From a virus (taxonomy: Duplodnaviria; Caudoviricetes): a stretch of 38,517 nucleotides of DNA. Below are positions 1 through 38,517 of the stretch, in pieces. The DNA is taken from IMG/VR virus record IMGVR_UViG_3300037692_000242, positions 1 to 38,517 of that record. One strand, given 5' to 3'. Position numbers and translations under genes: made by a program. Below the pieces are notes generated by a model. That model ran no database searches, was not told the DNA's origin, and saw nothing but the letters and a program-made list of their open reading frames with translations. Each line of letters starts with the position of its first letter. Positions within the stretch are counted from its first letter, which is position 1.

Positions 1-115
1 GTACGGTTGCAGCTGCGAGTCTGCTGGGCCGATCTTTGACGCTGAGGCGTGTGGCGAATGCCCACAAAATCAGAAATGTGATGTTCCGAAAAACCCCGAG
101 CAGTATCAAAATTGA
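1..115 (+). CDS. Small Cys-rich cassette protein, 3' part (38 aa if the window ends are joined)
   Basis: Open frame 2-115 reads YGCSCESAGPIFDAEACGECPQNQKCDVPKNPEQYQN*. The final 'at' (38516-38517) plus 'g' (1) would form ATG, downstream of AGGGGAGG. The ORF lies between two attC-like sites. Confidence 0.6.
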   Translation, partial: YGCSCESAGPIFDAEACGECPQNQKCDVPKNPEQYQN

Positions 116-119
116 TTTC

Positions 120-208
120 ACATAACGGCCAATGATAACCGGTGGCGACGGATGGAACGGGCCTTGACCACTGCCGCATATTCCATCCGGTTGATCAAAT
201 TGTTAGGC
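120..208 (-). mobile_element. attC-like recombination site (array site 4)
   Basis: ACATAAC(120-126)...GTTAGGC(202-208). Arms TGATAACCGG / CCGGTTGATCA with one extra base in the right arm; inner stem GGATGGAA/TTCCATCC. Confidence 0.88.
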
Positions 209-225
209 ATTTTTGAGGAGGAAAC

Positions 226-792
226 ATGGGATCCAGCGAAGATATCAAAATTAAATATTTTCTTGGCGAAGGGAGTGAGTCCCTTGCAATTATCCTTGAG
301 GCCAAAAAGGAGCAAACCCTGCACTTCGAAAAGGTAAACGCTCTTGTCTCCAAATACGGTGCTGATGCCGCATGGGGTGGACGTGCGGAACTCTCGGCCC
401 TCGCATTCAACCATGATCCTTCGGTAAAGCCAGAGATGAAAGAAGGTTTTTTGCGGCCAAAGATCCACACCAGTGATGGTCAGAGATATGCCGTTTATTC
501 CCCGGACAAGCGTTACAAGGAGGGGAAGGGTCTTGCACGGGAGCTTAAAGGCGTGGGAACTTTCAATTTTAGCGACTGTATTGTGGAAAAACTAGGCCTC
601 ACATGCAGTGTGTTCGGCCAACTCGACGGCAGGTGGGTCAGATGTTCGACTTCCGCCGGATGCTACGGCGAACGGATTGTTGTTCGGTTCCCCTCTGGTG
701 GCGACTCGCGGCCCCAAGAGATTGCGCTGCATCCATTTCTACGGGAAATCAAGCGGTCGGAGTTTATCGCAATTTCAGAAGAAAGTGCCTAA
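226..792 (+). CDS. Hypothetical cassette protein (188 aa)
   Basis: GAGGAGG RBS before ATG; stop TAA lies inside GCCTAAC; cassette ends GTTAGGCA/TGCCTAAC are complementary. Confidence 0.85.
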   Translation: MGSSEDIKIKYFLGEGSESLAIILEAKKEQTLHFEKVNALVSKYGADAAWGGRAELSALAFNHDPSVKPEMKEGFLRPKIHTSDGQRYAVYSPDKRYKEGKGLARELKGVGTFNFSDCIVEKLGLTCSVFGQLDGRWVRCSTSAGCYGERIVVRFPSGGDSRPQEIALHPFLREIKRSEFIAISEESA

Positions 793-870
793 CGGTTACT
801 GATAACCGGTGGCGACGGATGGAGGCAGGATCGCTGCTGTTATTCCATCCGGTTTATTAGATTGTTAGCG
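787..870 (-). mobile_element. attC-like recombination site (array site 5)
   Basis: GCCTAAC(787-793)...GTTAGCG(864-870); arms CTGATAACCGG / CCGGTTTATTAG; core nearly identical to the site at 120-208. Confidence 0.88.
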
Positions 871-896
871 GTTTCGCGCCGCATGGAGACGCAGGT

Positions 897-1310
897 ATGT
901 ACTTAGGATTTTTGGAAGAAGGTGACCGCTGCCGAGAAAACCAATGCGGCGGTAAGCTCAGGTTCCCGAAGGTGGAAAATTGCTCGTGCCACATAAGCCC
1001 GCCTTGTGGTGCTTGCACGTCGATCAGGCTTACGTGTGATGCCTGCGGGTGGGTAGATGACGCCCCGGAATACATCGATGCCCCTGTCGCACCCGGACTG
1101 GCTATGCGAGAGTGTCGACCTCGCCCCCTAGACAGCACCAAGATCGACTACAGAACAAAGAGGCACAGCAGCTGTTCAATGCTAATTGAGGGCGTTTACC
1201 CGCTAGGGACGACCAGAGAGGAAGTGGTTGCCTTGGTCAAAGGCACGTTCGGCGGGAGATTCGAAACATTCGGCAACGGCAAGTTCAGATATGTCGCGTA
1301 CACCGATTGA
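897..1310 (+). CDS. Cys-rich, probable zinc-binding cassette protein (137 aa)
   Basis: GGAG RBS; motifs CxxxxC, CSCHISPPCGAC, CDACGW; cassette ends GTTAGCGGT/ACCGCTAAC. Confidence 0.85.
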   Translation: MYLGFLEEGDRCRENQCGGKLRFPKVENCSCHISPPCGACTSIRLTCDACGWVDDAPEYIDAPVAPGLAMRECRPRPLDSTKIDYRTKRHSSCSMLIEGVYPLGTTREEVVALVKGTFGGRFETFGNGKFRYVAYTD

Positions 1311-1318
1311 TGTTTGAC

Positions 1319-1422
1319 CGCTAACGATAGAGATAAGGGGCTGGTGCAGAATGGCTGTGAACCAGCGAGACTATCGAGAACACTAATTGCCGAACCAGTC
1401 CCGCTTCATTGACGGGTTAGGG
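1319..1422 (-). mobile_element. attC-like recombination site (array site 6)
   Basis: CGCTAAC(1319-1325)...GTTAGGG(1416-1422); arms GATAAGGGGCTGGT / ACCAGTCCCGCTTCATT with extra bases in the right arm; spacers 6 nt (left) and 5 nt (right). Confidence 0.88.
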
Positions 1423-1442
1423 CGCAGATCGGAGACGAAACC

Positions 1443-1631
1443 ATGGCAAGTGAATTCGAGAAATACCGACGCAAAGCGATTAAGTACGGGTGGACCATGC
1501 CGGCCAACGACGCATTCGGGCCGAATGTTTGGTTGCGTTATTGGCAGGATATGGATCAGTGCCGCAAAGACCCTTCGGGTGGCCGGCCAGTAGCTCCCCA
1601 CAGAAGCGGTGGTGGGCAGGTATTCAGGTAA
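1443..1631 (+). CDS. Hypothetical cassette protein (62 aa)
   Basis: GGAG RBS; fills the cassette bounded by GTTAGGGCGC/GCGCCCTAAC. Confidence 0.7.
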   Translation: MASEFEKYRRKAIKYGWTMPANDAFGPNVWLRYWQDMDQCRKDPSGGRPVAPHRSGGGQVFR

Positions 1632-1634
1632 GCG

Positions 1635-1722
1635 CCCTAACCTTTCAAGAATAAGCGGCTGCGGCGAGGCGTTGGGCCTATGCACAGCCGGTTATTCAGT
1701 CCGATTAATTCTAGGGTTAGGT
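1635..1722 (-). mobile_element. attC-like recombination site (array site 7)
   Basis: CCCTAAC(1635-1641)...GTTAGGT(1716-1722); arms GAATAAGCGGCTG / CAGTCCGATTAATTC with extra bases in the right arm. Confidence 0.85.
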
Positions 1723-1746
1723 GGCCACCTTCCAAAAGGGGACGAA

Positions 1747-1935
1747 ATGCGGGTAGATGCGGATAAACACACCGTTGTTTATGCACTGTGCGAGATGCAC
1801 GAAATAACAAGGAAGCTCTGGCACATAAGGGAATTAACCAGGGCCGCAGGCAACCATGATGCGACCATTGAAATAAACGAACTGGTGGACATTATGCAGG
1901 TGATGCTACCTGCCCCGATTAAGAAGGCCACCTAA
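1747..1935 (+). CDS. Hypothetical cassette protein (62 aa, MRVDADKH...)
   Basis: AAGGGGA RBS before ATG 1747; stop TAA inside ACCTAAC; cassette ends GTTAGGTGGCC/GGCCACCTAAC. Confidence 0.75.
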   Translation: MRVDADKHTVVYALCEMHEITRKLWHIRELTRAAGNHDATIEINELVDIMQVMLPAPIKKAT

Positions 1936-1988
1936 CGAGGGAGGTAAGCGCGTGAGCGTAGCGAATCCGCTTGACCGTATTGTTATAC
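1930..1988 (-). mobile_element. attC-like recombination site, 59 bp (array site 8)
   Basis: Minus strand reads GTATAAC-AATAC-GGT(C)AAGCG...CGCTTACC-TCCCTC-GTTAGGT: the classical 59-base-element layout with 5/6 nt spacers and an extra C in L''. Confidence 0.9.
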
Positions 1989-2524
1989 CTCATGGTGGCT
2001 ACCGCACCATAGTAGCAGACCCGCCGTGGAAGTACGGCAAATGGGGAAAGGCCAGCATTGCACCGTGTGGTTCCACCTACGCGCCACAAGACAGCGTGAT
2101 GCCGTACCAGACGATGACGGTGGCCGAGATAACCGCATTGCCTGTTGCCGAGGTTGCCGCTGTCGATTGCGATCTCTACTTGTGGACCACCCAGCGGTAT
2201 TTGCCTGTAGCATTCGATGTGCTCAAAGCGTGGGGCTTCAAATACTGCCAGACGTTGACATGGTGCAAGAAGCCGAAAGGGACGGGTCAGGGCGGTTTGT
2301 TTTGCCCCACGACCGAATTCTTGCTGATCGGCCGCAAAGGGCGGATGCCTAAAGGAAAGCAGCGGATCGACACGACCTGGTGGGAAGTGAAGAGGCCGAT
2401 GCGACACAGCCAGAAGCCGGAGCATTTCCAGGACATCATTGAAATGCAGGGGGAAGGGCCACGACTCGAGCTTTTTGCCAGACGCCACCGCCCCGGCTGG
2501 GACGTGTGGGGTAATGAGGTATAA
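1952..2524 (+). CDS. MT-A70 family N6-adenine methyltransferase (cassette-borne)
   Basis: IVADPPW catalytic motif, LYLWTT, WGF.Y, RHSQKPE, LELFARR..PGWDVWGNEV; GTG start with GGGAGG RBS. Confidence 0.92.
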   Translation: MSVANPLDRIVIPHGGYRTIVADPPWKYGKWGKASIAPCGSTYAPQDSVMPYQTMTVAEITALPVAEVAAVDCDLYLWTTQRYLPVAFDVLKAWGFKYCQTLTWCKKPKGTGQGGLFCPTTEFLLIGRKGRMPKGKQRIDTTWWEVKRPMRHSQKPEHFQDIIEMQGEGPRLELFARRHRPGWDVWGNEV

Positions 2525-2542
2525 CCTTTGATTAGCCGGACC
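2519..2542 (-). mobile_element. attI-like insertion site terminating the array
   Basis: Minus strand GGTCCGGCTAATCAAAG-GTTATAC resembles class 1 attI1 (GCCCTAAAACAAAGTTRRRY) in having CTAA-N6-GTT; no inverted arm, so it is not an attC. Confidence 0.6.
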
Positions 2543-2555
2543 GTGCAAGGTTGAC

Positions 2556-2870
2556 ATGTACCGTAAACGCACCAAGGGAAGTCGAAAGTTCAACGAACGC
2601 ATGGCCGCCGCCCGTGCAGCAAAGGAGCGTCTCCGCCTTGAGGGAGACGCTCCTGATTACCCCGCTGAACCTCTCCTGATCCGCCGGCGGGTGATCATCG
2701 AGGACTACGACTGCGGCCAGGTGGTGCGGCACGAATTTACCCTGGCCCGATCCGGGCGGATTGACAGCTACGATGTTTCGGCCGATGGGGTGTCCCTCGG
2801 CCGCATGGGGTGGGCCAGAACTCTTGTTTTTGTCCGCAAGGCGTTTATCCGGGTGGGGAGGTTTGACTGA
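2556..2870 (+). CDS. Hypothetical phage protein (104 aa)
   Basis: AAGG RBS; co-oriented with neighbours; no tyrosine-recombinase motifs. Confidence 0.7.
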   Translation: MYRKRTKGSRKFNERMAAARAAKERLRLEGDAPDYPAEPLLIRRRVIIEDYDCGQVVRHEFTLARSGRIDSYDVSADGVSLGRMGWARTLVFVRKAFIRVGRFD

Positions 2871-2877
2871 GGGTCGC

Positions 2878-3207
2878 ATGAAATTTAAGAAAAAGCTCCC
2901 GGGACGAAGCAAAAAATACATGGAGTGGGTCAGAACCCTGCCGTGTTGTCTCACTGATATGATGGCCAACGACAACCAGAGTGTCGACCCTCATCACGAA
3001 CCGCTTCCCGGACATGGGACGATGGGGGGGAAACCCTGTGACAGCCGGTGTCTTCCTGTGGCGCATTACCTTCATTGTGAAATGGAGGATTGTAACGGCG
3101 GGAGAAAAAAGGTTTGGGGTCGGTACGGGGTCGATCCGGAAGAGGAAATTATCAAGGTACGGCAGTTGTGGATTTCACTTGGAGGCAAAATCTTTTGGGA
3201 GGTCTGA
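2878..3207 (+). CDS. DUF968-like / HNH-type Zn-finger protein
   Basis: YMEWVRTLPCC...DPHHE...GHGTMGGKPCD...LPV..H pattern; start moved to ATG 2878 (GAGGG RBS). Confidence 0.75.
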   Translation: MKFKKKLPGRSKKYMEWVRTLPCCLTDMMANDNQSVDPHHEPLPGHGTMGGKPCDSRCLPVAHYLHCEMEDCNGGRKKVWGRYGVDPEEEIIKVRQLWISLGGKIFWEV

Positions 3208-3208
3208 G

Positions 3209-3370
3209 ATGAAAAAATCGTGGAGGGAAAGGGAGGACGAGGCGCAGGCGGAGTACCTGCGAATTTGGCGGGAGAAGCATCCCAAGGGCGGGGAGAAGAC
3301 GGTGCTGTGCCTGGCTATCTTTTTTATCCTCTCTCCAGCGGTCATTTTCTATTTTGGTTTTATTTATTGA
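3209..3370 (+). CDS. Small membrane protein (53 aa)
   Basis: GGAGG RBS; C-terminal hydrophobic stretch VLCLAIFFILSPAVIFYFGFIY. Confidence 0.6.
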   Translation: MKKSWREREDEAQAEYLRIWREKHPKGGEKTVLCLAIFFILSPAVIFYFGFIY

Positions 3371-3382
3371 TCAGGAGGCGTC

Positions 3383-3784
3383 GTGATAAAGTTTTGTCCG
3401 GGATGCGGAAAGGATCGGCCTGTCGAAGAGTTCTGGAGTCATAGCGGCAAAAAGGATGGTTTGCAGTCTCGTTGTATCGAGTGCAACGGGACGATGCGGA
3501 GGGTCGACCGCGGCTTGCCGGCGGACAACGAGACAATGAGGACAAGTTGTTGGGGGCTGGAAAAGACGGAGGGGTATATCAAGGTCAAGGTGAAATGCTG
3601 GTCTGCCCGTGAGGGGTGTCCCGGGGAGCGGGACTTCATTATTGCTGAGGGTGACAAGACGCCCCGTTATGTCTGTTCCTCCTGCAACGAAAGCGGATAT
3701 GAGCGGGGCATCAGAATGTCGGACGCTCTGGTCAGGGTCATCAACAAAGAACTTTTGCGGGAAGGGCACAGCGATGGAGTTTAA
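3383..3784 (+). CDS. Zinc-finger protein (HNH-associated-type N-terminal finger)
   Basis: KFCPGCGKDRPVEEF...DGLQSRCIEC plus a second Cys cluster; AGGAGG RBS, GTG start. Confidence 0.75.
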   Translation: MIKFCPGCGKDRPVEEFWSHSGKKDGLQSRCIECNGTMRRVDRGLPADNETMRTSCWGLEKTEGYIKVKVKCWSAREGCPGERDFIIAEGDKTPRYVCSSCNESGYERGIRMSDALVRVINKELLREGHSDGV

Positions 3785-4025
3785 CACCAAGGAGGGGGAC
3801 AAGGCTGTCCACGCCCACGACAACGACTGGCTGCAGCCTTCGGCCAATCCCTTCGGACACGGCTGCTGTGATTGTGGTCTTTATCACCAGGTCACGTATC
3901 GGATCGTTGACAAGAAAGGCCGGGAGATTAAAGGCGCCGTGCTGCAAATGCGGTGGTCTCACGATCGGGTAGAGACCGCCAGGCTTAAACACCACATGTT
4001 GGGGGAAACTGCCAAAAAAGATTGA
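3774..4025 (+). CDS. Hypothetical phage protein with CCDCGLxH motif (83 aa)
   Basis: Start at ATG 3774 overlaps the upstream gene end; GCCDCGLYH metal-binding motif. Confidence 0.7.
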   Translation: MEFNTKEGDKAVHAHDNDWLQPSANPFGHGCCDCGLYHQVTYRIVDKKGREIKGAVLQMRWSHDRVETARLKHHMLGETAKKD

Positions 4026-4079
4026 CTTTTCCCCATAGACTGAGACAGGATGGTCCCTGAATTAGACCGCGGGGATGCC

Positions 4080-4688
4080 ATGGCAGTTAAGGGGGACAAA
4101 AAACCTGCGAAGAAAAAGCAAGGGGACCGGCGTAAAGTCGAGTCCCCTTCTGTCGTCAAGGGGTCTGAGCCTCTGGAAAATGAGCGGCACGAAATCTTCT
4201 GCCAGGAAATACTTTTGATGAAGCCGCAACTTCGATGTTACTCCAAAGCATATCCGGAATGCAGCTATGCCTCCGCCGCCGCAGCGTCGACCCGCCTGTT
4301 AAATGACGTTAAAGTGATCGACCGTATCCAATTTCTCCGAGAAGAGCAGCGCAGCCGGTACAAAATGACCGCCGACGATATCCACGCACGGCTCGTCATG
4401 GCTGCATTCGTCGACCCGGCAGACCTCTTTAACGCGGATGGTTCCTCTATCGCGGTTCATCTCCTCCCTCCCGAAATAAGACTCTGCATCGAATCCCTCG
4501 AAATAGACGACATCGTGATCGGGGAAGGTCTCGAAAAGAAGATCATCGGCACGACCAAGAAGATCAAGGTGATCAGCAAGACAAAGGCGCTTGAACTCCT
4601 CGGGCGGCATCAGGGCATGTTCAAGGACAACATCAATCACACAGGTGGGCTCACCCTGGAGCAGATTGTCGCAGGGGACCATGAGTAA
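4080..4688 (+). CDS. terS: Terminase small subunit
   Basis: HEIFCQE..., AY, ASxLL, DPADLF, KxKALELLGRHxGMF motifs; directly upstream of TerL. Start could be 4050 or 4080. Confidence 0.88.
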   Translation: MAVKGDKKPAKKKQGDRRKVESPSVVKGSEPLENERHEIFCQEILLMKPQLRCYSKAYPECSYASAAAASTRLLNDVKVIDRIQFLREEQRSRYKMTADDIHARLVMAAFVDPADLFNADGSSIAVHLLPPEIRLCIESLEIDDIVIGEGLEKKIIGTTKKIKVISKTKALELLGRHQGMFKDNINHTGGLTLEQIVAGDHE

Positions 4689-6153
4689 GGGCAACGCGAG
4701 AATACGCCAATGGCGCGAGTACCCGGCTCAGTTTGTTGCCGACAATTTCCACATTGAACCGGACGCATGGCAGGTGGATGCTCTCAATGCTCTCGGAGGC
4801 GGATACAATCCCGTTCGGCGCGTCGGGCTTAAAGCATGTACTGGACCTGGCAAAAGTGCTCTCCTGGCATGGGCCGGCTGGCAGCGGTTATCTTGTTTCG
4901 CGAAGAACGGCGAACACCCGAAGGGTGCGGCCCTGTCTATTACCCGGGAGAATTTGAAAGACAACCTGTGGACGGAACTGTCGAAGTGGCGGGACCGGTC
5001 AGACTTCCTCAAAAAAGCCTTCGAGGTTACCAAGGAGCGAATCTATGCTTTCGACCATCCCGACACGTGGTTCCTCTCTGCTCGGTCTTTCAGCAAGGAC
5101 GCTGATGCTGATGCTATTGGTCGAGCTCTGTCTGGTCTTCACAGTCAGTTCCCGTTCCTTCTCCTCGACGAAACAGGTGACATGCCCACCCAAGTTCTTC
5201 GGACTGCCGAGCAAATCTTCACTGGCTCTCCTACCGACGCCCTTATCCTCGCCGCCGGCAACCCGACCAGCACTAACGGCCTGCTTTATCATATTTGCAC
5301 CAGTGGGCGCAGCAGCTTCCTCGTCATCACGGTCACAGCGGACCCGGACGACCCGAAGAGAACGCCGCGCGTCAGCAAAGAACTCGCCCGGCAGCAGATT
5401 GAAGACCATGGGAGAGACAATCCCTGGGTCATGGCGACGATCCTTGGACTCTTTCCGAAGGTTGGATTTAACAACCTGATCGGCATCGAGGACGTAGAGA
5501 AGGCCATGAAGCGGGTGTATCGTCCTGACGCCTATTCCTTCGCCGCCAAGATTCTCGGGGTCGATGTGGCCAGGGAAGGGAACGATCGCTCGACCATCTG
5601 CCCTCGACAAGGCTTGGTGGCCTTCAAGCCGAAGATCTTTCGTAATGCCAAGAGCAACGTTCTGGCCGGCCACGTCGCCATGGCTGAGGACAAGTGGGAA
5701 GCGGACGGGGTGATTGTCGACGGGACAGGCGGCTACGGGTCTGGAGTCATTGACGCCTATGACACCATGGGGCGGGTGGCTTTCGACTGCCAGTTCGCCG
5801 GCAAACCGTTTCGGGCCAAGTTTGTCAACAAACGGGCTGAAATTCTCTGGGATTTCTGCGAGTGGACCAAAAACGGCGGGGCCTTGCCGTACCTGCCGGA
5901 GTTGATCAAGGAAATGACGGCGGTGACCTACACGTTCCGAGGCGACAAGATTCTGGTTGAGCCCAAAGAACAGGTCAAGTCGAAGATCGGTGTGTCTCCT
6001 GACCTCATGGACGGGTACGCTGTGACCTTCGCCTTTCCTATTCATCCGAGACCCCGCAGCGGGAACAGAGAGGTCGGCATCGGTCTCTTTCCTTCCGGTC
6101 TGGCGCCGAAGAAAACCGGAGACTATAACCCTCTTGAGGAGTATTCACGATGA
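4681..6153 (+). CDS. terL: Terminase large subunit
   Basis: Walker A-like TGPGKS, Walker B LLLDE, GNPT coupling motif, nuclease GVDVAREGND and SPDLMD; ATG 4681. Confidence 0.95.
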   Translation: MSKGNARIRQWREYPAQFVADNFHIEPDAWQVDALNALGGGYNPVRRVGLKACTGPGKSALLAWAGWQRLSCFAKNGEHPKGAALSITRENLKDNLWTELSKWRDRSDFLKKAFEVTKERIYAFDHPDTWFLSARSFSKDADADAIGRALSGLHSQFPFLLLDETGDMPTQVLRTAEQIFTGSPTDALILAAGNPTSTNGLLYHICTSGRSSFLVITVTADPDDPKRTPRVSKELARQQIEDHGRDNPWVMATILGLFPKVGFNNLIGIEDVEKAMKRVYRPDAYSFAAKILGVDVAREGNDRSTICPRQGLVAFKPKIFRNAKSNVLAGHVAMAEDKWEADGVIVDGTGGYGSGVIDAYDTMGRVAFDCQFAGKPFRAKFVNKRAEILWDFCEWTKNGGALPYLPELIKEMTAVTYTFRGDKILVEPKEQVKSKIGVSPDLMDGYAVTFAFPIHPRPRSGNREVGIGLFPSGLAPKKTGDYNPLEEYSR

Positions 6154-6365
6154 AAAAAGCAACGGCCTTTATTACCTGTTTCGGCGGTCCCAAGCCCCCG
6201 GCTGTGACGCCGCAACTTCCCCCTCCCACAGCGCAGGATGATGCGGTCACCAGTTCGCGGGACAACGAGAGACGACGGCGCAGGGCTGCAGCCTCGAATA
6301 CCGTTTTGACCTCTGGCGACGCAGCGCCGGCAGCGACTCAAACGAAGACCCTGCTCGGGCAATAG
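6150..6365 (+). CDS. Small virion protein preceding the portal, with AFIT leader
   Basis: CFGGPKPP...RRRRAA..TVLT...KTLLGQ is typical of the small pre-portal protein of T7/BPP-1-like podoviruses; ATGA overlap with terL. Confidence 0.85.
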   Translation: MKKATAFITCFGGPKPPAVTPQLPPPTAQDDAVTSSRDNERRRRRAAASNTVLTSGDAAPAATQTKTLLGQ

Positions 6366-6373
6366 GAGACGCC

Positions 6374-8080
6374 ATGTTCGGAGGCCTGATTGAACAAATG
6401 AAACAGCGGAAGTCGGCCCTGAAGAACGAGAGGTCGAGCTTCGACCCCCACTGGAAGGAGATCTCCGACTTGATTTCTGTCCGGACGAGCCGCTTTTTCC
6501 GTGAAGACAGAAACAAGGGGTCCCGGGTCAATACCAAAATTGTCAACGAGACGGCTGTCCTGGCCCACAGGACGCTTGAGTCCGGGATGATGGCCGGTAT
6601 GTCCTCCCCGGCGCGGCCTTGGTTCACGCTCAATCCTCCGGACCCTGGAATGCAAAAGTTTCAGCCGGTCAAGGAATGGCTCTCCGTTGTCAACAAACTG
6701 ATGCTCGAGCATTTCGGGCGGTCCAATATCTACTCGGTCCTGCCGAAGACCTACAGCGATATCGGCGGGTACGGAACGGCGGCGTTCGGGATTGTTGATG
6801 ACGAAGACGACGTGTTTCGCTGCTATCCGTTTTCGATTGGCTCCTATTGCTTGGATTGCAACGACAGGATGCTGGTTGACACCTGTCACCGTGAGTTTTC
6901 GATGACCTGTCAGCAACTGATCCAGCGGTTCGGCAGGAAGACGGCCAGCGGCCTGCCCGACTGGTCGACCTTCTCCCCGGCGGTCAAGAATGCTTACGAC
7001 ACCGGGAAATACGGGACATGGTTTGGGACCAATCATGCCGTCGAACCCAATCCGGATTGGAACCCGAAGAGCGCTCACAGCCGGGACAAGCGGTATCGAT
7101 CAATCTATTACGAAGAAGGGGACACCAAATCCGCCCTGTCGCAGATGGGCTATGACGACTTTCCCATTATCGCCTCCCGCTGGCACGTCAACGGCGAAGA
7201 CGTTTATGGAAGCCGATCCCCGGCCATGGACGCGCTCGGTGTTGTCAAGGGGGTCAACCTGGAGGAACGGCGGAAGTACCAGGTTATCGACAAAATCTGG
7301 AACCCGAGCATGAATGCCGACTCGACCCTGAGAAACAGCGGTGCCGACCTGCTCCCCGGAGGGCTCAACTGGATTCCGGGCATGGCGTCCGCCGGCAACC
7401 CGGGACTGCGACCGACCCACGTCATTGACCCGGTGGCCGTCACCGTCCTGGCGCAGGATATTGAAAAGCTCGAAAGCCGGATTCGGGCGCTCTTCTATGC
7501 CGACCTGATGCTGATGCTGGCCACCAGCGAGAATTCGCAGATGACGGCGCGGGAAGTCGAGGAGCGGCACAGCGAAAAACTTCTGGTCCTTGGTCCTATG
7601 CTCGAGCAGCAAAACGATGATACGTTCGACCCGCTGATCGACGTGACGTTCAACAAGATGCTGGCCCGGGGGCTCTTCCCACCTCCTCCGGAAGAAATCC
7701 AGGGGGCAAAGCTTCGGGTCGAATACACCTCCACCATGGCGCAGGCGCAGAAACTGATTGGCGTCTCCGCCCTGGAGCGGTTCGCCGGATTCGTCGGGAA
7801 CCTGTCGGGGTTCAGTCCCACAGCCCTCGACAAATTCGACATGGACGAGGCCATCGACGACTACGGCATCATGACCGGCGTCAATCCCAAGATTGTCCGC
7901 TCGGCGGAAAGCGTCATTGAAATCCGCAACGCCCGGGCCGAAGCCCTCAAGGCTCAAGAGTCGGCAGAGCGTATGCCGGCCATGGTTCAAGGGGCGCAGG
8001 CAGCAAAGACCATGGCGGAGATCCCCACCGGGGGGGATAACGCCCTGACGGCCATGTTGAGCCGACTGCAGGGAGGATAG
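6374..8080 (+). CDS. Portal (head-tail connector) protein
   Basis: SPARPWF, RW...GEDVYG.SP, MTAREVEERHSEKLLVLGP motifs of the T7 gp8/BPP-1 portal family; 568 aa. Confidence 0.95.
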   Translation: MFGGLIEQMKQRKSALKNERSSFDPHWKEISDLISVRTSRFFREDRNKGSRVNTKIVNETAVLAHRTLESGMMAGMSSPARPWFTLNPPDPGMQKFQPVKEWLSVVNKLMLEHFGRSNIYSVLPKTYSDIGGYGTAAFGIVDDEDDVFRCYPFSIGSYCLDCNDRMLVDTCHREFSMTCQQLIQRFGRKTASGLPDWSTFSPAVKNAYDTGKYGTWFGTNHAVEPNPDWNPKSAHSRDKRYRSIYYEEGDTKSALSQMGYDDFPIIASRWHVNGEDVYGSRSPAMDALGVVKGVNLEERRKYQVIDKIWNPSMNADSTLRNSGADLLPGGLNWIPGMASAGNPGLRPTHVIDPVAVTVLAQDIEKLESRIRALFYADLMLMLATSENSQMTAREVEERHSEKLLVLGPMLEQQNDDTFDPLIDVTFNKMLARGLFPPPPEEIQGAKLRVEYTSTMAQAQKLIGVSALERFAGFVGNLSGFSPTALDKFDMDEAIDDYGIMTGVNPKIVRSAESVIEIRNARAEALKAQESAERMPAMVQGAQAAKTMAEIPTGGDNALTAMLSRLQGG

Positions 8081-8081
8081 C

Positions 8082-8375
8082 GTGGCCAAGGTCTCCAAGG
8101 AGCGCAAAATAGAAATATCTGACCTGCTGGAAGTCATGGCGACTCCGGCGGGGCGCCGGTTCGTCTGGCGACAACTCGAAATTGCCGGGGTCTATCTGGC
8201 CTGCTACACACCGGAAGCAGAAGGAGGGCGCAGGATCGGTCTTCTTCTCCTGGCGGATTTGGTCAGTGAATGCCCTCGGGAGTATCTGGCCATGCAGTCG
8301 GAGCAGATGAATCAGACCACCCGGGAGCGGATTGAAAAGGAAGCCAACAAGGAAAGGGAAACCGATGAAGCGTAA
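8082..8375 (+). CDS. Bbp19-like phage protein
   Basis: DL..VM.TPAGRRFVW..L...G...EG.RRIGL.L motif; position between portal and scaffold. Confidence 0.8.
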   Translation: MAKVSKERKIEISDLLEVMATPAGRRFVWRQLEIAGVYLACYTPEAEGGRRIGLLLLADLVSECPREYLAMQSEQMNQTTRERIEKEANKERETDEA

Positions 8376-9105
8376 ATTTCTGAGAGTAAATGAGATTCAT
8401 TCCGGCGCCGCGTTCATTACGACGGAAGACGAGGGAGCCGGTAATTCTGACGAAGGCGGGGACGATCTGGCGACCCTCTTTTCCAAAGAGGACATTGAAG
8501 CCAAGCGCACGGCCATTACCGAATCCAAGGCCGAAGAGGACCGCCGTGCTGCCCTGACCGACGAGGAGCGTACCCTTGAGGACACGACCAGGGCCGAAGA
8601 GACCGCGGCCAAGGGGGTTCCCGAGAAGTACGACTTCAAAATCCCCGAAGGCACCACCATTGACGACGAAATCATGGGGGAAGTTTCTGCTTTTGCCAAA
8701 GAGAACAACCTGCCCATGAAGGAAGCGCAGCGCATCGCCGACCTTGGGGCGAAAATGCTTGTCAAACAGCAGGAATCCCGGATGGCCGAATACGAAACCA
8801 TCAAGGAGGGCTGGCTGACCTCGGCAAAGACCGACAAGGAAATCGGCGCCGACATTTCCAAGGGCAAAGACTCCATCGCGGCCCGGGCCTTCAATACCAT
8901 TGCCACCCCGGAGATGAAGGAGATGGTCGATCAGTATGGCATCGGCAATCACCCGGAAGTTCTCCGCATGTTTTACCGATTGGCGCCTTTCATGGCGGAC
9001 GACAAGATGCACATGCCCGGATCGGGCGCAGGGGCCGGTAGCTCTACTGGAGTGGAAAGCACTGTCGCAGGCATCTTTAATCATCCCAGCCGGAAACAGG
9101 GCTGA
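8365..9105 (+). CDS. Capsid scaffolding protein, with AFIT leader
   Basis: Acidic N-half, PEKYDFKIPEG, AKE.NL...AQ, GIGNHPEVLRMF motifs; directly upstream of the capsid gene. Confidence 0.88.
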   Translation: MKRKFLRVNEIHSGAAFITTEDEGAGNSDEGGDDLATLFSKEDIEAKRTAITESKAEEDRRAALTDEERTLEDTTRAEETAAKGVPEKYDFKIPEGTTIDDEIMGEVSAFAKENNLPMKEAQRIADLGAKMLVKQQESRMAEYETIKEGWLTSAKTDKEIGADISKGKDSIAARAFNTIATPEMKEMVDQYGIGNHPEVLRMFYRLAPFMADDKMHMPGSGAGAGSSTGVESTVAGIFNHPSRKQG

Positions 9106-9156
9106 TCGGCGCATCACCCAACGCAGTTTCCTATTAACCGAAGAAGGAGAAGCACC

Positions 9157-10284
9157 ATGAAACAGCTTTATCTCTGCATCCTGCTGTTCGTCGCCTCGGT
9201 TGCTGCCATGTTCCGGCAGGCAACCATCACCCGTTCCAGCGCGTTCATCACCACGGCGCTGCCTGACACCAATGCCACCCTGCTCGATTATGCGGCCATG
9301 TACCAGGCCGACCCTGCCACCAAGGGCGTCGGCGACTTCATCATGCTGGCAGCGGAGCAGAACGAAATTCTCGACGACCTCGTTATGCAGGAGTGCAACG
9401 ACGGCACGAAGCACAAGAGCGTCATCATCCCCGGCCTGCCGGAGCCGACCTTCCGCAAGCTCTATGGTTTCGTTCAGCCCTCCCGCGTTCAGGGTATCCC
9501 AATCTCCGACAACTGCGCCATGCTGGAAGACTATCTCCAGACCGACAAGGCTGTCGCCGACCTGAACAACAACTCGGCGCGTTTCCAGATGTCCCAGGCG
9601 CGGGGCATCACCGAAGGGTTCAACAAGAAGATTGCCTCCAGCCTCTTCTATTCCAACGAGGCTACCCAGCCGGAAGCCTTCACCGGCATGGCTCCCCGCT
9701 TCAATGATCTCTCCGCGGCCAACGGCGGGAACATCATCGATGCCCTCGCCGGGGCCGGCGTCGCCGCCGAGCTCCTGCACTCCTCGATCTACATTGTCAA
9801 CTGGGGAGATTTCCAGGTTCACGGGATTTTCCCCAAAGGCTCCAAAGCCGGCCTTCAGATCAACGACAAGGGTCAGGTCACCGTCCAGGACACCACGGCG
9901 GCTGACGGCATGGGCGGGGGCCTGATGGAGGCTTACCGAACCCACTTCCGGTGGGACATCGGACTGGCCGTTCCCGACTGGCGCCACGTCGTGCGAATCG
10001 CCAACATCAAGACCTCCGCCCTGACCAAAAATGCCGGCTCCGGCGCCGACATCATCGACCTGATCACCCAGGGCCTGGAGATGATTCATTCCACCGGGGG
10101 GCGTCCGGCTATTTACTGCAGCCGTGCGGTCCGTTCCTTCCTCCGCCGGCAGATCGCCAACAAGATCGCCGCGTCGACCCTGACGATGGAGGATGTGGCC
10201 GGCAAGCGTGTCGTCGCCTTCGACGGCATCCCGGTTCGTCGGTGTGACGCCCTGATCAACACCGAAGCCGGCCTCGAGGCATAA
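9157..10284 (+). CDS. Major capsid protein (BPP-1/epsilon15-like), with N-terminal leader
   Basis: NEILDD...ECNDGTKH...GLP.PTFRKLY, FTGMAPRFN, GIFPKGSKAGL, YRTHFRWDIGL.V.DWR.VVRIANI, FDGIPVRRCDA. Confidence 0.95.
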   Translation: MKQLYLCILLFVASVAAMFRQATITRSSAFITTALPDTNATLLDYAAMYQADPATKGVGDFIMLAAEQNEILDDLVMQECNDGTKHKSVIIPGLPEPTFRKLYGFVQPSRVQGIPISDNCAMLEDYLQTDKAVADLNNNSARFQMSQARGITEGFNKKIASSLFYSNEATQPEAFTGMAPRFNDLSAANGGNIIDALAGAGVAAELLHSSIYIVNWGDFQVHGIFPKGSKAGLQINDKGQVTVQDTTAADGMGGGLMEAYRTHFRWDIGLAVPDWRHVVRIANIKTSALTKNAGSGADIIDLITQGLEMIHSTGGRPAIYCSRAVRSFLRRQIANKIAASTLTMEDVAGKRVVAFDGIPVRRCDALINTEAGLEA

Positions 10285-10290
10285 CCGAAC

Positions 10291-10318
10291 GGGGGGAGGT
10301 TGCTCTCCCCCCTTCTTT
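10291..10318 (+). terminator. Stem-loop after the capsid gene (partial terminator or stabiliser)
   Basis: GGGGGGAG-gttgct-CTCCCCCC followed by TTCTTT. Confidence 0.6.
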
Positions 10319-10345
10319 CCCCAATTCTTTTCAAGGAGACGGCTC

Positions 10346-10828
10346 ATGAAATATCTCGTTCGGAAGGCTCAAGCCTTTATCACCGCGATTCTGGATCTCC
10401 GGTCCACCTTCGCCTCCGCCACCTCGGTTGCCGCCACCGCCGGGACCGCCATTCTCGGCAACGTCATGCCCCTGGACACCACGGGGTTCAATCTCGGGCA
10501 GGCCATGCAGCGCGTCTACCTCGTCATCGCCGTGACGACCGGGCTCGATTCGGCCGGCGGGGCCGCGACCCTGGCATTCAAGCTGATGAGCCATTCGACG
10601 GAAACCATCACCTCGGGTGTGACCCATGTTCAGACCGCGGCCTTTACCGAAGCTCAGGCCGTCGCCGGAACCGTGTTGCACTGCCAGCCTCTCCCCCAGG
10701 GGACCTATGGAAAGTACCTCGGCCTGGCCTTTACCCTCGCCGGGGAGACCTCCACTGTCGGTGCCGTCAACGCCTACCTGACCCTCGATCCTCCGCAGGG
10801 CTGGAAAGCCTACCCCAACGCGGTCTAA
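10346..10828 (+). CDS. Capsid cement/decoration protein (Bbp16-like), with AFIT leader
   Basis: ILD....F, beta-rich, LP.G..GKYLGL.FT, G.VNAYLT.D...WKAYP; follows the capsid gene. Confidence 0.85.
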   Translation: MKYLVRKAQAFITAILDLRSTFASATSVAATAGTAILGNVMPLDTTGFNLGQAMQRVYLVIAVTTGLDSAGGAATLAFKLMSHSTETITSGVTHVQTAAFTEAQAVAGTVLHCQPLPQGTYGKYLGLAFTLAGETSTVGAVNAYLTLDPPQGWKAYPNAV

Positions 10829-10844
10829 CCGCATAACCTGAGAA

Positions 10845-10871
10845 GGGGAGGCTCCATTACGGAGCTTCCCC
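10845..10871 (+). other. Intergenic stem-loop
   Basis: GGGGAGGCTCC-attac-GGAGCTTCCCC between the cement gene and the next gene; no long U tract. Confidence 0.55.
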
Positions 10872-10890
10872 GCTCTTCACGGAGGAACAG

Positions 10891-11196
10891 ATGGCAACCG
10901 GAAAGATTCGCAGGAACGTGATCGTCTTCATGAACGGCTCCCTCCAGAAGGTCGACCTGGACGAAGCCGGAAGGGTTGTCCCGAAAGGGGAGGTCAAGGA
11001 GAAGGTCAAGGACGAGGACAAAAACCCGACGAAGCAGGAGCTCATGGCCGAGTTGAAGAAGCGCGGGATCTCCTTCAAGGCGACCCTCGGCAACGCCGCC
11101 CTGACGGAAATTCTCGAGGCCGACGATAAAGCCAAAGAGGAACCCCCAAAGGGAGAAGAGAACCCCGGCGGCACCGGCAACCAGGACGTTATTTGA
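10891..11196 (+). CDS. Small head-region protein with helix-extension-helix-like motif
   Basis: GGAGG RBS; PTKQELMAELKKRGISFKATLGNAALTEIL resembles HeH/LEM-type motifs. Confidence 0.75.
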   Translation: MATGKIRRNVIVFMNGSLQKVDLDEAGRVVPKGEVKEKVKDEDKNPTKQELMAELKKRGISFKATLGNAALTEILEADDKAKEEPPKGEENPGGTGNQDVI

Positions 11197-11207
11197 ATGA
11201 TTGAAGC

Positions 11208-11237
11208 CAAGGCAGAAGCTGCCTTCTGCCTTGTTTT
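11208..11237 (+). terminator. Rho-independent terminator
   Basis: CAAGGCAGAAG-ctgc-CTTCTGCCTTG followed by TTTT. Confidence 0.7.
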
Positions 11238-11252
11238 GAGCCATTCCATCCC

Positions 11253-11612
11253 ATGACGGAGCAGATTATGACAGGGACCGCCGACAAGATGGACAGGCTC
11301 CAAGAGATTATGGACTCCCTGCCTTCATCCAATAGACCCGGACCGGAACAGAGGAAGAATGCTCTGACGAAACGGGATGTATTGGTCATTTACAACATCG
11401 CCAAAATTGCCAACGAACCGCACATCTGCCCCTTCAAGGGCGAAGACATCAGCGTTTTAACCAATGTGGCCACGAATATTACCCGGACACAGAAGCTCGT
11501 CGCCGTAACCCTCATTGTTGGATCTCTTGGGGCGATAGGCCGGGGGCTCTGGCTGGTGGTCACCTATGCGGTCAGACAATACATCGCCAACGGCGGCGTC
11601 AACATTCAATAG
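11253..11612 (+). CDS. Hypothetical protein with C-terminal transmembrane segment
   Basis: LVAVTLIVGSLGAIGRGLWLVVTYAV hydrophobic stretch; fills the gap before tail tube A; weak RBS, start uncertain. Confidence 0.65.
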   Translation: MTEQIMTGTADKMDRLQEIMDSLPSSNRPGPEQRKNALTKRDVLVIYNIAKIANEPHICPFKGEDISVLTNVATNITRTQKLVAVTLIVGSLGAIGRGLWLVVTYAVRQYIANGGVNIQ

Positions 11613-11620
11613 GGGGTTCC

Positions 11621-12247
11621 ATGGCCAGAAGCAACGAGGCAATTTGTAATGTCGCCCTGCAGCGAGTCGGGGTAACCGCCACCATCGACCGGCTGGATCA
11701 GCGGATCAAAGAGGCCATGGTGTGCAATCAGGTCTTCGAAATGACCAGGAGAAAAGTCCTGGAGGAGACGCCTTTTCCCTTCTCCCGGAAATTCTCTCTG
11801 CTGGCGCAGTCAGGTTCGACGCCTTTGAAATGGCGGTATCGCTACGTCTATCCCAACGACTGCCTGCATATCCGGGCCATCTTTCCCAACATCGGGGGAG
11901 GATACGATCCGTCGATTCTCCGCCGGGTTGCCCGGGAGCGCAGTCATCCCTACGAACTGGCTCTCGACGCCACGGACGAGAAGACCATTCTCACCGACAT
12001 TGAAAATGCAATCATCGAATACACCGTCGATATCGCCAATCCGTCCCGGTTTACCTCCGCCTTTGATTCGATGTTTGCCTGGGCTTTGGCCGGGGAGATT
12101 GCCCTGCCCCTGTCGACAGACGTGAAGTTTGCCTCCAACGCCTTCGGGATGTACGAGACGGAGAAAAACAGGGTCCATGCTACGGCTCTGAACGAAGAGC
12201 ACAGCGAAGATTCGCCTGAATCCGAATTCATCACCGTTCGCAACTAG
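11621..12247 (+). CDS. Tail tubular protein A (T7 gp11-like adaptor)
   Basis: ICNVAL..VG, EA..CN..F...R..VL...PF.F, W.Y.Y.YP.DCL, F...F..ALA.EIA.PL motifs. Confidence 0.88.
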   Translation: MARSNEAICNVALQRVGVTATIDRLDQRIKEAMVCNQVFEMTRRKVLEETPFPFSRKFSLLAQSGSTPLKWRYRYVYPNDCLHIRAIFPNIGGGYDPSILRRVARERSHPYELALDATDEKTILTDIENAIIEYTVDIANPSRFTSAFDSMFAWALAGEIALPLSTDVKFASNAFGMYETEKNRVHATALNEEHSEDSPESEFITVRN

Positions 12248-12256
12248 GAGCTTCCC

Positions 12257-15076
12257 ATGCCCGAAATCCCACAAACCAGCATGGCGGCAGGCGAAGTCAC
12301 CCCGGCTATGTACGGCAGGGTCGACCTGGCCAGGTACTTCATCGGCCTGCGTACCTGCCTGAATTGGATGGTCCGACAGACCGGCGGCGTCACCAACCGC
12401 TCGGGGTTCCGTTATGTCGGTTCGACAAAACTGGTTGGCACCATGGCGCGGCTGATCGACTTCAAGGTTTCCTCCACCGAAGCATATGTCATCGAGTTGG
12501 GCGAATATTACATGCGCTTTTACTACCGCGGGGGGCTTGTCCGGTACGATCTGGATGCCCTGACGACGTGGACTTTGCCCTCTTCGTGGGTTGTCGGTGA
12601 CATTGTAAAGGATAACGGGTCTATCTATCGGTGCATTTTGGACCACACGAACACCGACCTCAGTTTTTATTTCCCCGACGACCCCACCTATTGGCTGGAA
12701 ATCGAAGACATCGCCGAAGTCATCACGCCATGGCCGGCGGCAGACCTCCGGGGTTTGGATTACACCCAAAGCGCCGACGTGATGACCTTCTGCCATCCAA
12801 ACCACAAACAGCGCCAGTTGGGGCGCTACAGCCACATTGATTGGCGCCTGTCTGTCTTCGGCAATGTCGGCGGTCCGTTCGGGGATCTCAACCTGAACAC
12901 GCTCAACACCATTGTCGCCACCAACATGACCGGAGTGGTGACGCTAACCTCTCCGGAAAACATTTTCACGGCGGACATGGTGGACCGCTACATTCAGATC
13001 GAGCAGAACCCGGAAGCCCTGACGCCGCGGTGGGAGGTGGCCAAGGCCATTCTTGCCAATGCCATTTACAAAACGAACTCCGGGTACTACAAGGCTATTG
13101 CCGCCGGCACCACGGGAACGGTTCGGCCCGACCACCTGGAGGGCATCGGGTACGACGGCAGTCCCGGGGTGGCCTGGCAGTACCTGCACAACGGAGTCGG
13201 CATCGCTCTGATCACCGCCTACGTTTCTCCCACGGAAGTGACAGCTACCGTTCAGGACTACATTCCCGAGTCCGTCGTCAATGCCTCTATCCCTCGCACG
13301 ATCACCGACATGGAACCGGGCGCCCCGGAAGTGACAGGCGAGTTTCCAGCCCCAGCCGAAAATGTTCTGGTGACCGTCCTCTCTCACGGCTATCTGGACG
13401 GCAGCAACGTCACCCTTTCCGGAGTCACAGGGATTACCGGGGCCAATGGGACCTGGGCAATTTCCGTCAAGAGCAGCGACACCTTCGAACTGATCGGCTG
13501 CATAGCTGAGGGAACATGGGGAGGCGCTGGTGTCGTAACGCGAACCCTGGTGGCCAGCCCGACCTATAAGTGGTCCCTTGAGGAATGGGGAGGGACGCGG
13601 GGCTTTCCCGCCACCAGCACATATTACCAACAGCGTCAAATCTTTGGCGGAGCGCCGGGAAGACCGCAGGCCGTCCAGATGTCGAAGACCGCCGGGTTTC
13701 TCGACTTCGGCAAGAACATTCCCATGCTCGATGACGATGCCATCGACTTCTCCCTCAACGCCGGAACAATCGGACACATTCTCCATTTCGTCAACCTCAA
13801 GAACCTGATCGCCCTCACCACGGAAGGCCCGTGGATGATCATCAAGGAACAGGGCAACCCCATTCCCATCACCGACCCCCAGGGGGAAGGCGGATCCGCC
13901 ACAGTGCGACCGTTGAAAATCAACAAGCAGGCGCTCTACGTCGAGGACAAGGGGGGCGCGATTCGTTCCCTCGGCTACGAGTTCTCTTCCGATACCTACG
14001 AGGGGAAGGATTTGACGGTTACCGCCGATCATCTCTTCGAGGGGCACAGCATCGTCGAGTGGTGCTTTCAGAAGATCCCGAATCACGTCGTCTGGATGGT
14101 TCGGGACGACGGGGTGCTGATCGGCCTGACCTACTTGGTCGAGCAGGAAGTCGTTGCTTGGCACCGGCACACCACCGATGGGCTCTTCGAGTCGATTTCC
14201 TGCGTCACGGAGCCGACCGAAGACGCCGTGTATGCCGTGGTCCGACGCAACATCAACGGCAGCGACGTGAGATATGTCGAAAAGCTCAACACTCGGATTT
14301 TCCCGACACCGGAAGATGAATTTATCGTCGACTCCGGCCTGACCTATGACGGCAGAAACGCAGGCGCCGGGATCGGATTTATGCTGTCAACCCTCACCGG
14401 AGGATGGACCTACCAAGACACCCTGAACATCGAAACCAATACGGCGGTTTTCACCGGGGTGTCGGATGTCGGGGATGCCGTCGTACTGACCGACGACGAA
14501 GGGGATTTACTGCGCCTGACCATCATCGAATATGTTTCCCCGACGCAGGTCAATGTCCTGGCCAACCGGACGGTTCCGGTAGAGTGTCAGACCGGGACCG
14601 GGTTTGACCTGGCTCGGGATACTTTCACCAACCTTGGCCACCTGGAGGGGAAGACGGTCTCCATCCTGGCCGACGCCAAGGTTGCACCCTCGGCAGTGGT
14701 GACCGCAGGCGTCGTCACCATTCCAAATGCGGCGGTTGTCGTGCATATCGGGTTGCCGATTGTCGCCGACATCGAAACGCTTGAAATCAACACCCCGGGG
14801 ACCACCTTTCAGGGCAAGCCGAAAAACGTCAACTCGGTCAGCCTGATGGTTCAGGATACGAGGGGGCTGCTTGTCGGGCCAACACCGGAGAACCTGCTTG
14901 AGACGAGGGTGGAAATCAGTTCCAAATTCGATGCTCTCTACCAGCACACCACGGGCATTTTGCCGGTGAACATCATCAGCGACTGGAGCAAGGGCGGAAG
15001 GGTTCTGATCCGGCAACAGGAGCCGCTTGCGGCAACGATTCTGGCCATCATCCCCAACGTCACGATGCCGTCATGA
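12257..15076 (+). CDS. Tail tubular protein B (T7 gp12-like nozzle)
   Basis: S.AAGEVTP.MYGRVDL..Y, GG...R.G, YTQSADV, GFP....YQQR.IFG, EQEV.AWHRH.T.G, VDSGL.Y, HLEGKTV; 939 aa. Confidence 0.92.
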   Translation: MPEIPQTSMAAGEVTPAMYGRVDLARYFIGLRTCLNWMVRQTGGVTNRSGFRYVGSTKLVGTMARLIDFKVSSTEAYVIELGEYYMRFYYRGGLVRYDLDALTTWTLPSSWVVGDIVKDNGSIYRCILDHTNTDLSFYFPDDPTYWLEIEDIAEVITPWPAADLRGLDYTQSADVMTFCHPNHKQRQLGRYSHIDWRLSVFGNVGGPFGDLNLNTLNTIVATNMTGVVTLTSPENIFTADMVDRYIQIEQNPEALTPRWEVAKAILANAIYKTNSGYYKAIAAGTTGTVRPDHLEGIGYDGSPGVAWQYLHNGVGIALITAYVSPTEVTATVQDYIPESVVNASIPRTITDMEPGAPEVTGEFPAPAENVLVTVLSHGYLDGSNVTLSGVTGITGANGTWAISVKSSDTFELIGCIAEGTWGGAGVVTRTLVASPTYKWSLEEWGGTRGFPATSTYYQQRQIFGGAPGRPQAVQMSKTAGFLDFGKNIPMLDDDAIDFSLNAGTIGHILHFVNLKNLIALTTEGPWMIIKEQGNPIPITDPQGEGGSATVRPLKINKQALYVEDKGGAIRSLGYEFSSDTYEGKDLTVTADHLFEGHSIVEWCFQKIPNHVVWMVRDDGVLIGLTYLVEQEVVAWHRHTTDGLFESISCVTEPTEDAVYAVVRRNINGSDVRYVEKLNTRIFPTPEDEFIVDSGLTYDGRNAGAGIGFMLSTLTGGWTYQDTLNIETNTAVFTGVSDVGDAVVLTDDEGDLLRLTIIEYVSPTQVNVLANRTVPVECQTGTGFDLARDTFTNLGHLEGKTVSILADAKVAPSAVVTAGVVTIPNAAVVVHIGLPIVADIETLEINTPGTTFQGKPKNVNSVSLMVQDTRGLLVGPTPENLLETRVEISSKFDALYQHTTGILPVNIISDWSKGGRVLIRQQEPLAATILAIIPNVTMPS

Positions 15077-15978
15077 AAGCGACCATCGTCCCGGCGGAGG
15101 TCTGCCACATCGCCTTGATTGTCAAGGACATGAGGCAGGCCGACGTTGACGAGTTCGCATGCTTGGGCATGAAGCCTGAGACAGCCATGACCCTTTCCTT
15201 GAAAGACGCAACGGAAGCCTGGACAGGACTGATTGACGGCGTTCCGGTCTGCATGTTCGGCGTTTCCCCCTCTCATTTACTCACGCCTCTTCGGGGATAT
15301 CCGTGGATGATGGGAACGCACCACCTGGAACAACACGCTCCGCTTTTTTTGCGACGATGCAAAAAGCAGGTTTCCCGGATGCAGGAACTCTATCCCGTTC
15401 TGGAAAACTGGATTGCAAAATCGAATACGATTGCTGTAATGTGGCTGGAATGGTTGGGGTTTGAACTCCTGGAATCAAGACCTTTCGGCCCGTCCAATGC
15501 GATATTCATAAAATTCCGGAAGGAGGCGCCGATGAATTTGGCCAAGAAAGACGCATTCAAGCAGGGTATGGAGCAGACCGAAGCCTTCATGCTTCAGTGC
15601 GAACAGGTCCATTGCGAACCCGAACACCGCTTTGCCGAAGGTCTTTACTCCCGCACCCTGACCATGCCCAAAGACACCATTATCGCCTCCCGCGTTCACC
15701 TTCACGAAAATTTCGCTTTCATCATGAGAGGATCCTGCATTGTCGTCTCCGACGAAGGATCAACGGAATATCACGCGCCCTGCGCCCTGATCACCAAGAA
15801 GGGAACAAAGCGGCTTCTGCGAATCCTTGAGGAATGCACCTGGGTTACGGTTCACGCCATTCCCAAGGAACTCGGCGAGGACATCGAGAAGATCGAGGCA
15901 TATCTGGCAATCAACACCCTGGAAGAATACAAACAGGTCGAGCAGCAGAATCTTTTGGAGGGCAATCATGGAAGTTAA
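15073..15978 (+). CDS. Fusion of a GNAT-like (T7 gp13-like) domain and a cupin-like domain
   Basis: N-half MRQADVDE...P.CMFG...W...LENWI...N..A..WLEWLGF; C-half HRFAEGLYSR....PK.T....VH..E.......G...W.TVH. Internal AGGAGG-N5-ATG at 15532 is in frame. Confidence 0.8.
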   Translation: MKATIVPAEVCHIALIVKDMRQADVDEFACLGMKPETAMTLSLKDATEAWTGLIDGVPVCMFGVSPSHLLTPLRGYPWMMGTHHLEQHAPLFLRRCKKQVSRMQELYPVLENWIAKSNTIAVMWLEWLGFELLESRPFGPSNAIFIKFRKEAPMNLAKKDAFKQGMEQTEAFMLQCEQVHCEPEHRFAEGLYSRTLTMPKDTIIASRVHLHENFAFIMRGSCIVVSDEGSTEYHAPCALITKKGTKRLLRILEECTWVTVHAIPKELGEDIEKIEAYLAINTLEEYKQVEQQNLLEGNHGS

Positions 15979-16474
15979 GGAAGGCTCGGCTTTTATTACG
16001 ACCATGGCATATGTTGCAGTTATAACAGCCGTCATTACCGCGGCAGTCTCGACAACCGCCGCCTATCAACAGAGCGAATCCGCCCAGGACATGGCCGACT
16101 ACAACGCCGAAGTCGAAGACATGAAGGCCAAGGACGCGGCCAACGTCGGCGCCAATGCCGCCGGCGACGCTCGGGCCAAGGCGCGGAAGATCATCGCCGC
16201 CCAGGTCGAAGCCGGGGGAATGTCGGGAGTCGATACCAATTACGGAACGCCCATGGGTCTGCTGGTCGAAACAGCAGGGATCGGGGAGATGGAAGCCCTG
16301 ACGGTCATGAACAACGCGCAGAGACAGGCGTGGGGGCACCAGGCGCAGTCCAGCCTTGACACCCTGAAGAGCAAACAGGAAAAGCAGGCCGGCGTATTGA
16401 ACACAATGGGCACAGCACTCAGCGGCGCCTCAAGCGTTTACGGCGCAGGGCGTACAGCAGAACTCTGGAAATAG
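15968..16474 (+). CDS. Internal virion/ejection protein (T7 gp14-like), with AFIT leader
   Basis: Hydrophobic Ala-rich N-terminus, YNA.V, Q....G.SGVD...GTP, NNAQRQAWG; start at ATG 15968 with GGAGG RBS. Confidence 0.85.
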   Translation: MEVKEGSAFITTMAYVAVITAVITAAVSTTAAYQQSESAQDMADYNAEVEDMKAKDAANVGANAAGDARAKARKIIAAQVEAGGMSGVDTNYGTPMGLLVETAGIGEMEALTVMNNAQRQAWGHQAQSSLDTLKSKQEKQAGVLNTMGTALSGASSVYGAGRTAELWK

Positions 16475-16482
16475 GGGACATC

Positions 16483-18333
16483 ATGAGAATCGCCGCCGCA
16501 TTCATCACCGTCAACGTTCCCCGGATGGAGCAGACCACCAAGACACAGGCCGTCGCCATTCCGCGGGGGTCCGTCGGTCCGGATCGGTTCGCCGGCCTCG
16601 CCGCCGGGGTCAAACAGGCGTCCAATACCATCAGCCAGATTGCCACCAGGGAAGTCGCCGAACAGGACGCCTCCCGGCTGTCGAAAGCTCAGGCCGATTA
16701 TGAGGATGCCAAGGTCAAGTTCCTCTACGGCAGCAAGGACGAACAGGGTGAAACACCGGGCCTGTTGCACACCCTCGGTGAGGCCGCAGTCAATCCGGCG
16801 GACGGGAAGACTCTCGATGCCAAGGCCGAAGAATGGCACAGGAACTATCTCGACAATCAACTGGGAACCCTCGGAAACGACCGGCAAAAAGCCCTGTTCA
16901 CTCAGTACGCCGACCGGGACCGGGCTTCGGTCACCAGTGCCGTGGTCAACCATGAATGGAAGCAGGGCCAAATCGTCAAGATCGGCAACGCCAACGCGGC
17001 AACCGACCTGGCCACAACCAACGCCATCAAACTCGGCACCACGGCAGGGGCCGACCCGGAACTTTACGCCAACGCCTTGACCAAGGTCGAAGAAGCCACT
17101 CAGGTTCAGGCCATGATCGAAGGATTCAGCCCCGAATCCCAATATGCCAAAGACCTCCTTTCCTCCAAAATGTCCAAACTCCACAGCAACATCATCATCA
17201 GCAAGGTTTCCTCCGACGACGACAAGGGCGCCATCGCTTATTACGAGGAACACGGCGACACCATTACCGACCCTGCCGAGGCCCTGGCTATCGGCAAGAC
17301 GATCTCCACGCTGAAGATCAGGGTCGAGGGAAAAGAGACTGCGGCCGCGATTTGGGAGAAGCACAAACCGACCGATGTCAACGTCTCTGTCGATATCGCC
17401 GCCATGCGTGAAGAGGTCGCCGCCGGCAAGGGAGGAGAAGCCGAAAAGGCGGTGGCTCTGGCCCGGGTCGAAGAGATTGCCGCAGAGCATCAGCAGGCAA
17501 ATCGGCTCAAAGAAGAAAGTGCCTCGAACAAGATCTTCGGCATCGGGCGCAAGGAAGGCGCCACCTACGACGCAACGATCAAGGCGATTAACCTGGAGCC
17601 GAACATCGACAACCGAACCCGGGAGAGCCTGCAGAATTGGGCCGAGTCGAAGTTCAAAATCAATGAGGGTAAATCCGGGATTGATGCCGACAAGAAATAT
17701 GCCCAAAAGCTTGAACAACTCGGCAAGCTGCTTTCCTTCCAAAACGAATATCTCTCTGGCGGCTACGGAACTCTCACCCCGGAACAACTCGGAACGAAGG
17801 TGGGGGACCTCGGAGAGTTCACCGACAACGCCATGCAGTTCGTCGACAGGGTGAATACCGACCTCAACACCGCCAAAGTCGTCGATTCCGACCTCAAGGA
17901 TCTGCTTCACACCCTCGGGCAGAGCGACGCCTACAAGGATCTCGTCCCGAACATCGATAAGCCCAAACCCGAAGACAAGGCGAAGCTGGCCGTTCTCCAG
18001 GGGGAAGTGCAGCGGATCATGGTCACGTCTCAACAGGCCAGCGGCCCGGGAAAAGGAATGAGTCTCAAGGCGGCAACGCTCAAGGCCATCCAAAACGTGC
18101 GAACGGATAAGGGATGGGCCAAGGTCTTCGACAACGGCCAGCCGTTTTACCTGGTGGGAACCGACCTGGCGGACAAGTATTCCAAAGGGAACGACCCGTC
18201 GAAGTGGTCGAAGGAAACCCAGGCCAACTACATCAAGGCGCGGTGGGAAATGCTCCCGTCCAATCAGGGGAAGACCCTCGCTCCGGCAGAGCTCGAAGTC
18301 CTTCGCAACGCACTTCTGCAGACGGAGCAATAA
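16483..18333 (+). CDS. Internal virion/ejection protein (gp15-like position), with AFIT leader
   Basis: 616 aa, helical and Ala-rich; second of three ejection-protein genes. Confidence 0.8.
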   Translation: MRIAAAFITVNVPRMEQTTKTQAVAIPRGSVGPDRFAGLAAGVKQASNTISQIATREVAEQDASRLSKAQADYEDAKVKFLYGSKDEQGETPGLLHTLGEAAVNPADGKTLDAKAEEWHRNYLDNQLGTLGNDRQKALFTQYADRDRASVTSAVVNHEWKQGQIVKIGNANAATDLATTNAIKLGTTAGADPELYANALTKVEEATQVQAMIEGFSPESQYAKDLLSSKMSKLHSNIIISKVSSDDDKGAIAYYEEHGDTITDPAEALAIGKTISTLKIRVEGKETAAAIWEKHKPTDVNVSVDIAAMREEVAAGKGGEAEKAVALARVEEIAAEHQQANRLKEESASNKIFGIGRKEGATYDATIKAINLEPNIDNRTRESLQNWAESKFKINEGKSGIDADKKYAQKLEQLGKLLSFQNEYLSGGYGTLTPEQLGTKVGDLGEFTDNAMQFVDRVNTDLNTAKVVDSDLKDLLHTLGQSDAYKDLVPNIDKPKPEDKAKLAVLQGEVQRIMVTSQQASGPGKGMSLKAATLKAIQNVRTDKGWAKVFDNGQPFYLVGTDLADKYSKGNDPSKWSKETQANYIKARWEMLPSNQGKTLAPAELEVLRNALLQTEQ

Positions 18334-21300
18334 ATGGCATTGAAAGATCTCGACAATCTCCTTCAGGCGGAACTTGCTACCGGCAAAGAGAAGTCTTCCG
18401 CCTACGCCAACGGGCTGACGCTGGCCTTCGAGACAAACCCCGATGTGGAAGCGCAAAAGCAGAAGCTTCAGAAAACCACCGGGATTCCCGCGGCCCTGAT
18501 GGACGACGAAACGAAACAGCTTGCCGAACTGCAGAACTTCCTTTCCTCGAAGGGTGTCACTGACCTTCCGACCAAAGCCCCCCTGACCGCCAATTGGATT
18601 TCCCAGCAGGAAAACGCCAACATCGCTCATGACGACATCGAAGCCCTGGTGAATCTCGAAGCCCTGGCCAAGGCAGGTCCGAACGCTCCCGGGGCTAAGT
18701 CGACCTTGCGCTTCAACACCGAATATGATCAGGGCCGGGTCCGGTCCGTATCCGAAGCATTTATGGATGCCCTCAAGTCGTCCCCCGACATGGCAGCCGC
18801 CGGACTGGCCGAACCCGGGGTCTGGCTGGGCGATTTCGTCGAGTGGAGTCTGCGCCCCTTTGCCGATCCGCTCGGGCAGAGAAAACAGGTTGCCGACGCT
18901 TTGAGATACAGCGCTTCATACTGGGACCGCAATGTGAAAATGCGGCAGAAGGAATACAAACCCGGATCCCCGGAGTCCTACGGCCAGATGGTCGGCGGGA
19001 GTATCGGCACATCCCTCCTTGCCGCTCCGTTCGGCCTGGCCGGGGAGAATGCCGCCCTCGGCGCCTTCGCCCTGTTCGCTGGCGGCGGCTACCAGGATAT
19101 GGTCGATTCCGGAACCTCAATCCCCATGGCCATTGCTCTTTCCGGCAGCAACAAGGCCATGGAGGGTTTAACCGAAAAGCTCGGGATGGATGCCCTCTAC
19201 GGGGGGAAGGGGCCGATCATCAAAAAGGCGGTCAAATTCTTACTCGGAGACCTGGCCGGGGAGGAAGTCAACGCCCTTTATAACCTGGGTGTTTCCAAGG
19301 TCACGGTAACCCCGGACATGACCATGGAGCAGGTTGTCCAGCAGTTGGTCGACACGGCCATCGTGACGGCTTTTGCAGGCCCTATCCAGGGTGGCACCAT
19401 GGGCGGCGTCTCCCGGGCGTCCGGTGCGCTCTATGACGCTCAACTCAAAAGAGCCACCGCCAAAGATCAGGAAGGGTTTCTTCTCGCGTTAGGGGATAGC
19501 GTCAGGGGGACCAAGACGTTTAAAAGAATGCCGGAAAAGGTCCAGGCATTGATTCAGGAGATCAAAAAAGACGGCGCCGTCCAAGACATCTATATCCCGG
19601 TGGAGCATTTCAATGAACTCTTTCAGGCACAAGGCATGTCTCCGGAAGAAGCTGCAATTCAGATTCTCTCAGATCCATCTCGGTATGATGAGGCTGTCGC
19701 TACCGGCGGCGATATCGCTATCCCTCTGGAGGAGTTCGCTAAACTTGCAGATGCTCCTTACTACGCAGAGCTTGCACGGAACGCTAAGACTCATTTTGGT
19801 AGCCTTTCCGCTCGGGAGGCCGAAGACTTAGATTCTCAGACGGAGCTCATGCAGAGCCAGATTCTCGACCTGGCGCAGGAAGACACCGCTCCCGTTGAAG
19901 AGACGGAAGTCAACCAGGCGTTTCGCCAGAAGACTCCCGACCAACGGGCGGCAGTCATCGAAGAAGAAAAGGCGAAGCTGGCCGTGGGAGAAGACGCGGG
20001 AGAACTGCAGAAGCAGATTACAGACTTTGAAAAGATTGCCGCCGAGAAGCCGGGGCAGTATGAAGCCTATCAGCGGATTCACGAAGACACCTACGAGCAG
20101 TTGCTGGCAGTGGGACGCCCTCCGCAAGAAGCCCGGGATCACGCCGAAGTCCGAGCCACCGCCCTGTCGACCCTGGCGGCGCAGCATGGCTACGACTATA
20201 AGGACCTGTTGAATCGTTTCCCTGTCAGGGTCACCAACGGTGGGGACGCGCAGATTCCGAGCGGACCCTTTGCTGGCAAAACTTACGCGAATGTTTTTGC
20301 CGAAGGCACGTCATGGGTTAAATCGGAGAATGCCCGTCGTGAAAACCCCGCGGCCAAGGTTTCCCCCCGGGAACAGCAGTTCCGGGACATGGCGGCAATC
20401 GACGCGGCGGACATTGATACCAACGCGACCAACGCCGAGGCCCTTGTCATCGACGGTCACAAGAAAAAAGCGACCATTTCAGCCAATACTTTCGCCCACA
20501 GGTGGTATCTAGATGCCGGCTACCCCGCGGCGGATGTCGTGGCGACGCTGAAAAACATCGCCAAAGGGAAGCAGTTGACAGAGAACCAGCAAGTCATTGC
20601 TGGCGATTGGGCGGAAAGCAACAAGGTTCTTCAGTCAAAGTTCATGACCGGCGTGACGGCGGGGGACCTTCAGGAAGGCGACGAGTTCACCGCCATGATC
20701 GACGACAAGCTGGATGATTTTACCGTCGTCAAGGTCGAAGGTGGGGACGTTACGCTCAAGGACGGGGTGGTCAAGACGGTCGACTTCTTCGACAGCATCG
20801 AGATCGTCGGCGGGATTGCCGGAGTGACGAACAAGGAAGCCGAAGCCGACCCGGAAGAGACCCGCCCGGTGACGATGGACGATTATTTTGCTCTGCATGG
20901 AGCACAGATTCCTTCCCGGCTTGACCAGGGCGGAGTCGATGACAAAACAGGACTCCCCCTAAATGCAGACGGCACGGTTACGGTTTATCACCATACCAGT
21001 AAAGAAAAGGCGGCAAAAATCAGGGAGAGCGGCACACTGAAAGCAACCGCGGAGCCTGATGTCTATGTTACGACGCGAAGAGAGACGGACACTGGTTATG
21101 GAGACACCGCGGTGAGTATTCAGGTCGACCCTTCTCTTCTGGAGATTGACGATGAATTTCCTGATGGTCGTGTCGACTATCGCTTGAGCGTCGGCAAGCC
21201 GGGGGGATCGATTGCCGTCAAGGTAACCACCCCGGTTGAATTATCCGAGGTCCTTTCCGATTTAAAGCAAAAATTTCCGGACTTGAACTTGGCCGTGTTT

Positions 21301-24300
21301 GAGAACAAAGGCCAAATTTCCATCAACCGGATCCAGTTTCCTAAAGAGCAACAAGGTCAGGGGAACGGGTCTGTCGTGATGATCGCCCTCACGGAATATG
21401 CCGACGCAACAGGTCAAGTTATCACGTTGACTCCCTCTTCCGATTTCGGGGGGACAAAAAGCAGGGTCGTCTCCTTCAATAAGCGTTTTGGTTTTGTCGA
21501 GAACAAGGGCAAAAATAAAGACTTTGCAATCTCCGACACGATGTATCGCCTGCCGAAAAAAGAAAAGGATCGAACTCTTTTCCAAGGAGGGTCCGCCGAA
21601 GGGCACGAAACCTTCTCCGTCAGGAAAACCCAGGAAGAGGGGATGCTGCTCACGGCGACCGTCACCGATGGCGTGACCAAGGTTTCAGGCATCGGCGCCA
21701 CCCACTACGATGCCAGCACCACGATGAAGGCAACACTTCCCGAAGGGCTGACCAACGGGACCGGATTCGTCACCCCGGACGGAATCTTTCTCCGGCGCAA
21801 GGAAGCCGTTCAGTGGCTCAAGGAAAATCGAAATGATGCCTATCGGGCACTCGACAAGATCACCCGCACCAACGGGCTGGAGTCCCAGGCTTATGCCTTT
21901 GCCGAAGGCGTCGTAACGGGCATCGACAACAGCATTGAGGACTTTATCCGGCAGCAGTTCGGCACGGATGCGAGGACTCTTTTTCAGTCTCAACCTCTCG
22001 ACAAAATATCCTTTGACACTTCCGGTGAATTTGAAACCGGGAGAGAAGTCACATTCAACTTCGTTCACAACACAGCGTCTGCAACAAAGATTTTTGGAAA
22101 GCCGAAAAAGGATTCTCCGCACGACCGCAGTCTTGAACCGTCCGGGCGGTACGTCACCAAAGTTGATAAGGCGGCGAAGGATCTCCCTGCCGGCATGATT
22201 GGAGGAGAAATTACCTTTCGCAACCCGATTGTCCTGAAGGGAGAGAATTGGAAAAAAGAACTCTCCTCTCAATTCGGCAACAAGACCGGCAAGAGGTTGA
22301 GCCTGGCGATAATCGAGGCAGGTTTCGACGGAGTAGTCACGACTTCTGAAAGCAAAAGCGGAAGGTACGTGTCTGAGATCCTCGACCTGACGACCTTCGA
22401 CGAAGCCAAGGCCCTTTACCAAAGCGGCAGACCTTCGTGGGTCGACGCTGCCAAGGAAATAACTGAGGAGCGACGGGCGGAGTTTGCAGCGGCGGCGATA
22501 AAGTTTTTCGGAAAAACCACAAACCCGTACGAGGCGGGATATGTCCTACCGAACGGAACCATGCTTGACCTGTCGGGTCGTCATTATTCTCAGGATCACC
22601 CTTCTCTGCGAGGGCAAAGATCTGTGGACCACCGGGAACTCATGGGGGAAAACAGTGACGAGTTTTCCATTGAGGAGTTTTTCCCGGATGGGTTAAGCGG
22701 CAGCGACAGCATGGCGTATTTCATGGCGGCAACCGGGGCAATGCGAATCGATATTCGCTCCGGTGTCGCTTCGTCCATGGGGTCTCCCTCACAGAAACAA
22801 ATAACCGTTTTGGGAAATGCGCTGAAGGGAGAGGATGCAACGATCAGCCTTGTCAATCCCGAAACCGGGAAGATTGTGGATGAAGGGGAAATAGACAACG
22901 CGAATCCGAGGAAGATAAAAGCATTTTTCGAAGCCGCCGCCGCCAAGCCGGACGGATTTTCCTACTTCCAAGGGAAGGGTAACGCTGGCAAGCGCGGGTA
23001 CATTCGCTTCGGCGGTTCCCTGGAAGGATTCGAAATCGGCCTGCTCAAAGACGCCAACCCGTCGACCTTTATCCATGAGCTCGGGCATTACTACATGGAG
23101 ATTTTAGGCGACCTTGCCCAGGACGAGGGGGCTCCTGATGCTCTCAAGGCCGACTACGCCACCCTGCTGAAATGGGTGGGGGCCAAGGACCGCGCTTCGT
23201 TGTCCGTCGAGCAACTTGAGCAGATCGCCCGGGGCTATGAGGCATACCACTGGGAAGGCAAGGCGCCATCCGAAAAGCTCAGGGCCGTCTTCGCTCGGAT
23301 TTCCGTCTGGTTCAAGGCGGTTTACAGGACGCTCAAGGAACTCAATGTCGAGCTGACCCCGGAAGTCCGGGACGTTTTCGACCGGCTGCTGGCCACCGAC
23401 GAAGAAATAGCCCAGGCAAAGCAGAACGCAAAGCCTCTTTACGCGACCGCCGCGGACGCCGGCATGACGCCGACCGTCTTTGCCGCCTATCAAAAACTTG
23501 CCGAGCATGCGCAGGCCGACGCCGCAAGCCGGCTGGACGTGGCCAAGATGCGCGATTTCCTCCGGGAACAGCAACAGTGGTGGAAGGATGCCCGGGACGC
23601 CATGCAGGAACAAATCGAGAAGGAGGCAGAAGGCAATCCCGTCTACCAACTGCTTCACCTGATCTACAACGGGGAACTCTTCGACGGTTCGCCCTACGAG
23701 GGGGGGCAGTCGCGGCTCTCCGGGACCCTGCTCAAAGAACAAATCGACCCGAAAAAGATGAAGATTTTGCGGAAGAAACTCGGGAACGTCTACGTCAACG
23801 AGGGAGGTATCGATCCGCAACTGGCGTCCGAGCAGTTCGGGTTTTCTTCCGTCGACGAGATGGTGGAAAGACTGCTCTCCGAGCCGAAGATGAAGGCATG
23901 GGTCAAGGAGGAGACCGACAGGCGGATGGAGGAGCAGCACGGGCACATGGACCCGATGAAGATTGCCCAGGAAGCCCTCTCTGCCGTCCACAACGATTAC
24001 GAGGCGACCCTTCTCCGTGAAGAGCTCAAGGCCATCAACAAGAAGCGGCGGGAGGTCAAGCCGTTCACCGACGCCGAGAAGAAGCAGGGCAAGGAAAATC
24101 TTCAGAATGAAAAAGCCCAGCGCAGGTATGAGCGACGGTGGATGGATGCCGAAGCCAAACTGAAAGTTGCCGAAGCCAAGGCTGCAGGCAAAGAAGAGAT
24201 CGACGCCCTCAAGGAAGAAATCCGCAGCAACAAAAAGCTGCAGATCGCCGCCAGAAATGTTGCCAAGGATCTCGTCCCTCCCATTGCCAGCTTCAAGAGT

Positions 24301-26874
24301 GCCGCTGTGCTCTTCATTTCCAAGATGAAAGTGCAGGAGATCCTCCCCGGGAAATTCGCTCAGGGCGAACAGAAAGCGGCCAAGGAGGCATTTGCACTCA
24401 ACGGGCAAGGGAAGTACGAGGAGGCGGCTCAGGCCAAGACCAGGCAGCTTCTCAATCACTACCTGTATCGGGAAGCGACCAGGGCCAGAGAGGAAGCCGA
24501 ATCCATCGCCAAGCGTATGAGGAAGCTCGGGGAAGGAAAGAGCCAGGCGCGGATCGGCAAGGCCGGTCAGGATTATCTCGAACAGGTCAACGGGCTTCTC
24601 GACCAATACGAGTTCGCCAAGGTCACCTACAAGGAACTCGACGCCCGGGAATCGCTCAAGGCATGGGTGAAGCGCAAGACGGAAGCCAACGGTTTCCCTC
24701 CCCCGATTGCTCCGGGAATCCTGGAGGAAGCCAGCCGGATCAACTACAAGACGTTGACGGTCCAGTCACTTCATGACGTGGCCGAGACGGTCGATATTAT
24801 CGTTCACCTCTCCCGCGTCGACGGCAAGATTCAAAAAGAGCAAGAGAAGCAGGACATCGCCGACCTGGGAGACATGGGTGCCGAGTCGATAGCCGAACAT
24901 TCCAAGGGAAAGAAAAAGCGGCACATCGAAAAGCGATTGACGCAGGACGAGTTCGGCAACGGCATGGACAATTATTTTGCCAGCCACCGCAAACTCTCTT
25001 CCCTGACCCGGCAGATGGACGGCGGTCAGGACGGCGGGGTGATGTGGAACCTCTACATGAGACCCCTGAATGAAGCCGCCGACAAGGAAGCGGCCATGAG
25101 GGCCGCGGCGGCGGAAGCCTTTCAGGAGATTTTCACCGTCTATTCCGTCCGGGAACGCGCCCAAATGAGCAAACGGGAGCACATCCCTGCCCTCGGAGAT
25201 AGCCTGTCGAAGTGGGGGCGACTGATGGTGGCTCTCAACATGGGCAACGACGGCAACCGGCAGCGCCTGGGGTCGATGTTCACCCCGGAGCAGGTTGCGG
25301 CCATCATCGATACCCTCGACGAGCGGGACGTGCAGTTTGTCCAAAGCGTTTGGAATTTCATCGGCAGTTACTGGAGCGAGATCGAGGCCAAGGAAAAGCG
25401 GGTCAACGGGGTGGCTCCGCAGCGGGTCGAGCCGACGCCCTGGGTGACAAAGTTCGGAATCAAAGCCGGGGGGTATTTCCCCATTTCCTACGATGCCGTC
25501 GAAACGCCGAAGGCCGGGGCACAGCAGCAACAGGAGATCCTTCAGCAGATCATGGGCGGGGCGTTTTCAAGGGCCACTACGCGGCACGGGCATACAGAGG
25601 CGCGGTTGGAAGCCCTCGACCGCCCTCTGAACCTGTCCATTGATGTCGTCTTCAACCACGTCAACCAGGTCATTCACGACCTGACACATCACGAAGTGCT
25701 TTATGACGTGAGCCGAATCATGGGGACCAGCGCCATGCAGAAGGCCGTTGTCGACCATTACGGCATCGAGATCTACAAGGTCATGACCGAAGGGCTCAGG
25801 GACATTGCCATTGGGGATATCCCGGCGCAGAACGCTTTCGAACGGTTCATGAACTACTCCCGTATCGGCATTTCGACGGCCAGCCTCGGTTACAACCTGG
25901 TGACCGCCATGATGCAGCCCATGGGCCTGACGCAATCCATCGTAAGGATCGGCTGGAAGCCTGTCGCCAAGGGAATCAGTCGCGCCATCGGCACCCCGGA
26001 GATGATGGGGAAGACGGCGGATTGGATTTATGAACAATCGTCCTTCATGAGGACCCGCGGCCTGACACAGAACCGTGAGATCAACGAGATCAGGAATCAG
26101 TTGGATGTCGGATTGGTCCCGCATGCGGTCAAGGAGTCTTATTTCTACTTCATCCAGCAGATGCAGCGCGTCGTCGATATCCCGACCTGGCTGGGGCAGT
26201 ACGAAAAGAGCATGGCCGAACATGGAGACGAGAAGTCCGCCGTTCTCGAAGCCGACCAGGCGGTGATTGATTCTCAAGCCTCGGGACAGATGAAGGATTT
26301 GGCTCGGATTCAGAAGGGCGGGGCGTACCAGAAAATGTTCACCACCTTTTACTCCTACTTTTCGACCACTTACAACCTGGCGGCAGAGAGCAAAGCGAGG
26401 ACGGATTTCAAAAATCCCCTTGAAGTTGGCAGGTTCATTGTCGACATGCTGATGCTCTACGTCGTGCCGGTGGTCCTGACCATGGCGCTGAAGGCGGCAA
26501 TCAATATCGCCATCGGCGGGGACGATGACGACAAGGACTTCGGAGAAATTGCCAAGGACTTCGCCGGGGAGAGCCTTGGATACCTCCTCGGCGGATTCAT
26601 CGGTGCTCGAGAGTTCGGCAGCGTTCTGGCCGGGTTTGCGGGGTATCAGGGACCGGCAGGCGCAAGGTTCTACAGCGACGCCAGCAAGCTGGCCAAAGAG
26701 CTTGCCCAGGGGGAACTCGACGGGGGACTGGTGAAGAGCCTTAACGCTGTCGGCGGGATTCTCTTTCACTACCCCGCTCTGCAGATTCAGCGCACGGCCC
26801 AGGGCATTATCGAGATCAAGGAAGGCCGCGGCAACGCACTGTCCCTGCTCTTCGGCAAGCCGAGAAAAAATTGA
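18334..26874 (+). CDS. Giant internal virion/ejection protein (gp16-like position), polyvalent multi-domain
   Basis: 2846 aa; central ART-like, GNAT-like and HELGH zincin-like domains; hydrophobic C-terminal region. Confidence 0.88.
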   Translation: MALKDLDNLLQAELATGKEKSSAYANGLTLAFETNPDVEAQKQKLQKTTGIPAALMDDETKQLAELQNFLSSKGVTDLPTKAPLTANWISQQENANIAHDDIEALVNLEALAKAGPNAPGAKSTLRFNTEYDQGRVRSVSEAFMDALKSSPDMAAAGLAEPGVWLGDFVEWSLRPFADPLGQRKQVADALRYSASYWDRNVKMRQKEYKPGSPESYGQMVGGSIGTSLLAAPFGLAGENAALGAFALFAGGGYQDMVDSGTSIPMAIALSGSNKAMEGLTEKLGMDALYGGKGPIIKKAVKFLLGDLAGEEVNALYNLGVSKVTVTPDMTMEQVVQQLVDTAIVTAFAGPIQGGTMGGVSRASGALYDAQLKRATAKDQEGFLLALGDSVRGTKTFKRMPEKVQALIQEIKKDGAVQDIYIPVEHFNELFQAQGMSPEEAAIQILSDPSRYDEAVATGGDIAIPLEEFAKLADAPYYAELARNAKTHFGSLSAREAEDLDSQTELMQSQILDLAQEDTAPVEETEVNQAFRQKTPDQRAAVIEEEKAKLAVGEDAGELQKQITDFEKIAAEKPGQYEAYQRIHEDTYEQLLAVGRPPQEARDHAEVRATALSTLAAQHGYDYKDLLNRFPVRVTNGGDAQIPSGPFAGKTYANVFAEGTSWVKSENARRENPAAKVSPREQQFRDMAAIDAADIDTNATNAEALVIDGHKKKATISANTFAHRWYLDAGYPAADVVATLKNIAKGKQLTENQQVIAGDWAESNKVLQSKFMTGVTAGDLQEGDEFTAMIDDKLDDFTVVKVEGGDVTLKDGVVKTVDFFDSIEIVGGIAGVTNKEAEADPEETRPVTMDDYFALHGAQIPSRLDQGGVDDKTGLPLNADGTVTVYHHTSKEKAAKIRESGTLKATAEPDVYVTTRRETDTGYGDTAVSIQVDPSLLEIDDEFPDGRVDYRLSVGKPGGSIAVKVTTPVELSEVLSDLKQKFPDLNLAVFENKGQISINRIQFPKEQQGQGNGSVVMIALTEYADATGQVITLTPSSDFGGTKSRVVSFNKRFGFVENKGKNKDFAISDTMYRLPKKEKDRTLFQGGSAEGHETFSVRKTQEEGMLLTATVTDGVTKVSGIGATHYDASTTMKATLPEGLTNGTGFVTPDGIFLRRKEAVQWLKENRNDAYRALDKITRTNGLESQAYAFAEGVVTGIDNSIEDFIRQQFGTDARTLFQSQPLDKISFDTSGEFETGREVTFNFVHNTASATKIFGKPKKDSPHDRSLEPSGRYVTKVDKAAKDLPAGMIGGEITFRNPIVLKGENWKKELSSQFGNKTGKRLSLAIIEAGFDGVVTTSESKSGRYVSEILDLTTFDEAKALYQSGRPSWVDAAKEITEERRAEFAAAAIKFFGKTTNPYEAGYVLPNGTMLDLSGRHYSQDHPSLRGQRSVDHRELMGENSDEFSIEEFFPDGLSGSDSMAYFMAATGAMRIDIRSGVASSMGSPSQKQITVLGNALKGEDATISLVNPETGKIVDEGEIDNANPRKIKAFFEAAAAKPDGFSYFQGKGNAGKRGYIRFGGSLEGFEIGLLKDANPSTFIHELGHYYMEILGDLAQDEGAPDALKADYATLLKWVGAKDRASLSVEQLEQIARGYEAYHWEGKAPSEKLRAVFARISVWFKAVYRTLKELNVELTPEVRDVFDRLLATDEEIAQAKQNAKPLYATAADAGMTPTVFAAYQKLAEHAQADAASRLDVAKMRDFLREQQQWWKDARDAMQEQIEKEAEGNPVYQLLHLIYNGELFDGSPYEGGQSRLSGTLLKEQIDPKKMKILRKKLGNVYVNEGGIDPQLASEQFGFSSVDEMVERLLSEPKMKAWVKEETDRRMEEQHGHMDPMKIAQEALSAVHNDYEATLLREELKAINKKRREVKPFTDAEKKQGKENLQNEKAQRRYERRWMDAEAKLKVAEAKAAGKEEIDALKEEIRSNKKLQIAARNVAKDLVPPIASFKSAAVLFISKMKVQEILPGKFAQGEQKAAKEAFALNGQGKYEEAAQAKTRQLLNHYLYREATRAREEAESIAKRMRKLGEGKSQARIGKAGQDYLEQVNGLLDQYEFAKVTYKELDARESLKAWVKRKTEANGFPPPIAPGILEEASRINYKTLTVQSLHDVAETVDIIVHLSRVDGKIQKEQEKQDIADLGDMGAESIAEHSKGKKKRHIEKRLTQDEFGNGMDNYFASHRKLSSLTRQMDGGQDGGVMWNLYMRPLNEAADKEAAMRAAAAEAFQEIFTVYSVRERAQMSKREHIPALGDSLSKWGRLMVALNMGNDGNRQRLGSMFTPEQVAAIIDTLDERDVQFVQSVWNFIGSYWSEIEAKEKRVNGVAPQRVEPTPWVTKFGIKAGGYFPISYDAVETPKAGAQQQQEILQQIMGGAFSRATTRHGHTEARLEALDRPLNLSIDVVFNHVNQVIHDLTHHEVLYDVSRIMGTSAMQKAVVDHYGIEIYKVMTEGLRDIAIGDIPAQNAFERFMNYSRIGISTASLGYNLVTAMMQPMGLTQSIVRIGWKPVAKGISRAIGTPEMMGKTADWIYEQSSFMRTRGLTQNREINEIRNQLDVGLVPHAVKESYFYFIQQMQRVVDIPTWLGQYEKSMAEHGDEKSAVLEADQAVIDSQASGQMKDLARIQKGGAYQKMFTTFYSYFSTTYNLAAESKARTDFKNPLEVGRFIVDMLMLYVVPVVLTMALKAAINIAIGGDDDDKDFGEIAKDFAGESLGYLLGGFIGAREFGSVLAGFAGYQGPAGARFYSDASKLAKELAQGELDGGLVKSLNAVGGILFHYPALQIQRTAQGIIEIKEGRGNALSLLFGKPRKN

Positions 26875-26900
26875 AGAAAACAGGCAGCTTCGTGTAGAAT
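26871..26900 (+). promoter_or_regulatory. Possible sigma70 promoter before the tailspike gene
   Basis: TTGAAG-N18-TAGAAT upstream of the AGGAGG RBS. Confidence 0.35.
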
Positions 26901-26926
26901 CAGCAATCATTTACAGGAGGAAGACG

Positions 26927-29239
26927 ATGACGCTCCAGACGGCAGAGTGCAGCAAGACGTTTATCGGGGCGGAAACCACCGGACCCTTCACCTGGACTTG
27001 GCGCTTTTTTGCCAACGGCCATATCACAGCGGTCAAGACTGTGGCCGGGGTCGAAGTCCCTTTGTCCGAAGGAACCGACTACACTCTGACCGGCGCCAAC
27101 GGCTATCAGGGCGGAACGCTCACTCTGGTGGCTGCGCTCCTGACCGGCGAAACGCTCTATGTGGAACGAAACACTCCCGCCATTCAGAGCATCGACCTCC
27201 GCAACCAGGGCGATTTCTTTCCGGAAACGTATGAGGACGCCCTTGATTACGGGATGGCAATCAAGCAGGAGCAAAACCGGGACGCGAACCTTCACCTTCG
27301 GCTTACGCCCCCGGGCACCGGGGTCAGCGTCACGATGCCGCTCCCTTCATCCGGCATGGGGGTTCGGTGGAACACCGAGGGGGATGCTCTTGAAGCGGTC
27401 GGTCTCAACGCCGAGACGTGGGACGCTGAGCCGGGGACAAGAGCAGCGGTCGACGCCGATCTTCAGACTCAAATTGACAGCAACGATGTCGAGCTGGCCG
27501 ACCATGAAGATCGAGTATCGCGGTCCCTGAAGTTTCCCGTGGGAGATACGACTTCCCCGACTATCCCGGACGCGACGACTAGGGCAAATAAAGCGCTGGG
27601 TTTTGACCTCGCCGGAGTGCCGGTGGCATTTGATGTCGCCGCGGACCTGTCCGGATACGCCATCAGCAAAACCCCTGTCGCTGACGCTCTCCCTCAATAT
27701 GATCCGGATGGGGTGATTCAGGGGACAAATATCGTCCATCGCGTCGACACCATCGCCGATCTGCGGCTGCTCACTGGATCACCGGGGCGGTCGGCTGTGC
27801 AGGTGCTCGGCTACTATGCTGCGGGGGATGGTGGCGGGGGTCCGGTAAGGCATTGGGTGGATGGTGCGGCTCCGGGGACCTATGTGGATGATGGCGGGGC
27901 TACGCTGGTGCCGACTGGCGGGGATGGGAGTGCTGCGTGGCTATTTACCGAGGATTCCGGTGACTACAACGTAGCCACGTTTGGTGCAAAGGCTGGGACA
28001 GACAGTACTGCATCGGTGCAAGCTTGCGCAGATTACCTTGTAGCAAAAGGAGGGGGAGGACTTTTTTTCCCTAAATCCTACATTTTAGGCCCCATAACAA
28101 TCACAATGGGTGTTAATCGCAGGGGATTGTGGATTCATGGGGTAGGGATGCGAAGCACTTTGACCCCCAGCGGCCCGATTGATATATTCACGATTGATAT
28201 GGGGACGTCAAATTTCCAGAGTTTACTAGTCGAAAAATTACAGTTTGATTTCAATTTGCAGGATGCTCGGGCGATTGTGACTATTGCGGGCGGAATGGCC
28301 GGGCACTACGCTGACCTGTACGTTAAAGGCTTCTCCGCCACGGCAACAAAACCAGCCATTATTACCGGGGTAAATGATCACGTTGTTAAGTTTGACCGTA
28401 TTAATATGATTGGTAATCTGCAAAAAGGAATTGGTATTAATTCACAGGGTTATTCTTCAAATTTTTCAAATGTTAATCTTACTTTTTTAGATACTGCCAT
28501 CGTTATGGGGGAAATCTCAAACGCCAATATCAAAGAAAGCCGAATAGATGAAAACAATGTCGGTATTTCTGTTTCTGGGATCTCACTTTTCCAATTAAAC
28601 ATACAAGGCAACAGGTTTGAGCGAAATAAAAACTACTCTATTTATTTACAAGGATATGGTTCTGACCCTGATTTAATTAAAGGGGTTACTGTACAAGATA
28701 ATTATTTTACTGGCCTTAATGAGCCTACTAACGTAGGTATTTATATTAAAAATACAATTAGCACGTCCATTTTGAGGAATGTTTTTAAATCTACGGATAA
28801 CATCAATATCCTCGGAGTTCCATTAATTGTTGATACTAATAATACTAGGGTGGCGATTAATGGCAATACAACGGTTTATCTGAGTGGTGATTTTTCGGAT
28901 ATAACTAACATTTTTGAGGTGGACAACATCAAGCAAGATCAAAACACAGCCAGCGGCATTTTGGGTCGAGTGCGTGTTATTCCAGATCTATCCACAAATT
29001 ATCCAATAACATTGAATGCCAGAATGTACTTAGCTGCGTTTTCAGCTCCTACTAATTTCACTGGCTTTACCGGCGGGGTTAGTGGGTTTGACCTTTACCT
29101 AAAAAGCAGCAACACAAACTTGACGCTAGTTCATAACCTCTCTGCCCTTATTCTCAAAGGAGGAGTCAGCCGTGCATTGACTGCAGGGGAAACGGTCCAC
29201 CTTATAATGATCAACGCGGGTATATGGAACGAAATTTGA
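26927..29239 (+). CDS. Tail fibre/tailspike with beta-helix (pectate-lyase-like) C-terminal domain
   Basis: T7-fibre-like N-terminal anchor (GTDYTLTG, R.TP..Q..DL.NQG.F.PE..EDALD); GYYAAGDGGGG; NV..FGA..GTDST...Q; Asn/Ile-rich beta-helix repeats. Confidence 0.9.
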   Translation: MTLQTAECSKTFIGAETTGPFTWTWRFFANGHITAVKTVAGVEVPLSEGTDYTLTGANGYQGGTLTLVAALLTGETLYVERNTPAIQSIDLRNQGDFFPETYEDALDYGMAIKQEQNRDANLHLRLTPPGTGVSVTMPLPSSGMGVRWNTEGDALEAVGLNAETWDAEPGTRAAVDADLQTQIDSNDVELADHEDRVSRSLKFPVGDTTSPTIPDATTRANKALGFDLAGVPVAFDVAADLSGYAISKTPVADALPQYDPDGVIQGTNIVHRVDTIADLRLLTGSPGRSAVQVLGYYAAGDGGGGPVRHWVDGAAPGTYVDDGGATLVPTGGDGSAAWLFTEDSGDYNVATFGAKAGTDSTASVQACADYLVAKGGGGLFFPKSYILGPITITMGVNRRGLWIHGVGMRSTLTPSGPIDIFTIDMGTSNFQSLLVEKLQFDFNLQDARAIVTIAGGMAGHYADLYVKGFSATATKPAIITGVNDHVVKFDRINMIGNLQKGIGINSQGYSSNFSNVNLTFLDTAIVMGEISNANIKESRIDENNVGISVSGISLFQLNIQGNRFERNKNYSIYLQGYGSDPDLIKGVTVQDNYFTGLNEPTNVGIYIKNTISTSILRNVFKSTDNINILGVPLIVDTNNTRVAINGNTTVYLSGDFSDITNIFEVDNIKQDQNTASGILGRVRVIPDLSTNYPITLNARMYLAAFSAPTNFTGFTGGVSGFDLYLKSSNTNLTLVHNLSALILKGGVSRALTAGETVHLIMINAGIWNEI

Positions 29240-29315
29240 TACCAAACCAACCGTCAGCCAGTGCCAGAGCAATCGGCGTGGTATAGGGCAATAATCAACG
29301 ACGAAAGGACAAACA

Positions 29316-29852
29316 ATGACCTGGGGAAAAGTAGGCGAATGGATCAAGGGAAACGCAGGCTCCGGTGTGGCTCTCGTCGGCTCCCTGCTTACCGGGAACC
29401 TCCCTGGAGCAATTGCGGCCGGAGTGTCAATGGTCTCCTCAGCCACGGGGAGCGACGACCCGGCAACGGCGCTGTCGATGCTGCAATCGGACCCGGCCTC
29501 GATGCTCAAGCTCAAGGAGCTTTATTACCAGGAGCAGGAGAACGTCCGGAAGCATTTGCAGGAGATGACCCGCCTCGGCCTGGAGGACAAACAGAAACAG
29601 CACACCGAGACGCAGACGACCGTCCGGGCAGGGGATACCTCGGGGGACCGGTTCGTTCGCTGGACAAGACCAGGCCAGGCGTGGTGCAGTCTCTTTGCCG
29701 CCTTCGTTTACGTGTTCACGGCGCCTGTTGTTGACGTGTACATCCTGGCCGCACTGCTCACCCTCTCGTTCTCCTATGCAGGTCTGCGCCAGATCGGCAA
29801 AGGCGTCGACGTGATCAGTTCCATGAAGGTTGCCCAGGCGGGGGCGAAATGA
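29316..29852 (+). CDS. Holin (3TM/GTA-holin-like)
   Basis: Hydrophobic N-terminus, coiled middle, D.FVRWTRP motif followed by two TM segments and Y.GLR..GK; ATGA overlap with the endolysin gene. Confidence 0.75.
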   Translation: MTWGKVGEWIKGNAGSGVALVGSLLTGNLPGAIAAGVSMVSSATGSDDPATALSMLQSDPASMLKLKELYYQEQENVRKHLQEMTRLGLEDKQKQHTETQTTVRAGDTSGDRFVRWTRPGQAWCSLFAAFVYVFTAPVVDVYILAALLTLSFSYAGLRQIGKGVDVISSMKVAQAGAK

Positions 29853-30283
29853 AAAAGTCTCTGCTGGTAATTCATTGCGCCGACACCTATTCCCACATGA
29901 ATATTGACGTGGAAACGGTGAGAGGCTGGCACAAGGCCAAAGGATGGACGGATATTGGATACGCTCATTTCGTCAAGCGGGACGGCACCATCCAAGCCGG
30001 AAGGGATCTCGACGGCGACGGCGACGTAAGCGACGAGGTTGGAGCCCACGTCTCCGGGTTCAATGCCGAGTCTATCGGGATTTGCTACGCCGGAGGAAAG
30101 GGAACCAACGGCCACCCTCAGTTCAACGCGACCCCGGAACAAATGGCGTCCCTGCAATTTTTGGTGGACGCCTACGAGGTCAAGTTCCCCGGGATCAAGA
30201 CGGTCGGCCACTGCGACCTTCCCGGGGGAGACAAAGCCTGTCCGGTCTTCGATGTCGGGGCATGGCGCAAGACGTGGAAATAA
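29849..30283 (+). CDS. Endolysin, N-acetylmuramoyl-L-alanine amidase (T7 lysozyme-like)
   Basis: VIHC, GW.DIGY.HF, GAHV.G.N..SIGICY.GG, VGHCD, KACP Zn-amidase motifs. Confidence 0.93.
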   Translation: MKKSLLVIHCADTYSHMNIDVETVRGWHKAKGWTDIGYAHFVKRDGTIQAGRDLDGDGDVSDEVGAHVSGFNAESIGICYAGGKGTNGHPQFNATPEQMASLQFLVDAYEVKFPGIKTVGHCDLPGGDKACPVFDVGAWRKTWK

Positions 30284-30319
30284 AAAAGCCGGGGCACTCA
30301 GCCCCGGCTCTTTCTTTTT
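30282..30319. terminator. Bidirectional rho-independent terminator
   Basis: AAAAAA-GCCGGGGC-actca-GCCCCGGC-TCTTTCTTTTT between convergent operons. Confidence 0.88.
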
Positions 30320-30483
30320 CAATCCCCCATTTCCCTGCACAGCTTCTTGTAAAAATTCTTTCTCGCCCGAAGAATGCTGATTTCCTTTTTGGCCTCGCAG
30401 TATTTGAACTGGTAGCTTGCCGCCGTGCTGACCATTCGTTTCAGCCTCCACGTCAAATCCTTGATCTCCTCGTCTTTGGTCAT
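30319..30483 (-). CDS. Small hypothetical protein (54 aa; not in ORF track)
   Basis: MTKDEEIKDLTWRLKRMVSTAASYQFKYCEAKKEISILRARKNFYKKLCREMGD*; ATGA overlap with the upstream nuclease gene and AGGAG RBS. Confidence 0.65.
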   Translation of the reverse strand: MTKDEEIKDLTWRLKRMVSTAASYQFKYCEAKKEISILRARKNFYKKLCREMGD

Positions 30484-31016
30484 TCCCACTCCTTTATAAT
30501 TTTAGAAGAACCCTTGGCTATGTCTTCATACCTCTCATAGGGAATACCAAGTTCAATAGCTATCCTTTCCGTTTTCCGTGATTGTGTTATCAGTGAAAGT
30601 TTTGCATATTCATCTGGATAATATTTTTTGAACCGCTTTAACTTCGTGATACTCTTACTGTCGAACCATCCCTTGACCTCTATCCATCTCCCCGTGGTTT
30701 TGTTGAAAAAGTCAGGGGTATATGAAACGGTTCCTCTGCGAATGCCCTCAAAGTAAAAATCTCGGGGTTCGTAATCCCATTCCTCCCCGATAAGGTTCAG
30801 GTATCTAGCGAAGTTCGCTTCTGTTTTGCTTCTAAAGAAAACGTCTCCAAGATCCACCCTCTTCCCGGAGACTGTTCTTGAATATGGGTTTGTAATATGT
30901 CTCATAGGGTTGACTGTTCCATTGGAAACCTTGGTTAAGAGAATCTTTTCGGACCTATCGCTGATGTTCTTTGCGGTCAAGTCAACACTATTCCGGTTCA
31001 TTGTTGGGACAGGCAT
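30480..31016 (-). CDS. PD-(D/E)xK endonuclease, T7 endonuclease I-like (putative resolvase)
   Basis: FRSKTEANFARYL...WDYEP..F...YTPDF...IEVKGW; true start may be 31001 or 30905. Confidence 0.85.
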   Translation of the reverse strand: MPVPTMNRNSVDLTAKNISDRSEKILLTKVSNGTVNPMRHITNPYSRTVSGKRVDLGDVFFRSKTEANFARYLNLIGEEWDYEPRDFYFEGIRRGTVSYTPDFFNKTTGRWIEVKGWFDSKSITKLKRFKKYYPDEYAKLSLITQSRKTERIAIELGIPYERYEDIAKGSSKIIKEWE

Positions 31017-31779
31017 CGTCGTGCCCCTCGGTGCGGTGGCAGAATTCGCAAGGCTCGATTTCCTTAACCTCCCGCGGTTCTGGGGTGAATCCGAAACGGT
31101 CCATCAGCGTCGTCGGGGGAGTCCTGTCGATCCCTTCGTGCTCGTTGAGCATGTGAATCGCTTCCGCCATGCGCTCCGTTTTCGGAAGGAGCTTGAAGAG
31201 TTTCTTCACGGCAGTTTTTCTCCACATCTCAGATTCCCATTCAACCCAAGGTCCCGATTTGGCCTTGCTCACCGCCTTGACCTTCATCACCTCTTCCCGG
31301 TCAAGGACGATGAATTTCTTCATGCCGTTGTGGAGGATGGCTACCGCGTAGACAAAGACGGCTTCTCCCTTGTTTCCGCTCATGACGGGCCGGTGAACGA
31401 GCTTGGGACTCAGCCCCATTTCGTAGTCGAAAACGTCATTTTCGTAAACCACCGAAGCGTCGATATCCAGGACCGATCCCGAGTCTGTCGCCACCATGAC
31501 CATGCCGCGGTAGGAGATATCCAGCACACACTTTCCCCCCCTGGGTACGAGATAGGCCAGGGCCAGCGCCGGGTTCAGGCTGATGCCAATGGTTGCCAGG
31601 TTGATGATCGCATTCTGAATCGATTCCTGGGTGCATTTCTGCAGGGCCTCGCTGCCGCGCACCACCTGCATGGCGAAAACAAGTTCTCTGTTCCATCTGG
31701 CTTCGTCGCCGTTTTCGATTTTCAGGAACATGGATTTTGCCGAAATGATGGCCAGTTCGTGTCGTGGTCTGTCGGTCAT
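30988..31779 (-). CDS. recT: RecT family single-strand annealing protein
   Basis: C...SI..A....A..G..LNP....AYLVPRGG...L.ISYRG, VVYENDVF.Y..G, PW.....EM..KT.VK...K.LP. Confidence 0.92.
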   Translation of the reverse strand: MTDRPRHELAIISAKSMFLKIENGDEARWNRELVFAMQVVRGSEALQKCTQESIQNAIINLATIGISLNPALALAYLVPRGGKCVLDISYRGMVMVATDSGSVLDIDASVVYENDVFDYEMGLSPKLVHRPVMSGNKGEAVFVYAVAILHNGMKKFIVLDREEVMKVKAVSKAKSGPWVEWESEMWRKTAVKKLFKLLPKTERMAEAIHMLNEHEGIDRTPPTTLMDRFGFTPEPREVKEIEPCEFCHRTEGHDDACPNNEPE

Positions 31780-31797
31780 GATAATCTCCCTGGTAAT

Positions 31798-32895
31798 TTA
31801 GGCGTTGGCTTCGGCGATGATCAGGATCTGCTGCATGATATCCTCCGCATCATGGCCGGTCGCATTGTACTCCGTGACGAGACCAATGATCTTCTTGAAC
31901 GCGGTCCCGGAATCCTTGCACTTGGCGGCGAGGATCTTCTTTTCCCGCTCGACCTTCTTCTTCTCCTTCTCTGCGGCCAGCCGGAGTTTTTCGTTCTCAG
32001 CGTTCCTAAACCGAATCTGCTCCTGCTCTTCTGCCCAGCGAAGGTCTTCCTGCCGGCGCTTCTCGGCGTCGATGCGGTCCTGCTCTTCCCGAGCGGCGCG
32101 TTCCTGCTTCTCCTTTTCTTCCCGGAGAATCCGGGCGGCTTTCTCCTGCTCCTCCTGCTGAATGCGCAGCTTCTCATTGTGCTGGCGCCATTCTTCTTCC
32201 TGTTGCTGCTTCCTCTTTTCGAACTCCTCCCGCTCGAGCCGCAACTTTTCGGCCTCCTCGTCCATGCGCTTCTGTTCGATTTCCCGGGCAATGCGCTCCT
32301 CTTCGAGTCTGGCAAGCCGTGCGGCCTCCTCAGCAAGCACAAGCTCTTCTTCCTGCACCCTTGCTGCATGGATCTCTTTGACGGCAACCAGGGCCGAATC
32401 AAGGGCCTCCTGTGCCAAAAGCAGCCACTCCCCGTAAGTGTCCGGGTCGAGAATGTGATGGGCCAGAAAGTCGACGCTCTCCTGAATTTTAGCCGAAGGC
32501 AGGCCGGTCATGCGCTCGGGGATACCCTTGATCTTTTCTATGGACCCCATGATTTTCTGAACGCGAAGCTGTTCCGCGGCAATCTTGCGCTGTTTTTCCT
32601 CTTCCTTCCTCGCCTCTTCTTCCTTGATCTGCCGGTCAATCGGCTCTTCGAGCAGGCGGATCTCGGTTTCAATCCGCTTGGCTTCCGTGTCGATCAACTT
32701 GGCTCTCTCCAGGGCCGGAGCTTTGAGCTCCTTCCGCTTGGCCTCCAGATCGACGCGCAGGGTGACGAGTTCCCGGCGGTCCAGTTTGGCCAGGTTCATT
32801 CCCGTGACGGTAGTCACATCGTACCGGGCATCCTTGAGCTTGGCCTGCAGGGCGGCGAGGGCGGCGGCGGTGACATTGTACTCAATAATATTCAT
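31798..32895 (-). CDS. Coiled-coil protein of the recombination operon (DUF1351-like)
   Basis: RVDLE.KRKELK.P.L...K.ID.EAKRI...I...EEPID.QIK followed by a long E/K/R-rich coiled coil. Confidence 0.8.
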   Translation of the reverse strand: MNIIEYNVTAAALAALQAKLKDARYDVTTVTGMNLAKLDRRELVTLRVDLEAKRKELKAPALERAKLIDTEAKRIETEIRLLEEPIDRQIKEEEARKEEEKQRKIAAEQLRVQKIMGSIEKIKGIPERMTGLPSAKIQESVDFLAHHILDPDTYGEWLLLAQEALDSALVAVKEIHAARVQEEELVLAEEAARLARLEEERIAREIEQKRMDEEAEKLRLEREEFEKRKQQQEEEWRQHNEKLRIQQEEQEKAARILREEKEKQERAAREEQDRIDAEKRRQEDLRWAEEQEQIRFRNAENEKLRLAAEKEKKKVEREKKILAAKCKDSGTAFKKIIGLVTEYNATGHDAEDIMQQILIIAEANA

Positions 32896-32914
32896 CTACA
32901 TTTCCTCCTGAAAT

Positions 32915-33817
32915 TTAACGTTCGGAATAAGGAAGGAGCTCTTGCGCTCCGGCGTCTTGGTAGGCGGGATAATACCCCATGCGGCGGCAATTCAGTTCGG
33001 TGGCCACGTTCTGCAGCAGTTGAGACCGGCCTTCGATCAGGAGGGAATTATCCCCCATGAGGGTGTAGACGGCAACGCAGTACGGCGGCGTTTTCTCCAC
33101 AGCGATAAACGCGAACGAATCCATCGGCGGGTTGTCGACCGGATTCCACCCGTGGTCGGCAATCATGACCTCCCGAGCAGAGTTGTAGCCGTCGATGTAC
33201 ATTGCCGCCTGGTGGAAGTATCCGAACTTGTAGCAGGCATTGAGAAACCCGCGATAAGAGGCGTCGGCGCAGGTCTTCAGGTCGAGGAGAACGGCCATCT
33301 TCGTCGAAGGGGTCCGGTCCGGGCGAACCTTGCAGAGCACCGGCTGGCCGGCTACAACCAGCTCAAAAATGGCCGTCTGTTCCGAGACGCCTTCCTTGAG
33401 CAGGGTTCTGGCAAAGTCGTGGCTGCGAATCGACTCCTTCATTCCTTTGATGACGGCGAAGTCGTCGGCGGAAATGATCTCTTTGTTCCCTGCCAGCATG
33501 GCGAAGCGATTCCACATTTCCACCGCGTAGATCGACTCAGGGGACGGCTTCTTGGCGTTGACCTGGGCGGCGGTCGGTTTCTTGGGCATGTCCGCCGGCA
33601 GAACCAGGAAGGATTTATTGAACTCCGTTTCGCCTTCCAGAATAAAGGCGTGGGAGGCCCGACCTATGGCCATGGCCGGAGAGTCGCCGTTGTCGATTTG
33701 GGCGGCGGCGGGGCAGGAACTGCCGAGCTTCTTGAGATAGCTGTTCCGCAGATAGGGGAGCGCGTTGTATTCCTCGAAAGGAATGTTCGTGTAGATGCCG
33801 GGACGGTACTCTTTCAT
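32915..33817 (-). CDS. RecE-like exonuclease VIII (PD-(D/E)xK, DUF3799-like)
   Basis: PGIY..I..EEY, S.LK, G.A.HA.ILE, K.RPD, DLKT, Y.Y..QAA.Y, F.FIAVEK.PPY; lies upstream of recT. Confidence 0.9.
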   Translation of the reverse strand: MKEYRPGIYTNIPFEEYNALPYLRNSYLKKLGSSCPAAAQIDNGDSPAMAIGRASHAFILEGETEFNKSFLVLPADMPKKPTAAQVNAKKPSPESIYAVEMWNRFAMLAGNKEIISADDFAVIKGMKESIRSHDFARTLLKEGVSEQTAIFELVVAGQPVLCKVRPDRTPSTKMAVLLDLKTCADASYRGFLNACYKFGYFHQAAMYIDGYNSAREVMIADHGWNPVDNPPMDSFAFIAVEKTPPYCVAVYTLMGDNSLLIEGRSQLLQNVATELNCRRMGYYPAYQDAGAQELLPYSER

Positions 33818-33978
33818 TTGCCCTCCTTGACCAGCGCGTCGGCCTTGGTGTTGACCCTCTTTGCAAAAACTTCGAGGCTGTCACCCTTCCGCACCTTGCA
33901 CTCCTCGGACAAAGGGCAGGTGGTACGGCATCCCCTCAAAATGTGGTCGTTGCAAAACTCTCTGGCGTTTCCGTTCAT
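33814..33978 (-). CDS. Small Cys-containing protein (54 aa; not in ORF track)
   Basis: MNGNAREFCNDHILRGCRTTCPLSEECKVRKGDSLEVFAKRVNTKADALVKEGK*; ATGA overlaps at both ends. Confidence 0.7.
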   Translation of the reverse strand: MNGNAREFCNDHILRGCRTTCPLSEECKVRKGDSLEVFAKRVNTKADALVKEGK

Positions 33979-34289
33979 CGGTCATCCTCCATAAAATCAA
34001 AATCCTCCTTGCGTTCCCTCTCCCAGCGAAAGGGTTCACCGTCAAACTCAAGATCGCTGCATTGTTTTTTGATCGATTTGATCCAACCGGGGACAAGAAT
34101 ATCCAGGGCGTAGGCTGTGAGTTGCGCCTTGAGGTCCAAAGGAAGAACGATCTCGCATTCGGACTCGTCGGGGTGGCAGAACTCGGGAGGGCCGGAGAGT
34201 TGAGCCGGAGCGTTGACGGCCGAATAGTCGACCTCCAGTTCAAAATCCTCTGTCCCTTCCAGTTCAAGAACGATCTTTCTTTTAGCCAT
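33975..34289 (-). CDS. Hypothetical acidic protein (104 aa), first gene of the leftward operon
   Basis: ATG 34289 with AAGGA RBS; PA.LSGPPE.CHP.E motif seen in small phage proteins. Confidence 0.75.
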   Translation of the reverse strand: MAKRKIVLELEGTEDFELEVDYSAVNAPAQLSGPPEFCHPDESECEIVLPLDLKAQLTAYALDILVPGWIKSIKKQCSDLEFDGEPFRWERERKEDFDFMEDDR

Positions 34290-34330
34290 AGCGTAATCCT
34301 TTCCGTAAAAGTTTGTGCAGACGATGCCTG

Positions 34331-34359
34331 ACAATACCGAAAAGATTTCTTTTCGTCAA
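34331..34359 (-). promoter_or_regulatory. Leftward sigma70 promoter with palindromic operator
   Basis: Minus strand TTGACG-N17-TATTGT; perfect inverted repeat CGAAAAGA-TT-TCTTTTCG (34338-34355) covers the spacer. Confidence 0.75.
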
Positions 34360-34372
34360 GGTAATTATTTCC

Positions 34373-34401
34373 TTGCTGTGCGTTTTTTTGTGTGGTATTT
34401 G
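34373..34401 (+). promoter_or_regulatory. Rightward sigma70 promoter
   Basis: TTGCTG-N17-TATTTG with TG extension, upstream of the HTH gene. Confidence 0.5.
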
Positions 34402-34437
34402 TTTGAAAACAAACTGCCAACCAGGGGAGAAATAAAA

Positions 34438-34653
34438 ATGAAAATCGACGCAGCACGATTGAGGGCCGCAATTGAAAAAAGCGGACTGACGACGGCGGAA
34501 ATTGCCAAGGCTGCAGGGTGGGAAAGCAGCCGGAGGGTGACGCAGCTCATGGCCGGGAAGAGTACCAATATCAATCCCCGGATCGGGGAAGCCATTGCCC
34601 GGAAGCTTAAAGTGAAAACCATTGATATTGTGAAGATCGACGGTGATTTTTGA
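34438..34653 (+). CDS. XRE/Cro-like helix-turn-helix regulator (71 aa)
   Basis: RLRAAIEKSGLTTAEIAKAAG...RVTQL..G.....IARKLKV; GGGGAG RBS; first gene of the rightward operon. Confidence 0.85.
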   Translation: MKIDAARLRAAIEKSGLTTAEIAKAAGWESSRRVTQLMAGKSTNINPRIGEAIARKLKVKTIDIVKIDGDF

Positions 34654-34964
34654 ACCGGGCGCTCACGGAAAAGGAGGTTCTTTGGGCGCGTGAGCTTCAT
34701 GCCTCGGGCCGGTGGTCCTTCAACGCACTGGCTGTTCTTTTGGGGGTGTCCCCCGGGAAGGTGGTCTCTGCCGTTGAAGGTCTAACCTGGGGGCATCTGC
34801 CCTTCTTCCTGCCAGTGGTCTGCATGTGCTGTCGGGAGATGATTGGCGTCAAGGGAGGCTTTGTCCAGGCCCAAGGGGAGACGACAGGGCTCTGCCTTCC
34901 CTGTTCAGAAACGCAGGAAAACGAATGGACGGGGCGGCAAGAGCGAAGAGCAACCCAACGATAG
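34650..34964 (+). CDS. Hypothetical protein, HTH-like N-terminus plus Cys pairs
   Basis: LTEKEV..ARE....G......LA..LGVS...V...V.G.TW.H, then VCMCC...TTGLC.PC; TTG start overlaps the previous stop. Confidence 0.7.
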   Translation: MNRALTEKEVLWARELHASGRWSFNALAVLLGVSPGKVVSAVEGLTWGHLPFFLPVVCMCCREMIGVKGGFVQAQGETTGLCLPCSETQENEWTGRQERRATQR

Positions 34965-34974
34965 GGAGGAGCGG

Positions 34975-35115
34975 ATGGAAAGACGAGAAGAGGTTCCCTG
35001 TGGAGATCCGAAGTGCAGAACGATCATCACACCGAAAATGACGGCCTGTTGGAGGGAAGTCGACGGTGTTCCACGGCTTGTTCACATCGCATGCTACCCA
35101 GGAGAAAAGAAATGA
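34975..35115 (+). CDS. Small Zn-ribbon-like protein (46 aa)
   Basis: GGAGGAG RBS; CGDPKC...HIAC. Confidence 0.6.
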   Translation: MERREEVPCGDPKCRTIITPKMTACWREVDGVPRLVHIACYPGEKK

Positions 35116-35303
35116 AAGCTGAATCGCTTGCGGCACTGCTGGTGGTGCTTTTTCTGCTGACCATCCTGGCGCTCATTGCCGGCCCTGCCATCGACCAGGA
35201 AATGGAGTATTCACGAAATCAGCTTGATAGCCAGATCAGCCCTGAGCAGCGCAGGGAGATCATGGAGCGGCAATATTATATTGCACCGCCGATGAAAAAC
35301 TGA
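35112..35303 (+). CDS. Small membrane protein (63 aa)
   Basis: ATGA overlap; LAALLVVLFLLTILALIAG transmembrane segment. Confidence 0.65.
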   Translation: MKAESLAALLVVLFLLTILALIAGPAIDQEMEYSRNQLDSQISPEQRREIMERQYYIAPPMKN

Positions 35304-35393
35304 TAGTGTCGTCGGGCAATTGAAACAAAAAAATCAGCAGGGCTTCCGTGATGGGTTAGCTTTGTGATATAAGTATTTGGGGATTACCCCAAC

Positions 35394-35447
35394 AAAAGAC
35401 CCATGTTTCGCAGACGCCATCACCGTCTCGGAGCATGGGTCTTTTTT
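35394..35447 (+). terminator. Long stem-loop / terminator upstream of the replication genes
   Basis: AAAAGACCCATGTTTCGCAGACG-ccatcac-CGTCTCGGAGCATGGGTCTTTTTTT. Confidence 0.65.
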
Positions 35448-35461
35448 ATTCAGGAGGTTGC

Positions 35462-35626
35462 ATGGATTGCGAATTTGAACACGCAAAAGTATACGTCGGG
35501 GACAACGGATATGTGTGTATTCAGCAGGACACCAGATGTGAAACTGAAACGATCATTCTCCATCCTGAACAAGTATCGGTATTGGTGAAATGGTTAGAAC
35601 GCGCAGCCATGGAAGCCCTTTCGTAA
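35462..35626 (+). CDS. Hypothetical protein (54 aa)
   Basis: AGGAGG RBS; VY...NGYVCI.Q......IILHPEQV..LV.WL. Confidence 0.7.
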   Translation: MDCEFEHAKVYVGDNGYVCIQQDTRCETETIILHPEQVSVLVKWLERAAMEALS

Positions 35627-35661
35627 TAATTTATTTCTCTTTCGCCCATCGGGAGGGCTAT

Positions 35662-36552
35662 GTGGATCACCGCGAATCCGACTGGATAAGGATCAACCGA
35701 AGCCTAATGTTGAATGACTTGTGGCTCAGCGAACCCTTCACTGCAGGGCAGGCGTGGGTTGACCTTCTTATGGTAGCAAACTGGAAGAACGGGATGGCCT
35801 TGGTTAAGGGTGAAGTCATACCTTTACATAGAGGTCAGTTGTGCCGGAGCATGAAACAATTAGCTATCCGGTGGCAATGGTCTGACGGCAAAGTGAAGCG
35901 ATTTCTAAAAAAATGTGAAAAATTGCGGCAAATTACTTTTGAAAATTGGTCAAAAAACGTTGCGGCAAACGTTGCGGCTAAAAGTCCCGTAACTACCTTA
36001 ATTACAATACTAAATTACGACGACTACCAAGGTAGCGTTGCGGCAAACGTTGCGCCGACGTTGCGGAGGCGTTGCGCCGACGTTGCGGAGGCGTTGACGG
36101 AGGAAGAAGGTAAAGAAGTTAAGAAGGAAAAGAAAGAACCTAAAACCAAGGGTCAGCCCTTCGTGCTTCCATCGTGGGTTCCTTTAGAAGCGTGGCAACG
36201 GTTTGATGATATGAGGACGGCCAAGAGCAAAAAGGCGTGGACCAATGGAGCCAAAACCCTCACCATAAAAACGCTCGAAAAACTCACGGCTGACCCCCGG
36301 GAGGCAACGGCGATTATGGATCAGTCGACCATGAAGGGATGGGCTGGGATTTTCCCGGTAAAAGATCAAAATGATTTTAATCACCAGGTGCGGGAGCCAT
36401 CACAACAAGCCAAGGGTGCCATGGTCCTCAGCGAAATGAGAAGGAGGTTGCGAGATGTGGATAGCGGACGAAATATTGGAGGGGCTGGAGAAACTGATGT
36501 CCTTGAGATTGAGCTTTTCCCCGGCGGCGGAATCCCTCCAGAAGACGGCTGA
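35662..36552 (+). CDS. Replication initiator (lambda O / replisome-organiser type)
   Basis: WIRINRSL...LW..EPF..GQAWVDLL..AN, RGQ...S...LA.RW.WS..KV.RFL winged helix, ITILNYDDYQ, internal iterons, C-terminal LP.W.P.EAW..F..MR; GTG start with GGAGG RBS. Confidence 0.88.
   Translation: MDHRESDWIRINRSLMLNDLWLSEPFTAGQAWVDLLMVANWKNGMALVKGEVIPLHRGQLCRSMKQLAIRWQWSDGKVKRFLKKCEKLRQITFENWSKNVAANVAAKSPVTTLITILNYDDYQGSVAANVAPTLRRRCADVAEALTEEEGKEVKKEKKEPKTKGQPFVLPSWVPLEAWQRFDDMRTAKSKKAWTNGAKTLTIKTLEKLTADPREATAIMDQSTMKGWAGIFPVKDQNDFNHQVREPSQQAKGAMVLSEMRRRLRDVDSGRNIGGAGETDVLEIELFPGGGIPPEDG
35958..36100 (+). repeat. Iteron array, putative replication origin
   Basis: CGTTGCG at 35958, 35970, 36036, 36048, 36059, 36070, 36081 plus variant CGTTGACG at 36092; 11-12 bp spacing; A-rich tract follows. 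Confidence 0.82.
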
Positions 36553-36811
36553 GACATGGGTGGAGGTACTGACCCCTTCCCTTGGCAACCCGATTCAGCA
36601 AATCGACGCTCCGAGGCTCAGGGTAGCTTTTCTTCACCTGTGTCGAACCTGCAAAAAATGGCCATCGCCAGCAGACCTTTTGGAAAACCTGCCTCACCGG
36701 CCAAAACTGTTGCAGGTGGAGGGTCCACCCATGACCGATAAACAACAGGCCGATGGTCTGCTTCATTTGGCCGAGATAAAAAGAATTTTGGCTGAAGGGA
36801 TGACGCCGTGA
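36455..36811 (+). CDS. Replication accessory protein (helicase-loader position)
   Basis: AGGAGG RBS; GL.KL..LRL...PAAE....TA..W, R...AF..L...C.KWPSPA.LL; directly follows the initiator. Confidence 0.72.
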   Translation: MWIADEILEGLEKLMSLRLSFSPAAESLQKTAETWVEVLTPSLGNPIQQIDAPRLRVAFLHLCRTCKKWPSPADLLENLPHRPKLLQVEGPPMTDKQQADGLLHLAEIKRILAEGMTP

Positions 36812-36951
36812 CTCCCGATTGCCGTTTTTGTTGGTGGAATGTAGGAGGCTTCTGCTACGGCAAAAACGTTCCCAGGGATGGCCTTGGCCGGTCGACTGTC
36901 AAAGCAACAACCGCCTGCGCCAGGCACGTTGAAAAGAAAAAGACCAAATAG
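36808..36951 (+). CDS. Small Cys-rich protein (47 aa; not in ORF track)
   Basis: GTGA overlap; MTPDCRFCWWNVGGFCYGKNVPRDGLGRSTVKATTACARHVEKKKTK*. Confidence 0.55.
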   Translation: MTPDCRFCWWNVGGFCYGKNVPRDGLGRSTVKATTACARHVEKKKTK

Positions 36952-36971
36952 AAAGGACTTTCGTTTTTTTA

Positions 36972-36999
36972 TTGACATACGGAAAAATGTTGCCATTAT
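36972..36999 (+). promoter_or_regulatory. Sigma70 promoter facing the cassette array
   Basis: Perfect TTGACA, N16, TGc-CATTAT extended -10; AT-rich tract upstream. Confidence 0.65.
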
Positions 37000-37037
37000 G
37001 TAGGAGACAGGAAAACAACAAACCGGGGACGGCAACC

Positions 37038-37190
37038 ATGTACGAGTTCACCAAACAGGCTAAGAAAAAAGGGTATCAGATGAAAGAGATTGCATCTCGG
37101 TGGAACGTCACACCGCGGCGAATGTCTCAGATTGCAAGCGACCCCAAGGCGAAGGATTGGGATGCCCTCGAAGGGCTTCCAAAAAAGTAA
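37038..37190 (+). CDS. Small HTH-like DNA-binding protein (50 aa)
   Basis: FTK..KKKGY.MKEIA.RW.VTPRRMSQIA; GGGGA RBS. Confidence 0.7.
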   Translation: MYEFTKQAKKKGYQMKEIASRWNVTPRRMSQIASDPKAKDWDALEGLPKK

Positions 37191-37213
37191 AGCGGGGCAA
37201 AGAGGAGGATATA

Positions 37214-37474
37214 ATGAAAGCACAATTCGAACTGGACTTAACCAACGCCCTTTTGCCCGACTGGTGGCCCACGGGCATACCCAAGGTTTTACCGGTGGAA
37301 AAAGGCCGGTATAAAAAAGATTTCGACCTCTGCCGGGAGAAGATAGCGCCCGACGACTACCGGCAATTGCTGGAGGCTACCGACTACGCCAACGTCGGAC
37401 GAGACAGCGGTATCCCGATCGGTCTGGATTTTATTCACATCCCTATCGGCGCCGTTATTCGGAGGACGAGATAA
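37214..37474 (+). CDS. Hypothetical protein (86 aa), backbone gene flanking the array
   Basis: AGGAGG RBS; stop TAA inside AGATAAC; no upstream GTT box matching its end. Confidence 0.8.
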   Translation: MKAQFELDLTNALLPDWWPTGIPKVLPVEKGRYKKDFDLCREKIAPDDYRQLLEATDYANVGRDSGIPIGLDFIHIPIGAVIRRTR

Positions 37475-37573
37475 CGCCCCGATCAGCGCACGGCGACGGG
37501 CCGGGCGAGGATCGACGAGATTTTAACGAGGAGCACTGCCGTCCATTCCGTTCGCTGAATTGGATGGTTATCT
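37469..37573 (-). mobile_element. attC-like recombination site (array site 1)
   Basis: AGATAAC(37469-37475)...GTTATCT(37567-37573); arms GATCAGCGCACGG / CCGTTCGCTGAATT with an extra base in the right arm. Confidence 0.85.
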
Positions 37574-37595
37574 ACTTTTTTGAAAGGGTCAATCA

Positions 37596-37811
37596 ATGAG
37601 CACGAGATACAAAAGGTCAGAAGATGTGCCCAACGAAACACTGGCGACTAGGCTGGACGAATTGGCCAAGGTCGTCACCACGGGGACTTTTGGTAGCGAA
37701 TTTTCTATGCGAGTCCCCGCCGAACTCGACCGAGACGCCGACATCGTGATGGCCGAGGCTGCACGGAGGATCAGATCATTGGACAACAAGGGTCCTGTTT
37801 TCGATAGATAA
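37596..37811 (+). CDS. Hypothetical cassette protein (71 aa)
   Basis: AAGGG RBS; F.MRVPAE.DRDAD.V..EAARR; cassette ends GTTATCTA/TAGATAAC. Confidence 0.8.
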   Translation: MSTRYKRSEDVPNETLATRLDELAKVVTTGTFGSEFSMRVPAELDRDADIVMAEAARRIRSLDNKGPVFDR

Positions 37812-37910
37812 CGCTTCAAGCTCAGGGGCGCCGCACCGGGCCTTGAATATCACCGAAATTATCGAGAACCACGGACGCCGAAGGCGTCCCTTTGAAGCGC
37901 CTGGTTACAC
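37806..37910 (-). mobile_element. attC-like recombination site (array site 2)
   Basis: AGATAAC(37806-37812)...GTTACAC(37904-37910); arms GCTCAGGGGCGCC / GGCGTCCCTTTGAAGC. Confidence 0.85.
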
Positions 37911-37926
37911 GACCATGGAGGACTGT

Positions 37927-38412
37927 GTGAGCAAACACATTCAGGAAATCGTTGAATCAAGAGATTACGGGAAAATGGTTGGATTCTTCGAGAATCCAAT
38001 TCCAGGGGAGTATGTCATCACTGGCCCGCAAGCCGGGAATCTGAGAGGGGAAGGTGCTGGGGGTTGGCACCGGTACGTCGGCTATGTTGTTCAGGTAAGA
38101 GAAAAGGCCGGAGCTTTTGGATCTGCCATCGTACTGCTGCGGCACCCTGACGGGGTGTTGGGCAGACACGAAAACCAGATGTTTCACCGGGTGGACAGTG
38201 GGGTCTTAGCGAAAATAAAGGCACTCTATGAAGAGGGTATGACTCCCGACGAATACGAGGATTATTCTCAGCCGTACTCCCTGAGTGGAGAATACCCGGA
38301 GACCGGGCGGGTGATCGGGCCGAAGGATGATGGCCCACCAAGGGATAACCGCCCGATGGTGCAGATTACCACCATAAGCCCCGACGGAAGCCGAAGGGTT
38401 GAGGTCGTGTAA
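37927..38412 (+). CDS. Hypothetical cassette protein (~161 aa)
   Basis: GGAGG-N5-GTG at 37927 (or ATG 37915); VQVR..AGAFGS..VLLRHPDG.L..HENQ.F motif; cassette ends GTTACACGACC/GGTCGTGTAAC. Confidence 0.82.
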   Translation: MSKHIQEIVESRDYGKMVGFFENPIPGEYVITGPQAGNLRGEGAGGWHRYVGYVVQVREKAGAFGSAIVLLRHPDGVLGRHENQMFHRVDSGVLAKIKALYEEGMTPDEYEDYSQPYSLSGEYPETGRVIGPKDDGPPRDNRPMVQITTISPDGSRRVEVV

Positions 38413-38509
38413 CGCCAAAATAACCGGCTGCGACGGGACATAAGCGAACCACCGCCCCATTCGGGGCAGCACTGACGATGTTCAGTCCGTGTTTATTTTA
38501 TGGTTAGGG
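38407..38509 (-). mobile_element. attC-like recombination site (array site 3)
   Basis: GTGTAAC(38407-38413)...GTTAGGG(38503-38509); arms AAAATAACCGGCTG / CAGTCCGTGTTTATTTT with three extra bases in the right arm. Confidence 0.87.
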
Positions 38510-38517
38510 GAGGATAT

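What the first reader, a model, noticed from the sequence alone, without database searches (positions are those of the whole stretch)
120..2542. A phage carrying an integrase-less integron-type gene-cassette array
Seen: every intergenic gap from 37469 through the window ends to 2525 is a 59-105 bp imperfect palindrome bounded by TAAC...GTTA boxes with L-box arms (8 sites, five in this segment). Each gene is bracketed by a GTT box that is the reverse complement of its own downstream AAC box: 202/786 (8 bp), 864/1317 (9 bp), 1416/1632 (10 bp), 1716/1926 (11 bp) and 1982/2514 (12 bp). The two boxes of a single site usually match less well. Established: this is the signature of integron cassettes that existed as excised circles and were inserted by IntI. 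Integrons are described mainly from chromosomes, plasmids and transposons. Inference: no tyrosine recombinase is recognisable in this genome, so the phage would borrow a host IntI to gain and shuffle accessory genes, acting as a phage-specific cassette platform.
Basis: partly seen in the sequence, partly recalled or inferred. Interest (0 to 1): 0.95.

Follow-up and report, generated by a model that had tools for sequence, protein, structure and literature searches.

The report
Mirror-image integron in a phage
A sediment phage keeps at least seven small accessory genes as swappable integron-type cassettes that face the opposite way to bacterial ones and end at a conserved likely docking site; it has no integrase in the assembled sequence and likely borrows one from its host or from neighbouring phages.

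Summary
Observation confirmed, interpretation revised. A model built only from bacterial attC sites finds exactly 8 sites (35-58 bits; next 9.8), all on the minus strand, while the genes are on plus. The cassettes are therefore reversed relative to bacterial integrons. The array ends at a 29-bp attI-like site (2523-2551) before a 104-aa gene of unknown function. Four near-identical phages match from that site onward, each with a different adjacent cassette. No IntI is in this record or in 31 records carrying that gene. Other phages put a full IntI in the same slot and share cassettes with integrase-less ones, unit for unit (99.7%). The attC family is that of Desulfuromonadales chromosomal integrons. 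Both contig ends lie inside the array and the circular join is unsupported, so eight sites is a minimum. Phage attC clusters are published (Qi 2023, 2-4 sites); I found no paper on reversed polarity, but this scan reported it on other DNA several times. Added here: the docking-site-plus-small-gene platform and the pool shared with IntI-bearing phages. Recombination itself is untested.

The parts
36972..36999 (+). sigma-70-like promoter candidate upstream of the array, pointing into it
   Evidence: 10 of 12 matches; 1 found against 2.3 expected in shuffles, so a lead only
37214..37474 (+). g1, 86 aa; likely backbone gene at the far end of the array; its stop is in the first AAC box and it has no attC to its left
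37469..37573 (-). attC s1
   Evidence: 47.5 bits; its start is identical to an attC of IntI-bearing phage L240
37596..37811 (+). cassette gene g2, 71 aa, no family (unit 37475-37811, ends complementary over 8 bp)
37806..37910 (-). attC s2
   Evidence: 46 bits
37915..38412 (+). cassette gene g3, 165 aa, weak phrog_33619 (unit 37812-38412, 11 bp)
38407..38509 (-). attC s3; the record ends 8 nt later
   Evidence: 53.1 bits
1..125 (+). 3' end of a cassette cut by the start of the record
120..208 (-). attC s4, Desulfuromonadales type
   Evidence: 58 bits; alignment
226..792 (+). cassette gene g5, 188 aa, DUF5420 / phrog_2260 (unit 126-792, 8 bp)
787..870 (-). attC s5, Desulfuromonadales type
   Evidence: 51.8 bits
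897..1310 (+). cassette gene g6, 137 aa, phrog_22771; homologs in other phages have no attC flanks (unit 793-1324, 9 bp)
1319..1422 (-). attC s6
   Evidence: 37 bits
1443..1631 (+). cassette gene g7, 62 aa; its attC, leader and trailer recur around unrelated genes elsewhere (unit 1325-1640, 10 bp)
1635..1722 (-). attC s7
   Evidence: 34.7 bits
1747..1935 (+). cassette gene g8, 62 aa (unit 1641-1935, 11 bp); seen with s7 in another context in run X2
1930..1988 (-). attC s8; holds the ribosome site and start codon of g9
   Evidence: 34.8 bits
1952..2524 (+). cassette gene g9, 190 aa, MT-A70 family DNA adenine methyltransferase (unit 1936-2524, 12 bp)
   Evidence: PF05063 E 5e-24; MTase_II E 6e-46
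2519..2551 (-). attI-like docking site; predicted crossover between 2524 and 2525; 29-bp gapless conserved motif 2523-2551
2556..2870 (+). gene X, 104 aa, basic, no known family or fold; sits where related phages have intI
30988..33817 (-). RecT and exonuclease VIII-like genes (context; candidate route for swapping genes within a cassette frame)

Best explanation
This is a reversed-polarity integron cassette array in a tailed phage: eight attC sites lie on the strand opposite to the genes, the array ends at a likely attI site, and an IntI supplied from outside (the likely Desulfuromonadales host, or a co-infecting phage that carries its own) likely inserts and removes the cassettes. Shown: each unit is an attC body plus the gene to its right, it begins and ends at an AAC box, and close relatives differ unit by unit at the terminal site. 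Inferred: the coding (plus) strand folds into the recombinogenic hairpin; circles enter at AA|C 2524/2525, so the newest cassette is farthest from the promoter; one rightward phage transcript would read through the cassettes towards the site, gene X and the packaging genes. Because IntI fixes attC polarity at the site, only cassettes with reversed genes would be expressed here; ordinary host cassettes would land antisense.
For: Model from bacterial attC: 8 of 8 hits on minus. Gene orientation: viral loci 36 reversed, 2 ordinary, 10 unclear of 48; bacterial loci 3 reversed, 43 ordinary, 17 unclear of 63. L002, L178, L180, L181 are 96-97% identical from 2520-2523 rightwards and differ leftwards; their last cassettes have their own end complementarity of 9, 8 and 13 bp, one with a covarying non-standard box (L180 too short to test). 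Contigs of runs X2-X4 stop fitting at 127, 1325/1326, 1641, 1937 and 2525, several with further unlike letters. The site's core occurs once in the window (0.18 expected per strand) and matches the cores at the attI position of four bacterial integrons and of phage-borne intI genes; attI is described as two boxes 4-5 bp apart (PMC12614218). The same attC family forms ordinary arrays in Malonomonas rubra and Desulfuromonas, with IntI over the TIGR02249 cut-off in 3 of 5 genomes. Full-length IntI with catalytic residues and the IntI patch sits behind such a site in phage-like L230 and in viral contigs, three of which were checked and have terminase genes. Sister phage L021 has an internally deleted intI there, before a cut gene X. 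Units shared between gene-X and IntI phages start and end at AAC boxes: L182/L240 364 bp 99.7%, L185/L230 894 bp 89.9%. IntI1 recombines 5 of 6 tested phage attC sites (PMC9892861).
Against: No recombination was tested. The record is incomplete inside the array. The host is inferred from attC similarity only; the site motif was in 0 of 233 genomes of that order and gene X in 1 of 401 of the phylum. None of the window's own cassette genes was found in an IntI-bearing array or a bacterial locus among those fetched. The g7 homolog in L020 (57%) sits behind another attC type, so attC and gene are not fixed partners over long times. The promoter candidate is no more than chance would give. Contig breaks at repeats can be assembly effects. 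The orientation caller is a simple ORF score with many unclear calls.
Confidence: 0.8

Rival explanations
1. Frozen relic: the array was built when an ancestor had its own intI at the site, and today changes only by homologous or RecT-type exchange between phages at repeated attC bodies.
For: Sister phage L021 keeps a deleted intI in that slot; the window encodes RecT and an exonuclease VIII-like protein; attC-like sequence is very abundant in these samples (summed depth in the hundreds to thousands against about 10 for the phage).
Against: Five phages with 96-100% identical gene X join five different cassettes at the same AAC, where only 3-4 bp are shared. The site stays gapless across phages whose gene X is 41-100% identical, and none of 31 such records has IntI, 9 of them at least 90% complete. 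A 99.7% identical unit lies in an IntI phage and a gene-X phage with different neighbours on both sides.
Confidence: 0.1
2. The sites are recombined by another enzyme (a small Xer-type recombinase, or gene X itself), and the likeness to integrons is convergent.
For: Earlier notes of this scan describe integron-like phage arrays beside Xer-type recombinases (unchecked). Gene X is tightly linked to the site: 21 of 24 motif loci have it directly behind.
Against: The sites fit a model of attC from bacterial arrays, several beside intI; the enzyme found in the same slot passes the integron-integrase cut-off. Gene X is 104 aa and matches no family in four libraries.
Confidence: 0.06
3. The palindromes are RNA elements (terminators, processing or stability hairpins) or dispersed repeats, not recombination sites.
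For: They fill every gap between genes of a likely operon, and s8 carries a ribosome site and start codon.
Against: Complementarity is between the ends of a cassette, not within a site; swaps are exact at AAC; no Rfam match; none of the 5 terminator-like hits in 35200-38517 lies in s1-s3.
Confidence: 0.03

Closest known systems
CALINs in phage genomes (Qi, Rajabal, Ghaly, Tetu, Gillings 2023, PMC9892861)
   Same: Clusters of attC sites without integrase in phages; methyltransferase cassettes; sites usable by a bacterial IntI (shown there for 5 of 6 sites).
   Different: Listed cases have 2-4 sites against at least 8 here. The text I read reports no reversed genes, no phage-specific attI and no shuffling among relatives. 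By my scan TJE1 is in ordinary orientation and MW202573 is reversed. The Dryad annotation file was not seen.
Sedentary chromosomal integrons of Desulfuromonadales (Malonomonas rubra DSM 5091, loci L155 and L097)
   Same: Same attC family, same attI core, same 8-12 bp complementarity of cassette ends.
   Different: There the genes run with the attC top strand away from attI (43 of 46 called), are longer (median 152 against 76 aa), share no homologs with the phage cassettes sampled, and intI is in cis.
Complete phage-borne integrons with reversed cassettes
   Same: Site at the promoter-distal end, minus-strand attC, plus-strand genes (20 reversed, 4 ordinary, 6 unclear of 30); cassettes shared with gene-X phages.
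   Different: They encode IntI behind the site; here gene X takes that place. Among loci L230-L281 only the L021 contig has gene X too, with both genes cut.
attG secondary sites (Loot et al. 2024; seen only as cited in PMC12614218)
   Same: Cassettes can enter DNA outside an integron platform through an IntI acting in trans.
   Different: The site here is a conserved 29-bp element used again and again in many phages, not a sporadic target.

Membership tests
Complete integron | intI gene in cis beside attI | tested here: not met
   No PF00589 match in the record; the slot beside the site holds gene X. The record is 91% complete and the gap is probably inside the array.
Complete integron | attI: two boxes 4-5 bp apart at the growing end of the array | tested here: met
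   By sequence and comparison only. Function not assayed.
Complete integron | attC with R''/L''/L'/R' boxes, 5-nt spacer, extrahelical base | tested here: met
   8 of 8; pairing of the model supported in the 60 bacterial sites, though these were picked by my own detector.
Complete integron | cassette ends complementary, as left by integration of a circle | tested here: met
   8-12 bp in 7 of 7 complete cassettes; max 7 in 64 other pairs.
Complete integron | genes run with the attC top strand, away from attI, under a promoter at the attI end | tested here: not met
   All genes run towards the site, opposite to attC; the only promoter candidate found upstream is at the far end (the site end was not scanned).
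Complete integron | IntI-dependent, strand-selective recombination | not testable with these tools
   Needs an attC x attI assay.
CALIN | two or more attC within 4 kb on one strand, no intI nearby | tested here: met
   Clustering rule from 10.1101/030866. My own model was used, not IntegronFinder's.
CALIN | detection by IntegronFinder or HattCI | not testable with these tools
   Programs not available.
Xer-type integron-like phage arrays (scan notes) | small Xer-like recombinase without the IntI patch beside the array | tested here: not met
   The recombinase in this slot in relatives is IntI with the patch.
Known recombinase or accessory-factor folds (gene X) | structural match to a solved or viral fold | tested here: inconclusive
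   Model pLDDT 82.7, pTM 0.53; no Foldseek match at E<=0.001; best VIA Z 4.0.

The most novel reading that the evidence does not exclude
Phages of sediment bacteria run a mirror-image cassette economy of their own. Some carry IntI; a second lineage has replaced intI by gene X, whose product recruits or induces the host integrase at a dedicated attI. Reversed polarity acts as a firewall: phage cassettes are silent in host integrons and host cassettes, anti-phage ones included, are silent in the phage. New cassettes are made by swapping the coding region inside an existing attC-leader-trailer frame, perhaps by the phage's RecT, which would make the origin of integron cassettes testable.
Probability: 0.25. 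Interest if true: 0.93.

Novelty: new variant of a known kind. Interest (0 to 1): 0.72.

Why it matters
It turns phage attC clusters from occasional pick-ups of host DNA into an actively shuffled accessory-gene platform with its own docking site, polarity and, in relatives, integrases. It gives a site-specific route to phage mosaicism, with methyltransferases and other likely counter-defence genes as cargo (4 DNA methyltransferases among 67 phage cassette proteins, plus g9). It names two testable things: a small protein family (241 clusters) that takes the place of intI, and cassette frames that hold different genes, which bears on how integron cassettes arise.

Tried and rejected
Rfam: no match. 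A longest-ORF orientation caller was noisy and was replaced; of its 6 distinct 'ordinary' viral calls only L022 looks like a real gene by eye. Gene X: no family, no fold, Atlas best 0.80 unnamed, no GenBank phage; longer homologs look like chimeras. A complex prediction of gene X with IntI could not be run (tool not available), so there is no result either way. PHROG hit rates do not separate the pools well: 17 of 67 phage against 7 of 43 bacterial cassette proteins (7 of 74 and 3 of 46 left out as doubtful or reversed calls). The reversed gene in host integron L035 has no viral homolog. The site motif in Desulfuromonadales genomes: 0 of 233; leader motif 1 of 301. Five related records share no backbone left of the array, only attC, so the far boundary could not be compared. 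The first tree kept only 21 rows; the second (55 rows, FastTree) shows two viral-only groups of 12 (support 1.0 and 0.999), but the larger viral group is unsupported (0.45) and bacteria are thinly sampled, so one origin is not claimed. The anchor tally used a wrong spacing and is void; one search is used (25 of 28 rows). I expected L020 to carry g7 behind the same attC; it carries another gene there. The circular join of the window ends was considered and rejected as unsupported.
Full report
Context. The record is a 38,517-bp virus contig, classed linear and 91% complete. It encodes terminase, portal, GP7-type capsid, amidase, RecT, an exonuclease VIII-like protein and a replication protein. 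Runs that hold the stretch are sediment and soil metagenomes. Six-frame searches found no tyrosine or serine recombinase, while the same searches ring in 14 and 13 of 14 control genomes.

Observation. The complementary pairs are real: 8, 11, 8, 9, 10, 11 and 12 bp for the seven complete cassettes, 4 bp across the window ends, and at most 7 in the 64 other pairings. My rule-based detector found 8 sites, all in the array. A covariance model built from 60 attC sites of bacterial loci (picked by that detector; no window sequence) found the same 8 at 34.7-58 bits, with the next hit at 9.8. The ends probably do not join, so the array is longer than seen.

Polarity. All 8 sites have the 5-nt spacer and the 8-nt box with the extra base on the right, so their canonical top strand is minus, while the genes are plus. 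Earlier notes of this scan prompted this check. Across fetched loci, viral cassettes were 36 reversed, 2 ordinary and 10 unclear of 48; bacterial ones 3, 43 and 17 of 63. An enlarged viral set gave 75, 7 and 29 of 111. The mobile unit is an attC body plus the gene to its right: a contig of run X2 covers 1644-1937 without a mismatch inside other sequence; the start codon of g9 lies inside s8; and units shared between phages start and end at AAC boxes.

Docking site. L002, L178, L180 and L181 are 96-97% identical to the window from 2520-2523 rightwards and unrelated leftwards. A 29-bp motif starting at that AAC precedes gene X in 25 of 28 rows examined. In the reverse test, 21 of 24 viral loci with the motif have gene X directly behind; 9 of the 24 were new and 6 of those have it; the pattern came from gene-X loci, so this is partly circular. 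Of 27 gene-X loci, 22 have 800 nt or more upstream; 21 show minus-strand attC by the detector (82 minus, 1 undecided, 0 plus; 3 hits in 108,956 nt downstream) and the last shows two by the model. The motif's core occurs once in the window and matches the cores at the attI position of four bacterial integrons and of many phage intI genes. It has no second arm, so it is not an attC.

Source of the integrase. A pattern from the phage attC family hit 131 stretches of bacterial genomes (80 listed); repeated hits were mostly in Malonomonas, Desulfuromonas and kin. There the arrays are ordinary and IntI passes its cut-off in 3 of 5 genomes. This makes a Desulfuromonadales host likely, by inference. 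A second source appeared: phage L021 (terminase about 70% identical) has an internally deleted intI directly behind such a site, and a phage-like contig of genome G610 has it whole, with reversed methyltransferase cassettes upstream. That protein found 48 viral loci, 12 of them full-length at 67-79%; three checked have gpA terminase. It aligns to VchIntIA over its length with the IntI patch, and three of three tested pass TIGR02249. Of 44 loci tallied, 31 had room upstream and 23 showed minus-strand attC; cassettes were 20 reversed, 4 ordinary, 6 unclear. None of 31 gene-X records has IntI over the cut-off, 9 of them at least 90% complete. Yet gene-X and IntI phages share units: L182/L240, 364 bp at 99.7%, and L185/L230, 894 bp at 89.9%. 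None of the window's own cassette genes was found among the IntI arrays fetched.

Cargo and frames. Phage cassette proteins are short (median 76 against 152 aa) and had no homolog among 46 bacterial cassette proteins. Homologs of g6 in six other viral loci examined have no attC, so the cargo can come from ordinary phage genes. One leader occurs before five unrelated genes: g7, L020/L182, L024, L230 and a reversed gene in third position of a complete Desulfuromonas integron, L035; the window, L020 and L035 share the trailer too. This suggests that genes are swapped inside a frame, and that reversed cassettes can be parked in a host integron; both are inferences from few cases. Two ordinary host-type cassettes sit antisense in phage arrays L019 and L022.

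Gene X. A basic 104-aa protein with 241 clusters at 50% identity, predicted as helix, four strands, helix, with no family or fold match. Its role is open: bystander whose leader holds the site, or helper of a borrowed integrase.

Mechanism. Shown: structure, polarity, unit boundaries, variation at the site, absence of IntI in the assembled sequence, presence in relatives. From established integron biology (PMC12614218, passages): IntI joins a folded attC bottom strand to double-stranded attI, and the extra bases set orientation. Inferred: the coding strand is the folded one, insertion is at 2524/2525, the enzyme comes in trans, and reversed genes are kept because phage transcription runs towards the site.

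Literature. PMC9892861: main text parts 1-4 of 7 and supplement part 1 of 2 read; it reports 17 phage CALINs, 2-4 sites in those listed, five methyltransferase cassettes and IntI1 activity. Its Dryad file was not seen and may show orientation. 10.1101/030866, PMC12614218 and PMC13366799: passages only. Ten searches found no paper on reversed phage cassettes, a phage attI or phage IntI groups; subscription journals are mostly outside the library. This scan has noted reversed phage integrons on several other genomes; those notes are leads, not support.

Verdict. Real, works like an integron, not a complete integron by definition (no intI in cis, reversed genes), formally a CALIN with its own attI. 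New variant of a known kind; interest 0.72.

Noticed in passing
L035:10645-10925: A reversed 74-aa gene with the same leader and trailer as window cassette g7 sits in third position of a complete Desulfuromonas chromosomal integron; no viral homolog found.
   Followed up: partly
L021:10915-11810: Internally deleted phage-type intI followed by a 5'-cut gene X behind an attI-like site, in a 42.6-kb sister phage.
   Followed up: yes
L230:8890-12239: Phage-like contig with whole IntI and reversed cassettes upstream, and further minus-strand attC sites downstream of intI; the genome also has a second, 463-aa IntI on another contig.
   Followed up: partly
L282:2069-3738 and L233:244-1519: Of two published phage CALINs, MW202573 is reversed relative to its genes and TJE1 is ordinary.
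   Followed up: yes
L153, L155, L031, L232: Several chromosomal IntIs of these bacteria lie in open frames of about 460-490 aa, with an N-terminal extension that the 323-aa phage IntIs lack.
   Followed up: no
window 3704-3722; L002:2050-2427: L001 and L002 carry about 380 bp extra at this point, between short repeated ends, which splits and extends the gene at 3383-3784.
   Followed up: no
L165:560-975: The docking site before gene X is interrupted by an insertion whose end looks like a TnpB-type transposon gene (read by eye).
   Followed up: no
window 37469-37573 and 38407-38509: attC-like contigs sum to depths of hundreds to thousands in four sediment or soil runs, against about 10 for the phage, so this site family is very common there.
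   Followed up: no
L019:2233-2454 and L022:5661-5951: Ordinary-orientation, bacterial-looking cassettes lying antisense inside reversed phage arrays.
   Followed up: partly
L019, L020, L004, L008 (right ends of arrays): Reversed arrays without gene X also end in a one-armed AAC site with a similar core, so other platform types exist.
   Followed up: no
window 8263-10347, 16438-18630 (minus strand): Long antisense open frames over structural genes; probably a by-product of codon bias.
   Followed up: no

Follow-up and report, generated by a model that had tools for sequence, protein, structure and literature searches.

Genomic setting of the attC array

The window, by which we mean the whole stretch of DNA analysed, is an entire virus record of 38.5 kb. 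Profile searches of its proteins recovered terminase, portal-type, capsid and tail genes, together with an O-like replication gene, RecT and an exonuclease. Since a 38-aa gene starts at 38516 and stops at 115 across the contig join, the record closes into a circle; this join-crossing gene is also present across the join in a further locus (L228) at 96% DNA identity. Between the replication genes and the terminase lies an array of eight attC hairpins (S1 to S8) and eight small plus-strand genes, the last of which encodes an MT-A70 methyltransferase (Table 1). Our analysis confirmed that the hairpins are built as in bacteria and that the genes are reversed relative to them, and it supports reading the array as a phage variant of the integron. 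By covariance-model matches, the array has at least two attC within 4 kb on one strand and no intI, in agreement with the CALIN definition in the accessible part of PMC4889954.

Several other features surround the array. Iteron-like direct repeats with an 11-nt period occupy 35918-36102 inside the O-like replication gene, a candidate origin approximately 1.4 kb left of the array. A recombination block on the minus strand (30480-33817) encodes a Holliday junction resolvase, RecT, a 365-aa unknown protein and an exonuclease VIII-like protein, and an open frame of 2846 aa lies amid the virion genes (18334-26874). Scanning 32 proteins of the window revealed no integrase. An Rfam scan of the window returned zero matches at E<=1, and no RNA holder was listed for the array.

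Table 1 Coordinates of the array, its cassette genes and the features at its two ends.
Feature	Position	Strand	Remarks
S1 attC	37469..37573	-	anatomy and covariance model
S2 attC	37806..37910	-	anatomy and covariance model
S3 attC	38407..38509	-	anatomy and covariance model
S4 attC	120..208	-	anatomy and covariance model
S5 attC	787..870	-	anatomy and covariance model
S6 attC	1319..1422	-	anatomy and covariance model
S7 attC	1635..1722	-	anatomy and covariance model
S8 attC	1930..1988	- (top strand); folding bottom strand is plus	predicted crossover between AA and C, 1935/1936; unpaired G 1973
Left-flank gene, outside array	37214..37474	+	its TAA lies within the left box of S1
Cassette 1 gene, 71 aa, no family match	37596..37811	+	ends complementary over 8 nt
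Cassette 2 gene, weak phrog_33619	37927..38412	+	ends complementary over 11 nt
Cassette 3 gene, 38 aa, Cys-rich	38516..38517 and 1..115	+	ends complementary over 4 nt only
Cassette 4 gene, DUF5420	226..792	+	ends complementary over 8 nt
Cassette 5 gene, phrog_22771	897..1310	+	ends complementary over 9 nt
Cassette 6 gene, 62 aa	1443..1631	+	ends complementary over 10 nt
Cassette 7 gene, 62 aa	1747..1935	+	ends complementary over 11 nt
Cassette 8 gene, MT-A70 family DNA methyltransferase	1952..2524	+	PF05063, E 4.9e-24; ends complementary over 12 nt
MT-A70 ribosome site GGAGG 1940-1944 and GTG start 1952	1940..1954	+	inside hairpin S8
attI-like docking site	2519..2537	-	AAC 2523-2525, 5-nt spacer, degenerate L box 2531-2537; predicted crossover 2524/2525
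12-bp near-palindrome, putative operator (function inferred)	2540..2551	.	fixed distance from AAC
104-aa gene, no known family	2556..2870	+	occupies the position of intI in related phages
Promoter-like site, 10/12, extended -10	36972..36999	+	upstream of array; lead only

Anatomy and strand polarity of the attC sites

The 59-bp site reported in the preliminary description is present at 1930-1988 as described. On the plus strand, S8 reads AAC, a 6-nt spacer and a 7-nt box, followed by an 8-nt box with an unpaired G (1973), a 5-nt spacer and GTT, which is the layout of the aadA7 benchmark bottom strand in Table S3 of PMC9892861, as far as that source was available. In a fixed register, the right spacer measures 5 nt in all eight sites and the left one 5, 7, 5, 7, 7, 6, 8 and 6 nt from S1 to S8, so the right spacer is indeed never longer than the left, although the exact registers shift in an unconstrained search. 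The claim that the unpaired bases sit on the right arm of all eight sites holds firmly for seven; at the leftmost, S1, it is marginal, the right-arm bulge tying with "no bulge" (9 vs 9) in the unconstrained search. In textbook attC sites, the first unpaired base is a G. Here this is the case in S4 and S8 only, and bacterial sites of the same families vary at that column too. In the consulted part of PMC2727003, the unpaired bases lie on the R''-L'' arm and the AAC of R' is followed at once by a conserved G; a G directly follows the left AAC on the plus strand in 7 of the 8 sites, and in none of them does it follow an AAC on the minus strand. With the minus strand taken as the top strand, the sites have the R''/R' cores, the L''/L' boxes, the 5-nt R''-L'' spacer and the extrahelical arm of attC.

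We built a covariance model from 44 aligned bacterial gene-sense attC sites (from 56 read), drawn from chromosomal integrons in the class of a Geobacteraceae MAG (20 regions) and from two further loci (L041 and L215), and searched both strands without filters. The stem covaries in this alignment. The model gave eight matches in the window at E<=1, all on the minus strand (E from 7.7e-9 to 6.2e-5, the E-values being rough; 36.6 bits for S8), corroborating that the canonical layout appears on that strand only. In a plain alignment, each of the eight sites likewise resembles a bacterial gene-sense site more as minus than as plus. Across 70 loci anchored on the gene to the right of the array (a set with some duplicates, and with four L215 sites shared with model training), 153/153 model matches were on the minus strand, as were 44/45 in IntI-anchored viral loci.

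Folding both strands, suggested earlier as a check, succeeded only in part: the structural search placed the unpaired bases on the right arm in 7/8 sites, while minimum-energy folding assigned no strand. We rejected the latter as a polarity test, as it gave the canonical S8 hairpin on neither strand. A first structural detector was also abandoned, having miscalled S6 as plus and produced 2-3 chance matches per shuffled window at a threshold of 9.5; it was replaced by a two-orientation version together with the covariance model. The predicted probability of a recombinogenic fold ranged from 8e-8 to 3e-2 among the window sites and favoured no strand, against a median of 0.3 for 41 bacterial sites chosen for their high score. 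Because predicted folding is weaker than in these high-scoring bacterial sites, attC activity may be low. The S8 loop (1952-1967) is the same 16-mer as in PH101_attC1, a site listed in Table S3 of PMC9892861 and shown to recombine in the portion of that study available to us. A blastn search of S8 against GenBank phages returned chance matches only.

Cassettes consist of a hairpin followed by its gene

The MT-A70 gene links S8 to the gene that follows it. GTG 1952, 7 nt after GGAGG, is the only in-frame ATG, GTG or TTG before the catalytic motif. Since this sole usable start lies inside the hairpin along with the ribosome site, S8 belongs to MT-A70. At another locus (L316), a 70% identical MT-A70 lies behind an S8-like hairpin that contains the same ribosome site and, in the same frame, an ATG; the hairpin downstream of this gene is a different one. 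As had been noticed, the rightmost gene has matched ends and no hairpin after it. These ends comprise 12 consecutive complementary nt (the next best of 609 AAC positions reached 6), the stop TAA forms part of the end box, and in three other runs the MT-A70 sequence breaks off at 2525. At the opposite end, gene 37214 indeed lacks a matching upstream box (best 3 nt). Among 33 MT-A70 loci, the structural detector found an upstream hairpin in 6 and the model matched in 3, counts that may miss hairpins of distant families. For cassette genes 5 and 8, there are also relatives beside which no hairpin was detected.

Comparison with related phages and with contigs of other public runs supports the proposal that each cassette is an attC followed by a gene: a hairpin stays with the gene that follows it, and sequence identity is lost at the left AAC, the opposite of what hairpins tied to their upstream genes would give. 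Four cassettes shared with relatives start at most 9 nt from the upstream AAC and stop at the next AAC; three further shared stretches stop at a TAAC and one breaks off within a gene. Of the eight stretches inspected, not one extends across the downstream hairpin. Two contigs of other runs, X2 and X4 (paired across listings by equal length and depth), carry S7 with gene 1747 over 1644-1937 and 1644-1935, respectively, after which come other hairpins, of S2 type in X4 and probably of S3 type in X2. In these two runs gene 1747 thus keeps S7 and lacks S8, so S8 is not part of the preceding gene's unit. Gene 897 breaks off at 1325-1326 in three other runs. No excision joints of the window's own cassettes were listed, the comparison drawing on contigs of other runs only. 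Distant cassette homologues, compared at the protein level, differ in both flanking sites. Relatives of cassette 5 with approximately 50% identity are found in proviruses (L011-L016), where attC was not found beside them.

In five of the eight genes, the stop codon is the TAA of the box that follows, and ordinary cassette genes often stop in this way. Together with folding energies that pick no strand, this would suit ordinary cassettes, gene then attC, with a crossover between G and TT on the plus strand and a variant integrase that prefers the other strand. We consider such an arrangement highly improbable: genes move without the hairpin that follows them, MT-A70 would be deprived of its start codon, no hairpin comes after the last gene, and intI and attI lie at the right end in relatives.

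The units thus have the form of integron cassettes bounded by crossovers in the AAC triplet, with some exceptions. Identity between L005 and L227 begins inside the upstream hairpin, and that between L228 and L232 stops inside a gene; a variant of gene 37596 in X4 (88% identity) lacks S1 upstream; and a 57% identical relative of gene 1443 has an S6-type hairpin behind rather than in front. Cassette 3, with its mismatched boxes, is likely a chimera. Breaks away from AAC and this chimeric cassette suggest that hairpins are sometimes swapped by another route, perhaps RecT.

The right end holds an attI-like site and a linked small gene

The eight genes had been proposed to point toward attI, and a predicted attI does lie at the right end, as sequence and comparison both suggest. 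Judged by its sequence, 2519..2537 has the features of an attI at the proximal end of the array. Close relatives have the window sequence in common from AAC 2523 rightwards and differ to the left, and in one other run the attI side begins at 2523. Under a matrix from 18 viral IntI-adjacent sites, it comes second among the window's 1080 AACs, and its layout, AAC-5 nt-ATTAG, is that of the Shewanella-type attI printed in PMC9892861, within the part at hand. The covariance model matched no hairpin at the right end. A Pc-like match reading from the attI side scored 9/12 at 2987, which is at chance level.

Breaks inside hairpins, the chimeric cassette 3, the occurrence of the same hairpin types before and after many different genes, low predicted folding, and RecT and exonuclease VIII-like genes in a genome that lacks IntI would all fit hairpins that are relics of integrons, acting as repeated homology patches that RecT shuffles while IntI no longer acts here. 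This is quite unlikely in our view, as most breaks fall within 2 nt of AAC even though the flanking hairpins are often of unlike types, the ends are complementary over 8-12 nt in 7/8 cassettes, and the attI-like junction bears different cassettes in six close relatives although it is not itself a repeat.

The succession of AAC, spacer, degenerate box and near-palindrome ahead of the 104-aa gene recurs in 83/99 distinct loci (19 further loci, too short or duplicate, being left out of this set), compared with a background of 102/2340 random windows. Where a motif locus has a nearby site, the boxes of the last cassette match over at least 7 nt in 42/60 cases, with 18/60 lacking a match. In bacterial loci (L208, L210-L213, L215-L217, L220 and L223), the same site and 104-aa module are followed by canonical AT-rich genes on the minus strand, and because bacterial records of the same module carry canonical genes, the polarity is fixed independently of hairpin anatomy. 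These bacterial loci have two or three palindrome copies, with the canonical minus-strand gene just beyond the AAC in most; no intI was found within the fetched loci of the L208-L223 set. The records that carry this bacterial form of the module are from Geobacteraceae, Motiliproteus and Marinobacterium.

The 104-aa protein forms 238 clusters at 50% identity, and its gene is present in 2/401 genomes of the phylum searched. It had no match in Pfam, NCBIfam or PHROGs, none in the GenBank phage set, and no PDB sequence match. Its structure model (pLDDT 82, pTM 0.53) had no Foldseek match at E<=0.001 in PDB or BFVD, the best VIA Z being 4.4, and an Atlas match of 0.80 to a hypothetical cluster serves as a lead only. 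At 104 aa, it is too short for the catalytic domain of a tyrosine recombinase. Our tentative view is that it is most likely no recombinase but a small regulator that binds DNA at the adjacent palindrome. Alternatively, the protein could belong to the recombination machinery, recruiting or redirecting a host recombinase at attI and so making an active integrase-less platform. This seems rather unlikely: the gene, palindrome and attI-like site are linked in those 83 loci, over GC contents of 39-68% and in both phages and bacterial chromosomes, and 0/10 virus records with the gene have an IntI over the cut-off (two complete ones being without any match), but no family, fold or fusion ties the protein to recombinases (no IntI fusion among the 10 longer homologues checked, of 150 listed), and an autoregulated gene that inherited the site would explain the linkage equally well.

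Integrase genes in related phages

The window contained no IntI match at E<=0.01 with 85 IntI queries; an intI beside the array, as in a complete integron, is found in relatives. With the integrase fragment of L008 as query, 80 of 180 viral loci were returned; in those that contain a complete integrase, intI starts shortly after a similar site, in the same direction as the cassette genes. All three full-length viral IntI tested passed TIGR02249, each with a reversed array. The attI-to-intI distance is mostly 30-116 nt in viral loci versus 142-222 nt in seven chromosomal ones. One phage with IntI (L025) and one of the 104-aa type (L005) share a cassette. The closest genome matches to the L025 IntI (67-75%) stand mostly beside reversed arrays, which points to the class of the Geobacteraceae MAG as that of the host; an IntI match was found in 149/301 genomes of this class. 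We discarded the idea of a single clade of phage IntI, as these are scattered over several supported groups in a quick, unfinished tree of 85 rows. The L008 contig itself (7296-8180) holds an array followed by an IntI-type attI, an integrase without its N-terminal half and a partial 104-aa gene, so that both platform types occur in one contig. Another virus, Rctr41k, has an IntI-like gene with only weak plus-strand matches downstream.

Most cassette genes in viral loci are reversed

In the window, the genes are on the plus strand and all eight attC on the minus strand; unlike in canonical cassettes, the genes occupy the bottom strand with their own attC in front. We scored gene direction in other loci from the best frame per strand between matched-box sites, counting identical segments once and dropping unmatched or oversize ones. 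Genes were reversed in 106/124 viral or metagenomic cassettes and canonical in 39/47 chromosomal cassettes. Specifically, the 104-aa-anchored viral or metagenomic loci had 73 plus, 5 minus and 8 ambiguous cassettes, and the IntI-anchored viral loci 33, 2 and 3, respectively; genome loci with a phage-clade IntI had 3 plus and neither minus nor ambiguous ones, whereas cassettes beside other IntI were 4 plus, 39 minus and 4 ambiguous. When 60 of 111 viral segments were drawn at random, 15/60 plus frames matched PHROGs at E<=1e-5, compared with 0/60 minus frames.

Among the exceptions inspected, L129 and L036 look truly canonical, and the others look like miscalls. Reversed polarity is not universal in phages, as the arrays of L326 (1358-3247) and TJE1 (L306, 244-1519) are canonical. 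L326 holds a 65% identical MT-A70 relative, so that one gene family occurs in both polarities. TJE1 is one of the phages of PMC9892861; in another, P12002L (L307), the covariance model showed one published attC (30005-30059) to be reversed relative to the flanking methyltransferase genes, a site whose junction was not confirmed in the accessible part of that study.

A proposed model: a phage integron with reversed cassettes

We consider it likely that the locus is a phage integron with reversed cassettes, made of hairpin-then-gene units exchanged between AA and C, with a fixed attI-like end at 2523 and IntI probably supplied in trans. Because this genome encodes no integron integrase, the enzyme likely comes from the host or from another phage; donors could be a host of the Geobacteraceae-MAG class or phages such as L025. 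The plus strand would fold when single-stranded. A rightward fork from the repeats in the O-like gene would make it the lagging-strand template, a position that favours attC folding according to the consulted part of PMC8946536. IntI would then join the folded plus-strand attC to attI by ordinary chemistry, with new cassettes entering next to attI.

Transcription of the genes probably starts at a phage promoter on the far, left side. The promoter-like site at 36972..36999 is a candidate and a lead only, since three such sites were found against 3.2 expected by chance. With transcription from the left, only genes facing attI would be read, which would select for reversed cassettes; in genomes that have intI, this transcript would end with that gene. 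The term "antisense", applied earlier to the array, is apt relative to attC and the bacterial Pc, but the genes are sense to the rightward gene block of the phage. According to PMC5027507, as far as available, the bottom strand is cleaved within the AAC of R', and the resulting orientation is essential for expression from Pc. Following this polarity rule, capture by a host integron could leave the genes silent, as had been suggested; we infer that far-end expression is a likelier reason for the layout than silence in a host integron.

More broadly, phages may run an integron branch of their own, with a reversed cassette pool, several IntI clades, and a 104-aa-assisted, integrase-less platform that takes either polarity in phages and chromosomes. 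The pool would be made from ordinary phage accessory genes, and IntI would be transcribed last in the array. This scheme is possible, if on balance doubtful. If phages do have such a branch, hairpins that supply start codons, and genes found both free and cassette-borne, would make cassette birth directly testable.

Relation to known integrons and implications

The array resembles sedentary chromosomal integrons in attC anatomy and sequence families and in its attI-like site (PMC2727003, PMC5027507 and PMC4889954, in the parts consulted), as well as in having one gene per cassette and complementary cassette ends; in phage relatives, intI also faces away from the attC direction. The attC families of the window occur in chromosomal integrons of the Geobacteraceae-MAG class too, with the same polarity to intI and the genes on the other strand. 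Unlike in sedentary integrons, the phage genes are encoded on the bottom strand and point toward attI. Each is preceded by its hairpin, within which its ribosome site and start codon can lie, the crossover box is often made up by the stop codon, and intI is absent from this genome. The Treponema inverted-integrase integrons (PMC4889954, in part) are similar in that intI and the cassette genes run in the same direction. There, however, it is intI that is turned around with respect to attC, and the cassettes themselves are of the ordinary kind, whereas here the genes are flipped inside the cassettes and the intI-attC relation is the usual one, with intI on the plus strand and attC on the minus strand in relatives.

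The phage CALINs of Qi et al. 2023 (PMC9892861) share with our array an attC cluster without integrase in a phage and a DNA methyltransferase cargo, and their sites recombined with attI1 by IntI1; compared with what is accessible of that study, the present locus adds a conserved attI-like site with a linked gene, and its relatives carry phage IntI clades. The available portions of its text and supplement contain no analysis of gene direction versus attC. We found no description of the reversed-cassette phage layout in the literature searched, where subscription papers are thinly covered, and the consulted parts of PMC11551772, PMC13323075, PMC13676570 and 10.1101/2022.02.06.479319 added nothing further.

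Pipelines that assign cassettes as gene then attC would pair each phage gene with the wrong hairpin. The module of attI and the 104-aa gene is a small, concrete object for experiment. Bacteria stock anti-phage genes in integrons (10.1101/2024.07.02.601686, in the part consulted). Sharing their attC families with host integrons, phages probably exploit the integron machinery to exchange accessory genes, methyltransferases among them.

What the first reader, a model, noticed from the sequence alone, without database searches (positions are those of the whole stretch)
6150..16509. Six virion proteins share an N-terminal leader ending in A-F-I-T
Seen: MKKAT-AFIT-CFGG (6165), MKRKFLRVNEIHSGA-AFIT-TED (scaffold, 8410), ...TRSS-AFIT-TALP (capsid, 9241), MKYLVRKAQ-AFIT-AILD (cement, 10373), MEVKEGS-AFIT-TMA (15989) and MRIAA-AFIT-VNVP (16498). 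The codons differ (gcc/gcg/gct/gca, ttt/ttc, att/atc, acc/acg), so selection acts on the peptide. The motif is absent from the N-termini of the portal, tail tube and non-structural proteins. From recall, homologues start about where the motif ends (MC.GG.., M.LD.., MA.L...N.TL.D). Established precedent: Staphylococcus phage 80alpha capsid and scaffold carry an L27-like leader cleaved by host Prp protease. T7/BPP-1-like podoviruses are not known for such maturation. Inference: an undescribed leader-processing or head-targeting system covering shell, scaffold and ejection proteins. Candidate enzymes are the cupin domain (15532-15978), the HELGH metallopeptidase domain, or a host protease.
Basis: partly seen in the sequence, partly recalled or inferred. 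Interest (0 to 1): 0.85.

Follow-up and report, generated by a model that had tools for sequence, protein, structure and literature searches.

The report
Removable tag on phage virion proteins
Six building-block proteins of this sediment phage, and the same proteins in a whole lineage of related phages, begin with a short leader ending in a four-residue tag whose last residue sits where tag-free relatives have their starting methionine, so the leader is likely cut off, possibly with the help of a small, previously unstudied cysteine-rich phage protein.

Summary
Observation confirmed. A-F-I-T occurs exactly six times in the six frames, each near the start of a virion gene; chance is excluded. 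The tag, A-[F/I/V]-[I/L/V]-T, recurs on the same six genes in 10 other podophages (two are Desulfuromonadia prophages) and on one siphophage scaffold. Its Thr sits at the Met position of tag-free capsid proteins (14 of 15 tagged; Met there in 87 of 87 untagged). Every following residue is small, so a cut after Thr would restore the normal mature N-terminus (inferred; no cut shown). Tagged portals form one clade, yet tagged capsids come from three lineages. New lead: an 83-aa CCDC-motif protein (3774-4025). It is present in all 8 tagged phages with enough sequence, fused ahead of the tag in one record, and weakly supported by complex prediction; shared ancestry confounds this. A host peptidase is the close rival. 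Works like 80alpha/Prp or P22 gp7/OpdA but belongs to neither. The scan noted shared leaders with other motifs on other phage DNA.

The parts
6150..6176 (+). Leader plus tag (tag 6165-6176) of the small Pro-rich virion protein (gene 6150-6365); next residue Cys
   Evidence: (phrog_831)
8365..8421 (+). Leader plus tag (tag 8410-8421) of the scaffold-position protein (gene 8365-9105); next residue Thr
   Evidence: (phrog_458)
9157..9252 (+). 32-residue leader (hydrophobic first half) plus tag (9241-9252) of the major capsid protein (gene 9157-10284); next residue Thr
   Evidence: (PF20911)
10346..10384 (+). Leader plus tag (10373-10384) of the cement protein (gene 10346-10828); next residue Ala
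   Evidence: (phrog_427)
15968..16000 (+). Leader plus tag (15989-16000) of the T7 gp14-like ejection protein (gene 15968-16474); next residue Thr
   Evidence: phrog_418; the G405 orthologue hits PF24072 below its cut-off
16483..16509 (+). Leader plus tag (16498-16509) of the second ejection protein (gene 16483-18333); next residue Val
3774..4025 (+). 83-aa protein with a C-C-D-C-G-L-x-H motif (likely zinc-binding; no family or fold match). Candidate reader or cutter of the tag
   Evidence: co-occurrence; fusion P0154; model; complex
15532..15978 (+).
23068..23088 (+).

Best explanation
The four-residue tag is likely a protease site cut after its Thr, releasing six virion proteins with the N-termini their relatives would get by losing the first methionine, and the phage's own 83-residue CCDC protein is the likely reader or cutter. 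Shown: the tag; its confinement to six virion genes across a phage lineage; its exact register at the Met position in capsid proteins; its persistence across capsid-gene swaps; and its co-occurrence with the CCDC gene. Inferred: cleavage after Thr (about 0.7 whichever enzyme does it); processing in the cytoplasm rather than inside the prohead, since the cement protein is an outer decoration; and a role for the CCDC protein, as a small zinc/cysteine peptidase or as an adaptor that presents the leader to a host peptidase. The likely purpose is to hold these proteins assembly-incompetent until the leader is removed.
For: Register (119 capsid proteins examined, 10 lacked the anchor): Met lies 12 residues before a conserved Asp in 87 of 87 untagged proteins. 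The tag Thr lies there in 14 of 15 tagged ones (one has a 1-residue deletion). A Gly lies there in 7 of 7 proteins with a second, hydrophobic leader type. In the small protein a Met precedes the N-terminal Cys in 20 of 28 distinct sequences; tagged copies have Thr there. Thr is invariant in 44 of 44 auto-located tags (the search required it, so this defines the class); the next residue is T 27, C 10, A 4, S 2, V 1 (the search also allowed only small residues). In the unrestricted capsid alignment the next residue is also small, Thr or Asn. Leaders upstream vary from 3 to about 30 residues. Tagged portals form one clade (6 rows, SH-aLRT 100). Tagged capsids sit in three lineages, and an AU test on 46 of the 76 rows rejects one clade (p=8.9e-5). 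CCDC gene: in 6 of 6 tagged podophages plus the tagged siphophage G402, versus 0 of 8 hydrophobic-leader, 0 of 3 scaffold-only and 0 of 53 untagged loci. It is also in L428, a tagged phage found through its portal. Among 401 Desulfuromonadia genomes the profile hits only the two with tagged prophages (a third hit holds stop codons). It is kept although its position and the neighbouring genes, including the small terminase, differ. Record P0154 fuses this domain directly ahead of an ejection protein, with a tag-like V-L-R-T at residues 89-92 in register. Complex prediction of the CCDC protein plus zinc with residues 1-32 of the small protein: weak support, 0.58 against best control 0.07. That mark was passed by 116 of 157 solved pairs and 2 of 215 mismatches; at 0.60 or under by 18 solved pairs and both mismatches. 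Run agreement was at least 81% and partner pLDDT at least 53.
Against: No cut was observed. All tagged podophages are one portal clade, so CCDC co-occurrence may be shared ancestry; G402, G403, G404 and G405 were first found through the CCDC gene. Most control loci are flanks, not whole genomes (13 of the 71 untagged loci had 10 kb upstream). The wider CCDC family is large (527 representatives), and 49 loci of distant members showed no tag on recognisable virion genes and no other shared leader in a crude, low-sensitivity test. The fusion rests on one 3.9-kb contig. The gene lies outside the morphogenesis cluster and is small for a protease. A pass at 0.58 is more often wrong than right unless likely beforehand. 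In the cement protein the Thr matches the Met position of only 18 of 158 relatives; 131 start one residue later. The tagged gene set is not fixed: cement is untagged in G001, G404, G405 and L427, and the first ejection protein in G202.
Confidence: 0.37

Rival explanations
1. The leader is cut after Thr, but by a host peptidase of Desulfuromonadia (a signal-peptide-degrading oligopeptidase or a membrane peptidase). The CCDC gene merely travels with the lineage.
For: Same register evidence. Precedents: 80alpha scaffold and capsid cut by host Prp (PMC9405229 passages); P22 gp7 cut by host OpdA (PMC8402733 passage). No prohead-protease family was found in the window or in the G404/G405 genes scanned. 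A second leader type ending in Gly sits in the same register on phages of diverse hosts that lack the CCDC gene. Host hits to the tag pattern were mostly signal-peptide-like N-termini.
Against: No L27-like host substrate was found among 30 of 35 pattern hits read in G202 (one ribosome-binding word, ATG starts only). G001 has a short L27 and no Prp hit and no M3 peptidase hit (incomplete genome). Only 2 of 10 Desulfuromonadia prophages of this capsid family use the tag. This rival does not explain the fusion or the CCDC retention.
Confidence: 0.31
2. The tag is not cut. It is a binding handle (likely a short beta-strand) by which a chaperone or assembly factor, possibly the CCDC protein, holds or collects these proteins.
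For: Alternating hydrophobic pattern typical of a beta-strand (sequence). The weak complex prediction tests binding, not cutting. BPP-1 capsid and cement are uncleaved, with exposed N-termini that could bear extensions. T4 separates targeting from processing within one propeptide (PMC9026906 passage).
Against: A pure handle need not end at the Met position in unrelated proteins, nor be followed only by small residues. A retained 32-residue hydrophobic leader would coat the capsid and sit where capsid and cement N-termini interlock (inference).
Confidence: 0.2
3. The cutter is a morphogenesis-cluster protein: the HExxH domain of the large ejection protein, the cupin, or the scaffold-position protein that PHROGs labels 'protease'.
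For: HExxH is intact in the window and in tagged prophages. phrog_458 carries the label 'protease'.
Against: The cupin is absent from G001, G202 and G403 and present in untagged phages. The HExxH region is in 8 of 9 prophages regardless of tag. The scaffold is in 47 of 53 untagged loci and has no Pfam peptidase hit. The tagged siphophage lacks the ejection protein.
Confidence: 0.07
4. The leaders are not translated: translation starts at or after the tag (for example at the Ile codon), and the motif reflects a nucleotide signal.
For: The third tag codon is often a near-cognate start codon.
Against: All four Ala and all four Thr codons occur, and the third residue can be Ser or Arg. In the window the ribosome-binding match is 3-6 bases at the leader ATG, against 0-4 at the third codon and 0-3 at the fourth. 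Four of the six window proteins have no Met just after the tag.
Confidence: 0.03

Closest known systems
Staphylococcus phage 80alpha scaffold and capsid leaders cut by host Prp (MEROPS C108), mimicking the long L27 leader
   Same: Short N-terminal leader on scaffold and capsid ending in a shared motif; no prohead protease in the phage; the cut yields an N-terminus like that of leaderless relatives (PMC9405229 passages and tables).
   Different: Different motif; up to six substrates including cement and ejection proteins; a Desulfuromonadia host with a short L27 and no Prp hit in G001; no host substrate found; a phage-encoded candidate exists.
P22 gp7 N-terminal peptide removed by host oligopeptidase A (OpdA, M3)
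   Same: A podovirus ejection protein loses a 20-residue leader outside any prohead-protease system (PMC8402733 passage).
   Different: One substrate and no shared motif described in the passage read; here one motif marks six proteins, including shell and decoration. An M3 peptidase hit was found in 4 of 5 genomes tested, not in G001.
T4 gp21 prohead protease with propeptides and capsid-targeting sequences (also phiKZ, SPN3US)
   Same: One short motif marks shell, scaffold and internal proteins for removal of N-terminal propeptides (PMC9026906 passages).
   Different: gp21 cuts after Glu inside the prohead; here the tag ends in Thr, no prohead-protease family is detected, and an outer cement protein is tagged.
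Bordetella phage BPP-1 head (Bbp17 capsid, Bbp16 cement)
   Same: Same capsid family (PF20911) and gene module.
   Different: BPP-1 capsid and cement are not cleaved (PMC3863775 passage), and most relatives start at Met with no leader.

Membership tests
80alpha/Prp leader system | Leader on capsid and scaffold ending in a shared motif | tested here: met
80alpha/Prp leader system | Leader matches the L27 motif ending L-Q-F/L-F before Ala | tested here: not met
   Motif from PMC9405229 versus tag consensus
80alpha/Prp leader system | Host has a long L27 | tested here: not met
   L27 of G001 lies in an 85-aa open frame for a 79-position model; one genome only
80alpha/Prp leader system | Host encodes Prp (PF04327) | tested here: inconclusive
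   0 of 1 (G001, incomplete genome); controls rang in 3 of 14
80alpha/Prp leader system | Cleavage demonstrated | not testable with these tools
   needs N-terminal data
P22 gp7/OpdA processing | Leader on an ejection protein of a podovirus | tested here: met
P22 gp7/OpdA processing | Host M3 oligopeptidase present in hosts of tagged prophages | tested here: inconclusive
   Hit in G202, none in incomplete G001; also in three genomes whose prophages lack this tag
P22 gp7/OpdA processing | Dependence of the cut on that peptidase | not testable with these tools
   needs a host mutant
T4-type prohead protease / capsid-targeting system | Phage-encoded prohead protease | tested here: not met
   No such family among 41 window proteins (PHROGs), 20 (Pfam), or 54 proteins of G404, G405 and the window (Pfam); only the 'protease' label on the scaffold family
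T4-type prohead protease / capsid-targeting system | Cut after Glu in a short motif | tested here: not met
   The tag ends in Thr
T4-type prohead protease / capsid-targeting system | Substrates confined to the prohead shell and interior | tested here: not met
   The cement protein is tagged in 7 of the 11 phages; its BPP-1 homologue is external
Known peptidase folds (for the CCDC protein) | Structural match to a peptidase | tested here: inconclusive
   Model pLDDT 89.6; best Z 3.3 (rmsd 1.4, 38 aligned, a bacteriocin), no Foldseek hit at E<=0.001

The most novel reading that the evidence does not exclude
The widespread, fold-less CCDC zinc-protein family includes a new kind of miniature phage peptidase (or leader-recognition module). 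In this lineage it reads a private four-residue code and replaces methionine excision as the step that licenses capsid, cement, scaffold and ejection proteins for assembly, outside any prohead.
Probability: 0.25. Interest if true: 0.9.

Novelty: new variant of a known kind. Interest (0 to 1): 0.72.

Why it matters
BPP-1/T7-like podophages are thought to assemble without proteolytic maturation. Here a lineage infecting Geobacter-group bacteria has put one tag on up to six unrelated virion proteins and kept it through capsid-gene swaps. If the tag is cut, assembly in these phages is gated by a soluble protease step that also covers an outer decoration protein, which no prohead-protease model explains. 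Finding the cutter would reveal either an unknown host processing activity (as 80alpha revealed Prp) or the first function for a large uncharacterised phage protein family. The prediction is sharp and cheap to test: mature N-termini should begin immediately after the Thr.

Tried and rejected
Cupin and HExxH domain as tag-specific enzymes: they do not track the tag. Prp/long-L27: not found in G001. Host substrate search: a degenerate pattern gave 35 matches in G202 (12 for the reversed control). Of the 30 read, 4 were the prophage's own genes, 10 were out of frame, and the rest were signal-peptide-like or ordinary N-termini. No L27-like extension was seen; this is a partial search. Host-wide use of the tag: 2 of 10 prophages in 401 class genomes; order-level searches added none; none in 16 loci from other members of the phylum. 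Fold of the CCDC protein: no match in PDB, representative chains or BFVD, and the Atlas gave only unnamed viral clusters; this shows neither novelty nor absence. Further copies of the fusion: none among 2175 candidates of 359-1145 residues. Downstream start codons: rejected. Expression: no RNA holder listed. Strain variants: of 134 differences only 40 were shown; two fall in the scaffold leader and none in a tag, too few to use. Literature: searches found no paper describing such a shared leader in this phage group; some searches gave only the precedents cited or unrelated papers. The library omits most subscription papers, and the original OpdA paper was not held. Supplements were not read.
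Full report
1. Observation. The window is a 38.5-kb virus record, 91% complete by the tool's estimate, with a BPP-1-like head, tail and ejection module. Six of 44 hand-delimited genes carry it in their first 35 residues against 0.017 expected, and 5000 shuffles never gave a 4-mer shared by more than 4 genes. Contigs of four other runs hold close variants of the scaffold-to-cement region.

2. A lineage trait. All 15 closest full-length capsid proteins (67-100% identical; a truncated sixteenth was left out) carry a leader ending in a related motif. The tag was then found in a prophage of a Desulfuromonadales genome (L175, G001), in a second prophage of the same class (G202), and in viral contigs found by the CCDC gene, terminase or portal. 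An automatic tabulation over 11 podophages including the window found 44 tags, all on the same six genes and none on portal, Bbp19, tail tubes, acetyltransferase or large ejection protein. It missed three more seen by eye: the small proteins of G404 and G405 and the G403 scaffold, which has Arg in third place. Position frequencies were Ala 43/Thr 1; Ile 21, Phe 14, Val 8, Leu 1; Ile 25, Leu 12, Val 4, Ser 2, Met 1; then Thr, with Gly or Ala two places before the tag in 36 of 44. The set of tagged genes varies between phages. All four Ala and all four Thr codons occur, and ribosome-binding matches lie at the leader start, not at the tag. One unrelated siphophage (G402) has the tag on its scaffold only. 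Only 2 of 10 prophages of this capsid family in 401 Desulfuromonadia genomes use it, and none of 16 loci from the wider phylum. The portal tree places the window among Desulfuromonadia prophages, so that is its likely host class (inference).

3. Register. Of 119 capsid proteins examined, 109 had the anchor motif. Met lies 12 residues before the anchor Asp in 87 of 87 leaderless proteins; the tag Thr lies there in 14 of 15 tagged ones; and a Gly lies there in 7 of 7 with a longer hydrophobic leader. The small protein and the gp14-like protein show Thr-Cys where relatives have Met-Cys (20 of 28 distinct small proteins; 13 of 84 gp14-like proteins, most of which lack the Cys). The cement protein fits less well: its Thr matches the Met of 18 of 158 relatives, while 131 start one residue later. 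The residue after the tag is always small, the class that methionine aminopeptidase exposes (established knowledge, recalled); my automatic searches required this, but the unrestricted alignment agrees. A cut after Thr would therefore restore the usual mature N-terminus. This is inference; no cut is shown.

4. Selection through gene swaps. Six tagged portals form one clade (SH-aLRT 100; 43 rows). Tagged capsids fall in three lineages (76 rows), and an AU test on 46 rows (30 long-branch or redundant rows dropped) rejects a single clade, p=8.9e-5. The tag was kept or re-attached while capsid bodies changed. The trees are quick LG+G4 trees without bootstrap.

5. Where the cut would happen. In BPP-1 the capsid and cement are uncleaved, the capsid N-terminus is on the outer surface and pairs with the cement, and the cement N-terminal loop contacts two capsid subunits (PMC3863775, passages). 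A tag on an outer decoration protein argues against head-targeting and against a prohead-confined protease. No prohead-protease family was found.

6. Which enzyme. The cupin and the HExxH domain do not track the tag. The only non-structural gene shared by the window and both tagged prophages, and missing from seven other prophages, is 3774-4025. In an all-against-all comparison it is in 6 of 6 tagged podophages and the tagged siphophage, and in 0 of 64 other loci or phages. It is also in L428, and in 401 host-class genomes it occurs only in the two with tagged prophages. One record, P0154, fuses the domain ahead of a second ejection protein (47% identical to the G001 copy), with a tag-like sequence at the junction; it is a single 3.9-kb contig and no second fusion was found. 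Across 118 family members Cys31 and Cys34 are invariant and Cys32, Asp33, Leu36 and His38 nearly so. The model is confident (pLDDT 89.6) but matches no known fold. Complex prediction with the first 32 residues of the small protein gave weak support: 0.58 against best control 0.07, a mark passed by 116 of 157 solved pairs and 2 of 215 mismatches, and at 0.60 or under by 18 and both mismatches; agreement at least 81%, partner pLDDT at least 53. Against this: the podophages are one clade, four phages were first found through this gene, controls are mostly flanks, and distant family members (527 representatives) sit in loci without tags (49 loci). For a host enzyme: G001 has a short L27 and no Prp hit, an M3 peptidase hit is in 4 of 5 genomes tested, and a partial pattern search of G202 found no L27-like substrate. 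I put cleavage at about 0.7 overall, with the CCDC route (0.37) slightly ahead of a host peptidase alone (0.31).

7. Comparison. It works like the 80alpha/Prp system (PMC9405229, passages and two tables) and P22 gp7/OpdA (PMC8402733, passages), and resembles T4 propeptides in marking many proteins with one motif (PMC9026906, passages). It fails membership in the Prp system (motif, L27) and the T4 system (no protease, no Glu, outer substrate). A second BPP-1-like structure preprint (10.64898/2026.02.16.706137, passages) has no occurrence of 'cleav' or 'protease'. Searches found no description of this tag. The scan has noted shared leaders with other motifs on other phage DNA, but nothing on this DNA or on the CCDC protein.

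8. Verdict. A real, lineage-wide feature; a new variant of leader-dependent virion maturation, with a sharp prediction and a new named candidate. The mechanism is untested. Interest 0.72.

Noticed in passing
L024, L068, L143, L159, L178, L183, L187, L275, L313; P0019, P0022, P0030, P0038, P0042, P0049, P0094: A second leader type in this phage family: long hydrophobic leaders ending in Gly at the Met position of the capsid protein, in some phages also on cement, scaffold or small protein. Scattered over the capsid tree (10 changes) and over diverse hosts; the cement of tagged phages G001 and G405 carries it.
   Followed up: partly
window 15073-15978: The acetyltransferase-like internal virion gene and the cupin are in one open frame with no stop, yet the cupin has its own ribosome-binding sequence and ATG at 15532; the frame is also fused in L001.
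   Followed up: partly
window 16016-16039: The gp14-like protein repeats a tag-like four-residue word twice within its hydrophobic N-terminal stretch, which could give extra cut sites or be chance in an Ala/Val/Ile/Thr-rich helix.
   Followed up: no
P0124, P0131, P0135, P0136, P0140, P0148, P0150: Several close CCDC proteins share a C-terminal extension ending in a short Ile-Ile-rich tail that loosely resembles the tag.
   Followed up: no
window 18334-26874: 2846-aa polyvalent ejection protein with an N-terminal LPD22 domain, a variable middle region and an HExxH motif; untagged in all tagged phages checked.
   Followed up: partly
L434, L436-L452: The scaffold of another phage group starts with a basic and hydrophobic stretch ahead of an acidic Gly/Ala-rich region, possibly a third leader type, on the scaffold only.
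   Followed up: no
L175:16697-17700; L370 and L372 between the two ejection genes: Lysis genes and small ORFs are inserted between the two small ejection genes in G001, G404 and G405, an insertion hotspot that may also explain the P0154 fusion.
   Followed up: no
window 30480-36811: RecT, exonuclease VIII, a resolvase-like nuclease, an HTH regulator and a replication initiator point to a temperate lifestyle, but no integrase appeared among the 41 proteins scanned; the record is linear and may lack an end.
   Followed up: no
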